A DNA stretch of 64,000 nt from Actinomycetota bacterium (GTDB taxonomy: Bacteria > Actinomycetota > CADDZG01 > JAHWKV01). Both the position numbers and the translations under genes were made by a program. The stretch spans positions 114,459-178,458 of the forward strand of contig JAUJPC010000001.1 of the NCBI GenBank assembly GCA_030447305.1, in the 5' to 3' direction. Under the pieces are notes generated by a model. That model was not told the DNA's origin, made no database searches, and saw only the letters and a list, made by a program, of their open reading frames with translations. Of the stretch, positions 1 through 64,000 are shown one piece after another (positions within the stretch are counted from its first letter, which is position 1; every line of letters begins with the position of its first letter).

Positions 1-212
1 TCCCTATACCGGATGCATCCCCTCAAGAACTTCGGCCAAGGCGGAACCGCGATCTCGGGTTCGATCGCCTCAGGCAAGAGATCCCAAAGCTGTGGATGGT
101 GCCAACAAAGGTCATGGCCGGAGCTGTCCCGGTGCGCCCGGATGCCGGCTCGAAGCCGCTGAACCTCCACGATCAGCTCGTCCCGACTCATGTGTTTAAG
201 GTCATTGTCCAT
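1..212 (-). CDS. Cassette hypothetical protein, 3' end outside window (MDNDLKHMSRDELIVEVQRLRAGIRAHRDSSGHDLCWHHPQLW...)
   Basis: Manual translation from ATG at 212, open to the window edge; follows the core site at 270-276. Confidence 0.75.
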   Translation of the reverse strand, partial: MDNDLKHMSRDELIVEVQRLRAGIRAHRDSSGHDLCWHHPQLWDLLPEAIEPEIAVPPWPKFLRGCIRYR

Positions 213-269
213 TGCGGTCCCTCACTCTCCTGGGTAGCCGAAATGCTCGCCTCATCTGCTCACCGGTCT

Positions 270-320
270 GCCCAACGGATTGTCACCCGCCGAAGGCCGG
301 AGAACACTTCTAAGTAGACG
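270..320 (-). other. Degenerate attC site
   Basis: GCCCAACGGAT at 270, the same flank as other attCs; opposite box degraded (GTAGACG near 314). Confidence 0.5.
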
Positions 321-324
321 GCTC

Positions 325-618
325 TCATTGGTGACTGCAGGGTGTCGCAAACGGTGTTCCGTCGTGGAAGACGTTCGCAGCAGAATAGATCGGCCAAAAA
401 ACGACGGTGAACGCCAGTCCAACGATCCCTCCAAAGACCTCCGGTTCCACGAATGCGCCTTGAACTCTGCGGGTTTCGCGGCAGGCTTCCGCTGCTGAGC
501 TCCACTTGAAATGGAACCCAAGACCAATACCGAGGTAGATCAAGACGAAGATCAGGAGAAGACAAGCCAGCTTACGAGTCTCGATGCGTTCATTCACTTC
601 AGCACTTCCTACGGTCAT
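325..618 (-). CDS. Cassette small membrane protein
   Basis: 97-aa ORF with two hydrophobic segments, ending next to attC. Confidence 0.6.
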   Translation of the reverse strand: MTVGSAEVNERIETRKLACLLLIFVLIYLGIGLGFHFKWSSAAEACRETRRVQGAFVEPEVFGGIVGLAFTVVFWPIYSAANVFHDGTPFATPCSHQ

Positions 619-624
619 TACGGA

Positions 625-1071
625 CTACCTAAGGAGAATCGTCTGCACCTGCATTCCAACGCCTACGGGTCGGGCGGTAGCTGTCCGCTGGATCGTATAT
701 GGTCGCCAGCACCTCGCGTACGAGCAATTGAAGATGATGTAGCCCTTCGCGCGATCGGCCGCTGTCGGTTCCCTTTCGATCGCGGCTCCCGTAATCAGAA
801 CCTCGCCGCCGCCGCCCTCAGTGTCCTCGACTGGCCCGTGCATCGCGTAGCGTCCGGTGCGACGAATATCCTGCGCCTTCGGCGACGTTGGGTACATCGT
901 CACGACCAGCCTGCTATCCCGGAGCGTGAACGGACCTACGGGGTGCACCCGGGGCCAACCATCACGCCGCACGGTTGCCAAGAAGCAAGGCGCAGCGGCG
1001 AGGCGTTCCTCGGCATGTTTCGCAAGTTCCGGCTGGCGTTGAGCGAACGTGTTCCAGGGCACTGCCTCCAT
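625..1071 (-). CDS. Pyridoxamine 5'-phosphate oxidase-like (PPOX) cassette protein, probable frameshift near 730
   Basis: FLATVRRDGWPRVHPV and TSPKAQDIRR motifs; a family-like C-terminus (LLVREVLATIY...RRRW) lies in the adjacent frame. Confidence 0.75.
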   Translation of the reverse strand: MEAVPWNTFAQRQPELAKHAEERLAAAPCFLATVRRDGWPRVHPVGPFTLRDSRLVVTMYPTSPKAQDIRRTGRYAMHGPVEDTEGGGGEVLITGAAIEREPTAADRAKGYIIFNCSYARCWRPYTIQRTATARPVGVGMQVQTILLR

Positions 1072-1104
1072 CGGTAATCCTCAGGCCACTCCGGTTCAAG
1101 GACC

Positions 1105-1171
1105 GTATAACGTACCGGCGAATCAGCCGCTGAGAGCTTAGCGACTGGCGGTTTGTATTCGCCAGTTATAC
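1105..1171 (-). other. attC site
   Basis: GTATAAC 1105-1111 ... GTTATAC 1165-1171 with inner palindrome ggcgaat/attcgcc. Confidence 0.9.
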
Positions 1172-1250
1172 AGCTCGCCGACCGAGGCCGGCCTGGCGAC
1201 TTCTCGTGAATACGACTCTGTGGAGCTCCGTCCGCCGTAGGCTGTGGGTC

Positions 1251-1498
1251 ATGAAATCGGACTACGAACGAAAGCGGGCTGAGGACTTTTGGAGTCGTTG
1301 GACAGGCTTTGGGTCGCGACAGACTACCCGGAGTGCCAAGAAATTGCGCTGTACACGGACCAAGAGTTGAAGCAGATCCTCGGCGAATGGGAACAGGTTC
1401 GCAAAGCCTGCGATGCAATCTGGGCCAGGATCCGGGATGCCAGGCCAGACCTTCAGGGATGGGATCCGATCAGTGGCGAGCGTCCACTAGGTCAATAG
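1251..1498 (+). CDS. Hypothetical cassette protein in inverted orientation, probable frameshift near 1288
   Basis: ATG 1251 (MKSDYERKRAEDF) joins ORF 1289-1498 across a T-run. Confidence 0.45.
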
Positions 1499-1534
1499 CT
1501 ACGGCCAAGCAGCATATTCCCGTTCTGTAGGGAT

Positions 1535-1587
1535 CTCAGCATCAGCGGCGCAGGGGAAGCGAGCGCCATTGCATGCGCGAGTCATGC
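1535..1587 (-). other. Degenerate attC site
   Basis: gcatcagcggcg...cgccattgcatgc inner stem and GTCATGC at 1581, one mismatch from the complement of GCATAAC at 2545. Confidence 0.5.
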
Positions 1588-1932
1588 CCACTCCAGGCTC
1601 TCTCCTGCTTTAAGGCCCTCGATGGTTGGAACCACCTGCTGAACGACCGTCCCGAACTGGCCGATGAGCAGGACGACTAAAGTCCAAAAGGCGATCACAG
1701 CACGCGAACGACGAGTCCTAGCTTTGCCGAACAAGCGAAAGACTCCGACAACCACAAGAGTGAAAACAACCGAACTAAGCGCTCTGCCGAGCACTTCGGG
1801 TCCGGGGCCGCCTTGGCGAATACCGGCGGAGAGTGCAAGGAAGCTAGAGACGACCAGGAGGACGGTCGCCGCGATTTCCCATCTTACGGGAGACTTCTCG
1901 CGGGGTCCTTGGGCAGCGTCAAACTCATTCAT
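1582..1932 (-). CDS. Cassette membrane protein with about 3 TM segments
   Basis: 116-aa hydrophobic ORF with AGGAGAG RBS; stop overlaps the attC box. Confidence 0.65.
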   Translation of the reverse strand: MNEFDAAQGPREKSPVRWEIAATVLLVVSSFLALSAGIRQGGPGPEVLGRALSSVVFTLVVVGVFRLFGKARTRRSRAVIAFWTLVVLLIGQFGTVVQQVVPTIEGLKAGESLEWA

Positions 1933-2159
1933 AATCTCTCCTGCTCCTCCAATGATGCCGACAGGGTAAAGGCAGACTGCCGTTCACCTGAGTATAGGAA
2001 TTGGCCTTCAGGCGAGGGCGAGCGCAGCCTCCGAACGGCCCGTGCGAATAAGAACCTAGCCTCATGCGTGAGCAATGAGAATGCAACCTACGGGGCACCA
2101 CGGACGGTATTCTTCGGGTCTCACGGCATCGAGGTTCACAGCGTTGAAAGGAGGGCCGG

Positions 2160-2468
2160 ATGCTGATCATGGCCGTACACCAGGTGCCCGGCCTCACTCG
2201 GGAGAAGTACGAAGAAGTCGTCCGCAAGCTCACAAACGGTAAGTCCCGTCTGGAGTCTCCCTCCGACCTGCCGTTCGAGGGGCTGTTGGTTCATGCCGCT
2301 GGCCAAGGCAAGAACGGGTTCTGCATCATTGACGTTTTTGAGTCGGAGGAGGCAGTCGAGCGCTTCCGCGAAGCGGTAACCCCAATCGCACAAGACGTAG
2401 GTATCGAAGAGCCACCGGAGTTCTTCCCAGCCGAGACATTCTTCTCGCTTGAACGCCGGACCATGTAG
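2160..2468 (+). CDS. Hypothetical protein, ABM/dimeric alpha-beta barrel-like, inverted orientation
   Basis: GGAGG RBS; sequence GLLVHAAG...IIDVFESEEAVERF. Confidence 0.65.
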   Translation: MLIMAVHQVPGLTREKYEEVVRKLTNGKSRLESPSDLPFEGLLVHAAGQGKNGFCIIDVFESEEAVERFREAVTPIAQDVGIEEPPEFFPAETFFSLERRTM

Positions 2469-2544
2469 ACCTCGGCATCCCGAGTGAGGCAGTTCTGGTG
2501 CACGAATCGCAGACAAACCTGGTCGGAGCCTGAGGCGTCTTTCG

Positions 2545-2615
2545 GCATAACCGATTGGCGCTTAAGCCGCCGCCCGCGGCGGTCCCTTGAGTCGGTTTGG
2601 AGCGGGCAGTTATAC
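2545..2615 (-). other. attC site
   Basis: GCATAAC 2545 ... GTTATAC 2609. Confidence 0.9.
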
Positions 2616-3226
2616 GCCGACGCGCCCAAAGTACCGTTCCATTCGTAGTTCCAATTGAGGTAGCTCCTGAAGGACGTCGGTCGTGCCTGGATTTGCGAAC
2701 TTCGCCAGCCCGGCTTCAAGAGCTCGCCGGGCGCGGTCAAGATCTCCAGCGTAGTAGAAGAGGTCAGCTGCGTCATGAAAGTGCCAACCCTCCTTAAGCC
2801 AGAATTCGGCGGCGCCCTCGTAAGATGACAGCCGTTCGAGAAACGGCAATCCAGTCCGCTCCACGTCTTGCCAAAATTGCTCCAGAATCGGGTTCTTTTC
2901 TCCAGGACTGAAAACTCTTGCTCGTGAAGACGACCAGCCCGGAATAAGCCAGTCGTTGCTTCCCGCGATCCAGAAATCACTGCTTGCGTCTTCCCTTGCT
3001 TCCGCCGCCATCGAGCGAAGGGCCTGGACTTGACCCCCCACGACGTCCAAAAGATCGTCGCGTCAAGGGTGCTGTCGTGGCTCAGCACGAAGCGAATTAC
3101 CTGATCGAACTCCCCCACCTTTCGCGAGAACTTGAGTTGACTGGTGGAGTACGCAAAGTTGATCGCTTGAAACCGCGGGACGACTTCGGTTTCCACCGCG
3201 AGACGAAACTGCTCTTTTGGTCTCAT
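2610..3226 (-). CDS. Cassette hypothetical protein, possibly DUF4304/immunity-like, frameshifted near 3000
   Basis: N-terminus in ORF 2291-3226, C-terminus in ORF 2610-3050; stop lies inside the attC box. Confidence 0.6.
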
Positions 3227-3234
3227 CTCAGTGC

Positions 3235-3330
3235 GTATAACGGATCATTGGTTAAGCTGCGCGGCGCCAACGCGGAATGGCGTTACACGAGTCACTTACG
3301 CGCCGTGTCAGTTTCAACCGCTTGTTAGAC
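3235..3330 (-). other. attC site (96 bp)
   Basis: GTATAAC 3235 ... GTTAGAC 3324. Confidence 0.88.
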
Positions 3331-3412
3331 GCCGCCGCGGTGAATCACGCGATCAGAATTGGACACAGTTCTCAAGGACTTCCAGCGGGATCTCTGTACC
3401 TGTCACATGTGG

Positions 3413-3865
3413 TCATCCGGAAGTTTGCTGCCCGAGCTCTTGGGCAAGCCCGATGAGAATTCTTCGGGGCCCCGGATGTAGCAGAGCCGATACGTGTCTT
3501 CGTACTGGACCACTTCCCCGACGAGTTCCGCGCCGCGTTTGCCAAGCCGGGCGACCGTATCGTCGATGTCCTGCACGGTGAACATGACACGTAGATAACC
3601 GAGGGCGTTCACCGGGGCGCTGCGGTGATCGGCGACCACAGGCGGCCGCGAGGAATCGGGACACCTCGAGCCGGCTGTGACGGTCCGGCGTACGCAACAT
3701 GGCAATCTCGACGCGCATGTCCCGTAATCCAGTGACGCCATCTGCCCAGTCTCCTTCGATTGGGGCGCGCCCCTCGAGCTCGAGGCCAAGTTCGGTGAAG
3801 AATTCAATGGCGGCGTCGATGTCCTCTACCACGATGCCGACGTTGTCCATTCGCTTGATCGTCAT
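3413..3865 (-). CDS. VOC/glyoxalase family cassette protein, frameshifted
   Basis: RMDNVGIVVEDIDAAIEFFTELG ... LRVMFTVQDIDD ... YRLCYIRGPE spread over two frames; AAGGAG RBS. Confidence 0.85.
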   Translation of the reverse strand: MTIKRMDNVGIVVEDIDAAIEFFTELGLELEGRAPIEGDWADGVTGLRDMRVEIAMLRTPDRHSRLEVSRFLAAACGRRSPQRPGERPRLSTCHVHRAGHRRYGRPAWQTRRGTRRGSGPVRRHVSALLHPGPRRILIGLAQELGQQTSG

Positions 3866-3879
3866 GATGTCTCCTTGGC

Positions 3880-3942
3880 GTCTAACGGAATGCCGGGTCA
3901 GCCGCCGCCCGCGAAGCCGGCGGTCGGTTGCAGCCGGCAGTT
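3880..3942 (-). other. attC site interrupted at its GTT by IS110; remainder GTTAGGC at 8115-8121
   Basis: GTCTAAC 3880 ... ccggcaGTT 3940-3942; joining to AGGC at 8118 restores GTTAGGC, the complement of GCCTAAC at 8849. Confidence 0.85.
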
Positions 3943-4029
3943 GATACATATCGACCCTGATCCACTACTCGATGCGGGTCCTGTGCGAGTAAGGGACCTC
4001 CAGCTGTGGTTGACGACAGGGAGGTGGCC

Positions 4030-5319
4030 GTGGGGGACATCGGAGGGGTTGAGCAGGGCCGGTTTGTCGAGCGGATCCGAAACGCCGAAAGAGAGCGGTT
4101 GCTGGCAGCCCCGATCGACGTCGGCAAAAGGACCGCTGCAGCTCTGGTCTGCGACTTTTGGGGTGAGATCGTCACTGCCCCTTTCGAGTTCGATCTGAAC
4201 GAATCCGGCTTCACCAAGCTTAGGGCGCAGCTGGTTAGAGCGGAAGCCAGCCGGGACGTTGCCCTTACCCGGGTCGGGGTCGAGCAGGCCGGCCACTACC
4301 ACGACACCCTGGTTGCCCGGCTGCAGACCGAAGGCCTGGACGTGGTGGTGCGCTCAGAACCTGCTGCGCTCGGTCAAGACCGACGCCCGGGACCTGGCGG
4401 CGATGGCCGAGTTGATGATCCGTGGTCTGGGACGCCGCCCGGAGCTCGAGGACGGCCCGGTGGCCCGTCAGGCGGTCCTGGTCGCTCATCGACGGCGCAA
4501 GATCAAGGCCCGCAGGGCGCTTAAGAATCAGGTGCTCGCCACCTGGGATCTGGTCTTCCCCGGACTCGACGGGTGCTTTTCAGACATGTTGTCGACCAAG
4601 GTCGGCAAGGCGCTGCTGGCCGAGGCGATCACTCCCTCCCGGGTGCTTCATCTGGGACCCGAGCGCTTCCGGGCCTTCTGCGCCAACCGGGGAGTGGTGG
4701 TCGATCGTTTCAAAGCCGATCAGGTGATTAAGGCGGCCAGAGAAGCGTTTGCGCTGCCGGATGTGCGTGCTCAGGTGCTGCTCGAGGTTCTGGCGGTTGA
4801 CGCCAAACTCATGCAGAAGTTGGATTCGACCATCGAGGCGGCCGACCATTGTCTGGCCGAGGTCCTCGGTGACACCCCGGCACGGGTGCTCACTTCGATC
4901 CCTCATGTCGGGGTGGTTCGGGCCTCCAACTACGGCGGGGCGGTGGGCAACATCGACCGCTTCACCAGCTCGGCTCAGGTCTACAAGTTGAGCGGCCTGG
5001 TATCGAAACTGCACGAGTCGGCGGGCAAACGCCGGGGAGGTCTGGCGATCAGCAGGGCGGGCAAGGTCGAGCTCAGAGAGGCGATTCTGGAGCTCGGCAA
5101 GGGGCTGCGTCTGGGTGATCCCGACTTGGAGACTACGCCCGGCAGATGAAACAGCGGGGTAAGCCGGGCGGTGTGATCCTGTGCGCTTTGGGGCACCGGG
5201 CCAACCGACTGGCGTTCGCCATGATGCGCGACCAGAGCCGGTTCGAGCCCAAGGCGTGGCCGGCGCGAGAAGCGGACGGAGCCCTCATGCCCGACCTAGG
5301 TCGACCACCATCGAAGTGA
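4030..5319 (+). pseudogene. IS110 transposase/recombinase with an apparent deletion near 4350 and a frameshift near 5128
   Basis: PIDVGK, GVEQAG, KTDARD and ESAGK motifs across three frames; GGGAGG RBS before GTG 4030. Confidence 0.85.
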
Positions 5320-5385
5320 ACCGTCCGCCGGGCTGATCGTTTCATCTTCAAACAGGTTTGGCGAACGCAGGCCGAGGTGTGGACG

Positions 5386-5461
5386 GGGCCGGATCTCAAC
5401 GTCGAGCCAGTTAAGGGGCCCGAACTACTCGGGACTTCGTGCCTAACATGACGCCCGGCCC
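5386..5461 (+). ncRNA. Putative bridge/seek RNA target-binding loop of the first IS110
   Basis: Nested stems around an internal loop carrying GCCAGTTA (5406-5413, matches left target) and TGCCTAAC (5440-5447, reverse complement of GTTAGGCA at 8115-8122). Confidence 0.75.
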
Positions 5462-5665
5462 TTTCCCCATTGGGAGTACGAACGTAGTTGTCTGGGCCGC
5501 CCGGCTGCCGGGTGTCGGCGATCACTGAATCTCGCGAAACATGATCATCGAATCTCGCGGTGATCTGACAAATTGACGCTCCTCCCGCAGGGTTAATCCA
5601 CCCTGCGTGGTCATTGCCCTCCGAGGCTGTTGGCGACCAAGCCGAACAGCCAGGAGGGCTACACG

Positions 5666-6987
5666 ATGATGACTCAGGAGGAGTATTTGGACATTCCAGG
5701 ACTGAAAAGGCAAGGCTGGACCCTGCAGCAGATCGCCGAGGAGGTCGGGTACCACCCGGCGACGGTACGGGAGTGGATCCGCCGGGGTGGACCGCCACAG
5801 AAGCGGCAGATCGATCCGGCCAACCTTGTGATCAACGAGCACTGGGCCCAAGAGATAGCCATGCTGCTCAAGGCCAACCCCAACCTGCTCGCCACCTCGG
5901 TCGAGCGGCTGCTCCGAGCTAAAGGCTTCACCGGCAGCTACCCGACGCTCGCTCGGTACCTGTGCGGGGTGCGAGGCTCACGTCGGGGCCGGCAGGTCGA
6001 GGTTTCGGTTCCGATCGAGACCGCCCCCGGGGAGGAGTTCCAGTTCGACTGGTCCGACTGTTGCGACTTCGCCCGGCTGTGGGGGTGGGAGCAGCTGCAC
6101 TGTTTCGGGGCGATCCTGTGCTACTGCCGGCGCCGCCACTGGTGGTTCACCGACTCAATCGACCGCCACCACACCTTCGAGGGGCTGGTGCGCTTTTCGA
6201 GGACACCGGCGGAGTCCCCGGAGTCGGACGCACCGACCGGATGGGGTGCCTGGGTCGCTCCCACGGCCGGGTGTTTCGCTGGTTCGCTGAGTCGTTGGAG
6301 TTCGCCGCCTACCACGGCTTTTCCTTCAAGGCGTGCCAGGCCGGCGACGCCAAGCGCAAGGGCAAGGTGGAGCGTCCCTTTTGGGAGATGAAGGAGGCGT
6401 TCTTGCAGGAGGTGACCGTGACCGGACCACCCGCCAGCATCAACGAGCTGAACCGAAGGGCTGACGAATGGCTCGAGCACAACGTCCACCACCGGCCCCA
6501 TCGGGTGACCGGGATGGCTCCGGCGGAGCGGATCAAAGACGAGCTGCAGATGTTGGGGCCGCTTCCCCGCCTCAGATTCGACACCTCAAAGCGGGAGTCC
6601 CGCCAGGTCGGGCAAGCGGTTCCGATGATCGAGGTCGACGGGGTCTTCTACTCGGTGCCACCGGCCCTGGCCAGCCAGATCGTGGAGGTCAGGCTGCCGG
6701 TTGACCGGCGAATCATCGAGGTACGCCACCGGGGCCAGCTGCAGGTTACCCACCAGATTGCCCCCTCAGGTTCCGAGCCGGTCTGGGACCCGCGCCACCG
6801 CCGGGAAGCGGAGCAGATTGCACTCAGCCGCCACCGGCGAACCCCGAGGTTCTCCCCGCATGAGCAGGTCTTGGTTGATCTGCTCGATCTTGGTGAGGGC
6901 GACTACGACGTCGAGCCGGTTCGGCTTGAGAGCTATGACCCGGACTCAGCCTGCTGCGGTTGCGGCTGGGCAGGGGGTGTGCGGTGA
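5666..6987 (+). CDS. istA: IS21 transposase IstA, frameshift near 6195
   Basis: N-terminal HTH, ETAPGEEFQFDW, KGKVERPF and YSVPP motifs. Confidence 0.9.
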
Positions 6988-7751
6988 GCGAATCGGTGTA
7001 CGAGCAGATCAAAGACGGCTTAGGTTACCTAAAGCTCAACAAGGCCGAGGAGTGCTTTGCCACCCTGGTGGAGCAGGCACGAGACGACAAGTGGGACCAC
7101 CTGCAGTTTCTGGCCCGGCTGGTGGACGAGGAGGTGACCGCCACTCGCAACCGCCGGCTGGCTTCCCGCATGCGCTTCGCTCACCTTCCCGGGCGGCGCA
7201 CCCTCGAGGATTTCGACTTCGACTTTCAGCCCTCGATCGATCGCAAGCTGGTCGAGGATCTGGCCTCCTTGAGGTTCGTCAAAGAGGGAAGGCCAGTTTT
7301 GTTTTTAGGCCAGCCCGGCTGCGGCAAGACCCACCTTGCGGTGGCCCTTTGCACCCTGGCGGTGGAGGCAGGGTACCGGGGCTACTTCGCCTCGGGAGCC
7401 GACATGTGCGCCTCGATCGCCGCCGCCTACGCCGAGGGCACCTTCAAGCTCAAGATGCGCACCTACACCGGTCCTTCGGTCCTGGTGATCGATGACGTCG
7501 GGCTGGTGCCGCTCGACCGGGCGGCGGGAAACGCCTTCTACCAGGTGGTCAACCGCCGCTACGAGATGGGCTCATCTACCATCGTCACCACCAACCGGGG
7601 GCTGCCCTCCTGGGGCGAGGTCTTCGGTGACTCGGTTGTCGCCGCCGCAATTTTGGACCGGCTGATGCACCGGGCGGTGGTTTTCAACATCAAGGGGCCG
7701 TCCTGGAGGATGCGCGAACACCAGGCCCTCGCCGAGGCGGTAAAGCAATGA
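6984..7751 (+). CDS. istB: IS21 helper ATPase IstB
   Basis: GQPGCGKTHLA Walker A, LVIDD, AAAILDRLMH. Confidence 0.95.
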   Translation: MSESVYEQIKDGLGYLKLNKAEECFATLVEQARDDKWDHLQFLARLVDEEVTATRNRRLASRMRFAHLPGRRTLEDFDFDFQPSIDRKLVEDLASLRFVKEGRPVLFLGQPGCGKTHLAVALCTLAVEAGYRGYFASGADMCASIAAAYAEGTFKLKMRTYTGPSVLVIDDVGLVPLDRAAGNAFYQVVNRRYEMGSSTIVTTNRGLPSWGEVFGDSVVAAAILDRLMHRAVVFNIKGPSWRMREHQALAEAVKQ

Positions 7752-8142
7752 GGGACTGCTCTGTGCCGTACTCAAGCCCCTCCCCAACTCCCAAACGCGG
7801 CTCTCAGCCCAACTCAGGAACTGAAAAATCTGCCAGAACCGTTATGAAGGTGTCTGGTGGCCCAAAAGAGCGCAAAGGAGGTCGCTGCTAAGGTTAATCG
7901 AGCGAGGAGCGTCACTCTGAGTAAATCGCGAATTTCGGTGATCATAAATCGCGGTTTTCAGTGATCGCCAAGACCGGGTGAGTCCGCGTAGATCAGCGAG
8001 TGCCTCAGGGATCGAACATCTCGCCGGCGCCGCCGACCTCATAAACGAAAATTCCCCCTCATCGAGGGGCTGGAGCGCCTACTGCCGGGTCGGGGATTGA
8101 CAGGAACCACAGTTGTTAGGCAGCGGTCGCAAGCGGTGACTA

Positions 8143-8838
8143 TCAAGGCAAGTGGTCGCTGCAAAACTTCTGGACGAACAGAAGCATTTGTTTGACCTGT
8201 TCCTTGTCGTAATTCGAGAAACGACCATGTGCCGCATCATTTCGCAAATTTGCCCACGAGGTGATCTGCTTCTGAACGAGAGGACCGTACAGTTTTGCTT
8301 TGTATAGGGCGTTGTTGAGCGGATCAATCGTGAACGGCTTCCCGTCTTGATGTGACGTTTGAAGCCCACTGGAGTCAGCAATTTTTCGAAGCGAGTCTTC
8401 AAGTACCGCCCCCAAGAGCACGGCTGAAGCATCCTTGTAGCCCTCCTCGAGCAAATGCTCTGCCATTTCAAGAAAGTCCGCGAAGATCTCCGCCCGCAGT
8501 AACCCCTGCAAGCTCAATATCAAGCCAGAGCTAACGTCGTGTGCAACGCTGCGAAGGATTCCAACTAGTTCACTAACGTGCTCGTAATGGTTGGAATGGA
8601 TAACTGTGAAGGCCGGAGTTGCCAACACTTTCTGCATCGACTGGTGGTAGTGGCTCTCTTTTCCATAGAGACGCAAGACGAGTTGCCCACCCCTTACCGC
8701 TACGGACGACAACTCTTCAATTTGATCATGGCCTAGGGACCGGTCAGCTCTGCTCGCCTCAGCTGACAGCCGGCTAGCGCTTTCGACTAAGTCCTTGACC
8801 TCGTTCGCGACCAGTTCGGTAACCTGGCTAACTGGCAT
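8143..8838 (-). CDS. HEPN-domain (DUF4145-like) cassette protein
   Basis: AEHLLEEGYKDASAVLLGAVLED and Rx4H motif RNDAAH. Confidence 0.8.
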   Translation of the reverse strand: MPVSQVTELVANEVKDLVESASRLSAEASRADRSLGHDQIEELSSVAVRGGQLVLRLYGKESHYHQSMQKVLATPAFTVIHSNHYEHVSELVGILRSVAHDVSSGLILSLQGLLRAEIFADFLEMAEHLLEEGYKDASAVLLGAVLEDSLRKIADSSGLQTSHQDGKPFTIDPLNNALYKAKLYGPLVQKQITSWANLRNDAAHGRFSNYDKEQVKQMLLFVQKFCSDHLP

Positions 8839-8848
8839 CAGGCCTGCT

Positions 8849-8914
8849 GCCTAACGTGATGCCCGGTCAGTCGCAGCCCGCGAGGCCGGCTGTCGGTTGT
8901 ACCGGCAGTTGGGC
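8849..8914 (-). other. attC site
   Basis: GCCTAAC 8849 ... GTTGGGC 8908. Confidence 0.9.
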
Positions 8915-8920
8915 AGCTCA

Positions 8921-9609
8921 CTATGCTGTCCCCTCGTACTGGACGAGCTCCCATGGGTACACCGCGAGACAGTCATAAATATGCTGACGCACCCTATTTG
9001 AAGAGACTGCCGCGAGCCGCTGGATGAAATCTGCGGATTTAGTCACGTCTGACTTCTTTACGGAGCGGCTGGTGGACACACGGTGAGCAATTTCACCCCT
9101 CAACTCGACTCGCCTGGTTAGGCGTGCGCGGGCTGAATCCGGTGTGGTCCTATGCCACGCCAGCAATCCGACAACCGTGTAATTCCGAGAAGATCCTCGA
9201 AAAGGGCGTCGATCTGCTCAGGCTTGGGAGTATTCAAAGCCCCGGCGAAGCGCTTCAAAATCTTGTCCCGGTGCGCTTGAAGTATGACTTGCCATCCTGT
9301 TCCAGCGAGTTCCCAGACTCGGCGTTCGTCGTTGCTGCTCCTAACCTCTCTGGACGCCGCAGTAAGGACTTTTGACGGAAACACCGAGTGAGTAGTTGCG
9401 GCGGCCAGCATCGTGTCAAACGCACTGGTCGCAAGGTCTTCAACGTACGCCTCCCAGCAGGCGACCAAGAGCACCACGCCACTCTTGTTCAAGACGACGA
9501 TGTCGTGACGCCTCCCCGGGCGAGTCCCGGAAATCTCCTCGTGTATTGCAACAAGGCGTAAGACCTCATAGGTGTTCGAATTCAGGTTTGCGACATGGGT
9601 GGGGGGCAT
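8921..9609 (-). CDS. HEPN-domain (RiboL-PSP-HEPN-like) cassette protein, frameshift near 9165
   Basis: NKSGVVLLVACWEAYVED, LNTP and Rx4H motif RGEIAH. Confidence 0.75.
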
Positions 9610-9665
9610 ATTAGTGGCTGCCTAAGGTGAAAATCCACTTGTGCGACCTTGATGCCCTCCCGTGA

Positions 9666-10909
9666 TCATGCCGCCTCCAGCGGGGTGAGGTGAACCTGGT
9701 ACCCGAGAGCGTTCAGCTGCTGCGTTAGCTTACGGGCATGCTGCACCTTGTTCTGTCTGGACATGAACCAGTCAGGGCCTAGGTCCTTGTAGGGAACCAT
9801 GTCCTCAAGGATGTGGAAAGCGGCAACCAAGATCGAGTGGGCGACCGCCACGGTGGCCTTGGCCTGGCCCCTGCGGCCGCGGAGCCGAGCGTACTGGGCG
9901 AAGAGGTAGGTGCCTTTGGCCTTACCGGCAGCCTTGGCCGCCTGCGTGAGGTCCATGTGGAGCCACTTTGAACCCTTCCTGGTCTTGCCGGTGTGGCTCT
10001 TGCCCGCAGACTCGTGCTGGCCGGGACACATTCCCGCCCAGGACGCCAGTCGTCCTGGTGAGCCGAATCGAGCCATGTCGACTCCGATCTCAGCGATGAT
10101 CGATTGAGCGACCCGCTTGTCGACTCCGGGAATGGTGTCGAGCAGTTCAACCTGACGCTCGAAAGGGGCAATGACCACCTCGATCTCGTCGGAAAGCGAC
10201 TGGATCAGCTCGTCGAGAAAGTCCAGCTTGGACAGGATCGCCCCTACTACCAAGGCATGGTGAGAGGTGAACCGCCCGGTCAGGGCATCCTTGAGGTCGG
10301 GAAGCTTCCTGCGCAGCGTTCCCTTCGCAAGATCGGCCAGGATCTGTGGGTCGGTGGTGCCCTCCACCAAATCAAAGCCTTCAGCATCGCCTTGCCGCTG
10401 ACGCCGAGCACGTGAGTCGCCACCGACGACAACTTGATGCCGGCGTCCTGGAGCACCTTGTCCAGACGCTGCGCCTCGCGAGAGCGCTCCTCGATCTGGG
10501 CCTTGCGGTAGCGGGTCAGATTGCGCAGCTCCCGGATCTGCTTGGGCGGCACGAAGCTCGGTTTCACCAGACCGTGCGCCACGAGCTGGGCGATCCAGGC
10601 AGCGTCGGCCACATCGGTCTTGCGGCCCGGGACGTTGCGAAGATGGCGGGCGTTCAAAAGCCAACACTCGAACTCATCCTCGAGCATGTAGTAAACGGGC
10701 TTCCAGTAGACCCCGGTCGACTCCATCCCAACCACATCGACGTCGAAGGCCTTCAACCAGTCCCTCAGCGCAAGCAATTCGACAGTGGTGGTCTTAAAAG
10801 TGTGGGTCTGGGACTGTCGGCTTGCGCCTTGATCCCCGAACCTGACGCAGGCGACCACAGTGTCCTTGTGCACGTCCAAGCCTGCACACCTGTTGATGAG
10901 CGTGTCCAC
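9666..10909 (-). CDS. IS110 transposase/recombinase, frameshift near 10370
   Basis: GLDVHK, GMESTG, KTDVADA, TIPGVD and HESAGK motifs. Confidence 0.92.
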
Positions 10910-10929
10910 TCAACCTCCCCTCGATCGAA

Positions 10930-11125
10930 CAATCGAGACCGCCCAGGGGAGCCTCATCGCATGGAGTCTAAGGTTCGTGCTCGCAGCAACAGTTCACGGT
11001 GCCCGAAGCTCCCGGGTCCCACTAACGGACGGGCTCGCTTGCACCAAGGCGACTCGACCTCGCAGGACAGTCCGCTCACATTTTCATCTGTTGCTGGTGC
11101 CGTAGCCAAAGGCGCGGCATTCTCA
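10930..11125 (-). ncRNA. Putative bridge RNA of the second IS110
   Basis: TCCGTTAG (11022-11029) equals the target flank plus core, and ACCTTAG (10968-10974) equals the element end plus core; each is enclosed by a short stem. Confidence 0.65.
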
Positions 11126-11187
11126 CTAACGGATCGGTCGATTAGCCGCTAGTGCAGCCGGCCGTCAGTCGTCCCGGCCATTTAGGC
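11126..11187 (-). other. Remainder of the attC interrupted by the second IS110
   Basis: CTAACGGAT ... TTTAGGC 11181, one mismatch from the complement of GCCTAAC at 11461. Confidence 0.65.
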
Positions 11188-11204
11188 AGCAGAGGATGCC
11201 CGGC

Positions 11205-11430
11205 TCAGACCCACCGGTCGCATTTGCAACTCGGCATGATGCACTTAGCCGCTCCAGGATGCTCCGTCTTGAGATGTTTGCAGCGTCGACACTTGACACG
11301 GCGTTCTTCCCTTCCAATCGCGCGATCGCGTTTTTGTGCCGGGGTGAGCTGTTCGATGTGCAGCTGAGTCCCCGTCCGTCCCTTCATATTTCCCCCATCG
11401 GAAACCCTTACTCCAAGAACATTGCGTCAT
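11205..11430 (-). CDS. Small Cys/His-rich cassette protein, possibly frameshifted
   Basis: CRRCKH...EH...C...CKC pattern; fills the cassette between attC sites. Confidence 0.45.
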
Positions 11431-11460
11431 GTTGTTCTCGTCACCGAACTAGTCAAGTCT

Positions 11461-11522
11461 GCCTAACGTACTGCCGTTTGAGCCGCCGACGAAGGAGGTC
11501 GGCTTCCAAACGGTAGTTATGT
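11461..11522 (-). other. attC site
   Basis: GCCTAAC 11461 ... GTTATGT 11516 with ccgtttg/caaacgg stem. Confidence 0.92.
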
Positions 11523-11528
11523 CGCATC

Positions 11529-11741
11529 TCATCGGAGACGATTGAACTCTTCTACAGAGAGTCCGGCGTCTTTCACGATCCCACCCATGGTGAATGCGTT
11601 CACCGGGTTCGCTCGAGGAATCGTCAGAATTCGCTGCCCGTTCGACATGACGACGTGCTTGCCCTGCCGAACGATATTGAACCCGGCTTTCTGGAGGGCC
11701 CGCACAGCTTCCTGGTGCGAGACGCCCGGAATGCTCGGCAT
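11529..11741 (-). CDS. hicA: HicA-family toxin
   Basis: ALQKAGF..VRQGKHVVM..LTIP..GIVKDAGLSVEEF. Confidence 0.88.
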   Translation of the reverse strand: MPSIPGVSHQEAVRALQKAGFNIVRQGKHVVMSNGQRILTIPRANPVNAFTMGGIVKDAGLSVEEFNRLR

Positions 11742-11944
11742 TAGATGGCGACTTCGATCTCCCTGATCTCGGCGCCTTCCAGTTGCTCATCAGCTACGGA
11801 GAGGTAAGCGTGAATGGCATCCTTGACGTTCTCGAGAGCCTCGTCTTCGTCGCTTCCCTGAGACCAACAACCGGGAAGCCCGGGCACTGACACGGCAACG
11901 CCTTCATCCGATTTAAACAGGGCTACCCGAAACCGCTGAGTCAT
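11741..11944 (-). CDS. hicB: Short HicB-family antitoxin
   Basis: VSVPGLPGCWSQG..EALENVKDAI; TAATG overlap with hicA. Confidence 0.88.
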   Translation of the reverse strand: MTQRFRVALFKSDEGVAVSVPGLPGCWSQGSDEDEALENVKDAIHAYLSVADEQLEGAEIREIEVAI

Positions 11945-11982
11945 GTAATCAGTGTACAGAGGGGATCTGACGACATCAGTCG

Positions 11983-12105
11983 ACATAACGGATTAGCGCC
12001 TCAGCCGTCCGCCCGCGTAGCCGGCGGTCGGTTGCAGGCATAACGGATTAGCGCCTCAGCCGTCCGCCCGCGTAGCCGGCGGTCGGTTGCAGGCGCTAGT
12101 TATAC
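11983..12105 (-). repeat. attC site with a tandem 55-bp duplication
   Basis: 11984-12038 equals 12039-12093; complete attC runs GCATAAC 12038 ... GTTATAC 12099. Confidence 0.9.
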
Positions 12106-12149
12106 GGCCTAGGCACCTCAACGATTGCGGCCTTTGGGACCTAAGGATT

Positions 12150-12401
12150 TCATCGCCTCAGCTGCTGCCTCCCGTCGCCTCCGCAGTTTAGGTATGTACA
12201 TCGCTCAAACACTGCGTAAGCCGACCCGAAGATTAGTGACATGAGAGCTAACACCGGCCAACCGGGATCGAATTGGCCCTTCGTCTGAACGAAGAAAGTG
12301 CCAACCGCAAAGAGGCCACCGGAAAGAATCCCCCAGAACCAAGGGTGCTGATCCTCATGCTTCTTCAGGTGCTGGCCGAAGCTTGCCTTGGGATCCGTCA
12401 C
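12150..12401 (-). CDS. Cassette small membrane protein
   Basis: 83-aa ORF with two hydrophobic segments, between attC sites. Confidence 0.65.
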   Translation of the reverse strand: MTDPKASFGQHLKKHEDQHPWFWGILSGGLFAVGTFFVQTKGQFDPGWPVLALMSLIFGSAYAVFERCTYLNCGGDGRQQLRR

Positions 12402-12409
12402 CTCCGCCC

Positions 12410-12470
12410 GTATAACGGACCGCGGATTGAGCCGCCGACAAAGGAGGGCGGCTCCAATCCGCAGTTATGC
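12410..12470 (-). other. attC site
   Basis: GTATAAC 12410 ... GTTATGC 12464 with gcggattg/caatccgc stem. Confidence 0.92.
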
Positions 12471-12739
12471 CGTGACCCCGAAGCGCTAGAAGATAGGACA
12501 CGGCTATCCCGAACTCTTCCGTCGAGACTTTGCAGACATTCCCTTTAGGAGGCTACCGGCGAGCACCATGAGTGGCGTCATCACGGCCGCAACAACCAGA
12601 TCAACTTCGCCCTCCAAAATCAGATCCGTAACAGCGAACGCAACGGCGAATGTGAGACGATGATCGCTCCGCCCAGAAACGGCTTTTCATTCTGCAACTG
12701 CTTCCAGCGGTCATGGCCGGTCATCTCATCATCGAATCG

Positions 12740-12807
12740 GCATAACGGATTAGCGCCTCAGCCGCCCGCCCGCGTAGCCGGCGGTCGGTTGCAGGCGCTA
12801 GTTATAC
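12740..12807 (-). other. attC site, near-identical to 12038-12105
   Basis: GCATAAC 12740 ... GTTATAC 12801; one substitution relative to the 12038 copy. Confidence 0.92.
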
Positions 12808-12965
12808 GGCGAGTGCGGTCTGTTTGAACTTGAGGCATTAACTAAGTGTGACCGGGATTGCGCTGGCCGCCGGAGAAGATGTTCGAGAGCGGAGAGCCAG
12901 GCCCTTGATTCAGCGCTCAGAACTGCCACGCGCGAGCCCCCTGATCTTCACGAGCCAACGTGTCC

Positions 12966-13026
12966 GTATAACGGAATGCCGGCTCAGCCGCCGCCAAAGG
13001 CGGTCGGTTGTAGGCGGCAGTTATGC
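12966..13026 (-). other. attC site
   Basis: GTATAAC 12966 ... GTTATGC 13020. Confidence 0.92.
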
Positions 13027-13216
13027 GGTGGGCCATGGATCCGATGCAAGCTCCTTTTTGGATCAATCATCGTTCCTTCTTTCGCCTTCGCCAATTGAGC
13101 CACCGCCCAATAAGCAATGCCACTGCCGCGCCGATGGCACCAGAGATCAGTTCCTGGACAACAAAGTCACCAATCAAGCCTGAGCCACGTATTCCAGTGA
13201 TCCATTTCCTGTGTCG

Positions 13217-13268
13217 GCATAACTACTATTTCGCGAGGTCTCGATAACACGCCGCTCCTCGATAACAC
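13217..13268 (-). promoter_or_regulatory. Putative attI site with two 11-bp direct repeats
   Basis: Last core GTTATGC (minus, 13217-13223) has no palindromic partner; CTCGATAACAC at 13240-13250 and 13258-13268. Confidence 0.75.
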
Positions 13269-13351
13269 TCCCACTTCCTGGCGTTCGAAGTCGTGTTATG
13301 AAGCTCATCAGATGAAGTCGTTTGTGGTCATGCGACTCCTCTTAGCGTTAT

Positions 13352-14406
13352 TCAGTCAGTGTACCGCGGTAACCGTTCGGTTGACCCAAATCTATCCAGC
13401 GGACTCCTCACGCCATGGCCGCCTCGATTGAGAACATGGGTGTAGATCTGAGTGGTCTTTACGCTGGCATGACCCAATAGCTCCTGGACCGTTCTGATGT
13501 CGTAACCGTCTTCCAAGAGGTGCGTAGCGAACGAGTGCCGCAGTACGTGAGGAGTTGCGTGTTTAGCGATCTGAGCTCTCAGGCTGGCGCTGCGGACTGC
13601 CTTCTGCACTACGGACTGGTGTAAGTGGTAGCGATATTTGATGCCGTCGTGTCATCAGTGAAGTAAGTGGCCGCAGGGAAGAGCCACTGCCAGCCCCACT
13701 CCCTTTCAGCGTTGCGGTATTTGCGGCCGAGCGCGTAAGGCAAAGGCACCCGCCCCAGTCCCATGGTCAGGTCTTTGTCATGAATACGTTTCGCACGTAC
13801 TAGATGGCTCTTCAATGGATTCATGACCAGGTCGGGCAGCATGGTGATTCGGTCTTTGTTGCCCTTCGCCCGTTTGATCGTTATCTGCCGACGCCCGAAA
13901 TCGACATCTTTGGCCCTTAGGTTGAGCGCTTCATCCAGCCGTAGGCCGCTTCCGTAGAGAAGCTGGCAGATAAGCAATGGAAGGCCATCCAGCTGCTCGA
14001 ATAGCACACGCACTTCCGACCTGGATAGAACCGTGGGCATGCGTTTGGGCTTTCGCGCCCTGGCGATGTTCTCCATATGTTCCAGAGGCTGACCGAGCAC
14101 CTTGGAATAAAAGAATAGGAGCGCACACAGCGCCTGATTCTGGGTGGAAGCGGCAACATCCTCGCCGACCGCCAACTGCGTAAGGAATGCATTGACCTGC
14201 TCTTCACGCAATTCATGGAGGTCGATGCCACCATGAAAGCGAAGAAAGCGCTCTATCCAGAACAGGTAAGCCTTCGCGGTTCTCTCACCGTAGTTTCGAG
14301 CACGTAGGACCCGGCGTGCTCTTTCTACGGCTTCGTCTTGGGGTTTCCGAACAACCTGCAGACGAGGACGCGCATTGGTTAGGCGAGCTTCCCGGGACGT
14401 ACTCAA
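13352..14406 (-). CDS. intI: Integron integrase (tyrosine recombinase), single-base frameshift near 13645
   Basis: [22 protein letters not shown], integron-specific insert [50 protein letters not shown]. Confidence 0.96.
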
Positions 14407-14631
14407 CAGGCACTCCGATCTGGGGAAGTCGTGAACTATCCTTCAAAGTTACCGCCTGCATAGGACACTTCTGGCCACCCGCGCCATGCGGTTCAGCGAT
14501 AGGCGAGTGTTCCTAACTCAGGGCCCTCTTCAGGAACTGGCAGGCTGCCACGTGGATGGCCAGCATTGCCTCCGGGAAGCGGATACGGCAACATGACGCA
14601 ATAAGTTTGGCATCAGCCGGGTCCGAGGGGC

Positions 14632-16226
14632 TCAGGCCAGGGCCACAAGCTCCAGCAGGTCGTCGGACCAGTGGATGTACTCGCCGTCGGGCATCGACAC
14701 GACATGGGTCGGCTGCAGCTGGTGCACGAAGGCCTCGTCGTGGCTGACGATCATGAGCGTGCCCTGCCAGGACTGCAAAGCATTGGTGATGCCTTCCCGT
14801 GAGATGGGGTCGAGGTTGTTGGTCGGCTCGTCCAGCAGCAGCAGGTTGTGCTGCTTGGCAGCCAGTTGAGCCAGCGCAAGTTTGGTCTTTTCTCCACCTG
14901 AGAGGGTGCCGGCGTTCTGGAACGCCTTGTCGCCGGACAGGGTGAACATGCCCAGGAAGGCCCGAATCTGCTGATCGATCAGCACGCCGTCGGAGCGCAG
15001 ATGGTCGATTACAGCTTCCTCCGGCCGCAAACCCTCGTGCTCCTGGGCGTAGTAGCCGAGCGACACATTCATTCCGGGAGCCACCGTCCCCGAGACCGGC
15101 TCTATCGTCTCCGAGAGGATCTTGAGAAGAGTCGACTTGCCTGCGCCGTTCAGCCCCATGACCAGCAGGCGGTCGCCGTGGGTGACCTCGAACGACAGAC
15201 GATCGAAGACCTTGTGCTCGCCGTAGCTCATCGCAAGGTTTTGCACTCTCATCACCAGGCGGCCCGGCTGCGGAGGAGGCGAGATCCTGAACCGGACGGC
15301 GCTTTCCTTCGCAACCCTGGTGACCTTGGTGGCTCGCATCTTCTCCACCCGCTTGTCCAGGTTCTTGGCGACCCGAGCACGGGAGGCGGTCTGATGGCGC
15401 ATGCGGTCGGCGAGGGTCTTGAGGCGCTGGATGTCCGCTTCCTGGATATTGGCTATCTTGTTGCGCCGCTCGACGTCGGCCGCCCGAGCCTCTCGGTACT
15501 GGCTGTACGTGCCCTTGTAGGTGTTCATCTGACTGTTGTCCAGGTGCAGAACCCGGGTGATGGCCGAGTCGAGCAGCTCCAGGTCATGGCTGACGATCAA
15601 CAGGCCGCCCGAGTACGAGCGCAGGAAGGACATAAGCCACGCCTTGGCATCCACGTCGAGGTGGTTGCTTGGCTCGTCCAGCAGCAGAGTCTCGGCTCGG
15701 CGAACAGAGAGTGCGCCAGCTCGACCCGGCGCCGCTCGCCTCCGGAGAGCGTGTCCATCGGACGGGTCATCTCGTCTCCGGTGATGCCCAGTCCGGCGCA
15801 GATACGCCGGGCCTCGGACTCGGCCTGGTAGCCGCCTGCCAGCCGGAAGTTCTCCTCCGATCGGGTGAAGCGGGCGATATTACGCTCCGACGGGTCCTCC
15901 TCCATTACCTGCTGAAGCTTGGTCAGGCGGTTCTGCGCCTCGGTAAGGTCCCTGCCGGCCAGGACATACTCGAGGGCCGTGGAGAGCTCCTGCCCTGCGT
16001 TCAGCTTGGCCTGGCGCAAATAGCTGTAGGTCCCTTGGAAGCGCACAGACCCCTCGTACTCGACCGCCCCGGCAGCCTCCTGCGACAGGATCGACATCAG
16101 CGTGGATTTACCGGCGCCGTTGCGGCCGACCAGCCCCACCTTGTCTCCGGGTGCGACGTTGAACGACGCGTCGTCGAGCAACAGGCGCGTGCCGATGGAG
16201 ATATGCAGACCTTTGACCTGCAGCAA
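14632..16226 (-). CDS. ABC-F family ATP-binding protein, frameshift near 15695
   Basis: Two ABC domains (GRNGAGKST, LSGGE, GLNGAGKST, DEPTNNLD) and no TM segments. Confidence 0.9.
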
Positions 16227-16286
16227 GCAGAGTGCCTTTCGTCGTTACGAGGGGTTGCGCCGGCGCTGGGAACGCCGCGGTCGAGG

Positions 16287-16718
16287 CTACGAGTTTCGGA
16301 CCTCGTCCGTCCATGGTCCCATACCACCGAGGTGGTTGACCGAGATATGAGTGATAAATCCGGGAGGAGGATCCGGCATCGCAGGAAACTTCACGTCCGG
16401 CCCCAGGTAGATGTGAGCGAGCTCCTGAAGGAGCTCGGGCGCCCCACCCTCGGTGATGGTAGCCCGCCCCTTGATGATCAGGTACTCCCGAAGGCCCCAG
16501 GAGTTGAGCTTGGTGGTCTCGAAAGAGACTGTCACCCGGGGGTCCCGTCGCATGTTGCGGAGCTTCTTCTGGTCGTGAAGAGTGGCGATGACGATGTTGT
16601 CATCGACGTCGATGCCGGCCCACGCCAGCGACACGTGGATGCTACCGCTCTCGTTGAGTGTGGCCAGGTGGGCGTAGGCACCCGAACGCACCACCTGCTT
16701 TGCCGATTGGGGAAACAC
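16287..16718 (-). CDS. PPOX-class F420-dependent oxidoreductase
   Basis: AHLATLNESG..QKKLRNMRRDPRV motif. Confidence 0.85.
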   Translation of the reverse strand: MFPQSAKQVVRSGAYAHLATLNESGSIHVSLAWAGIDVDDNIVIATLHDQKKLRNMRRDPRVTVSFETTKLNSWGLREYLIIKGRATITEGGAPELLQELAHIYLGPDVKFPAMPDPPPGFITHISVNHLGGMGPWTDEVRNS

Positions 16719-16770
16719 CCGGGACTCCTTACTGCGGGATGAGCTGAACTGTCGCCATGATCCCACGAGG

Positions 16771-17057
16771 CGGGCCACCTTCAATGCCCAGGCAGCCGCC
16801 GGGGTCTATGAAACCTATGAATTCCACATCGACGGGGACGTTTTCCATCTGACGGTCCGAGACAGCACACTCCAAACCCCCCGGGGCCCCGCGACCGACC
16901 CCGACCTGGTCTATAAGACGGACATTCCCACGCTCATGGCCATCGGGGCCTGGCAGGTGGATCCGGTCGGCTGTGGCCGCCGGGAAGGGTCGAGATGACC
17001 GGCGAACCTGAAGTGGCGCGGCGATGCCAGCAGATCTTCGGGCTGACGCGCCCCTGA
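16771..17057 (+). pseudogene. Remnant of an SCP2-like sterol-binding domain, resembling the C-terminus of HxlR-SCP2 regulators
   Basis: Manual translation RATFNAQAAAGVYETYEFHIDGDVFHL..GPATDPDLV..RVEMTGEPEVARRCQQIFGL; no start codon, frameshifted. Confidence 0.55.
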
Positions 17058-17092
17058 GCGGGGCTCGCGTAGCGTCAGCCGCCCGGTTATAA

Positions 17093-18157
17093 ATGACAAC
17101 TATGGACGAGATAAGGCTCACCCAGTATTCCCACGGCGCCGGCTGAGCTTGCAAGCTCGGTCCCAGTGACCTGGCGCAGGTCGTGCGCCGCTTGGGGGGC
17201 AGAACAGGGAAGGCTGATCCAAACCTTCTCCTGGGCCTCGACGTGCCCGACGACGCTGCCGTCTACCGGATCAACAACGAGACGGCCCTGGTGCAAACGG
17301 TCGACTTCTTCACCCCGGTGGTGGACGACCCCTATCATTGGGGCGCTATAGCGGTGGCCAACGCCATCAGCGACATCTACGCGATGGGGGCGACCCCACT
17401 GACCGGCCTGAACCTGGTTGGCTGGCCGAAGGACCTGGACATGGACCTGCTCGCCCGGGTGCTGGAGGGCGGAGCGGACAAGGCCGATGAGGCGGGGTGC
17501 GCGGTGGTCGGTGGCCACACGGTGGACGACCCCGAACCGAAATTCGGTATGGCGGTGACCGGGATCGTGCATCCGGACAAGATCGTCAAGCTGTCCACGG
17601 CCAGCCCCGGCATGTCGATCATTCTTACCAAGCCCCTCGGGATGGGGATCGTCGCCACCGCCTGCAAGGCGCAGCGGATCGACAAGGCACTGCTGAACCG
17701 GGCTACCAGTATGATGGCAACCCTCAACGCCGGCGCAGGCCAAGCGATGGTTGAGGTGGGCGCCGCTGCCGCCACCGACGTGACGGGATTCGGCCTCATT
17801 GGACACCTGCGGGGGATGCTGGCGGCAAGTGGCTGCTCGGCCAACCTGATGGCAGACAGCGTTCCGATCCTGGCCGGCGTCGACGAGCTCGCAAGGCAGG
17901 GCCTGGTGCCGGGAGGGACTCGACGGAACCGGGATTATTTCGGACCCTTTGTAGACTTCGATGCGGAGATCGACCCCATGTTGAGGGTCATCATGTTCGA
18001 TGCCCAGACGTCCGGAGGACTGCTGATAGTGGTGGAGAGGTCGAAGCAGGAGGCGATGGTGGAGGCTTTGGGCAAGTACGGGACTCCTGAGGCGGCGGTG
18101 ATCGGGCGTATCGCAGACGGTAGCCCGGGCACCATCCGGGTTGCCGGCCGGAAATGA
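17093..18157 (+). CDS. selD: Selenide, water dikinase containing selenocysteine (UGA 17144-17146)
   Basis: MTTMDEIRLTQYSHGAG-U-ACKLGP is in frame with ORF 17183-18157 (DDAAVY, DFFTP, TDVTGFG, DAQTSGGLL). Confidence 0.95.
17168..17182 (+). promoter_or_regulatory. SECIS-like hairpin of selD
   Basis: GACCTG-GCG-CAGGTC starting 21 nt after the UGA, with G in the loop. Confidence 0.65.
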
Positions 18158-18576
18158 AGTTCACCATTCCCCAGGACATCTACGACGGGATGATCCAGCA
18201 CTGCCGCAACGACTACCCCAACGAAGCGTGCGGCTTCATGGGGGGGTCCGACGGGAAGGCTGAGGTGCTTTACCCCCTGCCGAACGCTGCAGCGTCCCCC
18301 ATCTACTACCGACCGGGGGACAAGGAGATGATTGCGGCGATCAACGACATCGACGAGCAGGACAAAGAGCTGGTGGCAATCTTCCACTCCCACGTCGCCA
18401 GTCCGCCCAACCCGTCGCCCACCGACCGGCGAGAGGCACACTACCCCGATGCCGTCTATCTCATCGTTTCGCTGATGGATACGGAGAACCCTCTGACGAA
18501 GGGGTGGCTGATCAAGAAGGCCGACTGGCGCGATGAAAGCGGCGAGATAATAGAGGTGGAGCTGGTGATATCGTGA
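18154..18576 (+). CDS. mec: JAB/M67 metallopeptidase (Mec+-like CysO-cysteine peptidase)
   Basis: PNEACG and FHSH..PSPTD JAMM motif; ATGA overlap with selD. Confidence 0.9.
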   Translation: MKFTIPQDIYDGMIQHCRNDYPNEACGFMGGSDGKAEVLYPLPNAAASPIYYRPGDKEMIAAINDIDEQDKELVAIFHSHVASPPNPSPTDRREAHYPDAVYLIVSLMDTENPLTKGWLIKKADWRDESGEIIEVELVIS

Positions 18577-18580
18577 GCCA

Positions 18581-18871
18581 ATGTCGGTAAAGGTGAACAT
18601 CCCCGCGGTTCTGCGCTCCGCAGTGGGGGGGTCCAAGTCGGTGGAAGCGGAGTCCGGACAGCTCCGTGATGTCCTGGTTTCGCTGGGCCAGAAGTACCCG
18701 GCCCTGAAGGAGCAGGTCTTCGGCCCCGACGGCGGTCTTCACAAGTTCGTGAACGTCTACATCAACGACGAGGACGTTCGGTATCTCGAGAACCTGGACA
18801 GCAAGGTAGCGGACGGAGACACGGTAGCCATCCTGCCGGCCGTGGCCGGCGGCAGCCGCCAAGCACCTTAG
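18581..18871 (+). CDS. cysO: Ubiquitin-like sulfur carrier CysO (MoaD/ThiS family)
   Basis: FVNVYINDEDVRYL..ILPAVAGG followed by an SRQAP extension. Confidence 0.88.
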   Translation: MSVKVNIPAVLRSAVGGSKSVEAESGQLRDVLVSLGQKYPALKEQVFGPDGGLHKFVNVYINDEDVRYLENLDSKVADGDTVAILPAVAGGSRQAP

Positions 18872-18877
18872 CCGGCC

Positions 18878-19810
18878 ATGCTGCTCGAGAACATGATGGG
18901 CCTCGTGGGGAACACCCCGCTGGTCGGCATTCAAAGCTTCAGCCCCAGCCCCGACGTTCGGATCTGGGCCAAGCTCGAGGGACAGAACCCCACGGGCTCG
19001 GTTAAGGACCGGGTTGCTTTGGCCATGATCGAAAAGGCTGAGGTGGAGGGGCTACTCACCTCCGCCAAGATCCTGCTCGAGCCCACCTCCGGGAACACCG
19101 GCATCGCGCTGGCGTTCCTCGCCCGGCAGAAGGGCTACCGGCTGGTCTGCGTCATGCCTGAGACGGCGTCGAAGGAGCGGGCGCAGATGATCAAGATGTT
19201 CGGCGGAGAGATCGTTTTCTCAAAGGGAGTCGAGGGGTCCAACGGCGCCATCCGGCTGGCGAAACAGATGGTGGAGGCCGACTCCAAGTACCTGATGCTT
19301 TACCAGTATGGCAACGACGCCAATCCGGGTTCCCATTACGAGACGACCGGTCCGGAGATCCTGAAAGACCTGCCCACCGTCACTCACTTCATTGCTGGGC
19401 TGGGGACCGGAGGCACTCTGACCGGCGTCGGCAAGTTCTTCCGCGACAACAGGCCCGAGGTGCGCGTCATCGCCGCCGAGCCGGAGCAGGGGGACCTGGT
19501 CTACGGCCTCCGTTCGCTGGACGACGGTTTCATCCCGCCGGTCCTGGACGAGTCGGTGCTGCACGGCAAGATCAAGGTCAACTCGAACACGTCGGTCAAG
19601 TTCACCCAGGATCTGGTCTCCAACGAAGGCATTTTCGCCGGCATCTCCTGCGGAGCCACGGTGTACGTGGCCCAAAAGATCGCCGCCAAGATAGAGAGCG
19701 GGGACATCGTCTGCCTGTTCGCCGACGGAGGATGGAAGTACCTGTCCACCGAGATCTGGGACATCCACCACGATATCGCCGCCAAGCGTGTGGAGTACAT
19801 GCCCTGGTGA
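18878..19810 (+). CDS. cysM: PLP-dependent cysteine synthase CysM
   Basis: GNTPLV, KLEGQNPTGSVKDR, EPTSGNTG, GTGGT. Confidence 0.92.
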   Translation: MLLENMMGLVGNTPLVGIQSFSPSPDVRIWAKLEGQNPTGSVKDRVALAMIEKAEVEGLLTSAKILLEPTSGNTGIALAFLARQKGYRLVCVMPETASKERAQMIKMFGGEIVFSKGVEGSNGAIRLAKQMVEADSKYLMLYQYGNDANPGSHYETTGPEILKDLPTVTHFIAGLGTGGTLTGVGKFFRDNRPEVRVIAAEPEQGDLVYGLRSLDDGFIPPVLDESVLHGKIKVNSNTSVKFTQDLVSNEGIFAGISCGATVYVAQKIAAKIESGDIVCLFADGGWKYLSTEIWDIHHDIAAKRVEYMPW

Positions 19811-20643
19811 GTGCCGGGGACGACCGGGCGATAGGAATCTTCGACTCTGGGGTGGGGGGCCTCACGGTCACCGACTCGATCATGAAGCTCCTGCCGCAGG
19901 AGAACCTCGTCTACTTCGGAGACACTGCACGCTGCCCTTACGGCCCTCGGTCGATCGATGAGGTCCACGGTTTTCTGAAGCAAATCATGGCGCTTATGGA
20001 GGCGCAGGACGTGAAGATGCTGGTCATCGCGTGCAACTCGATGACCGCCGCTTACGAGAAGTTCCGTCCAGACCACAAGGTGCCGGTCATCGGCGTGATG
20101 GAGCCGGCGGTCCGGGCCGCGGTACGGGCAACCCACAACCGGAAGGTCGGGGTCCTGGGAACCCAGGCGACCCTCTCCACCGGCCAGTACGAGCGCTTCT
20201 TGCAAGCTGCCGGAAAGGACCTTCAGGTGCAAACGCAGGTCTGCGGGGGGTTCGTCGAACGGGTGGAGGAGGGTGACACCTTCTCGGAGGAGCTTTTCGC
20301 TCTGGCGGAGGACTACCTGTCGCCGTTGATCGCTGCCGACGTCGACACGCTGATCCTGGGATGCACCCACTACCCGCTGCTCACGGGGGTCCTTCACTCG
20401 GTGACCCATGGGGAGGTTGAGCTGATCTCGTCGGCCGATGAGGTCGCCAAGGACATCTACTCCAAGCTGGTGGAGCTGGATCTTCTGCGCCGCCATCGTC
20501 AGGTCGGGAGCCGGCGCTTCCTCGTCTCCGGGGACCCGGATCAGTTTCGGACCGTCGGGACCCGCTTTCTGGCCGGCGGTCTGGACAACGTCGAGAGCAT
20601 GCCGTGGCCGTCGGCCGCATCCAAAGGCGAGGACGCGGCGTGA
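19807..20643 (+). CDS. murI: Glutamate racemase
   Basis: IFDSGVGGL, IACNS, LGCTHYP. Confidence 0.95.
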   Translation: MSAGDDRAIGIFDSGVGGLTVTDSIMKLLPQENLVYFGDTARCPYGPRSIDEVHGFLKQIMALMEAQDVKMLVIACNSMTAAYEKFRPDHKVPVIGVMEPAVRAAVRATHNRKVGVLGTQATLSTGQYERFLQAAGKDLQVQTQVCGGFVERVEEGDTFSEELFALAEDYLSPLIAADVDTLILGCTHYPLLTGVLHSVTHGEVELISSADEVAKDIYSKLVELDLLRRHRQVGSRRFLVSGDPDQFRTVGTRFLAGGLDNVESMPWPSAASKGEDAA

Positions 20644-21395
20644 TTCCGTTCGAGGCGATCGTCCTTGGGGCGAGTGGGACCTATCCCAGGCCGGGCGGGG
20701 CCACCTCCGGTTTCCTGCTCAGGGTGGGGGAGTACACGGTTTGGATGGACTGCGGGACCGGCACCTTCGCCAACCTCCAGCGCCACACCGACTACCGGGA
20801 GCTCTCGGGAGTGGTGATCTCCCACCTCCATCTCGACCACTTCCTGGACCTCTACTCCCTTTACTACGCGCTGAAGTACCGCAGGGACTCCGGGAACCCG
20901 ACCGGCCTGGAGGTCTACGCCCCGGCGGGAGCGGAGGCGCACCTCGCCCAGCTTCTTTCGCCGACCACGAGCGAGGACTTCGGCGGATTCCTAGACTTCC
21001 ACTCCGTCAAGTCTGGGGACAAGATCGCGATCCTGCCGTTCGTGTTCACCTTCTTGCAGACGGAGCACCCAGTGGAGACCCTGGCCGTCAGAGTCGAGGC
21101 CAACGGACGATCTCTGGTGTACACGGCCGACACTGCCTGGAAGGACGGCTTGGTGAAGTTCGCACAGGGAGCGAACGTGTTGATCGCCGAGGCAACTCTG
21201 CAGAAGCCCGATGCCGGCGGTCAGAGCGTGCACATGACCGCCGAGGAGGCCGGCAGACTGGCGCACGAGGCACGCGTCAACCGACTGGTGTTGACCCACC
21301 TTCCTCCGGGGCTCGATCTCACGGTTAGCATGGACCAGGCGGCCCAGCACTTCCGGGGCAAGATCCTGGTCGCTACCGACAACCTCTCAATCTGA
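20640..21395 (+). CDS. MBL-fold metallo-hydrolase (RNase Z/cyclic-nucleotide phosphodiesterase-like)
   Basis: SHLHLDH, YTADT, HMTAEEAG, LTH; conserved position between murI and rph. Confidence 0.88.
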   Translation: MIPFEAIVLGASGTYPRPGGATSGFLLRVGEYTVWMDCGTGTFANLQRHTDYRELSGVVISHLHLDHFLDLYSLYYALKYRRDSGNPTGLEVYAPAGAEAHLAQLLSPTTSEDFGGFLDFHSVKSGDKIAILPFVFTFLQTEHPVETLAVRVEANGRSLVYTADTAWKDGLVKFAQGANVLIAEATLQKPDAGGQSVHMTAEEAGRLAHEARVNRLVLTHLPPGLDLTVSMDQAAQHFRGKILVATDNLSI

Positions 21396-21438
21396 AGGCG
21401 ACGCCCGCCGCTGAACACTCGTCTTGGAGGCTCAATTC

Positions 21439-22158
21439 ATGATTCGCAGCGACGGACGTAGCCCGGATCAACTGCGGCCCGTAAAGGTCCAACGCGGCTA
21501 CGTTGAGTACGCCGAGGGGTCGGTCCTCTACGAGTGTGGGAAGACCCGGGTGCTGGTCAATGCGACCGTCGACGACCGCATCCCCGACTGGATGCGCGGC
21601 AGCGGGAAAGGCTGGGTGACCGCCGAGTACTCCATGCTGCCCCGGGCCACCGAGACCCGGACGCCTCGTGAGGTGAACAAGGGCAAGCTGGGGGGTCGGA
21701 CTCAGGAGATCCAGCGCCTCATCGGGCGAAGTCTGAGGGCCATCTGCAACATGAAGGCGATGGGGGAGCGGACTATCTGGCTCGACTGCGATGTCCTTCA
21801 GGCGGACGGGGGAACCCGGACGGCATCGATCACTGCGGCGTACATCGCCCTGGCCGACGCGTGTGTGGGCCTGGTGAAGGAGGGCAAGCTGGCATCCAAC
21901 CCGATTCAGGACCAGGTGGCCGCAGTGAGCGTCGGCATGGTGAACGGCGTTCCTATCCTGGATCTTGACTACAGCGAGGACTCGGCTGCCGAGGTGGACA
22001 TGAACATCGTCATGACCGGGACCTCGGAGTTTGTGGAGCTGCAGGGCACCGCCGAGGGCAAGCCGTTCTCGGATGAGCAACTCGCCGTGCTCCTGGCGTT
22101 GGGGCGGAAGGGCATCGGTGACCTGCTGGCCATACAGCGCACCGCCCTCGGAGGTTAG
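21439..22158 (+). CDS. rph: Ribonuclease PH
   Basis: [32 protein letters not shown]. Confidence 0.97.
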
Positions 22159-22160
22159 CT

Positions 22161-22805
22161 CTGGAGATAGTTCTGGCCACCGCCAACCCCGGCAAGATCT
22201 CAGAGATAGTCGAGATCATGGGGGATCTGCCGGTTACCTTCATTACCAAGGAGCAGATGCCTGTTTGGCCGGAGATCGTCGAGTCGGGTGACACCTACCT
22301 GGAAAACGCACTCATCAAGGCGAGGTCGCTGGTGGAGTTCTCGGGTAGGGCGTCCATTGCGGACGATTCCGGCATTGAGATCGATGCGCTCGGAGGCGCC
22401 CCAGGAGTTCGTTCCGCCCGCTTTGCCGGTCCCCGTGCCACCGATGAGGAGAACAATCAGAGGATGGTCGAGTTGCTGAGGGACGTCCCTTTAGAGAAGC
22501 GATCGGCAAGGTACCGCTGCCTGGCGGTGCTGGTGATGCCCGACGAGACGCATATCCGGGCGGAGGGGACGTGCGAGGGCACGATCGCCATGGAGCCCAG
22601 AGGGAACAACGGCTTTGGGTACGACCCGTGGTTCATCCCGGAGGGTCAGGAGCAGACCTTCGGGGAGCTCCCGCTCGAGTACAAGCACGCGATAAGTCAC
22701 CGGGGGAAGGCCCTCCGGGAGCTGACCGCAAAGATAAAGGCCTCGCGCCGGTTGTCACCCGATGTCCGCTCCAAAGATCCGGGTAGTGCGGGCGAGAGGA
22801 CTTGA
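22161..22805 (+). CDS. rdgB: dITP/XTP pyrophosphatase, probable CTG start
   Basis: LATANPGK, ADDSG, GFGYDP, SHRG; GGAGG 6 nt before CTG 22161. Confidence 0.92.
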   Translation: MEIVLATANPGKISEIVEIMGDLPVTFITKEQMPVWPEIVESGDTYLENALIKARSLVEFSGRASIADDSGIEIDALGGAPGVRSARFAGPRATDEENNQRMVELLRDVPLEKRSARYRCLAVLVMPDETHIRAEGTCEGTIAMEPRGNNGFGYDPWFIPEGQEQTFGELPLEYKHAISHRGKALRELTAKIKASRRLSPDVRSKDPGSAGERT

Positions 22806-22868
22806 ACCTCCACGGGCTAAGCCCACAGGATCCTAAATCCTGCGCGTCTGCCGTTCCGCCACGCCCGC
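22787..22868 (-). tRNA. tRNA-Leu(TAG)
   Basis: GCGGGCG acceptor, CAGGA-TTTAGGA-TCCTG anticodon arm, long variable arm, GTTCAAGTC. Confidence 0.95.
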
Positions 22869-22945
22869 AGGGTGGTGCCGGGTTCCCCACTATACAAACC
22901 GCGCTGCAGCGTTGAAGAAAGTGCGGGCTTCCTTGTGGAGCCGCT

Positions 22946-23278
22946 CTAGCCTGCGTCGAAGCCCAGCCGGCCCTCGTCGCCGTCCGTGGGGCAGGAATGC
23001 ACCGCGGTAGCTTCCTGAGAGGCCTTCTGCAGCTCCCGCAGGCCGCGGGTGGTGATGCCGTTGATCGATGTGATGACCGGCTCTCCGGTCTCCGTACGTT
23101 CCGCGCTGACGTCGAGGCACCGGCTGGACTTGAGCATCATCACCAGTTCGGTGAACTGATCGCCAGGCGTGTCCTCCATAGCGGTGCGCACCCGGGCAGT
23201 CATGTCGCCCGGCCCCTGCGCCTCAGCGTCGAGGGCCGCCTGGAGGATGCGAACCATGCCGGTCTGAACGTCGGTCAT
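22946..23278 (-). CDS. Hypothetical protein
   Basis: 110-aa ORF with GC-rich coding pattern. Confidence 0.55.
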   Translation of the reverse strand: MTDVQTGMVRILQAALDAEAQGPGDMTARVRTAMEDTPGDQFTELVMMLKSSRCLDVSAERTETGEPVITSINGITTRGLRELQKASQEATAVHSCPTDGDEGRLGFDAG

Positions 23279-23455
23279 GGAAGAATTCTATTCCTCTCCG
23301 ACATTTAACCGGCTCTGGATGACTTATCTGGAGCCGGGTAGGAGACCAAAGCTTACAGCCGACCAGGTCCCCGACGTACCCGGAAGGGAGGTAGCGGCCC
23401 AGGAAGTTCAGCACCCGTCCACGCGGGCCTGAGCTCTTAACGAACCGGAGTACTT

Positions 23456-24196
23456 CTACGGCGACGTCGCCGGGGCGGTTGTCTCGGTCGTGGGGTCGGT
23501 GGTCCCGGCGGTTGTTCCGGCCGTGGGGGCGGTCGCCTGGGGCGTCGGAGTGGCTCTCCTGGCCGCCGTCGGAGTGGCTCTCCTGGCGGGCGGCGGTGTG
23601 GCTCTCCTCGGGGGAGCCGGGGACGTCCGGCCGGTAGCACGGGCTCCACTACCCGTCCGGGCGGTTGGGCTCGGCTGACCCTGATCTCTAGCCGAGACAG
23701 AGTTCGCGACAAGGACGCACGTTTCCTCTTCCAGAACCCGGCCCTCGACAGCGACGCCGGAGTTCACAAGGTTGTTGGGAAAGCGGTCGTCTCCGGTCAA
23801 GTCGTCCGGCTCGAAGGTGCTCGCACGCGTGTAGAGCACGACGACGGTATCGCCCTCGCTGAAGACACAAGCGGATTCCTGGCCGGAGTACGAAGACAGT
23901 CGAAGGGCCAATGAGCCGGGCGAGGCCTGCTCGATAGCCGTTCCCTCTTCTTCCGTTTGCCCCTCCTCTTCCGCGACGCCCGGGCTCGCAGTGGTGGTTG
24001 CGTCGGGAGACGGACTGGCTTGTTCGGCCTTGGCGCTCCCCGAAGCTTCGATCACTTTGCCTTCGAGCTGGAATGACGGTGAGGTGGTCGGGGACGGTTC
24101 CTGGGGAGTCTCTGGCGTCGCAACCTCGGCGTTCCTATTGCAGGCCGACGTGAGCAGGAGCATCGTTGCGCCAACCAGCCATAAAGGTTTCCTCAT
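23456..24196 (-). CDS. Putative lipoprotein with a Pro/Thr/Ala-rich tail
   Basis: Signal peptide with LTSAC lipobox; AAGGAG RBS. Confidence 0.7.
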   Translation of the reverse strand: MRKPLWLVGATMLLLTSACNRNAEVATPETPQEPSPTTSPSFQLEGKVIEASGSAKAEQASPSPDATTTASPGVAEEEGQTEEEGTAIEQASPGSLALRLSSYSGQESACVFSEGDTVVVLYTRASTFEPDDLTGDDRFPNNLVNSGVAVEGRVLEEETCVLVANSVSARDQGQPSPTARTGSGARATGRTSPAPPRRATPPPARRATPTAARRATPTPQATAPTAGTTAGTTDPTTETTAPATSP

Positions 24197-24337
24197 GCCT
24201 TCTCCTTGTATTCGACGAAGTTTGCCACCCTAAGGCGGATAGGTCGAGCGCCGACTGTGCGACATCCGCTTGAACAAGTGTTACTTTGCCCGCCCCGGCC
24301 GCCCAGTACACCTGCCCGCACTAAGCCTGAACTCGAG

Positions 24338-24410
<73 letters not shown>

Positions 24411-24497
24411 GGAATCATTTTAGCCGACGACGCCCCTTCCCTCAGCCCGAGGTTCGATGTCATGCCTGCCCGATAGGGTCTAAACCGACAATCGGAG

Positions 24498-25145
24498 GTG
24501 GACGGGTTGAGCCAGAAACGTAAAACTTTGTACTGGTTGGCCATTGTCGTTGCGGCGGTCGGGGCGCTGACGGCCGGTTCTCCGGGTGACCTGTTCGATC
24601 CTCCGGCGGTGGAGGGCGAGCCGGTCCCCGCGCCGTCCGTGACGCCTCCTGTGACGCCGGATGGGCAGAACCCGAGTCGTCCGGCGGGGGTTCCGGCGGG
24701 GGCACAGGAGGGGACGGTAGCCAGGATTGTGGACGGCGACACCATCTGGGTGGCGATCAGTCATGGTGGAGGCCCGATTCCGGTGGGCGACGAGCACCGG
24801 GTCCGGATGCTGGAGATCGACACGCCGGAAGAAGCGCGGCCCAACCACCCGGTCCAGTGCGGCGGCAACGATGCGAGCGCCTTTGCAAAAGCTGAGCTGC
24901 CCCCCGGGTCAACCGTGTACCTGCTTGGCGACCGGCAGGACAAGGACAGGTTCGGACGGTACCTCAGGTACGTCTGGGATTTCGAAGGCGAGTTCTACAA
25001 CGAGAAGGCGGCGGCCGAGGGATATGCCAGGGCGGTCCTGTACCGCCCGAACGATCGGTACATCAGCCGGATGAGGCAGGCCGAGGCCTCGGCAAGGCAG
25101 GACGGCAGAGGCATGTGGGGCCGGGTTTGCGGTGCAGCGCGCTGA
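24498..25145 (+). CDS. Thermonuclease (SNase-like), secreted
   Basis: IVDGDTI, RMLEIDTPE, DRFGRYLRYV, GRGMWG. Confidence 0.9.
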   Translation: MDGLSQKRKTLYWLAIVVAAVGALTAGSPGDLFDPPAVEGEPVPAPSVTPPVTPDGQNPSRPAGVPAGAQEGTVARIVDGDTIWVAISHGGGPIPVGDEHRVRMLEIDTPEEARPNHPVQCGGNDASAFAKAELPPGSTVYLLGDRQDKDRFGRYLRYVWDFEGEFYNEKAAAEGYARAVLYRPNDRYISRMRQAEASARQDGRGMWGRVCGAAR

Positions 25146-25164
25146 CTGGAAAGGAGCACGCGTT

Positions 25165-26013
25165 ATGAGGGCATGGCCAATGCGGGGTGGCTGGTGCAGG
25201 CGCATGGGAGCGCGGATGGGGGTTGTCGTAATGGTGCTCTCACTGAGTGGGTGTCCGGGACAGGAGACCCGCTCGGGTTCGCCGTCTAAAGCGGGCTCAC
25301 CGGCGGCGACGGTGGCGGCAGCGCAGCCGCTTCTGTGCGGCAGCGAGACCGTACTGTCTGAGGAACCGGCAGATACAGGCAGTCCCGTGACGGTTGAACA
25401 GATGCAGGCGCGAATCATGACCGACCCGGCGGCGAAACCCGACGGGTATCGCACCCAAACCGTGATAGTCAACGAGGGATTGGGTAGCTTCCGGGTCTCG
25501 ACGCCGGCCTCCTTCTCGCCTTTTTGGCGCCACGGAACACCGTCGGACGACCTTCTGACGATGGCCGAAGAGCGTGACCCCGCGTGGACTGCCTACTGGA
25601 AGGAGCGGATCGACAGCGGCGAAGTCCAAACCAGAGCAATCTCCTTGGACGGTGACCGCTCTGACGAGCTGGTTGCGGTCCTTATCACCATCGCCGAGGC
25701 GCCCGACGAGTCGGGGGATGCTCTGGCCGCTGCCTTTGCCGACAACTACGGTGGAGGCGGCGCATTACTGGGGGAGTCGTGCGGCGTGAGAGCAAACGGT
25801 GCGGATGGGGCGTACGTGGAGCACACGGTTCCTACCAGCGTGGTCGGCGGCAGGGTGGACCGCACCCAGCTTCAGTTCCTGATTCCGGACCGCCCGAATA
25901 ATGCCCTGTGGGGAGTGACGTGTGATGTGCCCAAGGGGACTGCCTCGGAAGTAAAGGACATCTGCCGGCAGATCGCGTCGACGTTCGAGCCACTTCCGCC
26001 GATTGGGTCCTGA
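25165..26013 (+). CDS. Putative lipoprotein
   Basis: LSGC lipobox; long ORF; start uncertain. Confidence 0.6.
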   Translation: MRAWPMRGGWCRRMGARMGVVVMVLSLSGCPGQETRSGSPSKAGSPAATVAAAQPLLCGSETVLSEEPADTGSPVTVEQMQARIMTDPAAKPDGYRTQTVIVNEGLGSFRVSTPASFSPFWRHGTPSDDLLTMAEERDPAWTAYWKERIDSGEVQTRAISLDGDRSDELVAVLITIAEAPDESGDALAAAFADNYGGGGALLGESCGVRANGADGAYVEHTVPTSVVGGRVDRTQLQFLIPDRPNNALWGVTCDVPKGTASEVKDICRQIASTFEPLPPIGS

Positions 26014-26077
26014 CGGGCGAAATGTGCAGTCTCGGTACCCTGTCCAGATTGGCTCCGGTACCTATTATGCGACACTT

Positions 26078-26154
26078 TGGGGTGACCGACGGGATTTGAA
26101 CCCGCGACATCCCGGACCACAACCGGGTGCTCTACCTGCTGAGCTACGGCCACC
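26078..26154 (-). tRNA. tRNA-His(GTG)
   Basis: G-1 present, CCGG-TTGTGGT-CCGG anticodon arm, GGTTCAAATCC, encoded CCA. Confidence 0.95.
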
Positions 26155-26241
26155 ATGGGGATAGATGCTCCGGTGGAGCACCAAGAATCCCCCAAGATCG
26201 TAGCACCGCGCCGCTTGTCCCAAAGCGCTACCCTTCCCCGC

Positions 26242-27435
26242 ATGCGCAGTTCTGCCGATGTGGTGGTGATAGGGGGCGGGGTGATCGGCTGCGCGATAGC
26301 CGCCGAGCTGGCCGGCTCAGGTGCCGAGGTCCTTCTGCTCGAAGCTCGTGAGATTGCCCATGGAGCTTCCGGCCGCAACCACGGCCTGATCTTCTATCCA
26401 CAGAACCCCATCACCGATCCGCTCTACCGGCTGTCGCATCAGATGTACGGGGAGCTGGCCGCCGGAGGCGACCTGGACATCAGCCTGGACGAGGCCCCCG
26501 TAGGCTTCATCATCCTGGTCGGCAGCGAGCGGCAGTGGGAAGCCGCCGAGATCGAGGCGAGGGCCTGCGAGACCGGCGGGATTCGGGTGGAGCGCCTCGA
26601 CCAGGAGCAGTTGCGGGAAGCCGAGCCCAACGTCTCGCCGGATCTGCTCGGCGGCTGGTACATCGAGGACGGTTACCGCCTGGATCCGAGAGCCCTGACG
26701 CTGGCGCTGGCTCTGTCCGCCCGGGACAAGGGCGCGCAGATCCAAACCCATGTCGACGTCAAGCAGATCGTCGTGCGAGATGCCAGGGTGGCCGGGGTGG
26801 TGTGTGACGAGGGCCCGGTTTTGGCCGGCAACGTGGTGCTCGCGGCGGGCCCATGGTCGGCAAAGCTGGCCCGGCCTGCCGGCATCGACCTTCCGGTGTC
26901 CGGTGCCCGAGGATGGCTTCTTCTCGTATCGCCCAAGGGGATGGTATGCGACCACCTCCTGGAGTCTTCCGGCTGGCACCTTATGGCCGGCGACCCGGGC
27001 CCGGGGGAGGTCACCGTCGGAGCTTACGGGAATGGTCGCCTGCCGGCTCCGGATATCGGTCTGCTAATTCAGCCCAGCGCCAACGGCCACGTCCTGGTCG
27101 GAGGATCGCGCATCCCGTCATTCCGCCAGGACCCCGAGGGGTCGGAGGTTGCGCAGATCATTGCCCGTAAGGCGGTGGCGGCAGTCCCCTCCTTAGCTGG
27201 AGCGCAGGTGCGGGAGGTCTGGTCCGGTGTCCGGCCGATGAGCCGTGACGGCCTTCCGATCCTGGGGTGGGCTCCCGCTGTGGAGGGCCTTTTCATCGCC
27301 ACAGGCCACGGCGGGCAGGGTGTGATGCTGGGCGGGGGCTCTGCGCGCCTGGCTGCAGAGTTGATCACAGGCACGCCGCCGTTCACGTCACCAGCTCCGT
27401 TCGCGGCGGAGCGGGAGTTCTCGTCAACTTCTTAG
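26242..27435 (+). CDS. FAD-dependent oxidoreductase (DAO/glycine-sarcosine oxidase family)
   Basis: GGGVIG, GASGRN, WSGVRPMSRDGLP, TGHGGQG. Confidence 0.88.
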   Translation: MRSSADVVVIGGGVIGCAIAAELAGSGAEVLLLEAREIAHGASGRNHGLIFYPQNPITDPLYRLSHQMYGELAAGGDLDISLDEAPVGFIILVGSERQWEAAEIEARACETGGIRVERLDQEQLREAEPNVSPDLLGGWYIEDGYRLDPRALTLALALSARDKGAQIQTHVDVKQIVVRDARVAGVVCDEGPVLAGNVVLAAGPWSAKLARPAGIDLPVSGARGWLLLVSPKGMVCDHLLESSGWHLMAGDPGPGEVTVGAYGNGRLPAPDIGLLIQPSANGHVLVGGSRIPSFRQDPEGSEVAQIIARKAVAAVPSLAGAQVREVWSGVRPMSRDGLPILGWAPAVEGLFIATGHGGQGVMLGGGSARLAAELITGTPPFTSPAPFAAEREFSSTS

Positions 27436-27480
27436 GAACTTCTCAATCTCGTTTCATGACTCCGGTGCGAGAATTGGTTC

Positions 27481-28290
27481 ATGCCTCAAGCGCCTCTCGC
27501 CTATAGCGTCCGCCGGCTCCCAACGCCGGCGGCCGCTCTTTTCGTGCTGATCGGCACAGTGCTGGCGTTTGTTTTGCTTCCCCAGGCGGCGTCCGCTCAG
27601 ACCCCCACTCCGAGCGAGTCGGCGTCGCCGGCCGACAGGCCCGTGCTGGGCATTCTCGGTTTGACGGCCCCGGAAAACCGAGGGGTAACCGTGGCCAGGG
27701 TCGTACCGGATACGGGCGCCGACGAGGCGGGATTGCAGACCGGTGATCTCATCGTGGACCTCGAGGGCAACAGGGTTTCATCCATGGAGGACCTCACGTC
27801 AGCGATGGAGAGGTTCGGGGTGGGGGACGAAGTCACAATCACCTACGAGCGCAATGGCGAAAGAAGGACCGCCGAGGTGGAGCTGGGCTCCAGCCAGCGG
27901 CAGAGGCGTCGGGGCCCGTTCGAGGCAATCCCGGAGCCGGACTTCGGCCCTAACTTTCCCGACCGCCCCGGCGATCCCGACGCGCAGTCGCCCGTCTCTG
28001 GTCCGGACTACCGCCCGGTGATCACGCTGTTTGGGCTTTTGATCACCGGCGCGCTGATCGCAATAATCGTGATACTGGTCAGACAGAACCAGCCTGCCGG
28101 TAAGGCGCCGATTGCCACGGCCGCCTACGTGCCGCCTTCGGGCTCCGCCAAGCGTGCCGATCCCCTGGAGGTGCTTCGCCTGCGCTACGCCCAGGGAGAG
28201 ATCACCCGTGAGGAGTTTCTCTCGATGTCGGCGGACCTGAATGGAGCGCCGAGCGCCCCTCGAGGAGAAAGCCCGACCACCGAGCTCTAG
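27481..28290 (+). CDS. PDZ-domain membrane protein with a C-terminal SHOCT domain
   Basis: GADEAGLQTGDLI PDZ segment, TM helix, LRLRYAQGEITREEF. Confidence 0.8.
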   Translation: MPQAPLAYSVRRLPTPAAALFVLIGTVLAFVLLPQAASAQTPTPSESASPADRPVLGILGLTAPENRGVTVARVVPDTGADEAGLQTGDLIVDLEGNRVSSMEDLTSAMERFGVGDEVTITYERNGERRTAEVELGSSQRQRRRGPFEAIPEPDFGPNFPDRPGDPDAQSPVSGPDYRPVITLFGLLITGALIAIIVILVRQNQPAGKAPIATAAYVPPSGSAKRADPLEVLRLRYAQGEITREEFLSMSADLNGAPSAPRGESPTTEL

Positions 28291-28295
28291 CTACT

Positions 28296-29725
28296 TCAGC
28301 TGTTCCGTTCCAAAAGGACGCTCATTCCATCCGACTGCTGGGACATCCGGCCCAGGAACAGACTGCCCTTGGCCATCAGATGGATCCGCTGGGCGTCTCC
28401 AACGGTGAGCCGCCGCAGCGCATGTGGCAGGTAGCAAACCGCCGATGCGAGGTGGCCTTGAGTGGGGGAGAACCCGGGCATTCCCTTGGTCTCGGCGAAC
28501 TCTCCCATCTGGTCGCGGGAGATGTCGCCCCGGCGAACCGCCAGCCCGGCGATCATCTTGTAGTTGCGCTCCGGCACGTTTCCCGAGCCCTGGGGTTCGG
28601 TGATCTCGGGGTCGTGCAATTCGGTGGCGAAGTCGTCGATATCGGCCATCTTCAGCTCGTTGCGCTCGAGAGGCTCCACCGCCAGGGCTTCCATGATCGC
28701 CTGGTTTGAGCCTCCGGCGGCGATGCGGTGACGTCCCACGGCGTCGAGCCGGATCCGCGGGGAGCTGCCGTCGTCCGGACCGATCAAAAAGGCGCAACCT
28801 CCCACGACGTCCTCCATGACCGGCAGCTCCTTGCTGAGGTGGCCCTGGAACTTCATCCCCAGTTTGGGTAGGGAGCCTCCGGCGGCGACGGCCACCCGCT
28901 GGAAGACTCCGGCTTTCACCAGTGCAGCAGCCATGACAAGAGCCGGAACCGGGGCGGCGCAGAAGTTCTTCACATCGGCGCCCGAGGCCTGCCTGAGCCC
29001 GGCGGCGTCGGCCATCGCCTTCGCCATGTTCCCTCCACCCCGCTGGTAGCGGTCGCCAACCGCCTCCTCGGAGCAAGAAATGACGTACTCGATGCTCTCG
29101 GGGTCGACGTCGTTGTCCTCCAGCAGGTGCATCAGAGCCAGGGCGCCGCTCGCCTTGTTGACAAGGTTCTCGAGCATCACGTTTGCGGCGAGGGACTCAT
29201 CCTCGTGGTGGGGACACTGAACGGTCCCGACGACGTCCTCCACCGGCCAGTACAGGTTCAGGGCGCCCTTCGTGCCGGCCTTGCCCTCCAGCCCCCGATC
29301 GCCGACGGCCTCCAGGCGGTCAAGGTCGAAGCGTTTGGAGAACGGATGGGATGACAGTCCGCCGGCCGCCCGGCCGGCGGCCTCGGACGTCAAGGCGATC
29401 AGGTCGAACTCGTCAACCGCCGCCATGAGGCCGAGAAACTCCGCCTCCGGCATGATCTCGCCGTCGGGTCCGAACCGGGACGCGCCTTCCATGCATAGGG
29501 TGGCCCGAGGGCGCTCGGGCATCTGGCGGGGGTGGATCGATCCCAGGTACGCCTGGTGGGATGGGTAGCCGGTGGCCTGGTCGAAGCTGCGGAGGCTGGA
29601 CAGGAATCGCTCTTGAATCTCAGGGTTCTTGGGCAGCTCACGGCCGGCTTGGAGCCGTGGCGCGCCATGCCGGGAAGGTGGGCCAGCACCTGAGAGGCGG
29701 CTGTTATTACAGGGTTATCGCTCAT
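28296..29725 (-). CDS. grdC: Glycine/sarcosine/betaine reductase component C, FabH-like subunit; frameshift near 29645
   Basis: HHEDESL..MLENLVNKASG, CSEEAVGDRYQRGGGN, NFCAAP, GSGNVPERNYKMI, PTQGH, KGSLFLGRM. Confidence 0.9.
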
Positions 29726-29732
29726 CGGGCTC

Positions 29733-31037
29733 CTAGTTCCTGATAGGTCTTGAGGGTTGGAAGACGGTTGGTTTGCTGACCGGCGTGGATACGGCCTTCA
29801 AGGCGGTCTCAAGCAGCGCCCGCCGCCACGCCTTCTCTTCATTGGTATCGAGTGCCGGGTCGCCGGCGGGGTACGGGATGCCCCGGGTCGGCACTACCCG
29901 GGGAGCGCCTACCCTAAGCGCGATCGGAACGAGGTTGCACAGAAGGGCGGTGGGTATTCCTGCCCTCTCCAACTCCTTGGCAAGCGTTGACCCGCAACGC
30001 GTACCGGTCCCTCAGGTCGAGGTAAGGATGGCGGCCTGCACTCCAGCCTTGCGGAGCTCGGCGGCCCATTCCACGCCGTAGCGCGCCCCGTTGGCCACGG
30101 AGGTTCCGTTTCCCACGGTGACGAAGTACTCCGCATACAGATTCCCGATCGCTCCCTCGTCCTCCAGCTCTCGGGCGACGTCCAGCGGAAGAATGCGGTT
30201 GGGGTCGGCGTTGGCGAAGATCGTCGAGAATCCCCCGTGGACCGAGACGTGGGATCCTTCCTCCAAGCCGGGCAGCTCCTCCAGCGGGTAACGCAACCAC
30301 TTGGTTGACCGAGCCGACTCCAGCCGGCCCGGGTTGCCGGCGGGTACCAGCCCCCCTTCGGTGAGAAGCGCCACCAGCGCCTGCGACGGGTCGGCGATAG
30401 GTCCGGCGGGCGACACCGCGCCGAAGTCGGGCATGGGGATCTCGGTGGCCTGCCGGTCTCCCGCCAGGCGGGCAAGCGCCAGGTCGACGGCCCGGGAGGC
30501 CGCGTTGGCGTCCACCAGCCGGTTGAGGCGGGGAATGCCGCCGACCAGTCCGTCATCGGCCGTCAGGGCTTCACCCGCGGCCATCTTGAGGGCTGCTTTG
30601 GCGACCCTGTCGAGGGTCGTTCCCATCTCCCGGGCGGTGAGACCCGTGCCCACAACCGGCGCCGGGGCGGCCTCCGCCACGCCCGGATTCTCGGCGTGCA
30701 TGGCGGCCAGGGCCACCAGACCCGCTTCCTTGGCGGCCTTGGCGACCCGCCCACACACAATCCCGTAGCGCCCGCTGGTGAAGGCCGGTCCGGCAATCAG
30801 CATCTCGGCGCCCGTGTTACGGAGAAGCTCGACGATCTCATCCGTGGCGCCCTCCTTCGAGGCGGCGTAGTCGTCGCCGCAGAAAACGGTGGCGACGATC
30901 TGGTGCTCTGCACCGAGTAAGGAGGCGAGCTTGCGGCTGGGACCGGTGGGGGCCTCCCGGACCTCGGGGCCGATACCCGCCTTGTCCTCTCCGCCGACTC
31001 CGGCGAAAAACTGGTTGACGTAGTGGACGATCCTCAT
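29733..31037 (-). CDS. grdB: Reductase selenoprotein B (UGA 30012-30014 read as Sec)
   Basis: HYVNQFFAGVGGEDKA, AGPAF, HGGF, DPNRILPLD; ILTST-U-GTGTRCG continues in frame into ORF 29733-29972. Confidence 0.93.
29984..30000 (-). promoter_or_regulatory. SECIS-like hairpin of grdB
   Basis: GCGTTG-CGGGT-CAACGC beginning 11 nt after the UGA. Confidence 0.7.
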
Positions 31038-32314
31038 GCCGGAGCCTCCGTTGCGCAGGTGAGCCGGCCCCAGCCGATCGGGCTGAGACTGCCGTAGACA
31101 GCGGCCACCGGCAGGGTCATCTCGGCCTTGGCGTCCAACCCGTTGAGGTCGACGACCTCACCGCCCAGAGCGTTGTCGACGGCGTCCAGGGTGATCCGCT
31201 CGTCGTAGTTGCCGGTGCTGACCATGGCGGTTGCGGTGGTGGGTGGGGCGACCAGGGGCGGCCCCAGGCCTTCGGGACCGCTCATCTCGGCGAAGATGCC
31301 GATTCCGACGAGTCCCATCGACTCCAGCGCGTCGACCTTCAGGGAGATGTCCGAGTCGGCGTTGCCGCCGCCCTCTTTGGTGACGATCGCGGCGTCCAGC
31401 CCGAGCTGGCGCGCCAGCCGGGCGGCGTGCGCGGAGGTCAGCTCCTTCAGGGTCTGGTCGACCGGCTCGGGTGACAGGATCACGCCGCCGAAGGTCAGGT
31501 TTCTGCCATTCCTTTCCCGCAGGGCGGCAACGACCGGGTTGTTCTGGTGCACAAAGGTGGGGTTCTTGAGGGCCGGATGGCCGTACTGGCCGCTTACCAC
31601 GGCGCCGTCGTCCAGCTCGTTGGGATCGATGGCGGTCGGGAGCGAGTTCGCCATAGTCCGGCCGTAAACGAAGACGTCCTTGAAAGCACCCTGCGTCTGC
31701 AGGTTGATGATGGTCCCCACCCGGGGAAGGTCAGAGTCAGACCTTGGATCGAGGGCCGCCAGCTTTTCGACTCCGTCGGGCCTGATGTCCAGGGCCAGCT
31801 CGGCCAGTGCCACGGCCACCCGCATTGCTCCCAGTCGTAGCGCCTCGTCGACCTGGGTCCACGAGGCGCCCTCGGCTGGTGCGAACTCGATCACCAGATT
31901 GTTGGTGGAGCCGAGAAACGAGAGCTCGGCCGTCGGACCGGACATCTGCACCATGCCCTCCTGCGCTCGGGGAAGCTTGCCGGCAACCACAACCGCAGCA
32001 CCTTTCAGCACGTGGGTAACGCCCTCGCCCTGAGCGGTGGCGGGACCCAGGAACCCCGGGAAGATGCCGGCTCCGCCGGGGCCTTTGGTGCGGGGCTCCA
32101 TGGAGTCGAGGATCTTAATGATTCGCACGCTCTCGCCGGGCCGTGCCCAGGACAGCCGGGTCGAGGCGAGTGCAGGGCTCCTGAGCAGGGCCTGAAGTTC
32201 TTCTTCCGAAACGACAAGGTTTCCACCGCTCAGTCCGGCTGCATCTCCAAACTCCGCATGGCGAACATGGTGAACCAACCGTTCCAGGCCCTTGAAGCCG
32301 TTCTCTTCAGCCAC
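31034..32314 (-). CDS. grdE: Reductase component B alpha/beta proprotein (GrdE/GrdI-like)
   Basis: ARPGESVRI, THVLKG, PNELDDGAVVSG, KNPTFVHQNNP, EGGGNADSD, VSTGN. Confidence 0.85.
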   Translation of the reverse strand: MAEENGFKGLERLVHHVRHAEFGDAAGLSGGNLVVSEEELQALLRSPALASTRLSWARPGESVRIIKILDSMEPRTKGPGGAGIFPGFLGPATAQGEGVTHVLKGAAVVVAGKLPRAQEGMVQMSGPTAELSFLGSTNNLVIEFAPAEGASWTQVDEALRLGAMRVAVALAELALDIRPDGVEKLAALDPRSDSDLPRVGTIINLQTQGAFKDVFVYGRTMANSLPTAIDPNELDDGAVVSGQYGHPALKNPTFVHQNNPVVAALRERNGRNLTFGGVILSPEPVDQTLKELTSAHAARLARQLGLDAAIVTKEGGGNADSDISLKVDALESMGLVGIGIFAEMSGPEGLGPPLVAPPTTATAMVSTGNYDERITLDAVDNALGGEVVDLNGLDAKAEMTLPVAAVYGSLSPIGWGRLTCATEAPA

Positions 32315-32400
32315 GAATCCTCCGTCAAGCGTCTCAGCTCAGAATTCTGACGTCGTATCCCCACAGATTACCGAGATGCGGCAGTCCCTTGCAGATGTCC

Positions 32401-33822
32401 CTACTTAAATTGGTGCTTCAGGGCGGACCGGGCGGCAAAATGGCCGCACATTCCGTGCACGCCGCCGCCGGGCGGGGTGGACGAAGAGCACAGATACAGA
32501 CCGTCGATCGGCGTGGAGTAAGGGTCCACCCGGGGCACCGGACGGGTGAAGAGCTGCCGGATGTCTTGCACCCCCCCGTTGATATCGCCCCCGACGTAGT
32601 TGGGGTTGTGGCGCTCGAGCTCTGCCGGGCTTCGCGTCGTGCGGGCGAGGATCAGGTCCTTGAAGCCGGGAGCGGCCCGTTCGATCTGGTTCTCTATCGC
32701 CTCGGTCATGTCCACCGGGTAGCCGTTGGGGACGTGGCAGTAACCCCAGAGTGTGTGCTTGCCCTCAGGCGCTCGGGAGGGGTCCGGCACGCTCTGCTGG
32801 GCGATGATGCAGTACGGCCGGTCGATGTGCCGTCCCTCCCAGAGTGCCCGCTCGGAAGCGGCTATCTGCTCGAAGGTTCCACCGAGATGAACCGTTCCCG
32901 CCTCCCGGCAGAGCCGGTTCTTCCAGGGGACCGGCCCGTCCAGGGCCCAGTCGACCTTGAACACCGACGGCCCGTAACGGTAGCGCCGGAGCAGAAACAG
33001 GTAGGGCTTGGGAAGCCGGTCGCCTGCAATATCTTCGAGCTGGCGGGGACCGAGATCCAGCAGAGCTGCCCGGTGCTGAGGCAGGTCGTTGAGATTCTTC
33101 ACCGGGCGATCCGTCACGACCCGGCCCCCCAGCGACTCCAGGATCGACCTCATCGCCTCGGCCAGGTTCTGGGTCCCCCCCTTGACGACCGGCCACCCGA
33201 CGGCGTGGCCCAGAATCGCCAGAATCAGGCCAAAGCCGCCGGTCGCCAGACGGTCGAGCGGCAAGAGGGAGTGCGCGGCCACGCCACCGAGAAGGGCACG
33301 GGTACGGTCGTCCTCGAACATCGTTGTGAGCCCCTTGGCTGAGCGAATGGCATGGACGCCGAAGCGGCCCGCAGCTATCGGGTGGCGCGGCGGGCGGAAG
33401 GGCCCAAGGAACTGGTCAACCAGATGAAGGTAGGACCGCACGAAGGGTGCCATGAGCTTCACGTAATCGTCGGCGTCCCGCCCCAGATGTAAAGCGGTCT
33501 GGGGGACCGACATCTCCAGGGCGGCAATACGGCCGTCATCCAGCGGGTGAGCCACCGGCAGTTTGGGCGGCAGCAGCTCCAGCCCGTGCTCCGCAAGCGG
33601 CAGTGACGCCAGGAACGGCGAGGCGACGGCCAGCGGGTGGATGGCGGAGCAGATGTCGTGTACGAATCCGGGAAGCGTGAGCTCCGCGGATCGCATGCCG
33701 CCCCCGATCACCGGCTCCGCCTCGATGACCTGCACCGACAGGCCTTTTTGAGCCAGGGTGATCGCGGCTGCCAGCCCGTTAGGGCCGGAACCGACTACGA
33801 CGGCATCGAAGCTCTCGGACAC
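32401..33822 (-). CDS. Phytoene dehydrogenase-like FAD oxidoreductase
   Basis: GSGPNGL, HDICSAIHP, STPPGGGVHGMCG. Confidence 0.88.
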   Translation of the reverse strand: MSESFDAVVVGSGPNGLAAAITLAQKGLSVQVIEAEPVIGGGMRSAELTLPGFVHDICSAIHPLAVASPFLASLPLAEHGLELLPPKLPVAHPLDDGRIAALEMSVPQTALHLGRDADDYVKLMAPFVRSYLHLVDQFLGPFRPPRHPIAAGRFGVHAIRSAKGLTTMFEDDRTRALLGGVAAHSLLPLDRLATGGFGLILAILGHAVGWPVVKGGTQNLAEAMRSILESLGGRVVTDRPVKNLNDLPQHRAALLDLGPRQLEDIAGDRLPKPYLFLLRRYRYGPSVFKVDWALDGPVPWKNRLCREAGTVHLGGTFEQIAASERALWEGRHIDRPYCIIAQQSVPDPSRAPEGKHTLWGYCHVPNGYPVDMTEAIENQIERAAPGFKDLILARTTRSPAELERHNPNYVGGDINGGVQDIRQLFTRPVPRVDPYSTPIDGLYLCSSSTPPGGGVHGMCGHFAARSALKHQFK

Positions 33823-33901
33823 GGTGCGTTCAGACTAGGTCAACCGGCGGGCCGCTGCATGTCGTAAGTTGTTAATGAACGTCGGAACCTAACGGAGGAT
33901 T

Positions 33902-34735
33902 TTGATGACTGGACAGAGGGTTGGATTTCAGGGGGAGGCCGGCGCCTACAGCGAGAAGGCGGCACGGTTTTTGTTTCCCGAAGCGACCCTGGTTCCGTTC
34001 AAGTCCTTCCATAAGGTCTTCGAGGCCACCGAGATAGGAGCAACCGACTTCGGCGTGGTTCCCCTGGAGAACTCCCACGCCGGGTCGATCAACGACTCCT
34101 ACGATCTGCTGGTCAGGCACGGGGTTCAGATAGTCGCGGAGACCATCGTGCGGATCCATCACTGCCTGCTGGCGCCGGAGGACGTGGATATCACCGAGGT
34201 CAACTACGTCTACTCGCACCCCCAGGCGCTGGAGCAGTGCGAGGAGTTCCTCGACAGCCTTCGGGCCGACCGGATAGCCGTCTACGATACCGCCGGGGCC
34301 GCCAAGCTGATCGCCGAAGAAAACAAGCCGGGTTCCGCTGCGATCGCCTCGGAGGACGCCGGGAGCCTCTATGCGCTGAAGGTCCTGGAACGCAACATCG
34401 AGGACCGAGCCGACAACTCTACCAAGTTCGTGGCGATAAGCCGGAGTGCCACCGACCAGATGGGCCCGCCGCAGAAAACCTCGATAGTGTTCGCCACGGC
34501 TAACATTCCGGGTGCCCTCTACGAGTGCTTGAAGGAATTTTCAGATCGGAAGTTGAACCTGACCAAGCTGGAGAGCCGCCCGTCCGGGGCCAAGGCCTGG
34601 CAGTACCACTTCTACCTGGACTTCGACGCTGCCACCAAAGACCCGATCGCCCAGGACCTGCTGGCCGCGCTGGCGGCACAGACATCGTTTTTGAGGGTCC
34701 TGGGCTCCTACCCGCACGCAGCGAAGACTACCTAA
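33902..34735 (+). CDS. pheA: Prephenate dehydratase
   Basis: QGEAGAYSE, PLENS, SHPQAL, ACT domain with ESRP. Confidence 0.93.
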   Translation: MMTGQRVGFQGEAGAYSEKAARFLFPEATLVPFKSFHKVFEATEIGATDFGVVPLENSHAGSINDSYDLLVRHGVQIVAETIVRIHHCLLAPEDVDITEVNYVYSHPQALEQCEEFLDSLRADRIAVYDTAGAAKLIAEENKPGSAAIASEDAGSLYALKVLERNIEDRADNSTKFVAISRSATDQMGPPQKTSIVFATANIPGALYECLKEFSDRKLNLTKLESRPSGAKAWQYHFYLDFDAATKDPIAQDLLAALAAQTSFLRVLGSYPHAAKTT

Positions 34736-34739
34736 GCAT

Positions 34740-35390
34740 CTAGGCCCCGGTCTTGGTCCGCCTATTGCTCTTTCGGTACTCCAGGATTATGGGGATCACC
34801 GAAAGCAGGACGATTCCCACAATCACCGGTGTGAGGTAGTGCTCCAGCTGCGGAAAACGCTTGCCAAGCCCGTATCCCAGCAGGATGCCGAGGACGGACC
34901 AGATCCCCCCGCCGATGACGTTGAACGTCACGAAAGTTCGGTATCGCATCTGAGAGACCCCGGCCAGGATTGGGGTGAAGGTCCGGACAATTGGGATGAA
35001 ACGGGCCAGGATGAGCGCCTTGGCGCCATGTTTCTCGAAGAATTCATGCGTCTTGGTGACGTTCTCCTGCTTGAAGAACCGGGAGTTGGGCCTTTTGAAG
35101 ATCGCCGGCCCGACCTTTGCGCCGAACATGTAACCCACCTGGTCCCCGAGGACCGCGCCGAGAAATACGCAAAGGATCAACACGCCCAGACTGGGCCGCC
35201 CCGCAAGCGCCACCACCAACCCGGCAGAGAAGAGCAGAGAGTCGCCGGGAAGGAAGAAGCCGAACAGCAGGCCGGACTCCGCGAAGACGATCGCGGTAAC
35301 GACCAGAACGAAGATGGGCGCGCCCCGCTCGAGGAGCGGTTGGAGGTCCGGATGCAGCAGCCACCCTATGACTTTGCCTATGAAGTCCAA
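34740..35390 (-). CDS. DedA-family membrane protein
   Basis: FAESG..FLPGDSLL, ARFIPIVRTF. Confidence 0.92.
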   Translation of the reverse strand: MDFIGKVIGWLLHPDLQPLLERGAPIFVLVVTAIVFAESGLLFGFFLPGDSLLFSAGLVVALAGRPSLGVLILCVFLGAVLGDQVGYMFGAKVGPAIFKRPNSRFFKQENVTKTHEFFEKHGAKALILARFIPIVRTFTPILAGVSQMRYRTFVTFNVIGGGIWSVLGILLGYGLGKRFPQLEHYLTPVIVGIVLLSVIPIILEYRKSNRRTKTGA

Positions 35391-35462
35391 AAGGGTCCTT
35401 GCCGATCCGCAGATTCGCTCACCGGCTCGATTCTATCGGCGAACCACCAAACCCCTCGAAAA

Positions 35463-35496
35463 TGATCCGGCCGGTCCTTCAGGGCCGGCCGGATCA
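35463..35496. terminator. Strong hairpin downstream of the pnt operon
   Basis: TGATCCGGCCGG..CCGGCCGGATCA inverted repeat. Confidence 0.6.
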
Positions 35497-35511
35497 CCGC
35501 CACGAGCAGGC

Positions 35512-36963
35512 TTAGTGCCCCGCTGATACTCCCGATAGCTCCTTCACTACGTCCCCGATGTAGCCCTTGGCGTCTCCGAAGAGCATCATCGTCTTGTCCA
35601 TGAAGAACAGCTCGTTTTCGACACCCGCGAAACCCGCCGACATACCTCGCTTGACCACCATGACGGTCTGGGCTTGATCGGCGTTCAGGATCGGCATGCC
35701 GAAGATCGGGCTGGTCTTGTCCGTTCTTGCGGCCGGGTTGACCACGTCGTTGGCTCCGATGATCAGAGCGACGTCCGTTTGCGGGAAGTCGGAGTTGATC
35801 TCGTCCATGTCGATCAGCCGGTCGTACGGGATGTCGGCCTCGGCGAGAAGCACGTTCATGTGCCCGGGCATGCGGCCCGCCACCGGGTGGATGGCGAATC
35901 GGACGTCGACCCCCCGCTTGGTCAGGACGTCGTACAGCTCACGCACCTTGTGCTGCGCCTGAGACACCGCCATACCGTAACCCGGGATGACGATGACCGA
36001 CTCCGAGTTCTCCAGCATCTGAGCCGTCTCCTCCGGGCTGATGTTGCGCACGGAGCGCTCCTCGACCTGGCCGTCCTTGATGTGGGCGACCGCCCCGAAC
36101 CCTCCGAACAGCACATTGGTGAACGACCGGTTCATCGCCTTGCACATGATGATCGACAGGATCAGACCCGAGGTTCCATCCAATGCACCGGCGATGATGA
36201 GCAGCTTGTTGTCCAGCGCGAAGCCCATGGCGGCTGCCGATAGTCCCGCGTAGCCATTCAGCAGGGCGATGACGGTAGGCATGTCGGCGCCGCCGATCGG
36301 AACGATAAGCGCTATTCCGAAGATCAGCGTCAGGCCGATAAGCCAGGGGAACAGGTGGGCGGCCTCCGGGTTGACCACCAGGTAACCCGCGATCAGCACC
36401 GAAGCCCCGAAGACGCCCAGGTTGATGAAGTTCTGACCGGGATACAGGATCGGCTTGCCCGGCAGAATGCCCTGCAACTTGCCGAACGCCATCAGCGATC
36501 CGGTGAATGTCAGGTACCCGAGGACCACCTCGAAGCCGATGGCGGTCAGCGCAACCTTGGAGAGGTTGGGGCCGTGCAGGTAGAACTCGGCCGTTCCCAC
36601 CAGCCCGGCCGCCAGGGCGCCCAGAGCGTGTGAGAAAGCGGTACGTTGCGGAACCGCGGTCATCTTCATCAGGAGGGCCAGCGGGGCGCCGATTAGCGCT
36701 CCGATTACCATCGCGATAGCAATCCACTTGAACTCGACGATCTCTTCCTTCAGCAGCGTGCCCACCACGGCAAGCAGCATGCCGATCTCGCCGGCCTTGA
36801 CGCCCTTCCGGGCGGTGCTTGGGTGGCTGAGCCACTTCAAAGACATGATGAAACCGACGGCCGAGACGAGGTAGATCAGGTCGATCCAGCGCGCAATTCC
36901 CGTTGCGGCGGCTCCGGTAGATTCCGGAGCGGAAACAGCTAGGAAGGTAACAAGTTCGTTCAT
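35512..36963 (-). CDS. pntB: NAD(P) transhydrogenase beta subunit
   Basis: GGADMP, PGYGMAV, HPVAGRMPGHMNVLLAE, GANDVVNP. Confidence 0.97.
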   Translation of the reverse strand: MNELVTFLAVSAPESTGAAATGIARWIDLIYLVSAVGFIMSLKWLSHPSTARKGVKAGEIGMLLAVVGTLLKEEIVEFKWIAIAMVIGALIGAPLALLMKMTAVPQRTAFSHALGALAAGLVGTAEFYLHGPNLSKVALTAIGFEVVLGYLTFTGSLMAFGKLQGILPGKPILYPGQNFINLGVFGASVLIAGYLVVNPEAAHLFPWLIGLTLIFGIALIVPIGGADMPTVIALLNGYAGLSAAAMGFALDNKLLIIAGALDGTSGLILSIIMCKAMNRSFTNVLFGGFGAVAHIKDGQVEERSVRNISPEETAQMLENSESVIVIPGYGMAVSQAQHKVRELYDVLTKRGVDVRFAIHPVAGRMPGHMNVLLAEADIPYDRLIDMDEINSDFPQTDVALIIGANDVVNPAARTDKTSPIFGMPILNADQAQTVMVVKRGMSAGFAGVENELFFMDKTMMLFGDAKGYIGDVVKELSGVSAGH

Positions 36964-37256
36964 GACTTGGCCGGCCCCCTCGTCTTGAACATCTTCAGCA
37001 TCCGGTCGGTGATGAGGAATCCACCTACGACGTTGGCGAACGATGCGGCGACCGCAATTGTGCCGAGAACGGTGGCGAAGGGAGCCTGAGCCGAGCCCGC
37101 CAAGATCAGCGACCCGACCAGAGAGATGGCTGCGATGGCGTTGGTCAACGACATCAGAGGCGTGTGGAGCAGCACGGAGACCCGGCTGATCACCTGGTAT
37201 CCGAGGAAGGCAGCCAGCACGAAGACGTACAGGCTGTTGGTGAGCGACTCATCCAT
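36960..37256 (-). CDS. pntAB: NAD(P) transhydrogenase alpha part 2
   Basis: LHTPLMSLTNAI, NVVGGFLITDRML. Confidence 0.95.
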   Translation of the reverse strand: MDESLTNSLYVFVLAAFLGYQVISRVSVLLHTPLMSLTNAIAAISLVGSLILAGSAQAPFATVLGTIAVAASFANVVGGFLITDRMLKMFKTRGPAKS

Positions 37257-37307
37257 TGGAAGCGGTTTCCCCCCTTCAGTAGGAGATCGGTGACTTTGCT
37301 GGGATCA

Positions 37308-38597
37308 TCAGCTGGCTGCGGTCTCGGGTTTAACGGCGCCGTTGGACGTGCCCTCCGGCGGAGCCACACGCAACTCGGCCGTGCCGTCGGGCTTGGCGGG
37401 CCCGGGCGTCTCGGCGGTGGCGGCCGACGGGGCTTCCAGACCCAGCGCCTCCCTCAGCCGGGGAAGCACAACCTCGCCGTCCCTGGCAAGCAGCGTCTCG
37501 ACGGTGATCTGGTCCTCCATGTCCCACTGAAAGGCACCGTCCTTCACCAGGTGGGTCAGGAAGGTGACCAGGTTCTTCGCGTACATGGAGCTGGCGTGGT
37601 ACGGAACCGTCGCCGGGAGGTTGGTGGGTCCCATGATCGTCACATCGTTGACGACGATGGTCTCGTTGGCCTTGGTTAGCTCGCAGTTGCCACCGCGCTC
37701 AGCCGCAAGGTCGACGATGACCGACCCCGGCTGCATCTTCTTCACCATCTCCTCGGTAATGAGCACGGGGGACTTCTTGCCCGGAATGGCGGCGGTGGTG
37801 ATAACCACGTCGATGTTCTCCACCACGCTGGTCATCAGCTCACGCTGTTTGCGCAGGAAGTCCTCGCCCATCTCCTTGGCGTATCCGCCCTTGTCCTCGG
37901 CCTCTCCGGCCTCCAACTCCATCTCGACGAACTTGGCCCCGACTGATACAACCTGCTCCTTCACCGCCGCACGAACGTCGTACGCCTGCACGACGGCACC
38001 CAGCCGCTTCGCGGTGGCGATGGCCTGTAGGCCGGCTACGCCGGCGCCGATCACGAAGACCTTGGCCGGCCGGACGGTCCCGGCGGCGGTGGTAAGCATG
38101 GGGAACATCTTGGGCATGTTCGCCGCTGCGACGAGAACCGCCTTGTATCCGCCAACCGTCGCCTGCGACGACAACACGTCCATGCTCTGCGCGCGGGTGA
38201 TCCGGGGCATCAGCTCGATGGACAGGATGGTGGCACCGGTCTTGGCCATCTCCTGAACGCCGGCAGCGTTGCCCAGCGGGTCCGTCAATCCGATGATCAC
38301 CTGATCCTTGCGCATGAGAGAAAGGTCGTCCCGGCCCTTTTCGGGGTTAGCTCCGAATGTCTGGACCTGCAGCACCACGTCGGCTCCGAAAGCTTCCGCG
38401 CGCGTGCCGATGGTGGCGCCCTTCTCCTCGTACTCCGCGTCCGGAAAGCCGGCTGCCTGGCCCGCGCCGGATTCAACGATCGTTTTCATTCCTGCCTTGG
38501 ACAAGGCCTGTAATACTCCCGGCACCAAGGCCACCCTGGCCTCGCCCGGGAAGGTTTCGGTTGGCACGCCAACCGTCAGCTGCGGGTCCTCCGCCAC
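37308..38597 (-). CDS. pntAA: NAD(P) transhydrogenase alpha part 1
   Basis: RITRAQSMDVLSSQ, GAGVAGL, GGYAK, DLAAERGGNC; AAGGAGG RBS. Confidence 0.96.
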   Translation of the reverse strand: MAEDPQLTVGVPTETFPGEARVALVPGVLQALSKAGMKTIVESGAGQAAGFPDAEYEEKGATIGTRAEAFGADVVLQVQTFGANPEKGRDDLSLMRKDQVIIGLTDPLGNAAGVQEMAKTGATILSIELMPRITRAQSMDVLSSQATVGGYKAVLVAAANMPKMFPMLTTAAGTVRPAKVFVIGAGVAGLQAIATAKRLGAVVQAYDVRAAVKEQVVSVGAKFVEMELEAGEAEDKGGYAKEMGEDFLRKQRELMTSVVENIDVVITTAAIPGKKSPVLITEEMVKKMQPGSVIVDLAAERGGNCELTKANETIVVNDVTIMGPTNLPATVPYHASSMYAKNLVTFLTHLVKDGAFQWDMEDQITVETLLARDGEVVLPRLREALGLEAPSAATAETPGPAKPDGTAELRVAPPEGTSNGAVKPETAAS

Positions 38598-38946
38598 TTT
38601 CCACCTCCTTAAATGATGCAAACCCTCGGCGGGCACTGTCACCGGACCCTCGAAGGCGCGGTGAAGACGCGTAAAAAGTGCTTGCGTAGGCTACTGGAAA
38701 CAGGGGTGTGAAATCATCTTTCGCCACGCCTAAATTCGGCGGCAGGAATTGTGCCTGACGGTGCGACGACCTCAACCCCGGTTGGTTGCCGCTCGCCGGT
38801 ATTGCCTTATACTTTTTGTACAGAGTTTCCAAAGCGTTTTGGGCGCAAAGAGTTTTAGACAAAGTGGGCTTGCTCTTGCATCCGCGTCGGGTTTGTCTGT
38901 GTTCCCGGGCGGGGAAGTGCGCCGGTCCGGGTGACAACTTAAGGAG

Positions 38947-39513
38947 GTGGCTTTGGGCCGGCTTGAAGTAAGCCATGCGGTTCGTGCCATCTGTCAGGCG
39001 GTGGCCGACCGGCAGGAAGTCGAGCTGGTCGATATCCGCTTCAGGCGCTCCGGCAGGGACGTCACACTCGAGGTTGTCGTCGACCGAGACGGCACTGTGG
39101 ATTTCGATCTGATCACGGACGTCTCCAAGGAGCTGTCGGACGCTCTCGACGAGGACGAGGAGCTCATCGAAGGCAGCTACATCCTGGAGGTTTCCTCGGC
39201 CGGGTTGGAGCGGGCGTTGATGAAACCGGCCGACTACCAGCGGTTCACCGGTCGAGAGATAAAGGTTGTCACCAGGCAGCAGGTGGAGGGAAGAAACCAG
39301 TATCGAGGAGAGATTCTGTCGGCTGGGGACGAGACCTTCAGGCTGGCGGTACAGGGCCGGGGACCGGTTGCAATCCCGTACCAGGTAGTGAAGAAAGCGA
39401 ACCTTTGGGTTGACTGGGCAGAAGAGCTTCGCAAGGCGGAAGAGCACCGAATGGATGGAGGCGACGAGATGCCGCGGCGCCGGAAGAAGAAGTCGTTGGA
39501 AGGAAGAGGATAG
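38947..39513 (+). CDS. rimP: Ribosome maturation factor RimP
   Basis: YILEVSSAGLER; position before nusA. Confidence 0.92.
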   Translation: MALGRLEVSHAVRAICQAVADRQEVELVDIRFRRSGRDVTLEVVVDRDGTVDFDLITDVSKELSDALDEDEELIEGSYILEVSSAGLERALMKPADYQRFTGREIKVVTRQQVEGRNQYRGEILSAGDETFRLAVQGRGPVAIPYQVVKKANLWVDWAEELRKAEEHRMDGGDEMPRRRKKKSLEGRG

Positions 39514-40596
39514 ATGAATCCGATCGATATGGACGCTCTCCGTCTGGTTGAACGCGAGAAGGGCATCGCGTTCGAAAGCGTGGTTGTAGCTCTCGAACAG
39601 GCTCTCGCGGCCGCTTACAAGCGATCTCCAGAAGCTGCCGCACCCGAGGCGAGGGTGGAAATCGACCGGCGGTCGGGGGACGTGGTGGTCTACGCCCAGG
39701 AAGTCGAGGAGGTCGAAGAGACCGGCGAGTTCAATGTAGTCAAAGAGTGGGAGGCCACGCCACCGGACTTCGGCCGCATCGCCGCTCAGACCGCAAAGCA
39801 GGTGATCCTGCAGAGGATCCGGGAGGCCGAGCGCGAGATCACCTACGGCGAGTATTCGGGCCGGGAGGGTGACATCGTCACCGCCATCGTGCAGCAGGCG
39901 GACCCCAGGTACGTGCTGCTGGACCTGGGCAAGGGCGTCGAGGCCCTGCTGCCCCAGCAGGAACAGGTCCCCGGCGAGCGCTACGACCACGGCTCGCGGG
40001 TCAAGGCGTACATCGTGGAGGTGCGCCGGTCCCCCAAGGGTCCCCAGATCGTCTGCTCCCGTACCCACCCGAACCTCATCCGCAAGCTGTTCGAGCTGGA
40101 GGTCCCGGAGATCGTCGATGGGATCGTTGAGATCAAGCAGGTGGCTCGGGAGCCGGGACACCGGTCGAAGATCGCCGTGGCATCCAACGACCGCAACGTC
40201 GACCCCACCGGCGCCTGCGTGGGACCCCGGGGGTCCCGGGTTCGGATGGTCGTCAACGAGCTGCGGGGTGAGAAGGTGGACATCATCACCTGGTCGGACG
40301 ACATCGGCCAGTTCGTGGCGAACGCGCTTTCTCCGGCCAAGGTCAAAGAGGTCCAGATCAACCCCGAGACCCAGACGGCGGAGGTTACGGTTCCGGACTT
40401 CCAGCTCTCTTTGGCTATTGGCAAGGAGGGACAGAATGCCCGGCTGGCGGCCCGGCTGACCGGCTGGCGGATTGACATCCGCAGCGAGAGCCAGGCAGCC
40501 AGCGAACAAGCGGCCAAGCAAGCAAGCGCCGGGGCCGGATCGCAGAAGGTCGGATCGGCAAACGCCGCGGAGAAGAGCTCGGCGGTTGGCGGTTGA
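39514..40596 (+). CDS. nusA: Transcription factor NusA
   Basis: FGRIAAQTAKQVI, AREPGHRSK, AIGKEGQNARLA. Confidence 0.97.
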   Translation: MNPIDMDALRLVEREKGIAFESVVVALEQALAAAYKRSPEAAAPEARVEIDRRSGDVVVYAQEVEEVEETGEFNVVKEWEATPPDFGRIAAQTAKQVILQRIREAEREITYGEYSGREGDIVTAIVQQADPRYVLLDLGKGVEALLPQQEQVPGERYDHGSRVKAYIVEVRRSPKGPQIVCSRTHPNLIRKLFELEVPEIVDGIVEIKQVAREPGHRSKIAVASNDRNVDPTGACVGPRGSRVRMVVNELRGEKVDIITWSDDIGQFVANALSPAKVKEVQINPETQTAEVTVPDFQLSLAIGKEGQNARLAARLTGWRIDIRSESQAASEQAAKQASAGAGSQKVGSANAAEKSSAVGG

Positions 40597-40873
40597 ACGC
40601 AGTTGCTGCGGATGCCGGACACGCCGGCAAAAGCACCAGCTAGTCCGCTTTGTGACGGTTCCACCGGGACGGGTTGAGCTGGATCCGAAGGGCACCGCGC
40701 AGGGCCGGGGCGGCTACGTTTGTCCGACTGTTTCCTGCATCGACCTGGCCCTAAAGCGCGGTGGACTGGCCAGAACACTTAGAACGGCCCTGACTGCAGA
40801 GCACGCAGCGTCCCTAAGGACGAGGTTCGTGGGATATCTTGGAGTTACCAATGGCAAGCATCAGAGTTCATGA
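40586..40873 (+). CDS. ylxR: YlxR/RnpM-family protein
   Basis: RSCCGC, GRGGYVC; lies between nusA and infB. Confidence 0.85.
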   Translation: MAVERSCCGCRTRRQKHQLVRFVTVPPGRVELDPKGTAQGRGGYVCPTVSCIDLALKRGGLARTLRTALTAEHAASLRTRFVGYLGVTNGKHQSS

Positions 40874-43172
40874 GGTTGCAAAGCGTCTAGGCCTCTCCTC
40901 TAAGGAGACGGTCGAAAAGTTTCTCGCGCTCGGAGTTCCGGTGAAGGGCCATTCCTCCTCGGTTTCCGAAGCCGACGTCACCCGTCTCGTCAGGTCCTTG
41001 AACGGCGACGGAGTCGCCAAGCGGGGTCCTGTCACGCCACCCGTCCGAGCAGACGCCCCCGCATCCTCAGGTTCCTCCTCGCCGCCTCAGCAGCCGCGTG
41101 CCCGGCAATCGCAGTCCGAAGGCGGCAAGAGATCTTCAGATAGGCCGGCAGAACAGGCGCCGAGCCGGGGAGGCAGCCCCACTCAGACGCCGAGCCGGTG
41201 GGAGGCCCGCCAAGGCTCCCAGGGATCAAACCGTCCCGCGGGGTGGCCCGGCGGAAACCGGCCTGATTCGAGGCAGGGGGCTCCCGGCGGCAAGCGGCCA
41301 GCCCGAGGATCTGTGGCAGCCGGACCATCAGGCGGCGATCAAGCTCAATCGGCCGCGCTGGTCCCAGCGGTCCCGGCGCCGCCCCCAGAGGTGCCTTCGG
41401 CAGCTCCGGCATCCGGTGCGGTTCACGTTCCGCACGGCGTTACCGTCGAGGAGTTTGCCGAGAAGCTAGGGCGTTCGCCGGGCGACATCATCAAGACCCT
41501 GCTGGTGCTTGGCGAGATGAAGACCATCACCCAGTCCCTTTCCGACTCGCTGGTGGAGGTAGTTGCCGAGGAGCTCGGTGTGCCGGTCGAGATCATCTCC
41601 CTGGAGGAGGAGGCCAAGGAGCTCGACGGCGAGGTCGAGGTGCCCGAAGATCCCTCCACCCTGATCCCGAGAGCCCCCATCGTCACCGTCATGGGCCACG
41701 TCGACCACGGCAAGAGCTCAATTTTGCAGCAGTTCCGTAAGAAGGAGATGCTGTCGCTCGAGGCCGGCGGAATCACGCAGGCCATCGGCGCCTATCAGGT
41801 CCACACGCCCGACGGAAGGACGGTGACTTTCATCGACACTCCGGGTCACGAGGCGTTCACGCAGATGCGGGCCCGGGGCGCACAGGTCACGGATGTCGCC
41901 ATCCTGGTGGTGGCGGCCGACGACGGCGTCCAGCCTCAAACGGTGGAGGCGATGGACCACGCCAAGGCCGCATCTGTGCCGATCATCGTGGCGGTCAACA
42001 AGATCGACAAGCCCGAGGCCGACCCCATCCGCGCCCGCCAGCAGCTTGCCGAGCACGGCCTCAGTCCTGAGGAGTGGGGCGGCGATACCGTGTTCGTGGA
42101 CGTGTCGGCCAAGCGGGGCACCAACCTGGACGACCTGCTCGAGATGATTCACCTAGTCACCGACATGCAGGAGCTGAAGGCCAACCCGAACGCCACCGCC
42201 CGAGGCGTCATCATCGAGGCCCACCTCGACAAGGGCCGGGGCCCGGTGGCGACACTCATCGTGCAGAAGGGAACCCTCAGAGTCGGAGACCCGGTTGTGA
42301 GCAGCGGCGCCTGGTGCAAGGTGCGTGCTCTGACCGACGAGGCGGGCCACAACGTCAAGAAGGCCGGGCCGTCACAGCCGGTCCTTGTCACCGGTTGGTC
42401 CAAGGTCCCGGAAGCCGGCGACGAGTTCCGGGTGGTCGGCGACGACCGGGAGGCCAAGCGCGTGGCCCAGGAGCGCGAGGGCAAGCTGCGCCAGGCCGAG
42501 TTCGCCGAGGGTGGGAAGGCCATGAGCCTGGAGGACCTGCTCTCCAAGGCCAGGACCGGCGACATCCCCGAGCTGAAGCTGATCGTAAAGGCCAACTCGC
42601 AGGGTGCCATTGAGGCGCTGGGCGAGTCCATCGACAAGCTGGACCAGTCCCTGGTGCGTACCGTAATCCAGCGCAAGGCGGTGGGTGCCATAAACGAGAA
42701 CGACATCTGGATGGCCAAGGCCTCCGGCGCCATCGTGGTGGGCTTCGCAGTCCGTCCCGATGCGGGCGCCCGGCAGCTGGCGGAGAAAGAAGGCGTCGAC
42801 GTCCGGCTCTACGAGGTCATCTACCAGTTGCTCGACGACATCACCAAGGCCACCCGCGGGCTGCTTGCTCCACTTGAGGAGGAGGTCGTCATCGGGTCGG
42901 CCGAGGTCAGGGACACCTTCCGCACCCCCAGGGCAGTGGTTGCCGGTTGCTACGTCACCGAGGGCCGGATCGTCCGCAACTCGAAAGCACGCCTGTTGCG
43001 CGATGGGAGGGTCATCCACACCGGCGAGGTCTCGAGCCTCCGGCGGTTCAAGGACGACGTTCGTGAGGTCACCTTCGGTTACGAGTGCGGCATCACGATC
43101 GCGGGCTACAACGACATCAAGCTTGGCGATGTCATCGAGGCTTACGAGATCCGCGAGGTTGCCCGCACTTAG
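40851..43172 (+). CDS. infB: Translation initiation factor IF-2
   Basis: [29 protein letters not shown]. Confidence 0.97.
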
Positions 43173-43183
43173 TGCGCTAGAAG

Positions 43184-43477
43184 ATGTTTGTGGGCGTTGG
43201 CAGGTTCGATTTCCTCGTTCCCGGGTCCACTTCACTGAAGGAAAAGCGAAGGGTTGTTTCAAGCATGATCGGAACCCTCAGCTCCAGGTTCAACGTGGCG
43301 GTCGCCGAGGTCGAGCACCAGGATCTACGGCAGCGAGGGACGCTGGGGGTCTCGTGCGTGTCCAACTCGTCGTTTCACGCTCAGAGGATGCTCCACGAGG
43401 TGGAGAGGTTCGTCCGCAGCCGCTACGAGATAGAGATCGTGGATGTTGATATCGAGGTGATGGCCCCGGATGCCTAG
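43184..43477 (+). CDS. DUF503 protein
   Basis: SLKEKR, FNVAVAEV..QD. Confidence 0.88.
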   Translation: MFVGVGRFDFLVPGSTSLKEKRRVVSSMIGTLSSRFNVAVAEVEHQDLRQRGTLGVSCVSNSSFHAQRMLHEVERFVRSRYEIEIVDVDIEVMAPDA

Positions 43478-43874
43478 GAACTACCCTCGCTCGAACCGGG
43501 TTGAGGAGCTGGCACGGGAGGTGCTGAGCGAGGCGGTTCTGGAGCTCAAGGACCCACGTGTGGGGTTTGTCACCGTGACCGCGGTGAAGATCGCAAAGGA
43601 TCTCCGGATGGCGCAGGTTTACGTCAGTGCAATGGGCACCGATGAGGAGCGCGAGAAGACCATTGCAGGCCTGAAGCACGCCAAGCCGCACCTCAGGTCA
43701 ATCCTCGGCCGGGAGATGAGGCTGCGCCGGCTGCCCGATATCGAGATAGTGGAGGACCTAACCGCCCAGACTTCGCAGCGGCTCGAGGAGCTGTTGAGGG
43801 GCCTCGGCGTGTCGAAAGCGCCCGACGCGGAGGCTCTTGCCGACTCAGAGTCCGATGAGGGGCGCGGGCCATGA
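43470..43874 (+). CDS. rbfA: Ribosome-binding factor A
   Basis: KDPRVGFVTVT, LRRLP. Confidence 0.94.
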   Translation: MPRNYPRSNRVEELAREVLSEAVLELKDPRVGFVTVTAVKIAKDLRMAQVYVSAMGTDEEREKTIAGLKHAKPHLRSILGREMRLRRLPDIEIVEDLTAQTSQRLEELLRGLGVSKAPDAEALADSESDEGRGP

Positions 43875-44845
43875 TTCCGCGAGAGGAGTGGATCCGGGCC
43901 TCCTCGGCGCTCGAGGGGTCAAAGGAGGTGGCCATCTGCTGCCACGTGTCTCCCGACGGTGACGCCTTCGGGTCGATGCTCGGGCTCGGCTTGTTCCTCG
44001 AGGGCCTCGGCAAGAAAGTCTGGATGAGCTGGGGGAGCCCCGAGGCGGCGATCCCGGACAACTACGCATTTCTGCCCGGAGTGGACCGGATCGTCTCGCA
44101 CGACCGGGTCCCCGATGCAGTGGAAACCTTTGTGGCCATCGATTGCGGCGATCTGCGGCGCCTGGACCTTTTGGTGCCGAAGTTCCTGGCGGCCGGCATT
44201 AAGGTCAACATCGACCATCACGTCTCTAACACCGACTACGGCGACATCAACCTGGTTGACCACACCAGAGCCTCCTCGGCGGAGCTAGCGTTCGAGCTCA
44301 TCCAGAGGATGGGGGGAAAGGCCACGCCCGAGGTTGCGACGGCCCTCTACACCGGTGTGGTAACGGACACCGGGCGGTTTCAGTACTCGAACACCTCGCC
44401 GGCGACCCTGCAGGCGGCCGCCGCACTTCGGGAGGCCGGCGCCGACCACCTCACTGTGGCGGAGCAGATCTTCGAGTCGGCGCCGTTCGAGCAGCTGCGG
44501 ATACTCGGCAAGGTTCTCAGCCGGGCGAAGCTGGAGGACGGCGTCGTCTACAGCTGGCTGGAGCTGGAGGACCTGGACGGCCAGGGCCTGGAGATTGCGG
44601 AGGACTTCATCGACTTCCTCAAGGTTGTGAAGGAAGCCAGCGTCGCCCTTCTTTTGAAACAGAGGCCGGAGGGCGGCTGGAGAGTATCGCTGCGGTCCCG
44701 CGACGACACGGATGTCTCAGCGGTCGCTCAGTCCTTCGGAGGAGGCGGGCACAGCAAAGCTGCCGGGTTCAGCTTCAGCGGCGGGCTGCAGGAGGCCATC
44801 TCGTTGGTGCTCGAGCGCCTCTCGAAGGCGCCGTCCACCCCGTGA
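43871..44845 (+). CDS. nrnA: DHH/DHHA1 phosphoesterase (NrnA-like)
   Basis: HVSPDGDA, IDHH, TDTGRF, GGGGH. Confidence 0.9.
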   Translation: MIPREEWIRASSALEGSKEVAICCHVSPDGDAFGSMLGLGLFLEGLGKKVWMSWGSPEAAIPDNYAFLPGVDRIVSHDRVPDAVETFVAIDCGDLRRLDLLVPKFLAAGIKVNIDHHVSNTDYGDINLVDHTRASSAELAFELIQRMGGKATPEVATALYTGVVTDTGRFQYSNTSPATLQAAAALREAGADHLTVAEQIFESAPFEQLRILGKVLSRAKLEDGVVYSWLELEDLDGQGLEIAEDFIDFLKVVKEASVALLLKQRPEGGWRVSLRSRDDTDVSAVAQSFGGGGHSKAAGFSFSGGLQEAISLVLERLSKAPSTP

Positions 44846-45807
44846 CCGGCCCGGCGGCGGTCTCCGGGCTGCTGGTGGTGGACAAGCCAGCCGGATGTAC
44901 CTCACACGACATCGTCAACCGCCTGAGAAGGGTGTTCGGCACCACCAAGGTGGGGCATGCAGGGACTCTGGACCCGGCGGCGACCGGAGTTCTGATTGCC
45001 GGCATCGGCAAGGCCACCAGACTCCTGGCTTTCCTGCAGGGCACGGCCAAGGAGTACCGGGCCGAGGTCCGTTTTGGCGTTACGACCACCACTTTGGACG
45101 CCGAGGGCGAGATCCTGTTCGAGACCCCCTGCCGGCTGGACATCGAGCTGGTCCGGGCGGCTGCCGAGACGTTCGTCGGTGAGATCAGCCAGGTTCCGCC
45201 GATGGTGTCCGCGGTGAAGATCGCCGGGGAGCCGCTGTACAAGGCGGCTCGAAGGGGAGAAGAGGTCGAAAGGGAGCCCCGTACCGTGCGCATCTACGCA
45301 CTGGAGGTCTGCAGCTTCGACCCCGCTACCCAGTCGGCCACCCTCGATGTGAAGTGCTCCGGCGGCACCTACATTCGCACCCTGGCCGCCGACCTCGGCG
45401 AGTCCCTGGGTTCCGGCGCCCATCTTTCGGCGCTCCGCCGGCTGTCGGTCGGCTCGTTCAAGGAGTCGGAGTCAACTCCGTTGGACGCCCTGGAGAGGAT
45501 GGACCGGGCGGAGGCTGAGGCGAGGGTGCTGCCGATGCGTGAGGCGATGCGTGACTTCCCCCGCCGGACCGTCGACGGAGCCGAGTTGGACGATGTCGCC
45601 CACGGGCGTGAGCTGCCGGCCGGCGAGGCGCCTCGGAGGCTGGGGGAGCTGCCGCTGATGACGATGAAACGCACGGGCGACCGCCCGGCCCACCAGGCCG
45701 GGATGACGGCCGGAATCCCGGTGGGAATTCTGGGGCCGGACGGCGAGCTGATCGCGGTGTACCGGCGGTCGGCAACGGGCCTGAAAGCTGCAGCGGTGCT
45801 GATATGA
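44842..45807 (+). CDS. truB: tRNA pseudouridine(55) synthase
   Basis: GHAGTLDP, CSGGTYIR. Confidence 0.96.
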   Translation: MTGPAAVSGLLVVDKPAGCTSHDIVNRLRRVFGTTKVGHAGTLDPAATGVLIAGIGKATRLLAFLQGTAKEYRAEVRFGVTTTTLDAEGEILFETPCRLDIELVRAAAETFVGEISQVPPMVSAVKIAGEPLYKAARRGEEVEREPRTVRIYALEVCSFDPATQSATLDVKCSGGTYIRTLAADLGESLGSGAHLSALRRLSVGSFKESESTPLDALERMDRAEAEARVLPMREAMRDFPRRTVDGAELDDVAHGRELPAGEAPRRLGELPLMTMKRTGDRPAHQAGMTAGIPVGILGPDGELIAVYRRSATGLKAAAVLI

Positions 45808-46718
45808 GGGTGGTCAGAGGTATCGAGGACTCGCCCGGCGTCCCCACCGCCGTAACGGTCGGCAACTTCTATGCGGTGCACAAGGGCCATCAGTCGCTCA
45901 TACGCAAGGTGAAGCGTCGAGCCGCGGAGCTGGATGCCCTGGCGACTGTGGTGACTTTCGAGCCCCACCCGCAGAAGGTGCTGCGCGGGATCGGACCTCC
46001 GGGTCTTTGCACCCCCGATCGGAAGCTGGAGCTTCTGGAGGAGGCGGGCGTGGAGCAGGTGGTGATCCTGGCGTTTACTCCCGAGCTGTCCCGGGTTGAG
46101 CCGGAGGAGTTCATCGAACGGATCCTGGTCAAAGAGCTGGCGGTGAAGGCCATCGTCGTCGGCTCGGACTTCCGCTTCGGCCGCTACGCCCGGGGCGACG
46201 TCACGATGCTTAAGTCCTTCGGCCGCAGACTGGGCTTCTTCGTTGAGGGAGCCCGGATGGCGGAAGCCGACGGGCAAACCATCTCGAGCACAGCCATCCG
46301 CCATGCGCTGGCCGAAGGAGACGTGAAGTGGGCGGCAAAGGCCCTGGGTCGTCCCTACCGCCTGCCGGGCAAGGTGGTGCACGGGGCCGGGCGGGGCAGG
46401 GGGCTCGGTTTCCCCACCGCCAATCTGAACCCACCGCCCGAGGTCTGCCTTCCCGGCCCCGGCATCTACGCGGGTTACACGCTGAACGCCGGCCGCCGGC
46501 TCCCAAGCGCCATCAGCGTTGGGACGAATCCCACCTTCGGCGAAAACCCGCTGAGCGTCGAAGCGTTCGTCATCGACTTCGAGGGAGACCTCTACGGCCG
46601 GGAGGTTGAGTTCGAGTTCACCGCCCGGCTGCGGGACCACGTTGCATTTCCTAGCGTCGAGGCCCTCAACGAGGCGATCGCTGCCGACGTGGAGGAAGTC
46701 CGGAGGATTCTGATCTAG
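45804..46718 (+). CDS. ribF: Riboflavin kinase/FAD synthetase
   Basis: HKGH, SSTAIR, GFPTAN, GTNPTF. Confidence 0.93.
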   Translation: MRVVRGIEDSPGVPTAVTVGNFYAVHKGHQSLIRKVKRRAAELDALATVVTFEPHPQKVLRGIGPPGLCTPDRKLELLEEAGVEQVVILAFTPELSRVEPEEFIERILVKELAVKAIVVGSDFRFGRYARGDVTMLKSFGRRLGFFVEGARMAEADGQTISSTAIRHALAEGDVKWAAKALGRPYRLPGKVVHGAGRGRGLGFPTANLNPPPEVCLPGPGIYAGYTLNAGRRLPSAISVGTNPTFGENPLSVEAFVIDFEGDLYGREVEFEFTARLRDHVAFPSVEALNEAIAADVEEVRRILI

Positions 46719-46722
46719 GTCT

Positions 46723-47436
46723 CTACCGGATTGAGTGGCTTCCGCCCCGCCTGCCGGTGCTCCGCATGCCCCGGCGCCGGGAGGGCCTGCGGCTTCTCAG
46801 GTACACGAACAGAAGGATCGCACCCGCCACTATGGCGAGGAAGGGAACCAGCGAGCCGTCCTCGCTGGCCGGATCGGCATCCTGCAGCGCCGTGACCAGG
46901 TCTTTGGACGTCGCGGTCGGGGTAGGGGAAGGGCTCTCCGTGGGCGACGGAGAGGGCTCCGGACTGGGAGTAGGTGAAGGCATGAGCTCGGAACTGAGGG
47001 CCCCTGCGTCGGAGGTCGTGCTCGGCCTGGTGGTGCGGGCGCGGGTGCCGGTGCCGGTGGCGGTGCCGGTCCCGGTGGTGGTCGATCTTCGGGTTGTCGT
47101 GGTCCTCCTGGATGGAGGGGGTGGGGGAGCGGGAGGTTGGGGGCGGCCCGAGGAGCCGGGCTGGCCAGCCTGGCTTGTTCCGTCCTCTCCGCCGGAGTTC
47201 TGGCCATCCGCATTGTCACTTCCGTCCTGGCCGGCAACGCCGGGCTGACTTTCTGCGTCGTCAGTGTTGACGTCGGAGTCACCGCCAATACCCTGGCCTT
47301 GTGCTGGACTGCTTTGATTCGGGTCGTCGCAGGTCATGGGAAAGCAGCCTTGTGCAGAGGCAGGACCGGCTTGCGAGAGGCATGCCAGAATTGCCACGGC
47401 CACTAACAGGAGCTTGGGGCCCGCGGAACGCCGCAT
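46723..47436 (-). CDS. Secreted or membrane-anchored low-complexity protein
   Basis: Signal peptide, Pro/Thr/Ser-rich body, C-terminal TM with basic tail. Confidence 0.6.
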
Positions 47437-47598
47437 GCCTGCCAGTCTAGGGCAACCGATTTCCGCCGGTCTATTTTTTCCCGAGATTTCTCGCGAAGCA
47501 GCGGTCGGAAGGCGGCGGGGCCTGCATCTGCTAATATCGAAGCACTACCGGCAGTGCAGGGCATGGTCCCTCGCGTAGCGATCCAGACAGAAGGTTCT

Positions 47599-47868
47599 AT
47601 GGCACTCGACTCCACAGGCAAGACTCGGATCATCGCGGACCATCGCCGGTCCGACACCGACACCGGCTCTCCCGAGGTCCAGGTGGCGATCTTCTCCAAG
47701 CGGATCACCGAGCTGACCGACCATCTGCGGACCCACAAGGCGGATCACTCCTCTCGCCGGGGCCTGTTGCGCCTCGTCGGCCGCCGCAAGAGGCTGCTGG
47801 AATACCTGAAGAAAGAAGATGTCGAAAGATACCGGTCCCTGATCGAGAGCTTGGGACTGCGTCGATAG
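47599..47868 (+). CDS. rpsO: 30S ribosomal protein S15
   Basis: [16 protein letters not shown]. Confidence 0.97.
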
Positions 47869-47960
47869 GACCGCCGTAGAGAAAGAGAAAGAGAGGGCCT
47901 TCTAGAGTCCTGAACGCAACGCACAAGCGTTGCGAAATCGGGAGGAAGGATCACCTACCA

Positions 47961-48016
47961 CCAGTTATCAGTTGCGAGCGCTTAACGTCCGCTGAGCTCT
48001 CACAACTGACAACTGG
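47961..48016 (+). promoter_or_regulatory. Long stem in the pnp leader, probable RNase III processing site
   Basis: CCAGTTATCAGTTG ... CAACTGACAACTGG inverted repeat between rpsO and pnp. Confidence 0.65.
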
Positions 48017-48055
48017 CAAGAAAGGCTCCGCCTCCCGCAATCATGTGGAGGAACA

Positions 48056-50338
48056 ATGAGCGAAATTCATTCCGTCGAACGCAAGATCGGCGAGCCCGTA
48101 GTCAAGTTCGAAACCGGCCGTCTGGCCAAGCTGGCCGACGGCGCAGTCCTCGCCTCCATCGGCGAGACCACAATCACGGTGGCCGTCACCGCAGCCGGCA
48201 GCGTGCGTGAAGGCACCGACTTCTTCCCCCTTACCGTTGACATCGAGGAGCGGATGTACGCGGCAGGCAAGATCCCCGGCGGATTCTTCCGCCGTGAGGG
48301 CAAGGCGTCCGAGAAGGCGACGTTAACCGCCCGCCTGATCGACCGGCCCCTGCGCCCCTGCTTTCCCGAAGGCTTCCGCAACGACGTTCACGTCGTGGCC
48401 ATCGTCAACGGCGTCGACATGGAGAACCCTTACGACGTCCTGGCGATCAACTCCGCATCGGCAGCGCTGATGCTTTCCGGGATCCCCTTCGAGGGGCCGG
48501 TTGGGGCAGTCCGCATCGCCCATCTCAATGGCGACTGGGTCGCCAACCCCTCCTGGGACCAGGGTGAGGAGGCCACCTTTGAGATGGTGGTGGCCGGGCG
48601 CCGCAGCGCCGACGGAGGAGTCGACGTTTTGATGGTCGAGGCCGGCGCCACCGAGATCTCACTCGACCTGGTTGTCGAGGGCGCCGTTGAGATCACCGAG
48701 GAAGTGGTCGCCGGTGGGCTGGAGGCTTCCAAGGAGGGCATCCTGGCGGCCATCGAGCTGCAGGAGGAGCTGGTCGGCAAGGCCGGCAGCAAGGAGCAGC
48801 GCAAGAGGTTCGTCATTGCGACCGACGTGGAGGAGGACGTCTACTCCAAGGTCAAGGCAGCGGCAGAAGCCGACATCGGTAAGGCCATTGCCATCGCCGA
48901 CAAGGAGGACCGCGAGCTGACCCTTGAGGAGATCGGCACCAAGGTCACCGACGACCTGGCGACCGAGTTCGCCGATCGTACCGGAGAGGTGAAGGCGGCC
49001 ATCCGCAAGCTCACCAAGACCCTCATCCGGTCCCGGATCGTCAACGACGGCGTGCGCATCGACGGCCGCGGCCTGACCGACATCCGCGAGATCTCCTGCG
49101 AGGTCGGCCTCATACCGCGGGTTCACGGCACCGGCCTTTTCAACCGGGGCCAGACGCAGGTGCTGTCCACCGTCACGCTGGGCATGCTCAAGATGGAGCA
49201 GCAGCTGGACGACCTGGGCGTGCAGGATCACAAGCGCTACATGCACCACTACAACTTCCCGCCCTTCTCCACCGGTGAAACCGGCTTCATGCGCGGTCCC
49301 AAGCGGCGTGAGATCGGCCACGGCGCACTGGCGGAGCGGGCGCTGCTGCCGGTCATCCCGGACCCGGAGGACTTCCCCTACGCTTTGAGGGTGGTCAGCG
49401 AGGTCATGAGCTCCAACGGCTCCACCTCCATGGCCAGTGTCTGCGCCTCCACCCTGTGCCTCATGGATGCCGGTGCGCCGATCAAGGCCCCGGTGACCGG
49501 AATCGCAATGGGACTGATCAAGGAGGGCGACAAGTTCGTCACCCTCACCGACATCTTGGGGGCCGAGGACGGCTACGGCGACATGGACTTCAAGGTCGCC
49601 GGCACCACAGGCATGATCACTGCCCTGCAGCTGGACACCAAGATCACCGGCATCCCCACTGAAGTCCTGGCTGCCGCCTTGAACCAGGCGCGAGACGCCC
49701 GCCTGTACATCCTGGACAAGATCGCCGAGGTACTTCCGGCGCCCCGCCCCGAGCTCAACCCCAACTCGCCCCGGGTGGTTGCCATCAAGATCCCGGTCGA
49801 CAAGATCGGCGAGGTCATCGGCCCGAAGGGCAAGCGGATCAATGAGATCGTCGCCATCACCGGGGTTCAGATCGACATCGAGGACGACGGCACGGTCCGC
49901 ATCGGAGCGGTCGAGCAGTCGGCAGCCGACGAGGCCCGCCGCATGATCGAAGAGGTCGCCAACCCGAAAATTCCCGAGCCGGGGGAGCGCTTCCAGGGCA
50001 GGGTCGTGAAGATTGTCGACTTCGGCGCCTTCGTGAACCTGACCGGTGGAACGGACGGGCTGGTGCACATCTCGAAGCTGGGCGGCGACATCCGCCTGGC
50101 CCGGGTGGAGGACGTGCTTTCCGAGGGCGACACGCTGGAGGTGGAGGTCACCGAGATCGACTCACGGGGCAAGATCTCGCTCACGCCGGTCAACCTGCCT
50201 CCTCGGGTGGCCGAGCTGCCTGCCGACTACGAGGCCCGCAACCCTCGCCAGCCACGGTCCGGGGGGGACCGCCCCCGCCGTGACGGCGATCGAGACCGCG
50301 GTGGACGGCGCCCGGCAGGACGAGGTTCCCGCTACTGA
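48056..50338 (+). CDS. pnp: Polyribonucleotide nucleotidyltransferase
   Basis: FFPLTVD, HYNFPPFS, SNGSTSMAS, GDMDFK, KH and S1 domains. Confidence 0.98.
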   Translation: MSEIHSVERKIGEPVVKFETGRLAKLADGAVLASIGETTITVAVTAAGSVREGTDFFPLTVDIEERMYAAGKIPGGFFRREGKASEKATLTARLIDRPLRPCFPEGFRNDVHVVAIVNGVDMENPYDVLAINSASAALMLSGIPFEGPVGAVRIAHLNGDWVANPSWDQGEEATFEMVVAGRRSADGGVDVLMVEAGATEISLDLVVEGAVEITEEVVAGGLEASKEGILAAIELQEELVGKAGSKEQRKRFVIATDVEEDVYSKVKAAAEADIGKAIAIADKEDRELTLEEIGTKVTDDLATEFADRTGEVKAAIRKLTKTLIRSRIVNDGVRIDGRGLTDIREISCEVGLIPRVHGTGLFNRGQTQVLSTVTLGMLKMEQQLDDLGVQDHKRYMHHYNFPPFSTGETGFMRGPKRREIGHGALAERALLPVIPDPEDFPYALRVVSEVMSSNGSTSMASVCASTLCLMDAGAPIKAPVTGIAMGLIKEGDKFVTLTDILGAEDGYGDMDFKVAGTTGMITALQLDTKITGIPTEVLAAALNQARDARLYILDKIAEVLPAPRPELNPNSPRVVAIKIPVDKIGEVIGPKGKRINEIVAITGVQIDIEDDGTVRIGAVEQSAADEARRMIEEVANPKIPEPGERFQGRVVKIVDFGAFVNLTGGTDGLVHISKLGGDIRLARVEDVLSEGDTLEVEVTEIDSRGKISLTPVNLPPRVAELPADYEARNPRQPRSGGDRPRRDGDRDRGGRRPAGRGSRY

Positions 50339-51606
50339 CCCAATCGAGCCGCCCGCTTGAAAGGACGGTCCTCCCCAGCGGACTGACGGTACTGACCGAA
50401 TGCATGCCGGAAGTCCGCTCGGTGGCGATCGGCTACTGGGTGGGGGTCGGCTCACGCGACGAGCCGGCGGCCCTCCAGGGGTCGTCCCACTTCCTCGAGC
50501 ACCTTCTTTTCAAGGGCACTCCCACCCGGACGGCCCGGGACATAGCCGAGACCTTCGATGCGGTCGGCGGAGAAGCCAACGCCTTCAGCGAGAAGGAGTA
50601 CACGTGCTACTACGGCCGCGTCCTGGACAAGGACCTCCCGATGGCGGCCGAGGTGCTGTCCGACATGATCCGTAACTCGCTGATCGCCCCGGGCGACATC
50701 GAAGCCGAGCGCAACGTCATCCTCGAGGAGCTTGCGATGCACGAGGACACGCCGGAGGACCTCATCCACGACTTCTTCGCCGAAACCGTTTTCGGGGATC
50801 ACCCACTGGGCCGGGAGGTCATGGGGACTATCGAAACCGTTCAGTCCATCGACCAAGCCGCCCTTAGATCCTTCCACCGGCAGAACTACCGGTCCCACAA
50901 CATCGTTGTTGCCGCTGCCGGCAACGTCGACCACGAGGACGTGGTCCGCGGGATAGCGGACGGTTTCGGGCCCGCCGACGACATACAGGTCCGGCAGACC
51001 GCCGAGCCGGCCCCCGCCGCGCACCTTAAGGTTTTGAGCCGGCCAACCGAGGGAGCCCACATCGTCATCGGAGGCCTGGGCTATCCGAGCCGGCACCCCC
51101 TGAGATTTGCCTGGGGTGCATTGGACACGTTGCTCGGCGGAAGCATGTCGTCGCGGCTGTTTCAGGAGATCCGGGAGATGCGGGGCCTCGCCTACTCGGT
51201 CTTCTCGTACCGCAACCTGTTCACCGAAACGGGAGCCTACGGAATCTACGCCGGCACCGCTCCGGAAACCGCTCGAGAGGTGGTCGAGCTCGTCGTCGGG
51301 GAGCTGGACCTGATGCTGGACTCGGGCATCTCCCATGCCGAGCTGGAGCGGGCGAAGGGCCATATGAGGGGCGCGGTGGTGCTGGCACTCGAGGACCCCG
51401 CTTCCCGGATGACACGGCTCGGTAAGTCGGAGATCGCGGGCGGCGAGCTGCTGTCGATAGATGAGATCATCGCCCGCGTCGACGCGGTCACGGTGGACGA
51501 CGTGGCCACGGTGGCGAAGGACCTGCTGCAGCCGGAAAGCCGGATCCTCACCGCGATCGGTCCCTTCGACGCCGAGGACTTCGCCGGCTGGCCCGCCGCC
51601 GGCTAG
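50335..51606 (+). CDS. M16-family zinc peptidase, probable CTG start
   Basis: HFLEH motif; conserved TVLPSGLTVLTE lies upstream of the first ATG (50404). Confidence 0.9.
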   Translation: MTQSSRPLERTVLPSGLTVLTECMPEVRSVAIGYWVGVGSRDEPAALQGSSHFLEHLLFKGTPTRTARDIAETFDAVGGEANAFSEKEYTCYYGRVLDKDLPMAAEVLSDMIRNSLIAPGDIEAERNVILEELAMHEDTPEDLIHDFFAETVFGDHPLGREVMGTIETVQSIDQAALRSFHRQNYRSHNIVVAAAGNVDHEDVVRGIADGFGPADDIQVRQTAEPAPAAHLKVLSRPTEGAHIVIGGLGYPSRHPLRFAWGALDTLLGGSMSSRLFQEIREMRGLAYSVFSYRNLFTETGAYGIYAGTAPETAREVVELVVGELDLMLDSGISHAELERAKGHMRGAVVLALEDPASRMTRLGKSEIAGGELLSIDEIIARVDAVTVDDVATVAKDLLQPESRILTAIGPFDAEDFAGWPAAG

Positions 51607-51616
51607 AAGGAGCGAC

Positions 51617-52357
51617 ATGATTCGGGTTGCCGTACTGGGGGCGAACGGCCGGATGGGGCGGGAGGTCTGTGCCGCGGTCGAGGCGGAGCCGGACCTGGAC
51701 CTCACGGAGCAGGTGGACATCGGCCTGGGGAGCCTCGATGCCCTGGTTGAGTCACAGGTTCAGGTGGCCGTGGACTTCACCAACGCCGAGGCGGCCGCCG
51801 AGAACATCCCCTGGTGCATCAAGAACGGCATTCACGTCGTGGTCGGCTCCTCTGGAATTCCTCCCCACGTCATCGATGAGATAGCCGAGCTCTGCCCCAG
51901 GTGCGAGGGCAACGTGCTGATCGCACCCAATTTCGCCATCGGAGCCGTTTTGTCGATGAAGTTCGCCGAGATGGCAGCCGCATGGATGCCCGACGCCGAG
52001 ATCATCGAGCTGCACCACAGCGGCAAGATGGACTCCCCGTCGGGTACCGCGTTGAACACCGTCGAAGGGATACTCAAGGGCCGCAAGCAGTTACCCGCCG
52101 ACCGACCCGGAACTCTTAAGGAGAACTTGCCGGGAGCCAGGGGGGCCGAGCGGCAGGGGGTGCACATCCATAGTGTGCGCCTCCCCGGACTCGTGGCCCA
52201 CCAGGAGGTCATATTCGGAGGGCCGGGTCAGACGCTGACGATCCGGCACGACTCGGTCGACCGCAAGTCGTTCATGCCGGGTGTCATATTGGGCATTCGG
52301 CGGATAATCAGCCATCCCGGGCTCACCATCGGCCTGGAGCACTACCTGGGCCTTTAG
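51617..52357 (+). CDS. dapB: 4-hydroxy-tetrahydrodipicolinate reductase
   Basis: GANGRMG, EIIELHH..KMDSPSGTA. Confidence 0.95.
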   Translation: MIRVAVLGANGRMGREVCAAVEAEPDLDLTEQVDIGLGSLDALVESQVQVAVDFTNAEAAAENIPWCIKNGIHVVVGSSGIPPHVIDEIAELCPRCEGNVLIAPNFAIGAVLSMKFAEMAAAWMPDAEIIELHHSGKMDSPSGTALNTVEGILKGRKQLPADRPGTLKENLPGARGAERQGVHIHSVRLPGLVAHQEVIFGGPGQTLTIRHDSVDRKSFMPGVILGIRRIISHPGLTIGLEHYLGL

Positions 52358-53135
52358 GCGCCCCCTTGGCAGGGACCGGGTGGAGCATCCAGACATTGGG
52401 CTCCCAGTAGCTCCCCACGTCGTGCTCTCGGTCTATCTGCAGGGTCGAAAGGCCGTGAGGAAAGACGTAGGTACCGGTCGCAGGGAAGGCCATGCCGGTC
52501 CAGTTCTCCCACTCAGCTACGGTTGCCGTGATCTGAAGCGACCGAGGGGCCGGTTTGAGGACCTTCGCGCCCAGCGCAACATGAATCCGCATCCACGGAT
52601 CGAACGGCAAGCCGTCGGCTGCTTTCCAGTGCACGTACTCGTCGATCGGAGTCAGCGGGTAGCGCTCCTTTAAGTTGGGCCTCACCGGCGCCAGGAGGTT
52701 CCGAAACCCGCGCTCTGTCGCCAGAGCCGCCATTGCCTTCAGCAATAGAGCCCCGAGGCCTTTCGACCGGTTCTCGGGCGGCACCTCGGCCGCAATCGCC
52801 GACAGCGCATTGGGAGGTTGGGGCCATCCGGCGAAGGCCCGCCTGACCAGGTCGTCGATCCCGGAGGGCAGGTTGTCCGGATTCTCATCCCAGACCAGGG
52901 GGATCGTGTTGCCCCGGGCGAGCATCTCGCCGGACCGATCGTGCACCAGCACGAACTGGAACTCCGCAAAGGTTTCGTAGAGACCGCCCCACAGCGGGCC
53001 CAGCACGTCACCGTGCCGGTTGTACTCGGGCCAGAGGCCGGGGAAGCGTTCATCGAACCGGGAGGTCCGGTCGGGCTCCTGGGAGTGCGGGACCACCCTG
53101 ACCGTCTCCGCACCCCAGCGAAGAAGGATGCTCAC
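52323..53135 (-). CDS. GNAT-like N-acetyltransferase, start approximate
   Basis: RSKGLG, APVRP, DPWMRIH, YWEPNVW in the 3' part of ORF 52323-53678. Confidence 0.75.
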   Translation of the reverse strand: MSILLRWGAETVRVVPHSQEPDRTSRFDERFPGLWPEYNRHGDVLGPLWGGLYETFAEFQFVLVHDRSGEMLARGNTIPLVWDENPDNLPSGIDDLVRRAFAGWPQPPNALSAIAAEVPPENRSKGLGALLLKAMAALATERGFRNLLAPVRPNLKERYPLTPIDEYVHWKAADGLPFDPWMRIHVALGAKVLKPAPRSLQITATVAEWENWTGMAFPATGTYVFPHGLSTLQIDREHDVGSYWEPNVWMLHPVPAKGAPKGPGSAPGRW

Positions 53136-53315
53136 GGGCGGACCGGCTCCAAGCGGGTTGTTACAATCCCCCTGGACAACTCTTTCGAGCCAAATTGGAG
53201 CGCGCCGTCTCGTGCCTGAAGGCGCAAGTTCGGTCGCCGGATGCAGGAAGTGAAGACCGGTCCTGTCTGATCCAAACCAGACCAGATGGGAAATCCCTTG
53301 GGAAAAGGAGCAGAG

Positions 53316-54200
53316 ATGGGCGGGCGATTCGGGGACCTCATCACCGCCATGGTGACTCCGTTCGATCAGGATGGCAAAGTTAACCTCGACCAGGCCCAAA
53401 AGCTCGCGGCCTGGCTTAGCGAAAACGGGTCGGACGGGCTCGTCGTCGCCGGCTCCACCGGTGAGGCCTCCACGCTGACCGACGATGAGCAGAGGGATCT
53501 GTGGAAGGCGGTCAGGGAGGCGGTGGGGGACCGGACCACCATCATCGGCGGCACCGGAAGCAATGACACCGCCCACGCCGTCCACCTGACCAAGGCAGCC
53601 GAGGAGGACGGTCTGGATGCTGCACTGGTGGTCACCCCGTACTACAACCGGCCCCCCCAAAGCGGCCTGCTGGAGCACTTCCGGGCCGTAGCCGCCTCAA
53701 CCTCTCTTCCTGTGATCCTGTACGACATCCCGGCTCGCAGCGTCGTCAAAATCGACCACGCCACGTTGATCGAGCTGGCGCAGATCGACAACGTCGTGGC
53801 CGTCAAGGACGCCGCAGGCAGCGCCCAGGGCGCCGCCCGCCTGGTTGCCGGCGCCCCGGAGGGGTTTCAGGTCTACTCGGGCAATGACGCAGACACGCTG
53901 CCCTGGCTCAGCGTCGGAGCGGTGGGAGTGATTGCGGTGGCGTCGCACATCGTCGGGCCTCAGATGGCGGAGATGATTCGCCTGTTCCGCTCCGGCGACC
54001 CCGACGGCGCCCGCAAGATCCACCTGGATTTGATGCCGGTGTTCGACGCTATGGGACTCACCACCAACCCGATACCCGTGAAGGCGTGCCTGGAGCTGAT
54101 GGGGTATCGGGTGGGCGGACCGCGCCTGCCGTTGATCCCGGCGACCGGGGCGCAAACAGGCCAGCTCAGGGACGTTCTAACCTCCGCGGGGGTTCTTTGA
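53316..54200 (+). CDS. dapA: 4-hydroxy-tetrahydrodipicolinate synthase
   Basis: TAMVTPF, GSTGE, PYYNRP, VKDA, NPIPVK. Confidence 0.96.
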   Translation: MGGRFGDLITAMVTPFDQDGKVNLDQAQKLAAWLSENGSDGLVVAGSTGEASTLTDDEQRDLWKAVREAVGDRTTIIGGTGSNDTAHAVHLTKAAEEDGLDAALVVTPYYNRPPQSGLLEHFRAVAASTSLPVILYDIPARSVVKIDHATLIELAQIDNVVAVKDAAGSAQGAARLVAGAPEGFQVYSGNDADTLPWLSVGAVGVIAVASHIVGPQMAEMIRLFRSGDPDGARKIHLDLMPVFDAMGLTTNPIPVKACLELMGYRVGGPRLPLIPATGAQTGQLRDVLTSAGVL

Positions 54201-54213
54201 GTTTGAGCCCCGC

Positions 54214-55899
54214 GTGACGCCGAAAAAGGGTAAGAGCACCGGCTGCACCAAGATCGTCTTCCTGGGCGGTCTGGGTGAGATCGGCCGCAACATGACGATT
54301 TTCGAGCACGAGGGCAAAATTCTCGTGGTCGATGTCGGCCTGATGTTCCCTACCGAGGAGATGCTGGGAGTGGACCTGGTCCTCCCGGACTTCACCTATT
54401 TGAGACAGCGCCAGGATCAGGTGGTCGGCGTGCTGCTGACGCACGGTCACGAGGACCACATCGGCGGGCTGGCCTACCTGCTGAAAGAGATGGACCTTCC
54501 GCCGATTTACAGCGCCCGGCTCACCCTGGGGATCCTGAGCTCAAAGCTGGAGGAACACCGGGTGCTGGACAAGGCCGACCTGCGGGAGGTGGCAGCGCCG
54601 GGGACCTTGTCTCTGGGACCCTTCGACCTGCGCTTCTTCAACATGGTTCACTCGATTCCCGACTGCCTGGGGACCCACATCACCACGCCGGCCGGAACGA
54701 TCTTCTACACCAGCGACTACAAGCTCGACCCGTATCCGATCGGCAACCGCCCGACGGATCTGGATGGCATCGGCGAGGTGGCGGCCCACGGGATCGACCT
54801 TTTGATCGGGGACTCGACCAATGCCGACCACCCAGGCCACACGCCATCGGAACGAACGGTGGGGGAGCCCCTGCACGAAGTCATCCGAGCCGCCCACGGG
54901 CGGGTGATAGTTGCCTGTTTCGCCTCGAACATCCACCGGGTCCAGCAGGTTCTCACCGCAGCCGAGGAGGAGGGCCGGGTGGTGGCGTTCCTGGGCCGGA
55001 GCATGCTCAACAACATGCGGGTCGCACAGGAGCTTGGGTACGTGAAGGTCCCCGAGTGGATGGTCGTCCCCATCGACCAGGTCGGCCAGTACCCGGAGGA
55101 CAAAGTGGTCATCGTCTCCACCGGCTCGCAGGGCGAGCCGCTATCGGCTCTGTCGCTGATGGCCGCCCGGGAGCACAGGTGGATTCAACTTCACAAGGGG
55201 GACACGGTCGTGCTGTCCGCCACCCCGATTCCGGGCAACGAGTCCGCAGTGCGCCGGGTGATCGACGGGCTGTTCCGCATCGGAGCGAAGGTGGTCGCTC
55301 CGCCGTTGGCCAAGGTGCACGTCTCCGGTCACGCCGCCGCCGAGGACTTGAAGCACATGCTCGAGCTCATCGGTCCCAACTGGTTCGTCCCGGTCCACGG
55401 CGAGTACCACCACCTGGCGCTGCACGCCGAGCTGGCCCATCAGGTGGGCATTCCCGAGAATCACGTGATCGTGATGGAGGACGGAAACGTCCTGGAGATG
55501 ACGGACGGCGTGGTGCGGCGCTCCGAGGAGCACGTGGAGGCCGGTTTCGTGTTCGTCGACGGCCTGGGAATCGGCGACGTGGGGCATGAGGTGCTTCGCG
55601 ACCGGAGGGTCCTGGCCGACGAGGGAGTGGTGGTCTGCGTGGTCACAATCGATTCCTACAACGGCGAGCTGTTGGCCGGGCCCGACGTGATCTCCCGGGG
55701 ATTTGTTTTCGGCGACGAGTCCTCGGAGTTCCTCGAGGAGGCCAAGAACCAGGTCCGGCAGGCGCTGTCCAACCTGGCCGAGGACGAGATCAGCGACTAC
55801 TCGGCTGTTCGTCGCAAGGTCCGCAAGTCCCTGGGCAGCTTCGTCTGGAAGCGCACCGGCCGCCGGCCGATCATCCTGCCGATCGTGATGGAGGTTTAG
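54214..55899 (+). CDS. rnj: Ribonuclease J
   Basis: GGLGEIGRN, THGHEDHIG, GSQGEP, HVSGH, PVHGE. Confidence 0.97.
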   Translation: MTPKKGKSTGCTKIVFLGGLGEIGRNMTIFEHEGKILVVDVGLMFPTEEMLGVDLVLPDFTYLRQRQDQVVGVLLTHGHEDHIGGLAYLLKEMDLPPIYSARLTLGILSSKLEEHRVLDKADLREVAAPGTLSLGPFDLRFFNMVHSIPDCLGTHITTPAGTIFYTSDYKLDPYPIGNRPTDLDGIGEVAAHGIDLLIGDSTNADHPGHTPSERTVGEPLHEVIRAAHGRVIVACFASNIHRVQQVLTAAEEEGRVVAFLGRSMLNNMRVAQELGYVKVPEWMVVPIDQVGQYPEDKVVIVSTGSQGEPLSALSLMAAREHRWIQLHKGDTVVLSATPIPGNESAVRRVIDGLFRIGAKVVAPPLAKVHVSGHAAAEDLKHMLELIGPNWFVPVHGEYHHLALHAELAHQVGIPENHVIVMEDGNVLEMTDGVVRRSEEHVEAGFVFVDGLGIGDVGHEVLRDRRVLADEGVVVCVVTIDSYNGELLAGPDVISRGFVFGDESSEFLEEAKNQVRQALSNLAEDEISDYSAVRRKVRKSLGSFVWKRTGRRPIILPIVMEV

Positions 55900-56351
55900 G
55901 GCAGCAGGAGCGGCCCGGTATGCTCGACGTATGTATCCGTTCTTCGACCCGGATGACCGGGTACTGAAGATACTTTCGGGAATCCGATAAGACCGCCAAT
56001 CAATCGTCCCGTTTCCGCGGTGTTGGCAATCATGGTCATCCTTGGATCCTGGTTTTGGATCTTCTACCTTAACGTGCTAAGTCAGTTTGGGTTCTAGACC
56101 GTACCCACCGAGCGATTGCGGCGACTCTTCGGACCTGAAAAACGAATCGCCCTGAATCCTCGGCCGGTCAACCACAGCGGGAGCCTCCACGAAAAGGGGT
56201 TTTGGCGGCGAGGGCGCCGCTCGGGCGGTCAGCTACCGGTTGATGGACAAGTCCGATTGACAGGTATTGCGACAGGATCACGACAATATCGCGGCATGGA
56301 GGAGGAATCCAAGATGCGAAACTGCGACAATCGGGTAGCCGTATACTCAAT

Positions 56352-56621
56352 GTGTATCCGGGCTTCGAAAGGGCAATAGTACAGACCAAGATCCAGCGTT
56401 GGGGAAACAGCCTTGGCTTGCGTATCCCGAAGTCGTTTGCTGCCGAGGCGCAGGTTGAGGCAGGGTCGACCGTTGATATCTCGGTGGAGGACGGCGCCCT
56501 GATCGTCCGATCGGTCTCGGCGCGCAAGTATGAGATTGGTGATTTGCTCAAGGGAGTCACTTCCTCAAACCTCCATGATGAAACCGACTGGGGTGGGCCT
56601 TCAGGCGACGAGGCCTGGTAA
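56352..56621 (+). CDS. mazE: AbrB/MazE antitoxin, start uncertain
   Basis: QRWGNSLGLRIPK, HDETDWG. Confidence 0.9.
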   Translation: MYPGFERAIVQTKIQRWGNSLGLRIPKSFAAEAQVEAGSTVDISVEDGALIVRSVSARKYEIGDLLKGVTSSNLHDETDWGGPSGDEAW

Positions 56622-56962
56622 TGGCGCCGTACGCACCCGAGCGCGGCGACATCATCTGGCTCCACTTCACCCCCCAAGCCGGCCATGAGCAGGTAGGTCG
56701 GCGGCCGGGGCTGGTGATATCACCGGCCGACTACAACCGGAAGGTGGGCCTGGCCCTCGTCTGTCCCATCACCTCAAAGGTAAAGGGTTACCCCTTTGAG
56801 GTGGAGTTGCCCCACGGTTTGAAAACCCAAGGCGCAATACTGTGCGACCAGATCCGTAGCCTTGATTGGCGCGCGAGGCGGGCGGAACCGTTCTGTCCGG
56901 CGCCTCGAGAGGTTATTGAGGAAGCGACCGCCAAGATTCTCGCGCTCGTGGATCCGCGTTGA
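56621..56962 (+). CDS. mazF: MazF/PemK endoribonuclease toxin
   Basis: PQAGHEQ..RRP, CPITSK, DQIRSLDWRAR; TAATG overlap. Confidence 0.95.
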   Translation: MAPYAPERGDIIWLHFTPQAGHEQVGRRPGLVISPADYNRKVGLALVCPITSKVKGYPFEVELPHGLKTQGAILCDQIRSLDWRARRAEPFCPAPREVIEEATAKILALVDPR

Positions 56963-57134
56963 GTTTGAGCCCACCGGCCGGGCCCTTTCGACACCGAAAT
57001 CCGCCAACCTCGGCCCCCCATGGCCGAAGATGGGCTCCGGACAGCACGCAGTATCGGGCGAAGGAAGCCCGTTTCCCATCCCATGGGGCGTGCGAAGGCA
57101 CCCCCGGCAGATAAGCCGGCTGTACGGAGGTTGG

Positions 57135-59531
57135 ATGCCCCCCTCAAAAACAAGTAGCCGCAGCAGAGCCACCACCACCCGGAGGCCTGCAGCCAAAACC
57201 ACCAGCTCCAACAGACCGGCGGCGCGGCGGCCGGCGCAAAAGGCGCCCCAGCGAGCCCGGCACCGCAAGAAGGCCGCCTCGCCGCTCGCCGGAATCTTCG
57301 GCCCGAACACCGACGGCTTCGCAGTGATCGTGCTCTTCCTGGCAATCCTGGGAGGCCTCGGCATCTACGCCGATCTGGCCGGTCCGGTGGGCCGCCGGCT
57401 CGAGTGGGCGATGCGGTGGGTCTTTGGTTCTGCATCCTACGGAGTGCCTCCCGCGCTGGCCGTGGTGGCCGTCACGATGATGAACAAGCGCAACTCGGGC
57501 GAAGCGGGAAGGATCGCCACCGGGGCGTTCATGACACTGGCCGGCGTGGCGGCCTGGGTGCACATGCTTTTTGCCAACGACTCCGGCGGTTTGCACCTGG
57601 ACGAGTTTCCGTCCATCGGGGGCGGTGTCGGCGCGCTGATCGCCTGGCCGGCCGAGACTCTGCTGTCCGTGTGGGGAGCAGCGCTGTTGATCGTGATGAT
57701 CGTTCTCCTGGGATTGCTCGTGTTGACCAAGACTCCGGCTTCACGTGTGATCTCAGCGGTTCAGGCGCTCATGACGGGGCTGGCCAGGGGCGCCGCCCAT
57801 ATGGGCCGCTCGGTCAACGACGCGACCAAGCGCCGGACAGAAAAGATGAGCTCGGAGCTGGGTCCCCAGGCCCCTGCTCTGCCGCACCAGGAATCCGAGC
57901 CCCATCCGGCCGTCCCACAGGAGCCGGCGGCGAAGCCGGTTCGGGCCGAGCCGGCGTCGCTGTTCCATGCGTCCGAAGAGCCGGAGGGGATCCCGTTCGA
58001 AGATCATTCTCCCGTCTTGTCCGACCCGGATCCCGAGGGGTACAAAGTTCCGCCGATCACCATGCTGGCCGTCGGGGAGACCGCCGAGGTGTCCAGACGA
58101 ATGATCGATGACACCGTCGCGGCCCTGGAGCACACGCTGCAGCAGTTTGAGGTTGACGCCCGGGTGACCGGCTACACCGCCGGGCCGACGGTGACCCGCT
58201 ATGAGATCGAGCTCGGCCCCGCCGTGAAGGTCAACCGCGTCGTGAGCCTGGAGAAGGAGATCCGGTACGCTCTCGCTGCCGGAGACCTGCGGATCCTGGC
58301 GCCGATTCCCGGCCGCTCGGCCATCGGCATCGAGGTTCCGAACAAGGACCGGGTGGCGGTCACGCTCGGGGACGTAATGCGGAGCCCGCAGGCACGCACC
58401 TCGGAGCACCCGCTGACCGTCGGCCTGGGCAAGGACATCGCCGGCGTCTCGATGGTGGTGAACCTGGCCGACATGCCCCACCTTCTCATCGCAGGAGCGA
58501 CCGGAGCCGGAAAGTCCACGTGCATCAATGCGGTGCTCTGCTCGGTTCTGCTCCGGGCGCGGCCCGATCAGGTCCGGCTCCTGCTCATCGACCCCAAGAT
58601 GGTGGAGCTCAGCAACTACAACGGCGTGCCGCACCTGTTGACTCCGGTGGTCACCAACCCCAAGAAGGCCTCGGAGGCACTCGGATGGGTGGCCAGGGAG
58701 ATGGACGCCCGGTACGAGGTGCTCGCTTCGGTGGGCTACCGGCACTCCGACATGTACAACGCCGCGGTGAGGGCCGGCAACCTTCCGCCGTTCGAGGACG
58801 GTACCCCCCGCACGACTTTTCCCTACTACCTGGTGGTGGTCGACGAGCTGGCGGACCTCATGATGGTCGCTCCCCGGGAGGTGGAGGACCACATCTGCCG
58901 GATCGCCCAGAAGGCGAGGGCGGTGGGAATCCACCTGATCGTAGCCACCCAGCGGCCGTCGGTCGACGTGGTCACCGGCGTCATCAAGGCCAACATCCCG
59001 TCCCGTATGGCATTCGCAACCGCCAGCATGCAGGATAGCCGGGTCATCCTCGACGAAGGGGGAGCGGAGCGCCTGATCGGCAAGGGCGACATGCTCTACA
59101 AACATGCGTCCGCACCCCGGGCGGTCCGGTTGCAGGGAGCCTACATCTCCGAGAAGGAGACGGCCGGCCTGGTGGGATGGTGCCGCAGGCAGCGCAACGT
59201 CAACTATGTCGAGGGCATCGTCAGCTCCGGAACCGAGACCAAGGGCTCGGGCCTGAGGACCGGCGCCGAGGACGATGATCAAGATCTCATCGCCATGGCG
59301 ACCGAGCTGATCGTCCGGTCGCAGCTCGGCTCCACCTCAATGCTTCAGCGCAAGCTGAAGGTCGGGTTCGCCCGGGCGGGGAGGATCATGGATATGCTTG
59401 AGGAGCGCGGGGTCGTGGGCCCGTCACAGGGATCAAAGCCGCGCGATGTCCTGATGACACTCGAGGAGCTGAGTGAGGTGGACGGGAGTGCTGATCAGCC
59501 AGGGGAGCCGGAAGGCGCTCTGCAGCCCTGA
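57135..59531 (+). CDS. ftsK: DNA translocase FtsK
   Basis: N-terminal TMs, GATGAGKS, DELADLM, ATQRPS, gamma domain LQRKLKVGFARA. Confidence 0.97.
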   Translation: MPPSKTSSRSRATTTRRPAAKTTSSNRPAARRPAQKAPQRARHRKKAASPLAGIFGPNTDGFAVIVLFLAILGGLGIYADLAGPVGRRLEWAMRWVFGSASYGVPPALAVVAVTMMNKRNSGEAGRIATGAFMTLAGVAAWVHMLFANDSGGLHLDEFPSIGGGVGALIAWPAETLLSVWGAALLIVMIVLLGLLVLTKTPASRVISAVQALMTGLARGAAHMGRSVNDATKRRTEKMSSELGPQAPALPHQESEPHPAVPQEPAAKPVRAEPASLFHASEEPEGIPFEDHSPVLSDPDPEGYKVPPITMLAVGETAEVSRRMIDDTVAALEHTLQQFEVDARVTGYTAGPTVTRYEIELGPAVKVNRVVSLEKEIRYALAAGDLRILAPIPGRSAIGIEVPNKDRVAVTLGDVMRSPQARTSEHPLTVGLGKDIAGVSMVVNLADMPHLLIAGATGAGKSTCINAVLCSVLLRARPDQVRLLLIDPKMVELSNYNGVPHLLTPVVTNPKKASEALGWVAREMDARYEVLASVGYRHSDMYNAAVRAGNLPPFEDGTPRTTFPYYLVVVDELADLMMVAPREVEDHICRIAQKARAVGIHLIVATQRPSVDVVTGVIKANIPSRMAFATASMQDSRVILDEGGAERLIGKGDMLYKHASAPRAVRLQGAYISEKETAGLVGWCRRQRNVNYVEGIVSSGTETKGSGLRTGAEDDDQDLIAMATELIVRSQLGSTSMLQRKLKVGFARAGRIMDMLEERGVVGPSQGSKPRDVLMTLEELSEVDGSADQPGEPEGALQP

Positions 59532-59567
59532 CCCGGTATTAGGGACGGGGAGCACGACCCCGCAGCT

Positions 59568-61631
59568 CTAGTTTTCGGACTGCAGCGAGGTGATGCGAAT
59601 CGGCTGCGGCGGGCCCGGCGGCTCCCTCGGTTCAAAGATATCCACCGGTTCGTCGATGAAGGGGTCGGCTTCGGCAGGCTTAGGCTCGGGGGGAGAGGGC
59701 GCAACGTTCAGTGCATCAAACTGCGCTACCCGGGCTCTGTACCGGGGGTCCTCCATTCCATAGAGGGTTTCGGTGATCCTCACCGACCTCTCCATCCGGA
59801 TCTTTGCGCCGGTGTGGTCGCCGACCACCTGCAACAGGGAGGCCAGGCTTGCCAGCCGGGCTGCGACCTTGGGATGCTCGGCCCCGTAGGACGACTCCTC
59901 GATTGCCAGAGCCCGCTCGATAAGGGGCCGGGCGGCGAACGGGTCTCCCAGGTCCCGAAGCACGCTGGCCAGGTTGGCCATCCGGGTGGCGACCTTGGGG
60001 TTGTCCGATCCCAGGGTCGCCTGCGTGATCGCCAGAGCTCTTTCAAGGCACGTCTTTGCGCCGAACAGGTCCCGCTGAGCCCGCAGAACGCTCCCCAGAT
60101 TGTTCAGCCGCGTCGCAACTCGAGGATGGTCGGCCCCGTAGGCCTTCTGGTCGATGGCCAGTGCCCGCTCCAACGCTTTCTTGGCAGCCGCCAGGTCGCC
60201 CTGAGCCCTGAGCACCCCCGCCAGGCTGTTCAGATCCGTGCTGAGCGTCGGATGATTGCCGCCCAGGGCCTGCTCGTGAATCTCCAGAGCGCGCGACAGG
60301 CAGCTCCTGGCTCCTTCCAGCTCCCCGAGCTCGTGCAGCACGCCTCCCAGATCGCTCAGGTCGTGCGCAAGAGCCGGATCATCTGCTCCCAATATCGACT
60401 CGTTGATCCGGATGGCCCTCTCCAGCGCCTGCCTGGCCCCGTGGAGGTCCCCCATGTCACGCAGGACACCGCCGAGGCCGCTCAGGTCTGACCCCACCGA
60501 CCGGGCATCGGGTCCGTGGGCCGCTTCGTCGGCCGCCAAGGCCTTCTCGAACAGATCACGGGCTCCGGAGAGGTCGCCCAGGTCCCCCAGCAGCCGGCCC
60601 TGATTGTTGAGATCCTCACCGCTGGCGGCGGGAACAGACTCCGATGGAGCTTCGGAGTCCGCCGTTGGAAACAGCTCCTCGATTCCGTCGTCCGGCAGGT
60701 CCTCCTCATCTTCGGTTGACCCGACTGGCTGCAGTAGGTCCTCGTCTGCGGGGTCGTCCGGTTCGGAGCTTGAAGGCTGAGGGTGGAAGAACAGGTCATC
60801 AAGATCGTCCGAGGTCACGTTGTCCTCACTAGGCGCCGGTGGCTCCTCGGACGGCTGCTCGGCCCCCCACGCATCGGCCGGTTCGGTCAGCACGTTGAAC
60901 GGCTGAGTTTCCACCATTGAGATCACCGCAGCAGCCGCCGGCTCCTCGGGCCTGGCGGTTTCTTGCGGTTCCGGTGCCCGCGGCGCCGGTGCCGCGGGAG
61001 CCTGCTGCGCCGGTGCCGCGGCCGCCAGGTTGAGGGTCTGGGAGGGCAGTCCGGCTATCACGCTGTTGGCGTAGGAAGCTGCCGGTTTCCATCGCCCGGG
61101 CTCCGGTTTGTGCTGGACTGCGGAGAGGTCGGAGGGCGTAAGACCCAGGCCGGCCAGCACCTGCCTCAAGGTTGGGTGGGCCGGCTCGGAGTTTTGTGCT
61201 GCAAGAGCGGACTCCAGCAGCGAGGGGTCTACGGAAACCTCACGGAGCTCGGTGAGCACCCGGTAGAGGTTCCCGAGGTCCGCCGCCGATCGGGGATGGG
61301 AGGGCCCGTACAGGGCGTCGTCGATGGCGATGGCGCGCTTGTAGTACGCCTTGGCGGCTTCGAAGTCGCCCAAGTGCTCCATGGCGCCGCCGAGGTTGGT
61401 TAGGTCGGTGGCCACTTCGGGATGCTCAGGCCCGAGAATGCCCTCGTGGATGGCGAGCGCGCGCTCGAAGGTCGCTCGGGCTTCATGCAGCCGGCCGAGC
61501 CCCTGCAGGACCAGCCCGAGCTTATTCAGGTCGGTGGCGACCTGCTGGGAATAGGGGCCGTAGGTGACTTCGTCTATGGCGAGACTTTGCTCGAGGGCGC
61601 CGATCACCACGGTGTCGAAGTTGCTCATCAT
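59568..61631 (-). CDS. Tetratricopeptide-repeat protein (kinesin-light-chain-type 42-aa repeats)
   Basis: Repeated ERALAI..G..HP.VA..L.NL blocks split by an acidic Pro-rich linker. Confidence 0.85.
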   Translation of the reverse strand: MMSNFDTVVIGALEQSLAIDEVTYGPYSQQVATDLNKLGLVLQGLGRLHEARATFERALAIHEGILGPEHPEVATDLTNLGGAMEHLGDFEAAKAYYKRAIAIDDALYGPSHPRSAADLGNLYRVLTELREVSVDPSLLESALAAQNSEPAHPTLRQVLAGLGLTPSDLSAVQHKPEPGRWKPAASYANSVIAGLPSQTLNLAAAAPAQQAPAAPAPRAPEPQETARPEEPAAAAVISMVETQPFNVLTEPADAWGAEQPSEEPPAPSEDNVTSDDLDDLFFHPQPSSSEPDDPADEDLLQPVGSTEDEEDLPDDGIEELFPTADSEAPSESVPAASGEDLNNQGRLLGDLGDLSGARDLFEKALAADEAAHGPDARSVGSDLSGLGGVLRDMGDLHGARQALERAIRINESILGADDPALAHDLSDLGGVLHELGELEGARSCLSRALEIHEQALGGNHPTLSTDLNSLAGVLRAQGDLAAAKKALERALAIDQKAYGADHPRVATRLNNLGSVLRAQRDLFGAKTCLERALAITQATLGSDNPKVATRMANLASVLRDLGDPFAARPLIERALAIEESSYGAEHPKVAARLASLASLLQVVGDHTGAKIRMERSVRITETLYGMEDPRYRARVAQFDALNVAPSPPEPKPAEADPFIDEPVDIFEPREPPGPPQPIRITSLQSEN

Positions 61632-61799
61632 GTCGAGTAGACCACGGAAATGGCTCTTGCCGCTACCCTGGCAACGCTCGTTGCCAGGCGTCACGCCGCC
61701 CGCAGACCCGCTCCGCATCGCCTCGGCGGCTATTTGAGTCCTATAATCGCGGTTACAAGTGTGCTCCGGCGAGCACTGAGCCCAATTTCCTGGGGACGA

Positions 61800-62564
61800 A
61801 TGAGTCAGCACACCATCGGTCAGTTGCTGAATGATTCGAGAGAAGCCAGTCGGGCTTCATTGTATCAAGCGTCGCAGGATACGAAGATTCGGGTCGACTT
61901 CCTGGAAGCCATGGAAAACGACGACTTCGAGTTCGTGTCCGGCGGCCTTTACGTGCGCGGGATGCTTCGTTCCTACGTCCGCTGGCTCGGGCTGCCGGAG
62001 GACCGGGTTCTGGCTGAGTTCGACCGGCTTTACAACGTCAAGGCCCAGACTCCGCTCACCGAGATGATAAACAAGCCCACCGACGTCGGGCCGAAGCCGC
62101 GCAAGCCGCAGTGGCTCATTGCTGCGGTGTCGGCTGCCTGCCTGCTGCTGATCTTCTCCCTGGTCGGCCTGATGAACCCCTCGACCAACGTTGCGACTCC
62201 GCCGGCGAGCCCCGAGGACGAGCAGGAGACGCAAACGGCGGCGCAGCCTCCGGCGTCACCGGACACCATTGCTCAAGCGCCTGCAGCTCCGGCGGAGGGG
62301 GTGAACTTAACCGTCACCGTGGTGGGGGATAAGTCGTGGATGGAGGCGCATGCCGACGGCACCGAGCCTCCGGTTTTCACCGGAACCAAGTTCTCCGGTG
62401 AGGTCCTGACCTTGACGGCTGATGAGAGTCTGAAGATCGTCATCGGAAATGCGGGAGCGGTACGGGTCAACGTAAACGGCCGGGACCTCGGTCCGCCGGG
62501 CCAGAACGGAGCCGTCGGCACGTTCGTCTTCACGCCCGAGTCAACGAACTTCGTCGGGGGTTAA
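61800..62564 (+). CDS. rodZ: RodZ-like HTH/DUF4115 protein
   Basis: TKIRVDFLEAMEND..YVRGML, TM helix, IGNAGAV. Confidence 0.85.
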   Translation: MSQHTIGQLLNDSREASRASLYQASQDTKIRVDFLEAMENDDFEFVSGGLYVRGMLRSYVRWLGLPEDRVLAEFDRLYNVKAQTPLTEMINKPTDVGPKPRKPQWLIAAVSAACLLLIFSLVGLMNPSTNVATPPASPEDEQETQTAAQPPASPDTIAQAPAAPAEGVNLTVTVVGDKSWMEAHADGTEPPVFTGTKFSGEVLTLTADESLKIVIGNAGAVRVNVNGRDLGPPGQNGAVGTFVFTPESTNFVGG

Positions 62565-62661
62565 GACCGCTGCGGTGAAAAAAACGGGGCCTTCTGCCAA
62601 ACTTATCCTTCAGGCGTACCGGTTTCCGACCGATTAAGAGGAATCCGGACGAGGGGGTACT

Positions 62662-63171
62662 TTGAGCACTGCCGAACCGCTTTCCAAGCCGATGACCGTG
62701 GCCGTCGGCTACCGATTCTCTTTGAGGGCATTCATCAAGGCGACACATGCTGCATGGAGATCCCAAACGATCTTTCAGGCACTGGCCGCCATGCTGGTCC
62801 TGCTTGTACTCTCGTCGCTGTTTGTGGTCGGCTTGGGAGCCAGGCTCCAGGACCAGTTCCCGGTGCTGCTCTACGCGTTGGTGGCTGTGGCGTTCTACTA
62901 CGTGTATCCCACGATCGCTTTCGCCAGAGACCCGCGGCACCGCATGGCGCAGTTCTTCGAGTTCACCAAGGATGCCTTGCGGTACCGCCGCGGTGACACC
63001 GAGGCGACGCTGCCTTGGTCGGCTCTGAAGGCAGCGGTGGAGAGCAACGATTTCTATGTGCTGGATCTGCCGCAAAGACAGAAGGTGGCGGTGCCTAAAT
63101 CCGCTTTTGCGCCCGGGGAGGAGCAGCGTTTCCGCCTCCTGGCCGCAACTCAAGGAGTCCAGATCCACTAA
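62662..63171 (+). CDS. YcxB-like membrane protein
   Basis: Two TMs followed by LPWSAL..ES..VPKSAF. Confidence 0.7.
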   Translation: MSTAEPLSKPMTVAVGYRFSLRAFIKATHAAWRSQTIFQALAAMLVLLVLSSLFVVGLGARLQDQFPVLLYALVAVAFYYVYPTIAFARDPRHRMAQFFEFTKDALRYRRGDTEATLPWSALKAAVESNDFYVLDLPQRQKVAVPKSAFAPGEEQRFRLLAATQGVQIH

Positions 63172-63186
63172 GTAACACCTCTATTG

Positions 63187-63220
63187 AAAAAAGGGGGCCT
63201 CCGTTTCGGAGGCCTTTTTT
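63187..63220. terminator. Bidirectional intrinsic terminator
   Basis: A-run, GGCCTCCG-TTT-CGGAGGCC, T-run between convergent genes. Confidence 0.85.
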
Positions 63221-63249
63221 CGCCGGGGGCCCCTGTGTGCTTTGGGAAC

Positions 63250-63530
63250 TTACTTGCCGGCTCGTGCCGCGTTTGCGGCAAAGACGTCCCTGCTGTACCC
63301 CGCCAGCCCTGGCGCTATGGCGTCGTAGTGAGCCTTGAACCGGGGGTCCTCCACGTACATCCGTCCCAGCCCCCGATGGATTTCATAGCTGCAGTCGTAG
63401 AACCACTTCGTGATGTGAGCTCGGTGCTCTTGAGCGAGATCCATGGCCTCGGGAGCATCGGCCGGAAGGCCGTTGTTCATAGCCTCCACAAACCTGCGCT
63501 CCAGGTCGGCGCCTTCCTCGGACCCTTTCA
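63250..63530 (-). pseudogene. TipAS antibiotic-recognition domain fragment without a MerR HTH
   Basis: EHRAHITKWFYDCSYEIHRGLGRMYVEDPRFKAHYD..PGLA. Confidence 0.7.
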
Positions 63531-63865
63531 GAGTAGACCCTTACGCTACGTCAGGGTCAAGCGCCCAAGGGATGGATTCTTGTTTGGAAAGCTAGAGGGT
63601 CGGTAATCACCCTCACCAGACGCTACAGGAGTACGGATGAACGGGATCACAGGAGGAACGGGATGAGGCGGCGCACGGTGATTCGGCCCGTCGGCGGAGG
63701 TAGAGGATGTATGGGGATGATCGTCTTCTCGATCCTCGCATCGGTGATACTCACGGTGGTGGTGAATCTCCTTCTCGCTCTGGCCCGCCAGTAGCCGGGG
63801 AAGATCACCGGACGGCGGCGTACCCTGCTACCGTTACGCCGCACGTATCAATCGATAGGAAACAC

Positions 63866-64000
63866 GTGAACCCGGCAAATATCGTCACCTGGGCTCGAAT
63901 CGCCCTTATCCCGGTTTTTGTCTACCTGATGTACCAGGCAGGGTCGGCCCGCCGAATATCAGCTGAGCTTTGGCTTGCCGTGGTGGTTTACCTGGTTGCG
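63866..64000 (+). CDS. pgsA: CDP-diacylglycerol--glycerol-3-phosphate phosphatidyltransferase, partial
   Basis: MNPANIVTWARIALIP; expected position after rodZ. Confidence 0.8.
   Translation, partial: MNPANIVTWARIALIPVFVYLMYQAGSARRISAELWLAVVVYLVA

Follow-up and report, generated by a model that had tools for sequence, protein, structure and literature searches.

What brings an insertion sequence into an integron recombination site, and does it carry an RNA that specifies that site? These questions are raised by an IS110-family element at positions 3940-8117 (plus strand) of a 64,000-nt stretch of DNA (the window) from an uncultured Actinomycetota bacterium from soil, where it lies inside an integron attC site that is split at GTT. 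The left flank ends ...GCAGCCGGCA and the right flank begins AGGCAGCGG; the 3-nt core GTT stands at both junctions (3940-3942 and 8115-8117, plus strand) with no other duplication, as is characteristic of IS110-family insertions, and at left junctions the core is followed by a conserved GATACA. The interrupted site reads GTCTAAC (3880-3886) ... GGCA/GTT/AGGCA and resembles an intact attC at 8850-8913. Its larger part (3880-3939, minus strand) comprises, on the cassette strand, L'', the loop, L' and R' (GTTAGAC, 3886-3880), beyond which the next cassette ORF begins at 3868; its short part (8118-8130, minus strand) directly follows the stop of the ORF at 8838-8143 and, together with the core, forms R'' (GCCTAAC, cassette strand). 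Sequence and predicted folds point to a genuine attC, that is, an imperfect palindrome of the form RYYYAAC ... GTTRRRY located downstream of a cassette ORF in an array adjoining intI. The intI gene itself scored 271.1 bits against TIGR02249 (cut-off, 265 bits) at 13642-14325, with a second piece in another frame at 13391-13690. A sequence-only reading of the window had already described an attC split at GTT, an actinobacterial host and like boxes in other attC sites; all of its coordinates hold on re-reading of the sequence, and the boxes are present at 1161 (GCCAGTTATACA), 2605 (GGCAGTTATACG) and 13016 (GGCAGTTATGCG), with a further one at 8904 (GGCAGTTGGGCA).

The DEDD transposase gene of the element (4036-5320, plus strand) is a pseudogene in three frame pieces, broken by two deletions relative to L031, the closest intact relative, whose gene is an open frame of 440 codons: one of 29 nt near 4351-4355 and one of 1 nt near 5128. 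Its recombinase type, as proposed earlier, is supported by matches to the N-terminal DEDD/RuvC-like domain PF01548 (34.4 bits on 4036-4350) and the C-terminal domain PF02371 (39.8 bits on 4355-5146), and by P0005, an intact relative of 447 aa with 87% identity to the window transposase piece, which was scored in place of the broken gene and reached 151.9 bits against NF033542, 'IS110 family RNA-guided transposase' (cut-off, 140 bits). Likeness to solved transposases was weak and C-terminal (ISCro4, 3.7 × 10−10; IS621, 1 × 10−9). Non-coding sequence extends 93 nt upstream and 329 nt downstream of the gene when a nested IS21-family element is set aside. The left IS end (3943-4035, plus strand; 86% identity to that of L031) opens with the conserved GATACA as GATACAT, comprising the right-donor half-site and a candidate −10 region, and the right IS end (8097-8114, plus strand) holds a candidate −35 region, TTGACA (8097-8102), and the left-donor half-site ACAGTT (8109-8114).

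The nested IS21-family element (5513-7973, plus strand; IstB Pfam match, 1.6 × 10−71, and end alignment) is flanked by CCGGG at 5508-5512 and 7974-7978 and carries istA in two frames (5630-6391 and 5962-6987) and istB at 6960-7751. The IS21-free join (5503 to 7974) was found in one contig of run X5, and L031 represents the uninterrupted form of the element. By its sequence, the window copy is inactive, a fossil without function of its own, because the transposase has two frame-breaking deletions, the IS21 lies in the donor-binding loop described below, and one base of a donor guide disagrees with the core.

Downstream of the transposase, the minimum-free-energy fold of 5372-5474 yields the putative target-binding module of a bridge RNA (5385-5462, plus strand), consisting of nested stems P1 (5385-5392/5455-5462), P2 (5400-5404/5449-5453) and P3 (5415-5423/5429-5438), and two 8-mers face each other across its internal loop; consensus structure and pair counts in 39 relatives agree with this assignment. 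The left target guide GCCAGTTA (5406-5413, plus strand) has the polarity of the top strand (GGCA-GTT-A), the bottom strand being its predicted pairing partner; the guide agrees with the left junction at 7 of 8 positions, the one mismatch being GCCA versus GGCA. The right target guide TGCCTAAC (5440-5447, plus strand) is an 8/8 reverse complement of GTT-AGGCA at 8115-8122, and together the guides spell GSCA-GTT-AGGCA. Over some 322 positions, chance would supply a particular 8-mer in one orientation about 0.005 times. It could still be argued that these are chance matches in GC-rich DNA and that the hairpins act as a terminator or attenuator for the transposase gene: folding z-scores are modest, near −1.2 (−1.22 for 5372-5474, where 21 of 200 shuffles folded at least as well, and −1.12 in a second measurement), and, when up to two mismatches are allowed, the 12-mer target occurs 7 times in the window, no more often than the 7.16 expected. 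Because neither folding energy nor 12-mer frequency is special, the case beyond chance rests on comparison with relatives.

The target-loop motif is present in 50 of 71 related loci as well as in the window; L021 joins the carriers under a relaxed pattern, with 2/4 matches on the right. With junctions set from conserved IS-end motifs alone, the left guide agreed with the left flank at 112 of 140 positions in 35 non-redundant loci (shuffled pairings: mean 43.8, s.d. 6.0, maximum 67), and the right guide with the right flank at 104 of 164 positions in 41 loci (mean 61.8, s.d. 4.9, maximum 86); none of 20,000 shuffles reached the observed value on either side, although such counts overstate significance owing to the non-independence of related sequences. 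The same held with one locus per distinct guide (left, 77/96 for 24 guides; right, 69/108 for 27 guides; 0/20,000 shuffles each). The guide core equalled the junction core in 33/35 loci on the left and 41/41 on the right, and right-guide matches by position (40, 28, 20 and 16 of 41) indicate that only two to three bases beyond the invariant A are informative. Between the window (guide TGCCTAAC, flank GTTAGGCA) and L031 (guide TGCATAAC, flank GTTATGCC), the change in the guide is directly compensatory with that in the flank. Poor fits were seen on the left in L022 and L023 (2/4 each) and L047 (1/4); L062 has a donor module and no recognisable target loop, and no loop motif was found in the downstream sequence present for L056, L069, L071, L089 and L090.

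The RNA consensus comprises 32 pairs in five helices, 95.6% paired across 39 sequences, compared with 84.9% in shuffles and 38-50% when partners were slid, and 19 of the 32 pairs show changes on both sides. It also contains a second loop, which matches the element's own ends and so makes the bridge RNA complete, with a core of three nucleotides (GYT). The window retains the 5' half of this donor-binding module at 5472-5512 (plus strand), with the outer stem strand GGGAGTAC (5472-5479), the left donor guide AGTTGT (5486-5491) and the first part of the inner hairpin, and the 3' half at 7979-8006 (plus strand), with the other inner hairpin strand, the right donor guide TCAGC (7993-7997) and the outer stem (8000-8006). 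The outer stem is absent from the RNAalifold prediction on the full alignment and appears once the module is realigned alone. In 39/39 relatives the right donor guide is the reverse complement of the core plus GA, whereas the window guide disagrees, its GTT core predicting TCAAC; for the left donor guide, the pattern could be read in 36 relatives, and in every one the core base agrees. Family cores are GTT, GCT and ACT, each followed by an invariant A in the target, and at least two core switches are seen on the family tree. The sequence-only reading was right about the nested stems with an internal loop and the 8-mers on opposite sides of it, and the loop strands covary with the insertion flanks across about 40 independent loci; it missed the donor-binding loop, which the IS21 cuts in two. 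The shuffles, the donor guides that track the core and the compensatory pairs contradict the chance or terminator explanation, which we regard as extremely improbable; by its sequence and that of its relatives, the loop-flank match in the window is not fortuitous.

Another explanation, that a protein or the folded attC picks the site and that the likeness of loop to flank is incidental or a relic of a captured attC, draws on the structured nature of attC sites, which are recognised by proteins such as IntI, and on the complementarity of the two loop strands over GTTA/TAAC, through which part of the covariation could serve RNA structure alone. However, the signal is carried by variable guide bases outside the self-complementary core, and relatives with non-attC guides sit in matching non-attC flanks, as reflected in the agreement of the 24 distinct left guides; two genomes holding such relatives (G002 and G003) have no integron integrase above the cut-off. 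Site choice by protein or attC fold is, on this evidence, highly unlikely.

We conclude that the window element is very probably a defunct IS110-family copy with a two-loop bridge (seek) RNA encoded in its right non-coding end. This is supported here by sequence complementarity, RNA–DNA covariation and RNA structure; transcription, RNA binding and catalysis would be expected by analogy with IS621, ISEc21 and ISKpn4. A working relative would leave as a circle, the joined ends making the donor site ACRGTT-GYT-GATACA and probably a junction promoter (TTGACA, a 17-nt spacer and TACAYN, with TG upstream), from which a transcript would cross the transposase gene into the RNA. The 5' strand of the donor loop (RGTTGY) would read like the final 4 nt of the right end followed by two core bases, and its 3' strand (TCARY) would be the complement of the core together with GA from the left end. 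The 5' strand of the target loop (four variable nucleotides, GYT and A) is predicted to pair with the bottom strand to the left of and across the core, and the 3' strand (variable nucleotides and TARC) with the top strand across and to the right of it, after which the DEDD recombinase may swap strands inside the 3-nt core, so that a copy of the core remains at each junction. The guides are predicted to target integron attC sites at R'', their 5' end; since the guides spell this end, insertion would take place there, antisense to the cassettes, severing R'' from the rest of the site. At least four relatives (L031, L032, L034 and L020) do lie in attC-like palindromes, at the same end and in the same orientation, and the genome of L020 has an integron integrase (421 bits). 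These further insertions bear out the earlier proposal of an element aimed at attC, and its view of an RNA-programmed attC recombinase from a divergent lineage is likewise supported, except as a working copy, the window element being dead.

The IS1111-attC group (ISKpn4, ISPst6, ISPa21 and ISPa25), for which Tetu & Holmes 2008 and Post & Hall 2009 are reportedly the sources, has DEDD transposases, as here, and hosts among the Proteobacteria, in contrast to the uncultured Actinomycetota of this study. As described, the group also shares with our element a long non-coding region and guide RNA downstream of the transposase, and seekRNAs in which two short segments match opposite target strands, with an overlap where insertion occurs (Siddiquee et al. 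2024, PMC11187229); ISPa21 and ISPst6 are reported to lie close to the attC 5' end and in antisense orientation relative to the cassettes (PMC3001079), again as here. A plain member of the group (ISPa21, ISPst6, ISKpn4), sharing its ancestry and seekRNA design, is nevertheless an improbable identity for the element. Subterminal inverted repeats of the IS1111 kind (7-17 bp) were not found among exact matches between the first and last 50 nt of 22 elements, in which the longest was 4-8 nt; it was equalled by at least 52/200 shuffles in 20 elements, by 30/200 in L031 and by 4/200 in L055, the only one clearly above shuffles. Intact relatives' transposases (445-453 aa) are some 100 aa longer than the 330-350 aa given for IS1111, the published description setting apart an IS110 subgroup with 395-455 aa (PMC11187229). 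Guide order is the opposite of that reported for IS1111 seekRNAs, in which a top-strand-complementary segment lies 5' (PMC11187229), whereas here the 5' segment is top-strand sense and the 3' segment its complement. The best annotated protein matches are IS110-family genes of the same size class on Mycolicibacterium, Mycobacterium, Streptomyces and Rhodococcus plasmids, which, compared by protein alone, show 39-43% identity over 88-95% of P0005, far below the 50-88% within the studied clade.

The two-loop bridge RNA proposed here follows the reported guide logic of IS621 (Durrant et al. 2024, PMC11208160; structures 8WT6 and others): of the two internal loops, that for the target comes first (5') and that for the donor second, an approximately 8-nt guide covers the left half-site and core, and the core takes part in all four pairings. 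It differs in position, since the IS621 RNA lies in the left end and this one at the right end, downstream of the transposase, as in IS1111; in its three core bases plus the invariant A of the target, compared with the dinucleotide CT; and in its protein of 447 aa, compared with 328 aa, only the C-terminal domains being detectably alike (1 × 10−9). In IS621 and in ISEc21, an IS110-family element with an experimentally shown seekRNA, the bottom-strand match is described as lying 5' of the top-strand match, as here (PMC11187229, PMC11208160). ISEc21 is further reported to lack long subterminal repeats and to gain a junction promoter when its ends join, resembling the candidate promoter here, whereas its non-coding region lies upstream of the transposase and its targets are IS3-family transposase genes, neither of which applies to this family (PMC11187229). 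RNA-guided attC targeting as a mechanism was published in 2024 for the IS1111-attC elements ISKpn4, ISPst6 and ISPa25 (PMC11187229); what is new here is the lineage and its architecture, in uncultured Actinomycetota.

It seems fairly likely that RNA-guided IS110-family elements independently colonised attC sites in uncultured Actinomycetota, apart from the proteobacterial IS1111-attC group. The studied lineage would have done so with an IS621-like two-loop bridge RNA at its right end programmed for attC R'', and a second, unrelated element in the same array (approximately 9626-11125) with a guide RNA upstream of its transposase that would be programmed for R'. Bridge and seek RNAs are programmable recombination systems, a class two years old, and natural variety in RNA position, core length and guide layout is useful to mechanism studies and engineering. 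The family, whose RNA position and core length set it apart from the systems engineered to date, offers a mixed layout (IS621-type guide logic at the right end), a switching 3-nt core and dozens of guide/target pairs reprogrammed by nature; if independent colonisation is true, it would form a natural series of reprogrammed recombinases with at least 24 left guides and three cores (GTT, GCT and ACT). RNA-guided elements would parasitise integron recombination sites outside Proteobacteria, in a phylum, Actinomycetota, for whose complete genomes a survey from 2022 reported none with a complete integron (PMC9024848); each attC insertion cuts the site in two and should freeze the neighbouring cassette, and, were colonisation independent, the quasi-conserved ends of attC would be recurrent safe harbours, reached by guide RNAs through convergence.

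The defunct IS110-family element (3940-8117, plus strand) breaks an integron attC at 3939/3940, where the left flank ends in GCAGCCGGCA; GTT at 3940-3942 recurs at 8115-8117, and AGGCAGCGG opens the right flank. Comparison of these junctions with an intact attC at 8850-8913, which reads ...CCGGCAGTTGGGCAGC, gave CCGGCA-GTT-AGGCA as the empty site, exactly as the sequence-only reading had reconstructed it. Viewed on the cassette strand, insertion occurred directly after R'' (GCCTAAC), at the 5' end of the attC following ORF 8838-8143, and the transposase has the antisense orientation relative to the cassettes. Its gene (4036-5320; PF01548 and PF02371) lies in three frame pieces; relative to the open 440-codon frame of the closest intact relative, L031, it is short of 29 nt (4351-4355) and 1 nt (5128), the larger gap deleting a stretch with invariant residues of the family alignment. 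An IS21-family element (5513-7973; IstB, 1.6e-71), bordered by CCGGG on either side, lies within the right non-coding end, its istA split over two frames (5630-6391 and 5962-6987) and its istB whole. Contigs of sequencing run X2 carried an extra T behind 6193 in istA (88.6 of 107.1 depth), so other IS21 copies in that sample seem frame-intact. The genome carries the IS110-type element only once, and the window copy is a fossil.

The proposed guides, GCCAGTTA (5406-5413) and TGCCTAAC (5440-5447), were located where the sequence-only reading had placed them, facing each other across an internal loop with three closing stems, and the right guide is indeed, as claimed, the reverse complement of GTTAGGCA (8115-8122) at 8/8 positions. 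The left guide GCCAGTTA agreed with the left junction GGCAGTTA at 7/8 positions. The folding energy of the loop region was unexceptional (z = -1.22; second fold, z = -1.12), and the target word showed no enrichment within the window; consequently, the sequence alone was unable to decide whether the matches arose by chance. Folding energy was rejected as support for the structure, being uninformative at these z values.

The question was settled by comparison with relatives. A protein search returned 362 relatives, the closest full-length ones being 445-453 aa long with 78-88% identity, and 71 related IS110-type loci were collected, 11 in genomes (10 from Actinomycetota metagenome-assembled genomes, MAGs) and 60 in metagenomes. 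L031, which is intact and has a DNA identity of ~84% to the window element, also resides within an attC (GGCATAAC...GCGCCA-GTT-ATGCC); its loop strands are GCCAGTTA (8/8 to its own left junction) and TGCATAAC, and a C-to-A change in the guide relative to the window parallels a G-to-T change in the flank. The loop motif was present in 50 of the 71 loci, and L021 was added under a relaxed pattern. Junctions were set from IS-end motifs alone, before any guide-flank comparison, using the conserved left end (core + GATACA) and the conserved right end (TTGACA, 6-9 nt, AC(G/A)GTT + core), the core being 3 nt long (GYT). Left guides matched their flanks at 112/140 positions in 35 non-redundant loci (shuffles 43.8, sd 6.0, max 67) and right guides at 104/164 in 41 loci (shuffles 61.8, sd 4.9, max 86); with one locus per distinct guide, the values were 77/96 for 24 left guides (shuffles 30.4, sd 4.9, max 51) and 69/108 for 27 right guides (shuffles 38.3, sd 4.2, max 54). 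None of 20,000 shuffles reached the observed value in any of the four comparisons. Right-side matches dropped away from the core (40, 28, 20 and 16 of 41), the base directly right of the core was A in 41/41 loci, and the core read in the guide equalled the junction core in 33/35 (left) and 41/41 (right) loci; the poorly fitting loci were L022, L023, L047 and L021. The expected covariation of the loop strands with the insertion sites of homologous elements was thus borne out on both sides (0/20,000 shuffles), and this agreement settles the question of chance. The comparison with relatives vindicates the overall reading of an RNA-programmed IS110-type recombinase aimed at attC. At one locus, L058, the left-junction core is ATT vs GTT at the right junction, with ATTA in the 5' guide and TAAC in the 3' guide, so a single element carries different first core bases at its two junctions, which may indicate on which side of the core strand exchange takes place.

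The structure of the guide RNA was derived from 39 relatives, among them L031, which naturally lacks the interruption. In the 39 aligned non-coding ends, 32 pairs in five helices were 95.6% paired, compared with 84.9% in shuffles and 38-50% with slid partners; 19 pairs had changed on both sides, and helices 3 and 4 flank the internal loop that contains the guides. Downstream follows a second module comprising an outer stem (GGG(A)GCAC/GTGCCCC), an inner hairpin and two loop strands. Its 5' strand, RGTTGY, corresponds to the final four nucleotides of the right end followed by two bases of the core, with the core base agreeing in 36/36 relatives where it was read, and its 3' strand, TCARY, is reverse-complementary to the core together with the left-end GA, agreeing in 39/39 relatives. 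The second module is predicted to act as the loop that binds the donor in a bridge RNA, the guide RNA of IS110-family elements. In the window, IS21 is located between the two donor-loop strands, and the 3' strand reads TCAGC vs the TCAAC predicted from the GTT core, the sole exception among 40 elements. A search of Rfam detected no family above threshold in the window except 3 tRNAs, and on the intact non-coding end of L031 returned only chance-level matches (sR43, E = 0.041; RAGATH-25, E = 0.81).

The strict loop pattern was absent from 21 of the 71 loci, L021 among them. Eight of these had only 52-181 nt, or nothing, beyond the gene match (L028, L032, L035, L036 and L043, plus L034, L068 and L077, whose matches stop at a contig end); five were more distant or disrupted (L056, L069, L071, L089 and L090) and four were short partial matches (L030, L086, L087 and L088), this breakdown covering the motif-less loci except L067 and L075. 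In the 53% identical L062 (4277-4500), the donor-binding module is preserved along with the right-end motif, and no target loop was recognisable between its gene and its donor module. The right flank of L062 begins with C in place of the A that is invariant elsewhere.

Targeting of attC recurs among the relatives. The sites occupied by L031, L032, L034 and L020 are attC-like palindromes, and the attC body flanks the IS on the side where it is also found in the window; L020 additionally begins inside a further copy (right flank, GTTATGC), and the integrase in its genome scored 421 bits. The genomes of L022 and L029, elements with guides for other sequences, yielded no integrase above the cut-off. 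A tree of 27 transposases, which omitted the window pseudogene, L032 and L034 as not placeable, grouped L031, L020 and L033 in one clade (support 100/100) nested among GCT-core elements and separate from a second GTT-core clade. L033 belongs to this clade, yet its flanks are not clearly attC.

The window is part of a 986-kb contig in a 2.88-Mb genome and includes the genes for IF-2 and PNPase. Among the best 120 PNPase matches listed, the named relatives were all Actinomycetota or Acidimicrobiales MAGs, one 'soil metagenome' excepted, and the top identity was 93%, which identifies the host as an uncultured actinobacterium of soil. The cassette array (1-13,300, minus strand) contains short minus-strand ORFs between imperfect palindromes (RYYYAAC...GTTRRRY); sequence and folds placed attC palindromes at 1161, 2605, 3936, 8904, about 11451-11515 and 13016, and the integron (1-14406) holds at least seven attC sites. 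The integrase gene intI (13391-14325, minus strand) scored 271.1 bits against TIGR02249 (cut-off, 265 bits) and a second piece scored 136.9 bits in another frame, so that intI is broken. The integrase gene shares its direction with the cassettes, and these are situated downstream of intI, an arrangement called the 'inverted' layout. A second Actinomycetota MAG with intI, G001, has an open frame (421 bits). The IntegronFinder 2.0 paper reported finding no complete integron among complete genomes of Actinobacteria (PMC9024848). Cassette ORFs 8143-8838 and 9118-9609 (minus strand) gave weak matches to HEPN RiboL-PSP domains (E = 9.3e-6 and 1.8e-7), and cassette 3413-3868 gave a weak, below cut-off match to a glyoxalase/bleomycin-resistance-like fold (E = 4e-5).

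Contigs from four DNA runs were compared over 3700-8400. No contig bridged the entire IS110 element, and the empty attC was accordingly not seen in these runs. One contig of run X5, from a different study, linked 5503 to 7974 through three intervening letters and carried an extra T behind 5125, where the window transposase is out of frame; a ~94%-similar element therefore exists without IS21 and with that frame intact. In this X5 contig, the right flank runs on into 42 letters resembling 3879-3920, the start of an attC. Loose contig ends at 3933-3935 were discarded as evidence on this site, deriving from other attCs, and an X2 joint (5507 to 7974) was given no weight, its shorter side being 23 letters and its study the same as the likely source.

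The array also contains a second, unrelated IS110-family element (about 9622-11129, minus strand), with its transposase in two frames (9666-10667 and 10280-10909) and a long non-coding region upstream of the gene. It occupies the opposite end (R', GTTAGGC) of another attC, GATCCG-TTAG-GCAGC, 12 nt ahead of where ORF 9609-9118 starts. The 5' non-coding region of this element includes a 10-mer (11029-11020) identical to its left junction at 10/10 positions, and the homologous 10-mer showed 0-2 mismatches to the left junction in 5/6 loci read among its relatives; a match was lacking in L098, and the pattern did not pick up L097.

The architecture combines traits of known systems. As in IS621, whose bridge RNA is presented with the target loop first (PMC11208160), the target loop here precedes the donor loop, and the order of matches is that given for ISEc21 of the IS110 family, whereas it is reversed in the IS1111 seekRNAs treated in the same text (PMC11187229). 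Protein size agrees with the long IS110 subgroup, and among annotated proteins the closest come from IS110-family genes of actinobacteria (39-43% identity). The element shares with IS1111 the habit of placing the RNA downstream of the transposase gene; no IS1111-type subterminal inverted repeats were found in 22 elements, only one of which (L055) clearly exceeded shuffles in its longest inverted match. A downstream non-coding region is noted for some IS110-family members in PMC11187229, uncharacterised there. Circularization would bring the right-end TTGACA and the left-end TG-n-TACAYN 17 nt apart in 19/22 elements, a spacing that would fit the junction promoters described for the IS110 and IS1111 families. 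ISPa21 and ISPst6 are reported, in PMC3001079, to insert near the attC 5' end antisense to the cassettes; the insertion geometry is thus shared, though the defining IS1111 features tested are absent here. In our literature search, no publication described an IS110-type element that targets attC and lies outside IS1111, and the supplementary catalogues of PMC11187229 and PMC11208160 may list the lineage. The mechanism has been published, and so has the RNA-guided targeting of attC; what is new is the distinct lineage in actinobacteria, its mixed architecture and its probably convergent use of attC.

Follow-up and report, generated by a model that had tools for sequence, protein, structure and literature searches.

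The window analysed here, a 64,000-nt stretch of an Actinomycetota genome, carries on its minus strand a decayed insertion sequence of the IS110 family lying across the 3' boundary of an integron attC site. We read it as a copy from an actinobacterial IS110 clade that was placed there by RNA-guided DEDD recombination, and put the probability of that reading at about 0.7. The proposed mechanism runs as follows. The non-coding region upstream of the transposase gene would encode an RNA of ~190 nt that folds into a three-way junction; this bridge RNA (seekRNA), which is presumably made and bound by the transposase, would guide the recombination that moved the element, probably through a circle; its target loop would specify CCGTT-AG-GC and its donor loop the element's right end. 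What carries the reading is the anatomy of the element, the covariation of its guides with the corresponding flanks, the helices of the RNA, the attC array, and the integron integrase that goes with it.

The element spans 9622-11127 and measures 1504 bp with one core counted. On the plus strand, CTAA stands at 9622-9625 and again at 11126-11129. The minus strand has ATCCG-TTAG-TGAGAA at the left junction (TTAG being 11129-11126) and TTTTCACC-TTAG-GCAGCC at the right (TTAG being 9625-9622); excising 9626-11129 yields ATCCGTTAGGC, which is GCCTAACGGAT on the plus strand. An earlier note, made from the DNA of the window, had seen CTAA at both ends and the sequence restored by its removal, and the letters are where it placed them. 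Its further claim, of a CTAA duplication and a 4-nt core, has to be given up: in alignments of the upstream regions and right ends of 160 related loci, AG alone is common to both junctions (here 9622-9623 and 11126-11127), and in two sets of multi-copy relatives (L047/L048/L050 and L066-L069) divergence begins exactly outside AG on both sides. Judged from the sequence, the extra TT before AG in the window is a coincidence: target sequence at the left, donor sequence at the right. An ordinary cut-and-paste transposon, generating a 4-bp TTAG duplication and matching its flanks from the non-coding region by chance, would explain why TTAG is found at both junctions, but the 160 loci share AG only, the bases before AG follow two different guides (described below), and the DEDD transposase family is stated, in the part of PMC11187229 drawn on here, not to duplicate its target; we regard such a transposon as exceedingly improbable.

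The bulk of the element's non-coding sequence lies where the earlier note had put it, upstream of the transposase (10910-11125, preceding the minus-strand start at 10909): 216 nt, versus 42 nt downstream of the gene. The genome holds one full copy of the element, together with one decayed relative on contig C1 that is 69-71% identical; the guide positions of this relative still match its own flanks, which differ from those of the window's copy.

The transposase is encoded in two pieces. Its N-terminal part (the DEDD/RuvC-like domain) is intact at 10388-10909: a 209-aa ORF at 10280-10909, starting with GTG at 10909, carries DEDD_Tnp_IS110 (PF01548, E 3.7e-29). The C-terminal part lies in a shifted frame at 9666-10367, within a second open frame (9666-10400) that carries Transposase_20 (PF02371, E 2.4e-18). 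NF033542, the NCBIfam model of the IS110 RNA-guided transposase, scores 145.3 bits on the first 174 residues alone (its cutoff being 140) and 117 bits on the last 238 residues, at profile positions 153-340. The two domains are thrown into different frames by a 5-nt insertion at 10368-10372, through which P0001, an intact relative of 412 aa that is 97% identical over the C-terminal part, reads without interruption. P0122 and P0124 are likewise intact and near-identical, and P0126 is intact at 86%. Four soil runs from a single study, one of them possibly the source of the record, also have contigs that show the element at this site; the source run's contig is identical to the window, so the frameshift is present in the assembly of the reads as well as in the record. 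The contigs of two other runs of that study (X2 and X3) are without these 5 nt and carry in their place a 1-nt deletion at 10732. X2 and X3 also join the element's right end to another flank (loose end 9621), which is not present in this genome; a second insertion therefore exists somewhere in that soil community. Among the joints listed for the runs' assembled contigs, a kind of data that cannot demonstrate absence, none bridged 9626-11129 and none was a circle junction. The copy in the window is dead. Its nearest annotated relatives are IS110-family transposases of Streptomyces and Rhodococcus (50-57% identity); the nearest plasmid-borne relatives are actinobacterial and all at or below 60% identity. 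By its domains, its unduplicated target, its shared core and its covarying guides, the element is a member of the IS110 family in the broad sense.

The surroundings are those of an integron. Cassette ORFs, attC sites and the integrase are all on the minus strand; the integrase matches the integron integrase model TIGR02249 with 272.1 bits (cutoff 265) at 13609-14406 and with 127.4 bits at 13352-13609, its gene being split by a frameshift. A strict scan for the attC pattern gave almost no match, and a covariance model was used instead. Five attCs give a consensus fold of 23 pairs, and compensatory changes are seen in 7. Its parts are a 7-bp R''/R' stem, a 4-nt spacer that is unpaired on the 3' side (with the variants ATCC, TTCC, GTCC and GTAC), and an 8-bp L''/L' stem. 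The sites have what defines an attC: they are imperfect palindromes of the order R''-L''...L'-R', end in GTTRRRY, and are arrayed. The model built from these five (R1) locates further sites (3880, 1105, 2545, 8849, 3235) as well as a partial one (12000); of the 15 sites it finds in the whole genome, nine belong to this array and the other six to contig C1. TCCGTTA, made up of spacer and R' bases, stands at 11 places in the window, where 2.75 would be expected; none of 100 shuffles reaches 11. Seven attCs had been said in the earlier note to share this flank, and all do, with TCCGTTA at 3238, 3883, 11986, 12041, 12413, 12743 and 12969 (offset by 3 nt from the positions given there).

The interrupted attC extends from its R'' box GCCTAAA (11181-11187) to the GTTAG of R' on one side of the element (11126-11187), and its final R' bases, GC, are at 9620-9621 on the other. 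It ends GCGGCTAA-TCGACCG-ATCC-GTTAG|GC, that is, with the array's conserved motif, the L' box, the spacer and the R' box. The 3' half is thus typical of the array; the 5' half, with its R'' box, pairs poorly, and the site escapes model R1 at E<=10. That the insertion lies in the R' box (the 3', crossover box) of an attC, as had been proposed beforehand, is borne out by the 3' half of the site. The element is in cassette orientation, with the start codon of the next cassette 12 nt downstream, and it lies 4 nt 3' of the G/TT step, which we take to be the crossover point of the integrase. Could the integron integrase simply have captured the element at G/TT as a gene cassette, with no part played by RNA guidance? 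Its orientation and its distance of 4 nt from a cassette boundary are what such a capture would produce. Yet its right end is without an attC (R1 has no match in 9620-9700), its junctions are at AG rather than at G/TT, and guides match both junctions; we regard capture, too, as exceedingly improbable.

Relatives of the element are numerous. A scan of genomes confirmed 159 and a scan of metagenomes 422. From each, the best 80 were retained; their N-terminal identity is 64-81% in the genome set (over 174 aa) and 72-83% in the metagenome set, whose loci were delimited by an alignment-based pipeline. The records that bear names are mostly MAGs of Actinomycetota, Acidimicrobiia, Chloroflexota and Dormibacterota, and also include Streptomyces, Frankia and Kutzneria isolates. 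For the guide tests, 162 upstream regions were aligned; 31 were dropped for a loop segment of non-standard length, a flank shorter than 8 nt or an aligned core other than AG, and removal of duplicates left 115 distinct elements.

Two short matches in the upstream region had been singled out in the earlier note, TCCGTTAG (11029-11022, minus strand) and ACCTTAG (10974-10968), and both prove meaningful: the first is the left target guide and the second the left donor guide, each conserved and covarying among relatives. The left target guide, U-CCGUU-AG, occupies 11022-11029 in a loop 3' of a conserved GAGCCCG and is identical to the left flank, ATCCGTT-AG. Among the 115 elements, loop and left flank agree at positions -1 to -5 in 107, 106, 99, 102 and 92 cases, respectively, whereas shuffles average 30-50 and never exceed 64; all seven letters agree in 69. 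At position -6 the signal is gone (19 of 115, shuffled mean 16), so the eighth matching letter in the window is uninformative and the effective guide is 11022-11028, 5 nt plus the core. The two bases 3' of the loop's AG (UG, 11020-11021) are those with which the element itself begins: each agrees in 112 of 115 elements, the shuffled means being 77.6 and 40.3. This dinucleotide behaves like the handshake guide of IS621, by analogy with which we name it ("handshake" reportedly being a term of the IS621 structure paper).

The left donor guide, ACCUU-AG (10968-10974), consists of five bases and the core in a second loop, 3' of a conserved GAGCACGA, and equals the element's right end, CACCTT-AG (9622-9629). 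Guide and right end share 1.1-1.7 bits of mutual information (MI) at donor positions -2 to -5. There is some circularity in this test, since the 7-mer of the guide had served to locate the right ends; the right-end alignment and the multi-copy relatives support the donor guide independently.

The right-hand guides, which the earlier note had been unable to identify, are now half accounted for: a right target guide has been found, and a right donor guide has not. The former is UCGCCU (11047-11052), directly 5' of a conserved UGGUGC, and is the reverse complement of AG plus the right flank, its GCCU (11047-11050) complementing AG and GC. Over 112 distinct element/flank pairs the mean contiguous match is 3.17, against 2.27 in 1000 shuffles (sd 0.07, maximum 2.48); the first set of relatives taken alone gives 3.27 against 2.37. 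A right donor guide was found neither 3' of the left donor guide nor by run scans against shuffled flanks, and there is no MI signal for one against 12 positions of each flank. The place where symmetry would lead one to expect it, 10991-11001, is conserved and independent of the element's first bases; the bases after the donor-loop core show a weak excess of agreement with the right flank, and only at position 2 (51 of 114, against 32.8 shuffled and a maximum of 46).

A further link joins the non-coding region to the right end. A subterminal repeat at 9629-9635 is complementary to 11079-11085, and in 67-75 of 76 elements the complementarity holds at positions -6 to -11; the two copies covary at -10, -11 and -12 (68 against 48.7, 67 against 36.7, and 30 against 17.4). 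The left copy of this inverted repeat of 6-7 nt is found 40-46 nt into the element; the repeat may be a subterminal one that has been displaced, or it may serve as an additional guide.

Comparison of sequences by pairwise covariation predicts a three-way-junction RNA with its structured core at 10939-11070, in an upstream region that aligns across 81 diverse relatives. The fold was tested on a fresh alignment, A3, of 81 sequences: the window plus 80 of the 102 diverse relatives picked from the 115 elements. Helix H (11064-11070/10939-10945; 89.8% paired, 7 of 7 pairs changed on both sides) closes the structure, and two arms branch from the junction. The target arm is made up of helix D (11056-11059/11015-11018; 99.4% paired), an internal loop, and a 3-bp inner stem, M (11044-11046/11030-11032; 99.6%); the 5' side of the loop presents the right target guide, and the 3' side the left target guide and the handshake dinucleotide. 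The donor arm is made up of helices A (11005-11012/10948-10955; 98.0% paired, 7 of 8 pairs changed on both sides) and B (11002-11004/10963-10965; 98.8%), an internal loop with the left donor guide on its 3' side, and hairpin C (10986-10988/10978-10980; 98.4%). The whole structure is 88.8% paired, against 82.6% in column shuffles (none of 500 reaches 88.8%), and sliding the partners by 1-3 columns lowers pairing to 34-53%; 24 of the 32 pairs have changed on both sides, the shuffled mean being 14.8. The gcccg/cgggc and gagc/gctc stems within which the two matches had been drawn in the earlier note do not hold up: the letters are present, but covariation assigns them to other helices.

(Some technical notes on the fold: a GGUG/CACC pseudoknot was rejected in favour of stem M, being 79.3% as opposed to 99.6% paired. 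A 5' hairpin, placed from the window's sequence, is 35% paired in A3 and not supported, the low figure being due to an alignment problem in a region of variable length. The consensus obtained with plain RNAalifold from a MAFFT alignment was poor, and the helices were derived from pairwise covariation. No Rfam family matched within the element; the window as a whole yielded 3 tRNAs only.)

What the two target guides specify between them is the end of an attC. Joined, they spell CCGTT-AG-GC, in which the spacer's final two bases precede the R' box GTTAGGC; it follows that recombination at the AG core would have put the element into the attC at its 3' boundary. The match stops where cassette-specific sequence starts (the guide would pair with GCGA; the flank is GCAG).

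Was the attC sought, or merely encountered? The element may be just as RNA-guided as we propose and its attC incidental: a word of 9-10 nt that happened to lie in one attC, in an array that tolerates insertions. We consider this unlikely, and of the alternatives to our reading it deserves the most attention. Several observations agree with it. Twelve attC 3' ends are present in the window: eight read GTTAT(G/A)(C/T), so that the core there would be AT, and four carry GTTAG, namely the occupied site, 3880 (TCC-GTTAG-AC), 11461 and 8849 (both AC-GTTAG-GC). TCC followed by GTTAG is found in only 2 of the 12, and the near-cognate ends at 3880, 8849 and 11461 are empty. The 10-mer is at chance frequency in the genome: there is one other perfect TCCGTTAGGC, on contig C3, in ordinary sequence outside attC and empty, that is, 1, as compared with 2 and 3 for its reversed control. 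A single insertion is known, moreover. The same guide was found neither in 27 genomes of the order nor in 400 further genomes of the phylum, nor in viral contigs, nor at the best 80 of 159 genome loci and the best 80 of 422 metagenome loci, and the retrievable insertions of this guide variant accordingly number one only. Finally, neither the guides nor the targets of the closest relatives are related to those of the element: the RNA region of L165, from a genome of the same family, is 82% identical, but the guide of L165 is a different one and matches its own flank.

Against an incidental attC stand three others: 1) The guides span exactly the conserved spacer and R' box and end at the cassette-specific sequence. 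2) A second relative, L163 (73% identical), occupies the same position of an attC-like unit. Its guide is GGUU-AG and it sits at CGTGCTG-GTTAG|GC, with an inverted partner, GTCTAAC-CAGCACG, 113 nt upstream (15 of 16 positions complementary) and a second such unit downstream; the site looks like an attC R' box, on a contig too short to show an integrase. 3) Many members of the family are located at one end of ~120-nt palindromic repeats, so that repeat-seeking is usual in this clade. We continue to prefer guided insertion at the attC boundary, with the understanding that the proposition "the lineage targets attC" draws on one retrievable insertion and on the content of the guides; that attC, beyond this 9-mer, is the lineage's habitual target is conjectural.

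The window contains a second IS110-family gene, at 3938-5447 on the plus strand and in at least two frames, with about 190-300 nt of non-coding sequence downstream of it. Removing this second element yields TCAT-AAC, a normal R'' box, adjoining the L'' box of the attC with R' at 3880: it sits at the R'' (5') end of its attC, antisense to the cassettes, with its RNA region downstream. All three features are shared with the published IS1111-attC elements, as these are described in the portion of PMC3001079 that we cite. The two transposases of the window are 27% identical over 77 aa (E 0.001), and the second element's nearest plasmid-borne relatives are actinobacterial at 38-44% identity. The earlier note's picture of two IS110 lineages, with RNA on opposite sides of the gene and at opposite ends of attC, is upheld, the two elements being distant from each other; that they converged, as was proposed there, may be the case.

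How does the element at the 3' end compare with known systems? The IS1111-attC elements insert site-specifically, in antisense to the cassettes and close to the 5' end of attC (PMC3001079, in part), and the DEDD elements of the IS1111 type specify, from their non-coding region, an RNA with short matches to both target strands (PMC11187229, in part). Like IS1111-attC (ISPa21, ISPst6, ISKpn4, ISPa25), this is a DEDD element at attC with guides for both strands; unlike IS1111-attC, as far as the published descriptions at hand go, it has its RNA region upstream, is placed at the 3' R' box and is in sense orientation. With IS621 and ISEc21, of the IS110 group, it shares the upstream RNA, the dinucleotide core at both junctions, the unduplicated target, the separate target and donor loops and the handshake; it differs from them in that no right donor guide was found and in the covarying 6-7-nt repeat that links the non-coding region and right end. 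The core of IS621 is CT; that of this element is AG. The left guides of a bridge RNA pair with the bottom strand, its right guides with the top strand (sections of PMC11208160); here, as in IS621, the left guides read like the top strand, to which the right target guide is complementary. The order of the guides is another matter: in the relevant passages of PMC11187229, the top-strand match is 5' of the bottom-strand match in IS1111 seekRNAs and 3' of it in ISEc21. This element resembles the IS1111 seekRNAs, its top-strand match lying 5' of the bottom-strand match; unlike ISEc21 and IS621, again by those accounts, it has its right target guide (11047-11052) 5' of its left target guide (11022-11029). 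Group IIC-attC introns are likewise mobile and attC-homing; unlike this element they are retro-elements that use another mechanism, and they are found near the 5' end of attC in antisense orientation (PMC3001079, in the section concerned). A search of the literature, at the level of main texts, brought up no report of attC targeting by an IS110-type element with upstream RNA and no description of this clade's guide order for an upstream-encoded RNA; the supplements of PMC11187229 and PMC11208160 may describe this clade or its guide order.

A more ambitious version of our reading can be put forward tentatively, as rather improbable: a large soil IS110-type clade, mostly of Actinomycetota and Chloroflexota, would have a permuted upstream bridge RNA, with the right target guide preceding the left and the extra guide-like repeat facing the donor's left arm, and would have been reprogrammed at least twice (in the window's element and in L163) to the 3' box of attC. 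If so, this would be a second, independent origin of integron parasitism. Given its sense orientation and its position only just within the next cassette, the element could then be carried by the integron integrase as a portion of that cassette. Worth following up are the guide order, permuted as it is in an RNA encoded upstream, and the possibility that attC targeting arose a second time.

What would this mean? The alignment of the family provides a guide map and an RNA fold for a widespread clade, and may be of help in the engineering of bridge recombinases. In the literature searched, the IS1111-attC group are the only insertion sequences known to seek attC; they do so at its 5' end and, by current thinking, take cassette arrays through repeated rounds of infection and decay. 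If the present reading is true, RNA-guided retargeting has reached the recombination sites of integrons more than once, and the element in the window would exemplify a natural guide that recognises a structured, strand-asymmetric recombination site.

The cassette array surrounding the main IS110-family element (9622-11127) lies on the same strand as its integron integrase and downstream of the integrase 3' end. The integrase itself (TIGR02249; 13352-14406, minus strand) is split by a frameshift near 13609 into two ORFs of 265 and 85 aa. At 11983-12105 (minus strand) a complete attC is followed directly by a copy of its own last 55 nt, a partial tandem duplication of the site. A second cassette array in this genome is located at positions 210247-216271 of another contig, C1: a cluster of six matches to the attC covariance model, all on one strand. 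Two minus-strand cassette ORFs in the window, 8143-8838 and 9118-9609, give weak HEPN RiboL-PSP matches (26.1 and 31.7 bits, respectively, against a cutoff of 28.4), and the latter starts 12 nt past the right end of the main element; ORFs 11529-11741 and 11741-11986 look, by eye, like a putative HicA/HicB pair.

Two further transposases reside in the array. The second IS110-family element (3938-5447, plus strand), which carries at least two frameshifts and a long non-coding region downstream, runs antisense to the cassettes and interrupts the R'' box (TCAT^AAC) belonging to the attC that ends at 3880; CAGTTA in its downstream region matches the flank on its left together with the base that follows. 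Its nearest plasmid-borne relatives, among the 12 records listed, are in Mycobacterium, Streptomyces and Rhodococcus (38-44% identity). Because these relatives are actinobacterial and none of the 12 is from Pseudomonas or Klebsiella, this element, too, may fall outside the known IS1111-attC clade. The third transposase follows directly: a 341-aa ORF (5962-6987, plus strand) with Mu-transposase C-terminal and rve_3 matches.

The non-coding region of the main element also holds a GAAAAUG motif (11079-11085, minus strand) that is complementary to the right end at 9629-9635, just inside the sequence targeted by the donor guide, and the variable positions of the pair covary (76 elements). The pair could be a subterminal inverted repeat whose left copy has been displaced; alternatively, the motif could serve the RNA as a further guide, directed at the donor.

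The main element has a second insertion site in the community: in two soil sequencing runs of one study (X2 and X3), a 78-nt contig joins its right end (window 9621) to a different flank, at a depth of 23 versus 42 for the main context. This alternative flank is absent from the genome to which the window belongs. That genome carries a decayed relative (C1:4441-5501; 69-71% identical), with its N-terminus deleted and several frameshifts. The relative's guides, GUCUUAG for the left target and ACCUCAG for the left donor, have kept their match to the flanks of this copy. The tetramers at its two junctions are unlike (TTAG and TCAG), and this inequality also argues for a core of only 2 nt.

Where do the other family members insert? 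At six loci (L060, L064, L066, L135, L143 and L149) one copy borders on another, whose left end forms its right flank or whose right end forms its left flank; these are head-to-tail tandem or nested copies. The elements at L155 and L032 (also L081 and L015) each occupy one end of a palindromic repeat, with the inverted partner 118-119 nt off (14/16 complementary) or 11-34 nt off; these repeats bear no likeness to attC. Repeat-seeking seems to be common in the clade of the main element.

Follow-up and report, generated by a model that had tools for sequence, protein, structure and literature searches.

The 64-kb stretch of DNA analysed here, referred to as the window, carries what we consider, with a probability of about 0.8, to be a real chromosomal integron of the co-oriented, 'inverted integrase' layout in a member of the Actinomycetota. 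On the minus strand, the predicted order is the integrase gene intI, about 130 nt, an attI site and about 12 cassettes (Table 1). An integron had been claimed in the initial annotation of this DNA, and this identity is borne out by an IntI match above a curated cut-off, together with attI and covarying attC sites.

The integrase gene (14406-13352, minus strand) is divided over two ORF pieces. Compared with the NCBIfam profile TIGR02249 ('integron integrase'), which has a curated cut-off of 265 bits, the N-terminal piece scored 272.1 bits (profile positions 3-229 of 315) and the C-terminal piece 127.4 bits (242-314). In the former, a SAM-like domain and the IntI-specific insert are present along with the first half of the catalytic domain; the piece terminates at an out-of-frame TAG. 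Its residues 30-248 align with residues 9-228 of VchIntIA (PDB 2a3v), the IntI-specific segment included, and the C-terminal piece aligns with residues 247-319, leaving residues 229-246 of 2a3v outside both alignments. The catalytic motifs are all intact on both sides of the break. Alignment with 8 relatives, which read through, showed that one base is missing near 13640-13650, and the gene is therefore not intact. The integrase had been called correctly as an IntI in the initial annotation, but its broken frame had gone unnoticed. The break recurs without gaps in a contig of sample X1 (Logan contigs), an agreement that is not independent since X1 may be the source sample of the genome. Because a single missing base splits intI, the integrase is probably inactive in the window genome, and the integron platform looks switched off. 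A LexA/SOS box upstream of intI (GAAC-N4-GTTC, at most 1 mismatch) was considered and dropped as unconserved; the window has one imperfect site at -38, and the box is absent or located elsewhere in 11 relatives.

Earlier, attI had been placed about 85-135 bp past the intI stop, which agrees with the predicted site at 84-135 nt downstream of the last stop-codon base (13352). The attI-like core GTTATGC at 13223-13217 lies 129 nt beyond the stop codon and is preceded by direct repeats of GTGTTATCG at 13268-13260 and 13250-13242. This layout of core and direct repeats is kept behind intI in 6 relatives. The last codons of intI are overlapped by a TACACTGA motif, downstream of which lies a short ORF that has a Shine-Dalgarno sequence. 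Across the window and loci L048-L052, TAYACTGA is found 129-149 nt upstream of the attI core, whereas relative to the intI stop it shifts between -12 and +31. Since the TAYACT motif is conserved, keeps a fixed distance to attI and fits the -10 pattern, it is a candidate promoter, and it could conceivably serve the cassettes, a suggestion that we make tentatively. A sigma-70 consensus scan of 12900-14700 returned 0 promoter-like sites. As intI points toward the array, transcripts of the cassettes would come either from intI read-through or from a promoter in the interval that separates intI from attI. By analogy with integrons that have been studied, the folded bottom strand of attC and double-stranded attI would be the substrates bound by IntI, which would insert circular cassettes at the G/TT of attI and excise cassettes between attC sites.

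A covariance model identified 10 clear attC sites in the window, all on the minus strand, from 13030 to 1101, with scores of 31.6-89.6 bits. Aside from these, the model returned a partial duplicate (23.6 bits) and, at 11218-11129, a weak site of 13.8 bits; no other site in the whole 64 kb scored above 14.6 bits, and the model found no attC beyond the distal one (1175-1101) as far as the tmRNA gene. The model was built from the 10 window repeats, whose own matches hold by construction; independent support comes from matches to the same model at 8 untrained sites on another contig of the genome (C1) and in arrays behind intI in relatives. Compensatory changes occur in 8 of the 21 base pairs among the 10 window sites. 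In an alignment of 63 attC sites, which was fitted to the covariance model, the proportion of paired cells is 87.5%, versus 71.7% for shuffles; covariation scored 0.377 versus 0.126 (0 of 500 shuffles reach 0.377), with slid controls at 0.091 or below. Canonical attC top strands carry extra unpaired bases on the 5' arm, and all 63 aligned sites, read along the minus strand, have two net extra unpaired bases there. The window sites form imperfectly paired hairpins that carry R''/R' boxes (..AAC / GTT..) and have their extrahelical bases on one of the two arms, and they share a single consensus (mean column identity 65%). Cassette ORFs begin just past one attC and stop before the next, and the cassettes, mostly of one ORF each, are co-oriented and attC-terminated. 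The previous statement that intI and the cassettes are on the same strand is thus upheld by the minus-strand ORFs, the position of attI behind the intI 3' end, and the uniform attC polarity. The array of about 12 cassettes measures 12.1 kb, including three IS elements. A PADLOC search with 8 window cassette proteins gave no match.

Table 1. Features of the integron and its border, in window coordinates
Feature	Position	Strand	Evidence
ABC-F ATPase gene bordering the integron, two frames	14632..16226	-	Profile and comparison
intI N-terminal piece, 265 aa, TTG start	13609..14406	-	ORF and TIGR02249 match
intI C-terminal piece, 85 aa, other frame, with HxxR, H and Y catalytic motifs	13352..13609	-	ORF and TIGR02249
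TACACTGA motif, candidate cassette promoter	13356..13363	-	Fits -10 pattern TANNNT
Predicted attI	13217..13268	-	Two direct repeats and core G/TTATGC
Cassette 1, only 36-39-aa ORFs	13222-12972	-	ORF layout
attC 1	12962..13030	-	78.3 bits
Cassette 2	12971-12746	-	Layout
attC 2	12736..12811	-	89.6 bits
Cassette 3	12745-12416	-	Layout
attC 3	12406..12474	-	70.2 bits
Cassette 4, 83-aa membrane-like ORF	12401..12150	-	ORF
attC 4 (12109-12034) and adjoining 55-nt partial tandem copy without R''	11982..12109	-	Repeat families D1, D3; 83.8 and 23.6 bits
Cassette 6: HicB-like antitoxin (11986..11741), HicA-like toxin (11741..11529), attC 5 (11526-11457)	11457..11986	-	Profile matches; attC 63.4 bits
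Degenerate attC, weak call, R'' = CCTAAA	11129..11218	-	13.8 bits, E 0.36
IS110-family transposase gene, two frames, inside a cassette	9666..10909	-	Profile matches
HEPN (RiboL-PSP) cassette gene split over two frames (9609..9118, 9166..8921) and attC (8918-8845)	8845..9609	-	attC 69.7 bits
231-aa cassette ORF, HEPN-like C-terminus	8143..8838	-	26.1 bits, below cut-off
IS21-family element, 52-nt inverted repeats at ends	5508..7978	+	Repeat I1 and profiles
Second IS110-family transposase gene, two frames	4006..5149	+	Profile match
Glyoxalase/bleomycin-resistance-fold cassette in two frames (3865..3413 and 3807..3403), flanking attCs (3948-3876 and 3292-3231)	3231..3948	-	attCs 72.8 and 31.6 bits
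146-aa cassette ORF, weak TPR match, then attC (2619-2541)	2541..3050	-	attC 57 bits
Last cassette, 1.4 kb, 116-aa membrane-like ORF (1932..1582), distal attC (1175-1101)	1101..2540	-	attC 70.9 bits

The three IS elements that interrupt the array were overlooked in the first reading, in which no transposon boundary was seen; there is no transposition module around the integron, but IS boundaries are visible inside the array. In the first IS110-family gene, the 10909..10280 piece matches DEDD_Tnp_IS110 and the 10667..9666 piece matches Transposase_20. The IS21-family element has istA in two frames and an intact istB, and three more copies of it are present in the genome with 99.7-100% identity. 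Seven split genes are located within 1-16.2 kb, and none were found among 33 ORFs scanned in 17-62.6 kb. Relative to the window, sibling strains in samples X2 and X4 carry a single additional base in the HEPN gene, behind 9156, and a single additional G in the ABC-F gene, behind 15696. A genome-wide GC3 count of same-strand frame switches gave 261 candidates, mostly ordinary gene overlaps, and was uninformative on assembly error. Logan joints between attCs (8900>12735, 11504>11986, 11504>12982, and 12791>12984) were rejected as cassette rearrangements, since their sides are only 22-30 nt and are explained by the attC repeats.

The window contig (C4) is 986 kb long, and actinobacterial core genes flank the integron on both sides, with secA-prfB-ftsEX-smpB-tmRNA on one side and nusA-infB-pnp on the other. 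The 120 best PNPase hits are all labelled 'Actinomycetota bacterium' or 'Acidimicrobiales bacterium', bar a single 'soil metagenome' row; identity to the top named hit is 93%. Based on these hits and the gene order, the host belongs to the Actinomycetota, of which it is an uncultured soil member. The actinobacterial assignment, previously drawn from gene order, is therefore sustained, and the PNPase hits gave no sign of the non-actinobacterial placement that the initial annotation had allowed for, along with a chimeric join between the integron and the core region. A 1644-nt X1 contig spans 13194-14837 gap-free at a depth of 13.3, versus 12.6-13.1 for its neighbours, and the intI/ABC-F junction is also covered by the sibling strains in X2 and X4. 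The join is not chimeric, since the probable source sample yields independent contigs that bridge it at even depth. Other X1 contigs stop at 12013, 12795, and 13223, at graph branches in the attC repeats.

The integron occupies a variable spot beside tmRNA, which was also overlooked in the first reading. The distance from the tmRNA 3' end to the ABC-F gene is 15.3 kb in the window versus 2.3-2.9 kb in three same-genus genomes that lack intI; in these genomes no attC was found in the tmRNA/ABC-F interval, which holds other DNA instead. Homology to same-genus genomes restarts at the ABC-F border (14634-14636), and the ABC-F gene is intact (531 aa) in G004. In G005, the integron begins approximately 140 nt behind tRNA-Lys(CTT), and the integron neighbours differ in G010, G012, and G021. 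Shared integron synteny was not found among the relatives; the place differs between genera and even within the genus. The G+C content is 0.55-0.60 in the array versus 0.63-0.68 outside.

At the end of contig C1 there is a second array, with 8 attCs at 209691-216275 and no integrase beside it; a second integrase of the integron type was not found in the genome. At the head of this array lies an attI-like site (C1:216764-216805), a 42-nt copy of the window attI with 88% identity. Its cassettes include defence-type genes, one for a methyl-directed restriction enzyme and one for a TIR protein with a match to PDC-S35. With 8 attCs and no intI, the array resembles a CALIN (cluster of attC sites lacking an integrase), as defined in the available text of PMC4889954, but differs in retaining the attI-like site. 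Because this site is kept, the array looks like an integron whose integrase either has been lost or is situated past the end of the contig.

IntI was present in 7 of 41 genomes, G000 included; of the 19 others in the same family, 5 carried it. An IntI phylogeny, which had been proposed as a check, placed the window in a clade with 95% SH-aLRT support and 17 rows, comprising the IntIs of all 6 relatives and NCBI rows labelled Actinomycetota. The window IntI groups with IntIs of its own family and order, so that the lineage follows the host, and judging from this tree it belongs to a lineage specific to this actinobacterial group. Co-oriented arrays are found behind intI in G007, where 27 attCs with E of at most 0.05 extend over 17 kb, and in G012, with 6 attCs. 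In the phylum at large, integron integrases above the TIGR02249 cut-off occur in 24 of 401 sampled species, and in 0 of 14 control genomes. The statement that integrons are rarely reported in Actinomycetota holds for papers, but the integrase is present in these 24 of the 401 species sampled here. Among the 25 loci checked in 22 other genomes, the layout is co-oriented in 19, only weak hits on the divergent side were obtained in 3, and no attC was found in the other 3; these counts lean toward this attC type as the attC models were trained on this lineage. The model missed the attC of the sole class 1 cassette (dfrA14) in L056, and the absence of a detected attC is therefore weak evidence. The co-oriented layout is the usual one for integrons across Actinomycetota, and three genomes of the phylum assembled in 1-3 contigs carry such integrons inside 1.8-2.7 Mb contigs.

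According to the available texts of two surveys, Actinobacteria were without complete integrons in the complete genomes of 2016 (PMC4889954) and in RefSeq in 2022 (PMC9024848). A review lists Actinobacteriota among the integron-bearing phyla (PMC8618304, available text). Our literature search, which covered mainly the main texts of open journals, found no paper describing native complete integrons of Actinomycetota. The label 'integron integrase [Actinomycetota bacterium]' is already in use at NCBI for such proteins, and together with the review listing this makes the point not wholly new. The locus and its relatives show that the integron gap in Actinomycetota is one of sampling, of cultured versus uncultured lineages, and a barrier against integrons is therefore not needed, at least for these families. 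They also offer a high-G+C, Gram-positive-type host in which to study cassette expression in co-oriented integrons. On balance, we lean slightly towards the view that Actinomycetota, which for a decade have been cited as a phylum where integrons do not become established, hold their own long-resident integron lineages, present in about 6% of the sampled species and concentrated in a few uncultured small-genome families. Nearly all of these would be inverted, with a lineage-specific attI region whose conserved promoter-like motif and leader ORF could drive the cassettes, and the window genome would represent an end state in which neither of its two platforms retains its integrase.

The inactivity of intI would be only apparent if errors in the consensus, or the assembler's choice of a minority variant, accounted for its frameshift and the nearby 1-nt breaks; the integron would then be active, with an intact integrase in the cells. 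The catalytic motifs are intact around the break, the sequencing depth is only about 13, and the Mb-scale contigs with 100-N gaps suggest a long-read or hybrid assembly. Moreover, the extra bases in X2 and X4 would restore the HEPN and ABC-F frames, so that the window state is repeatedly a 1-nt deletion. We nevertheless regard an active integron as rather unlikely, since 13194-14837 and 14819-17872 recur in the X1 Logan contigs without a single gap, no homopolymer lies at the indel sites, and the second array is without any integrase. The breaks also cluster in the accessory 16 kb and are absent from 33 housekeeping ORFs, unlike random error.

A further concern is the origin of the locus. The presence of the 15.3-kb tmRNA-ABC-F block in the window and its absence from the three same-genus genomes, the tRNA-Lys neighbour in G005, the changing neighbours in the other genomes, and the lower G+C of the array would all fit an integron that recently arrived as cargo of a larger mobile island landing beside tRNA-type genes. 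Such an island is improbable given that a repeat of the tmRNA 3' end was not found (nothing longer than 13 nt in 26 kb downstream), that the locus has no transposition or conjugation genes except the IS elements, that the genome has no second integron-type integrase, and that the IntI tree groups with the host lineage. An assembly or binning artefact, in which an integron from another phylum was joined to an actinobacterial contig, is hardly credible. Integrons do break assemblies, as at the X1 contig ends, and a Fimbriimonadaceae-binned contig (L033) bears attCs of this type together with an IntI fragment of 73% identity. Against this stand the actinobacterial core genes on both sides within a 986-kb contig, the bridging of the junction at even depth and its coverage in two further samples, the six genomes of the same order with IntIs of the same clade, and the integrons embedded in the long contigs of the three 1-3-contig genomes.

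The window integron can be compared with three known types. Like 'inverted integrase' integrons, the window has intI and the attCs on one strand and attI behind the intI 3' end, and it adds a case of this known layout in a phylum that surveys call integron-poor. The taxa with this layout given by Boucher et al. in 2007 reportedly include Treponema denticola, other Spirochaetota, Cyanobacteria, Planctomycetota, and Chlorobi. The window differs in its host phylum and in having an IntI in its own clade with other Actinomycetota. For the nearest relatives in other phyla (44-53% identical, most of the query covered), 14 loci are co-oriented and 4 divergent; the divergent loci cluster on the IntI tree, and one change is needed. 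The window lies on the side of the tree where all labelled rows are co-oriented, including Synechococcus, in a tree with unsupported deep branches and no spirochaete or Treponema row. The 'inverted integrase' group is named in the available texts of PMC4889954 and PMC13323075, and in the former it is paraphyletic.

With sedentary chromosomal integrons such as the Vibrio cholerae superintegron, the source of VchIntIA, the window integron shares its chromosomal location, attCs of one consensus, a toxin-antitoxin pair, small ORFs of no assigned function and IS elements in the array, and the defence-type cassettes of the C1 array are a further likeness. However, classic sedentary integrons have far more cassettes than the approximately 12 seen here, and the window intI is co-oriented and frame-broken. 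In addition, the integron is not at the same locus between genera or within the genus, and these differing chromosomal places therefore fit poorly with a strictly sedentary, vertically inherited element. Class 1 mobile integrons consist of the same three parts, and the two direct repeats before the core of the window attI are laid out as in attI1, where two direct repeats lie upstream of the core. In contrast to class 1, neither Tn402-type genes nor a resistance gene are present in the window, and in the one plasmid examined IntI1 is divergent from its cassette. The window integron falls outside the mobile classes 1-5, as no transposition module surrounds it and its IntI is distant, the best plasmid matches being 47.7% identical (a cyanobacterial plasmid) and, for IntI1, only 43.5%.

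By its sequence, the element qualifies as an integron of inverted layout, in which the integrase gene intI and the cassettes share one strand and attI lies beyond the intI 3' end. Its initial annotation as an integron is borne out by the integrase profile score, attI and covarying attC sites. Pfam detected a SAM-like N-terminal domain and both Phage_integrase halves, the latter divided between the two intI pieces. The N piece alone scored 272.1 bits against the NCBIfam integron integrase profile TIGR02249 (positions 3-229 of 315; curated cut-off, 265 bits), and the C piece 127.4 bits (positions 242-314). Residues 9-228 of the solved Vibrio integrase VchIntIA (2a3v) aligned to the N piece and 247-319 to the C piece, and this alignment covers the stretch that distinguishes IntI from Xer recombinases. 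No second integron integrase was found in the genome by tblastn. The position first read for attI, 85-135 bp past the intI stop, is exact, the last base of the stop being 13352.

A repeat search revealed a family of imperfect palindromes of 60-75 nt with the form ..ATAAC..GTTAT.., and compensatory changes were present in 8 of 21 predicted pairs when ten of them from the window were aligned. R1, the covariance model built from these ten, puts all of them between 13030 and 1101 of the minus strand, a match by construction, and additionally found a partial tandem copy of 55 nt (about 12036-11982) and a degenerate site (11218-11129, 13.8 bits), with no further match above 14.6 bits in the 64 kb. 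Independent support for R1 came from eight consecutive sites outside its training set, on contig C1 (209691-216275, 27.9-75.3 bits), and from the arrays that it finds behind intI in relatives. Across 63 attC sites, in an alignment fitted to the model and thus favouring it, 87.5% of cells were paired versus 71.7% in shuffles, and the covariation score, at 0.377 versus 0.126, was matched by none of 500 shuffles, slid partners giving at most 0.091. The sites differ from the textbook attC in a 4-nt unpaired spacer beside R' in 53 of 63, the corresponding part of the 5' arm being paired. Of note, the partial tandem duplication (11982-12109) contains a second R' (GTTATGT) without R'', and may have been left by aberrant recombination or by slippage.

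Since the two strands of an attC show the same ..AAC...GTT.. pattern, the R boxes by themselves do not settle the strand. The cassette ORFs lie on the minus strand, start within ~10-45 nt of the preceding site and end before the next. Studied attC sites carry two extrahelical bases on the R''-L'' arm, the 5' one when the top strand is read. Here, the 5' arm was richer in unpaired bases in all 63 sites of the model alignment, with 4 such bases versus 2 on the far 3' arm in 59-60 of them. Finally, the attI direct repeats lie on the intI side and the core on the cassette side. These three lines agree, indicating that transcription of intI runs toward attI and the cassettes, as had been proposed from the sequence.

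Coordinates of the integron, its cassettes and associated features
Feature	Position	Strand	Remarks
intI	14406-13352	minus	two ORF pieces
intI N piece	14406..13609	minus	265 aa, TTG start
intI C piece	13609..13352	minus	85 aa
attI direct repeats GTGTTATCG	13268-13260 and 13250-13242	minus	beyond intI stop
attI core GTTATGC	13223-13217	minus	after both direct repeats
Three small cassettes			ORFs of 36-43 aa only
One cassette			83-aa membrane-like ORF
One cassette			HicB-HicA pair
HEPN (RiboL-PSP) gene	array		in two frames
231-aa ORF	array		HEPN-like end
Glyoxalase-fold gene	array		in two frames
146-aa ORF	array		weak TPR match
Last array unit			1.4 kb
IS110-family element	9666-10909		inside array; transposase gene in two frames
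IS21-family element	5508-7978		inside array; istA in two frames
Second IS110-family element	4006-5149		inside array; transposase gene in two frames
ABC-F ATPase gene	14632-16226	minus	adjoins integron; two frames in window
Second integron platform	C1:209691-217410 (locus L055)		8 co-oriented attCs behind attI-like site 216764-216805

The array consists of twelve units across 12.1 kb, with a G+C content of 0.55-0.61 versus 0.63-0.68 beyond 15 kb. The IS21-family element occurs in four copies in the genome with 99.7-100% identity (the others at C4:479740, C2:473178 and C3:129595), which suggests recent transposition. The window copy has a split istA despite these near-identical copies.

Across the intI break point, a conserved FPA(S/A)... 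reading is unbroken in eight full-length relatives. In the window, the first frame reaches a stop and the conserved continuation is displaced to the next frame, indicating that a single base is missing near 13640-13650, where there is no homopolymer. Catalytic motifs are retained on both sides of the break (R, KGNKDR, HVLRHS, LGHAS, IYTHV). We consider a true pseudogene somewhat more probable than not (roughly 0.6-0.65). The break is reproduced by a contig of X1, a soil metagenome run, although this run is possibly the source sample and its depth is ~13, both of which count against a true break. Seven genes are split within 1-16.2 kb (intI, both IS110 transposases, the IS21 istA, HEPN, glyoxalase and ABC-F), versus none seen among 33 ORFs scanned in 17-62.6 kb, a pattern unlike random error, and ABC-F is a single 531-aa ORF in a congener (G004). 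Against a true break, sibling strains in runs X2 and X4 have one more base at two break sites, among the indels listed, so that the window state is repeatedly a 1-nt deletion; in the ABC-F gene, these strains carry one additional G behind 15696. In other genomes, stops or frameshifts also interrupt several integron integrase genes (L029-L032, L047, L080 and others), and broken intI genes thus seem common in such integrons.

The actinobacterial host, at first assigned from gene order, is supported by PNPase as well. In the window, nusA, infB, DHH phosphoesterase, truB, ribF, pnp, M16 peptidase, dapB, dapA, RNase J and ftsK follow one another in the actinobacterial order, and wherever an organism is named among the best 120 PNPase relatives (top named match, 93% identity), it is 'Actinomycetota bacterium' or 'Acidimicrobiales bacterium', except for one 'soil metagenome' row. 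The far side of the array carries secA, prfB, ftsE, ftsX, an S41 protease gene, smpB and tmRNA. A chimeric join between integron and core region is contradicted by X1 contigs that run without gaps over 13194-14837 (one differing base, depth 13.3) and without differences over 14819-17872 (depth 12.6), compared to an array depth of 13.1, and by related strains in X2 and X4 (other samples) that also cover the intI-ABC-F junction, all four runs being from one study. Elsewhere on this contig, a GrdB-family gene (glycine/sarcosine/betaine reductase B; 29733-31037, minus) contains an in-frame TGA (30014-30012) that has the appearance of a selenocysteine codon, 93 open codons following it. A possible selD, of the AIR-synthase family, is located at 17183-18157. 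Upstream of secA there is a raiA RNA motif (Rfam RF03072, 136 bits; L054:3122-3427, C4:105121-105426).

The gap between tmRNA and ABC-F is 15.3 kb here versus 2.3-2.9 kb in three congeners without intI (G001, G003, G004), which have no attC in this interval and whose homology to the window's genome ends at the tmRNA 3' end and restarts at 14634-14636. Within the genus this interval, which extends from C4:113441-113797 (662 nt before the window) to window 14632, is hypervariable, the congeners' DNA being unrelated. The integron of G005 begins ~140 nt behind tRNA-Lys(CTT) and adjoins a homolog of the gene at window 25132-26013, and the neighbours of those in G010, G012 and G021 map to C4 857 kb, 644-655 kb and 911-920 kb, respectively. 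Absence at the congeners' locus and these different neighbours indicate, from sequence comparison, an integron that is chromosomal yet not fixed in place. By sequence, the element has neither an intact integrase gene nor a conserved locus.

A second array lies on contig C1, headed by a 42-nt stretch with 88% identity to the window attI (core GTTAGGC at C1:216773-216767). No integrase similarity was found in the 605 nt between this site and the contig end, in which GGTTGATA words are repeated, the final 43 nt being shared with the end of C2. The array has cassettes of defence type, among them genes for an HNH protein, a methyl-directed restriction enzyme and a TIR protein of 422 aa (PADLOC PDC-S35).

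With the intI N piece as query (E <=1e-20), matches were obtained in 7 of 41 genomes, the window's own included: 5 of 19 others of the same family, 1 of 7 in the order's other two families and none of 14 in a fourth family. Same-strand attCs follow intI in G007 (27 at E <=0.05, over 17 kb) and G012 (6), with one each in G010 and G021 before the contig end; none was found on the short contigs of G005 and G013. A core (A/G)GTTA(T/G)(A/G)C follows two GTTAxC-type repeats and sits 121-180 nt past the intI stop in all six relatives. In the window and five relatives, TAYACTGA sits 129-149 nt before the attI core, whereas its offset relative to the intI stop ranges between -12 and +31, which ties it to attI and not to the protein. 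The word matches a -10 pattern, with a Shine-Dalgarno sequence and a short ORF behind it, and is thus a candidate promoter.

The chief value of this integron is the phylum-wide pattern it indicates. A 2016 survey of the complete genomes then available (PMC4889954) and a 2022 survey of RefSeq (PMC9024848) report no complete integron in Actinobacteria, a 2026 soil study speaks of 'virtual absence' (PMC13323075), and a review counts Actinobacteriota among integron-bearing phyla (PMC8618304). NCBI names already label such proteins as integron integrases, and no paper describing native complete integrons of Actinomycetota was found in the literature searched. In an evenly drawn sample of 401 Actinomycetota genomes, 24 passed the TIGR02249 cut-off (36 at E <=1e-30) versus 0 of 14 control genomes, the matches clustering in few families (e.g., 7 of 10 and 7 of 21). 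Layout was checked at 25 loci from 22 of the other genomes, the unpublished G116 being left out: attCs lie downstream on the integrase strand in 19, three (G083 and two of G338) have only weak matches on the divergent side (20.8-27.7 bits), and in three no attCs were found. Of the nearest 40 loci in other phyla, 14 were co-oriented and 4 divergent, the rest being without match. These counts lean to this attC type, since R2, the second attC model, did not recover the attC site of the single class 1 cassette (dfrA14) in L056.

IntI phylogeny (56 rows, a quick method with SH-aLRT support only, the genome's own Xer as outgroup) placed the window IntI in a 17-member clade (95% support) together with those of all six relatives and NCBI rows labelled Actinomycetota, in keeping with the host assignment. 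Among these NCBI rows are two identical copies and one near-identical copy of the IntIs of G010, G013 and G005. The divergent-layout rows (three loci and IntI1) group together, corresponding to one change, with weak deep branches (52%). The unpublished G021 enters as one genome in the counts and one tree row, and no conclusion rests on it. A contig binned as Fimbriimonadaceae (L033, DATLGQ010000030.1) holds an IntI fragment with 73% identity to that of the window and, behind it, 9 attCs with scores on par with the actinobacterial ones (up to 70.8 bits). Either this integron type is shared across phyla or the contig was mis-binned.

Follow-up and report, generated by a model that had tools for sequence, protein, structure and literature searches.

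The grdE-grdB-grdC cluster analyzed here belongs to a distinct Grd-type clade, which is patchily distributed across aerobic soil Actinomycetota and of which we found no description in the literature. As a whole, the cluster is probably best explained as a non-pyruvoyl Grd-type reductase that works with GrdA in trans and probably yields something other than acetyl phosphate. The identity of the clade and the provision of GrdA in trans can be stated with high confidence. A substrate that is neither glycine nor sarcosine is probable, and a product other than acetyl phosphate is slightly favored. Since three textbook parts are missing, a different compound is probably cleaved and the product is probably released in a different way.

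Gene order and the selenocysteine codon of grdB

The window, that is the whole stretch of 64,000 nucleotides that was analyzed (C4:114459-178458), contains the following features. The grdA gene, located outside the window on the same contig, is given last.

31034-32314, minus strand: grdE-like gene, 426 aa, GTG start, substrate-binding subunit of 'protein B' (PF09338, 337.6 bits)
31574-31597, minus strand: codons for VSGQYGHP (residues 240-247, no Cys) in the place of the pyruvoyl-forming site
29733-31037, minus strand: grdB-type gene for selenoprotein B, 434 aa (PF07355, 366 bits; TIGR01918, 439.3 bits)
30012-30014, minus strand: UGA selenocysteine codon (codon and residue 342), the sole in-frame TGA of grdB, motif U-G-T-G-T-R-C
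29984-30000, minus strand: SECIS-type hairpin GCGUUG-CGGGU-CAACGC, 11 nt downstream of the UGA
28296-29725, minus strand: grdC, thiolase-fold component C beta, about 476 aa counting one base absent from the assembly
29645-29646: assembly indel, GG on the plus strand in the window versus GGG in short-read contigs
28959-28961, minus strand: Cys256 of GrdC (NFCAAP, full-length numbering), the thiolase-fold nucleophile
28434-28436, minus strand: clade-specific Cys431 of GrdC, six residues past the invariant His425
32401-33822, minus strand: FAD/NAD(P)-binding oxidoreductase of the amine-oxidase / phytoene-desaturase superfamily (PF13450 and PF01593)
26155-27435: ThiO-like FAD oxidase near the cluster
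17093-18157, plus strand: selD, selenophosphate synthetase (tblastn with the SelD of locus L016, 46% identity)
C4:763266-763709: Sec-containing grdA with one TGA (CxxU, ECFVUT; NF040748, 192.7 bits, cut-off 130)

The three grd genes are co-directional, and the stop codon of grdE overlaps the start codon of grdB in an ATGA. Together with the profile matches, this bears out the tight linkage claimed in the original prediction, which had been made from the sequence of the window. All three genes are under purifying selection (dN/dS 0.07-0.26). The gene for the FAD/NAD(P)-binding oxidoreductase precedes grdE by 86 nt in the same orientation and may be co-transcribed with it. Its matches to the CrtO/CrtI family are weak. 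It was seen solely in the lineage of the window, where it precedes grdE in 7 of 9 subclade loci (the remaining two have no upstream DNA), with dN/dS values of 0.10-0.27. Across 73 loci, no transporter, regulator or catabolic gene that would name the substrate is conserved beside the operon. The commonest neighbors besides selA, selD and selB are genes for a rhodanese, a response regulator and a glyoxalase-fold protein, each in 5-6 of these loci.

The selenocysteine motif of GrdB is read as TSTUGTGTRCGST, in agreement with the original prediction. The TGA and the UGTGTRC motif recur in all 69 clade loci that reach this region, whereas two glycine-reductase loci of Tissierellaceae show UGTCTRC. 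GrdB has UxxGxxC instead of the UxxCxxC of glycine reductase. Among 45 distinct sequences, the hairpin that follows the UGA does not vary at all, even at synonymous positions, so that there is no covariation to count. The Rfam model SECIS_4 matches at 29974-30011 with 22 bits (E 0.02), which is under its gathering score of 38. Since motif and hairpin are kept to this extent, the UGA and its motif are, as judged from sequence conservation, not a chance occurrence. The cluster depends on the Sec machinery, of which selD in the window is a part; this gene has an in-frame UGA of its own at 17144-17146 (..HGAGUACKLGP.. in the read-through translation). The genome also contains selA and selB on contig C3 and tRNA-Sec on contig C7.

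GrdC, GrdA and the completeness of the system

GrdC was identified with NF040746 (cut-off 450) by 524.6 bits, or 552.7 bits over the open frame. In the assembly the gene is split into two frames, with 28 N-terminal codons starting from the ATG at 29725 and the remainder in an ORF at 28296-29522 (408 aa), which is short of the first 68 codons. Such a frame, in a locus that has also lost trx and grdA, could point to a decaying remnant. However, the missing base is present in short-read contigs of three runs. A contig of run X1 (2949 nt) shows no other differing letter over 28200-29701, about 1.5 kb, and one extra G after 29645; the same G occurs in two contigs of run X2 and one of run X3. The spacing between two landmarks is 204 nt in relatives and 203 nt in the window. 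All three runs come from one study and X1 is possibly the source sample, which makes this an independent assembly and not independent biology. The frameshift is very probably an assembly artefact. The low dN/dS values and the intact Sec codon, SECIS hairpin and catalytic Cys also speak against decay, which is hardly credible.

Cys256 is invariant in 47 of 47 clade GrdC proteins and in two GrdC proteins of Tissierellaceae; in the KAS III 1mzj and the thiolase 8gqg, the aligned residue is the active-site Cys. Cys431 is present in 96% of the 47 clade proteins and is replaced by Pro in the two Tissierellaceae proteins. The predicted structure of a GrdC with 89% identity (locus L006) has a thiolase-superfamily fold with a pLDDT of 90. 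A homodimer model of GrdC scored 0.95, the best of three controls 0.00, with a partner pLDDT of at least 89 and at least 75% of contacts shared between runs. Of the proteins solved as one-chain pairs, 20 of 30 attained this mark, compared with 1 of 23 among those solved as single chains. The result of the modeling may, however, stem from likeness to solved thiolase-fold dimers.

As predicted, the window contains no grdA, grdD, trxA or trxB, and every genome-wide match falls outside of it. The view of a minimal cluster that had been drawn from this was not confirmed. A Sec-containing grdA is located about 617 kb from the cluster, beside thiE. It was also found in 5 of 5 close relatives (4 of 4 without G215, which is flagged as unpublished), on other contigs than the cluster and always at a site flanked by thiE/sufT. 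GrdA scored over the cut-off in all 14 other Actinomycetota genomes with grdB (at least 91% complete). Where the genome belongs to the window's family (3 of 3), it is encoded on a different contig; in the remaining 11 of 11, grdA and the cluster share a contig and are about 3 kb or less apart. The order grdE-grdB-grdC-trx-grdA occurs in 51 of 58 related loci. The seven loci without trx-grdA (L006, L008-L012, L070) represent the window's own lineage, and the three-gene form recurs there, which had been put forward as a check. Judging from these gene orders, the five-gene arrangement is the ancestral operon. In the tree the three-gene lineage is nested among five-gene lineages, which shows the unlinking of grdA as derived. 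Because GrdA is encoded far off at a conserved site, the system is split, not minimal. Most relatives carry trx inside the operon; here, trxB (C3:39514-40446) and several trx genes are found in the genome, none of them linked to the cluster.

These data bear on a self-sufficient three-gene system, in which GrdB would give the carboxymethyl group straight to the FabH-like GrdC without GrdA. It would fit the linkage of the trio alone in the window and the seven related loci, and the purifying selection in that state. The direct handoff, which the original prediction had considered, nevertheless finds no support, since grdA is retained at one conserved site and the ancestral operon contained trx and grdA. 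We regard this explanation as very unlikely.

Substrate, product release and proposed mechanism

GrdB exceeds the cut-off of TIGR01918 (65.45) by far and has Sec at the conserved position, and it is a member of the Grd/Prd selenoprotein B superfamily. It remains under the glycine-reductase equivalog TIGR01917 (410.3 bits, cut-off 602.2), for which the controls L085, L107, L110, L115, L121 and L122 score 731-786. The GrdF model NF040794 gave 422.7 (cut-off 800) and the GrdH model NF040795 gave 377.4 (cut-off 775), the lowest of the three subtype scores. In the GrdB tree, the clade is supported by 100/99, or by 97/95 with L094. Non-Firmicute clades group together at 91/88, apart from GrdB, GrdF-like and GrdH, and the window GrdB is located outside the GrdH clade (96/100). 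PrdB-like sequences served solely as a very distant outgroup. The proposed phylogeny against GrdB, GrdF and GrdH thus places the clade outside the glycine, sarcosine-like and betaine reductases. A quick tree of the GrdE-like proteins also shows a separate clade (100), distinct from the Firmicute clade of GrdE, GrdG-like and GrdI (99). The system of the window has all features of the actinobacterial clade, namely UGTGTRC, Q-[YF]-GHP, GrdC Cys431, absence of GrdD, and monophyly.

The GrdE-like protein contains the predicted VSGQYGHP, which aligns to VSGN-CVSA of glycine-type GrdE, with Gln243-Tyr244 at the position of the self-cleaving Asn-Cys. Q-[YF] occupies this site in every one of the 70 clade sequences, among them that of the window (Y in 42, F in 28). 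Elsewhere the aligned site reads SGN-CV[SA]AC in GrdE and GrdG-like proteins and SGSFMP in GrdI. The best NCBIfam match is sarcosine_GrdG (NF040793) with 224.8 (cut-off 780). As there is no Cys, a pyruvoyl group should not be able to form at the usual site; one made from a different residue is conceivable.

GrdD of the clostridial enzyme carries the acetyl thioester and is the site of its phosphorolysis, and we know of no precedent for acetyl release by GrdC alone. A genome-wide search for grdD, as originally suggested, gave no match in the 97.96% complete genome by NF040747, tblastn or PF02504 (PlsX/GrdD family). GrdD also did not exceed the cut-off in any of 5 relatives or 14 other Actinomycetota carrier genomes. 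The sole matches of the GrdD model in these genomes scored 20-33 bits, as in control genomes, and among 80 loci tblastn matched only the two of Tissierellaceae. Acetate kinase (TIGR00016) and phosphotransacetylase (PTA_PTB, PF01515) gave no match in the own genome. AckA was over the cut-off in just 16 of 42 and 4 of 14 carrier genomes, for which acetyl phosphate is therefore possible. Two copies of the cytochrome oxidase gene COX1 occur in the genome, and COX1 is present in all 14 carriers, in line with the predicted host outside the usual anaerobes. A complete grdA/grdD/trx locus together with ordinary grouping would have spoken against the original prediction. This applies by half: grdA is present elsewhere, but grdD and a complete locus are missing, and the proteins are not grouped with ordinary glycine or betaine reductases.

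An ordinary glycine (or sarcosine) reductase would have to do without the pyruvoyl Cys, the middle Cys of UxxCxxC and GrdD, or replace them by unrelated proteins. In its favor, the genome encodes GrdA, GrdC, Trx and TrxB, and a ThiO-like FAD oxidase gene is located nearby. Nobu et al. (2022; PMC9751293) give TxGNxTxV, YxNx6GGE..CGD, AHGGxD and GPxF[NF]AGRYG for glycine-type GrdB and IHGGYDR..TTGTGT for GrdF. The window GrdB retains the first two of these glycine motifs. It has VHGGFS and GPAFTSGRYG in place of the other two, and VHGGFS..TVGNGT in place of the sarcosine motif. The TIGR01917 score, the replaced Asn-Cys in every clade sequence, the position outside the glycine-type clade and the absence of GrdD, AckA and Pta also argue against this explanation, which is unlikely.

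A true betaine reductase, functionally GrdH/GrdI, would release trimethylamine from glycine betaine in soil Actinomycetota. GrdI also lacks Asn-Cys and has an aromatic residue there (SGSF versus SGQY/F), and 'betaine reductase' is the JGI automatic name of many clade members. However, GrdI arose within the Firmicute GrdE/GrdG group, so this resemblance is at best convergent. GrdB and the GrdE-like protein are outside the GrdH and GrdI clades, the GrdH score is the lowest of the subtypes, and UGTCTRC and TIHAG[FY]DP..TVGTGT of GrdH are not present in the window GrdB. The locus also lacks a conserved betaine transporter. The explanation has some appeal, but is rather improbable.

The part of the original prediction that assumed a different substrate or release remains reasonable, given the absence of GrdD and the pyruvoyl Cys, the UxxGxxC motif and the separate clade; the direct handoff does not. 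For the preferred non-pyruvoyl reductase, the cluster would encode that half of a Grd-type selenoenzyme system which binds the substrate and accepts the acyl group. Without the Cys of the GrdE-like protein, a substrate X-CH2-COO- would not be activated as a Schiff base, and its leaving group would have to depart unaided, for example as an onium as in glycine betaine, or as something else. Sec342 of GrdB would attack the alpha-carbon and the carboxymethyl group would pass to the Sec of GrdA. The Cys of GrdA would then resolve the selenoether, and Cys256 of the GrdC homodimer would catch the acetyl equivalent. The acetyl group would leave as acetyl-CoA or acetate and not as acetyl phosphate, as suggested by a genome without GrdD, acetate kinase, phosphotransacetylase and PlsX-family protein; Cys431 may assist. 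Oxidized GrdA would be re-reduced by housekeeping Trx/TrxB in the window's lineage and by operon-encoded Trx in most relatives.

In its full form, this leads to a tentative proposal: a pyruvoyl- and GrdD-independent selenoenzyme of aerobic soil Actinomycetota that may cleave C-X beside a carboxylate in a non-glycine substrate (glycine betaine or another onium-, halo- or sulfo-acetate), while homodimeric GrdC may free acetyl-CoA or acetate via Cys256/His425/Cys431. If true, Grd chemistry would be decoupled from substrate-level phosphorylation and could either serve to assimilate carbon or, under hypoxia, act as an electron sink driven by NADPH.

Comparison with known Grd systems

GrdE, GrdB, GrdC and GrdA each have a homologue in glycine reductase of the Peptostreptococcales/Tissierellales type, represented by locus L085; Sec is at the same position in GrdB, and GrdA likewise has CxxU. 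By tblastn in either direction, GrdB, GrdC and GrdA share 43-47% identity with their counterparts, and GrdE shares about 36%. A putative dependence on thioredoxin, implied by the operon-encoded Trx of relatives, would be a further likeness. In contrast, the window system lacks GrdD and Asn-Cys, has UxxGxxC and contains the additional Cys431 in GrdC. The gene order of L085 is trxB-trxA-grdE-grdA-grdB-grdC-grdD (E-A-B-C-D), whereas it is E-B-C-(trx-A) in the clade, with grdA unlinked in the window's lineage. The clade hosts also differ by their cytochrome oxidases and, in many cases, by the lack of an acetate kinase.

Classical betaine reductase uses GrdA and GrdC/GrdD in common with glycine reductase. 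In the GrdH/GrdI loci L103-L105, whose GrdH passes NF040795, the alpha subunit likewise lacks the cleavage Cys and has an aromatic residue there. However, both subunits fall into separate clades and GrdH retains UxxCxxC. D-proline reductase PrdA/PrdB and fluoroacetate reductase (FarE) belong to the same superfamily, but the scores are far under the cut-offs (GrdB with TIGR04483, 79 bits versus 300; GrdE-like with the FarE model NF053623, 132 bits versus 675).

The GrdB/GrdE clades of Binatia, Thermodesulfobacteriota and an unclassified MAG (L092-L100, L094) are those which group with the actinobacterial clade at 91/88. All of them lack the Asn-Cys site, as does the GrdE-like protein of the window, and L094 likewise has UGTGTR. 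They differ in their U motifs (UGTSTRS, UGTCSRS, UGTCTRC, UGTGTRS) and have no grdC or grdA within 8 kb by tblastn with the window proteins. In addition, they carry several paralogues per genome, with three matches over the cut-off each in genomes G008 and G009.

Organization and reading frames of the grd cluster

The window takes up positions C4:114459-178458 of a genome (G000) of 2.88 Mb in 7 contigs, which is 97.96% complete and has a G+C content of about 65%. The cluster comprises four co-directional genes on the minus strand, followed by two convergent genes. The selenophosphate synthetase gene, selD, is located in the same stretch.

32401-33822, minus strand: FAD/NAD(P)-binding oxidoreductase (PF13450 and PF01593)
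31034-32314, minus strand: grdE-like gene (PF09338, 337.6 bits)
29733-31037, minus strand: grdB with one in-frame TGA at 30014-30012 (PF07355, 366 bits; TIGR01918, 439 bits)
28296-29725, minus strand: grdC (NF040746, 524.6 bits, cut-off 450)
27481-28290, convergent, downstream of the cluster: gene for a PDZ protein
26155-27435, convergent, downstream of the cluster: gene for a ThiO-like FAD oxidase
17093-18157, plus strand: selD with an in-frame TGA at 17144-17146 (..HGAGUACKLGP..), about 10 kb from the cluster

The stop codon of grdE and the start codon of grdB overlap in an ATGA. Upstream of the cluster lie a prephenate dehydratase gene and, at a distance of 3 kb, the pntA/pntB operon for a proton-translocating NAD(P) transhydrogenase (35512-38642, minus strand), which could conceivably supply NADPH. 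At gathering score, Rfam matched nothing in the whole window but three tRNA genes (22787-22868, 24338-24410 and 26081-26153; minus strand), and a riboswitch upstream of the cluster was not found. A promoter and terminator scan of 28000-34200 gave one promoter-like site (0.6 expected) and no terminator, which is uninformative in this GC-rich DNA. The ORFs of related loci were clustered with a GC3 filter, as a length criterion by itself yields false antisense ORFs in high-GC DNA. None of the neighbouring genes in these loci names a substrate.

In the assembled sequence, codons 1-28 of grdC (starting with the ATG at 29725) are out of frame with the remainder, very probably owing to an assembly error. 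The distance between two landmarks is 204 nt in seven relatives versus 203 nt in the window, which is one base short in AAGCC-GGCCG. For the frame check, the cluster was compared with Logan contigs from four public metagenome runs of soil and rock. Of 5 runs recovered, none was listed as RNA. A contig of 2949 nt from run X1 has an extra G behind 29645 and no other difference across 28200-29701. The extra base is also present in two contigs of run X2 and one of run X3; because the three runs belong to one study and X1 may be the source sample, this is evidence from independent assembly and not from independent biology. The frame-restored GrdC reads ..SKPGRELPK.. and has about 476 aa, like its relatives.

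The in-frame UGA of grdB is a selenocysteine codon. The motif TSTUGTGTRCGST agrees with the original prediction, and the TGA with UGTGTRC occurs in all 69 loci reaching this region that belong to the actinobacterial clade, the GrdD-less group of GrdE-like, GrdB and GrdC proteins which includes the window cluster. A hairpin (GCGUUG-CGGGU-CAACGC) starts 11 nt 3' of the UGA and shows no difference among 45 distinct sequences, with variable synonymous positions adjacent to it; owing to this invariance no covariation could be counted in the alignment. Rfam SECIS_4 matches at the same place with 22 bits (E 0.02), under its gathering score of 38, and folding the 71 nt behind the UGA as a single sequence gives a result no better than shuffles (z-score 0.43). 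Besides selD in the window, the genome encodes selA and selB on contig C3 and tRNA-Sec on contig C7. The selD gene is itself a selenoprotein gene, and ORF calling begins it only at 17183.

Phylogeny and catalytic residues of the actinobacterial clade

A GrdB tree of 44 rows (IQ-TREE, LG+C20, careful search) was calculated from the window, 21 clade members chosen to span the 70-odd known here, 19 NCBIfam-typed reference or unclassified sequences and 3 PrdB-like outgroups. It is read as unrooted, because the outgroup branch amounts to 4.2 changes per column. The actinobacterial clade is supported at 100/99, its union with L094, a locus of an unclassified MAG with the motif UGTGTRS, at 97/95, and a larger group with three other uncharacterised clades of Binatia and Thermodesulfobacteriota at 91/88. 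This larger group stands apart from glycine-type GrdB, from GrdF-like proteins (100/100) and from GrdH (96/100). A quick tree of the GrdE family (22 rows, 3 partial sequences dropped) groups Firmicute GrdE, GrdG-like proteins and GrdI with a support of 99 and separates the actinobacterial clade from them at 100. The loss of the cysteine in the clade is therefore independent of that in GrdI.

Three full-length GrdB paralogues each were observed in Binatia and Thermodesulfobacteriota genomes, with the Sec motifs UGTSTRS, UGTCTRC and UGTCSRS. These loci (L092/L093, L096/L097 and L099/L100) and L094 of the unclassified MAG come from genomes G008, G009 and G010. The partners of the GrdB of the L092-L100 type and of L094 are GrdE-like proteins without Asn-Cys, and all fall under every NCBIfam subtype cut-off. 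A Tissierellaceae MAG (G006) served as internal reference. It carries a trxB-trxA-grdE-grdA-grdB-grdC-grdD operon and a GrdI/GrdH pair passing the betaine model (L104/L095, L085/L091).

Residues 240-247 of the GrdE-like protein are VSGQYGHP, as originally noted. Glycine-type GrdE (the partners of TIGR01917-passing GrdB) and GrdG-like proteins have SGN|CV[SA]AC, and GrdI (the partner of NF040795-passing GrdH) has SGSFMP, whereas the clade has SGQ[YF]GHP. Gln is followed by Tyr in 42 and by Phe in 28 of 70 sequences at the cleavage site, so that the usual pyruvoyl precursor is absent. GrdB of the window has Gly where UxxCxxC has its middle Cys. In passages of Nobu et al. (2022, PMC9751293), AHGGxD and GPxF[NF]AGRYG are given as motifs of glycine-type GrdB; at these places the window protein reads VHGGFS and GPAFTSGRYG. 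It retains TxGNxTxV. With the three subtype models, this GrdB scored far under the cut-offs.

The NFCAAP Cys of GrdC is shared by all 47 clade sequences and the two from Tissierellaceae, and its aligned counterpart in KAS III (1mzj) and thiolase (8gqg) is the nucleophilic Cys. The clade-specific Cys431, six residues past the invariant His425, is Cys in 96% of the clade sequences and Pro in the Tissierellaceae. A structure model of the L006 protein (89% identical) shows a thiolase-superfamily fold (pLDDT 90, pTM 0.92). The two-copy model scored 0.95 versus 0.00 for the best of 3 controls, which may show only likeness to thiolase-fold dimers, since these are common in the PDB; 20 of 30 proteins with a structure solved as a pair of one chain attain this mark, compared with 1 of 23 whose solved structure is a single chain. 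The runs agree in at least 75% of contacts with a partner pLDDT of at least 89, and the modelled dimer interface spans residues 243-274 around Cys256.

Our searches found no description in the literature of a Grd family with a GrdD-less, UxxGxxC, non-Cys form. Passages of two selenoproteome papers (PMC13188914, PMC1794560) mention neither the GrdD-less nor the UxxGxxC form.

Split operon and absence of acetyl-phosphate enzymes

The original prediction had proposed a genome search for grdD and, allowing UGA, for grdA. One Sec-containing grdA was detected with PF04723 and NF040748 (192.7 bits versus a cut-off of 130). It occupies C4:763266-763709, some 617 kb away from the cluster, contains one TGA within ECFVUT (CxxU) and stands alone beside thiE and sufT. 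In all five close relatives searched (G211-G215), grdA and grdB are located on separate contigs (4 of 4 without G215, which is flagged unpublished), and each shares the grdA site between thiE/sufT and a DUF11 protein. For orf599 downstream of grdA, DUF11 was the only match. Locus L002 also contains a 180-aa ORF (15480-16022, plus strand; G000:C4 at about 768.5 kb) with an HNH-type match to IscB/Cas9d models (49 bits, far under the cut-offs), and a SagB-family peptide dehydrogenase (311-1777, minus strand; TIGR03605, 142 bits) beside a MerR-type regulator.

In 58 related loci, grdC is complete and followed by 1.5 kb or more of sequence. In 51 of them, a gene for a 113-aa thioredoxin (PF00085) and then grdA come immediately after grdC. 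The other seven (L006, L008-L012 and L070) represent the window's own lineage, which is nested inside five-gene lineages in the GrdB tree, so that the three-gene form is a derived split. The idea of a minimal system was thus not borne out: with grdA elsewhere in this genome and the five relatives, and with trx and grdA in the operon of most loci, the cluster of three genes represents a split operon, with GrdA very probably acting in trans. We are highly confident of the clade identity together with a trans-acting GrdA. The window contributes a lineage-specific rearrangement and not a new system.

The oxidoreductase gene at 32401-33822 immediately precedes grdE, an arrangement confined to the lineage without trx and grdA in the operon. 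Its product has only distant matches among PDB sequences, to phytoene dehydrogenase and putrescine oxidase (E 3e-5 or weaker), and it might have assumed an electron-donor role. This gene, grdE, grdB and grdC are under purifying selection in the three-gene state (dN/dS 0.07-0.27, window versus L006, L009 and L011).

The search for grdD showed its absence from the genome: there was no match to NF040747 or PF02504 (PlsX/GrdD family), and none by tblastn with GrdD of L085, the Tissierellaceae locus with a canonical glycine reductase operon. By tblastn, GrdD was present in 2 of the 80 loci listed among 278 matches, both Tissierellaceae; the loci listed have only MAG titles. No GrdD over the cut-off was detected in the whole genomes of the five relatives. 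A wider sample of 401 Actinomycetota genomes including G000 contains 15 with a GrdB-family gene, each with one TGA. None of the other 14 carriers, whose completeness is 91% or higher, has GrdD over the cut-off; four matches of 24-33 bits resemble those in control genomes. GrdA and cytochrome oxidase subunit I are present in all 14, AckA in 4. The counts for this sample include the genomes G396 and G584, both flagged unpublished.

G000 itself has two COX1 genes and no match for acetate kinase or a PTA_PTB protein. AckA scored over the cut-off in 16 of 42 MAGs reached via the loci, the completeness of which is not known (G243 is flagged unpublished). For this near-complete genome, the lack of GrdD, AckA, Pta and the PlsX family holds genome-wide. 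Without a PlsX match (PF02504) in this 98%-complete genome, phospholipid synthesis must start by another route.

Proposed reaction and comparison with known Grd systems

The substrate would be bound by the GrdE-like protein and GrdB without a Schiff base, and should accordingly have a good leaving group. Sec342 would take the carboxymethyl group and pass it to GrdA, encoded in trans, and the acetyl equivalent would be transferred to Cys256 of the GrdC dimer. As GrdD, AckA, Pta and PlsX-family proteins are missing, the acetyl group would leave as acetyl-CoA or acetate and not as acetyl phosphate. GrdA could be recycled by Trx/TrxB (trxB at C3:39514-40446). A substrate other than glycine or sarcosine appears moderately likely, and a product other than acetyl phosphate is slightly favoured; the AckA of some carriers counts against the latter. 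In the older literature, GrdD is the thioester carrier.

The number of database proteins that match at E 1e-20 or better is at least 2195, and their automatic annotation as glycine/betaine reductase in soil metagenomes is probably misleading. If the substrate were betaine, trimethylamine would have an overlooked source in these abundant soil lineages. Textbooks present Grd enzymes as selenoenzymes by which strict anaerobes conserve energy, the benefit lying in the formation of acetyl phosphate. In the branch described here, the acetyl-phosphate subunit, the pyruvoyl site and the central Cys of the Sec motif are missing. Its hosts are respiring soil bacteria, often without acetate kinase, which suggests that the Sec-carboxymethyl chemistry has been reused for another purpose.
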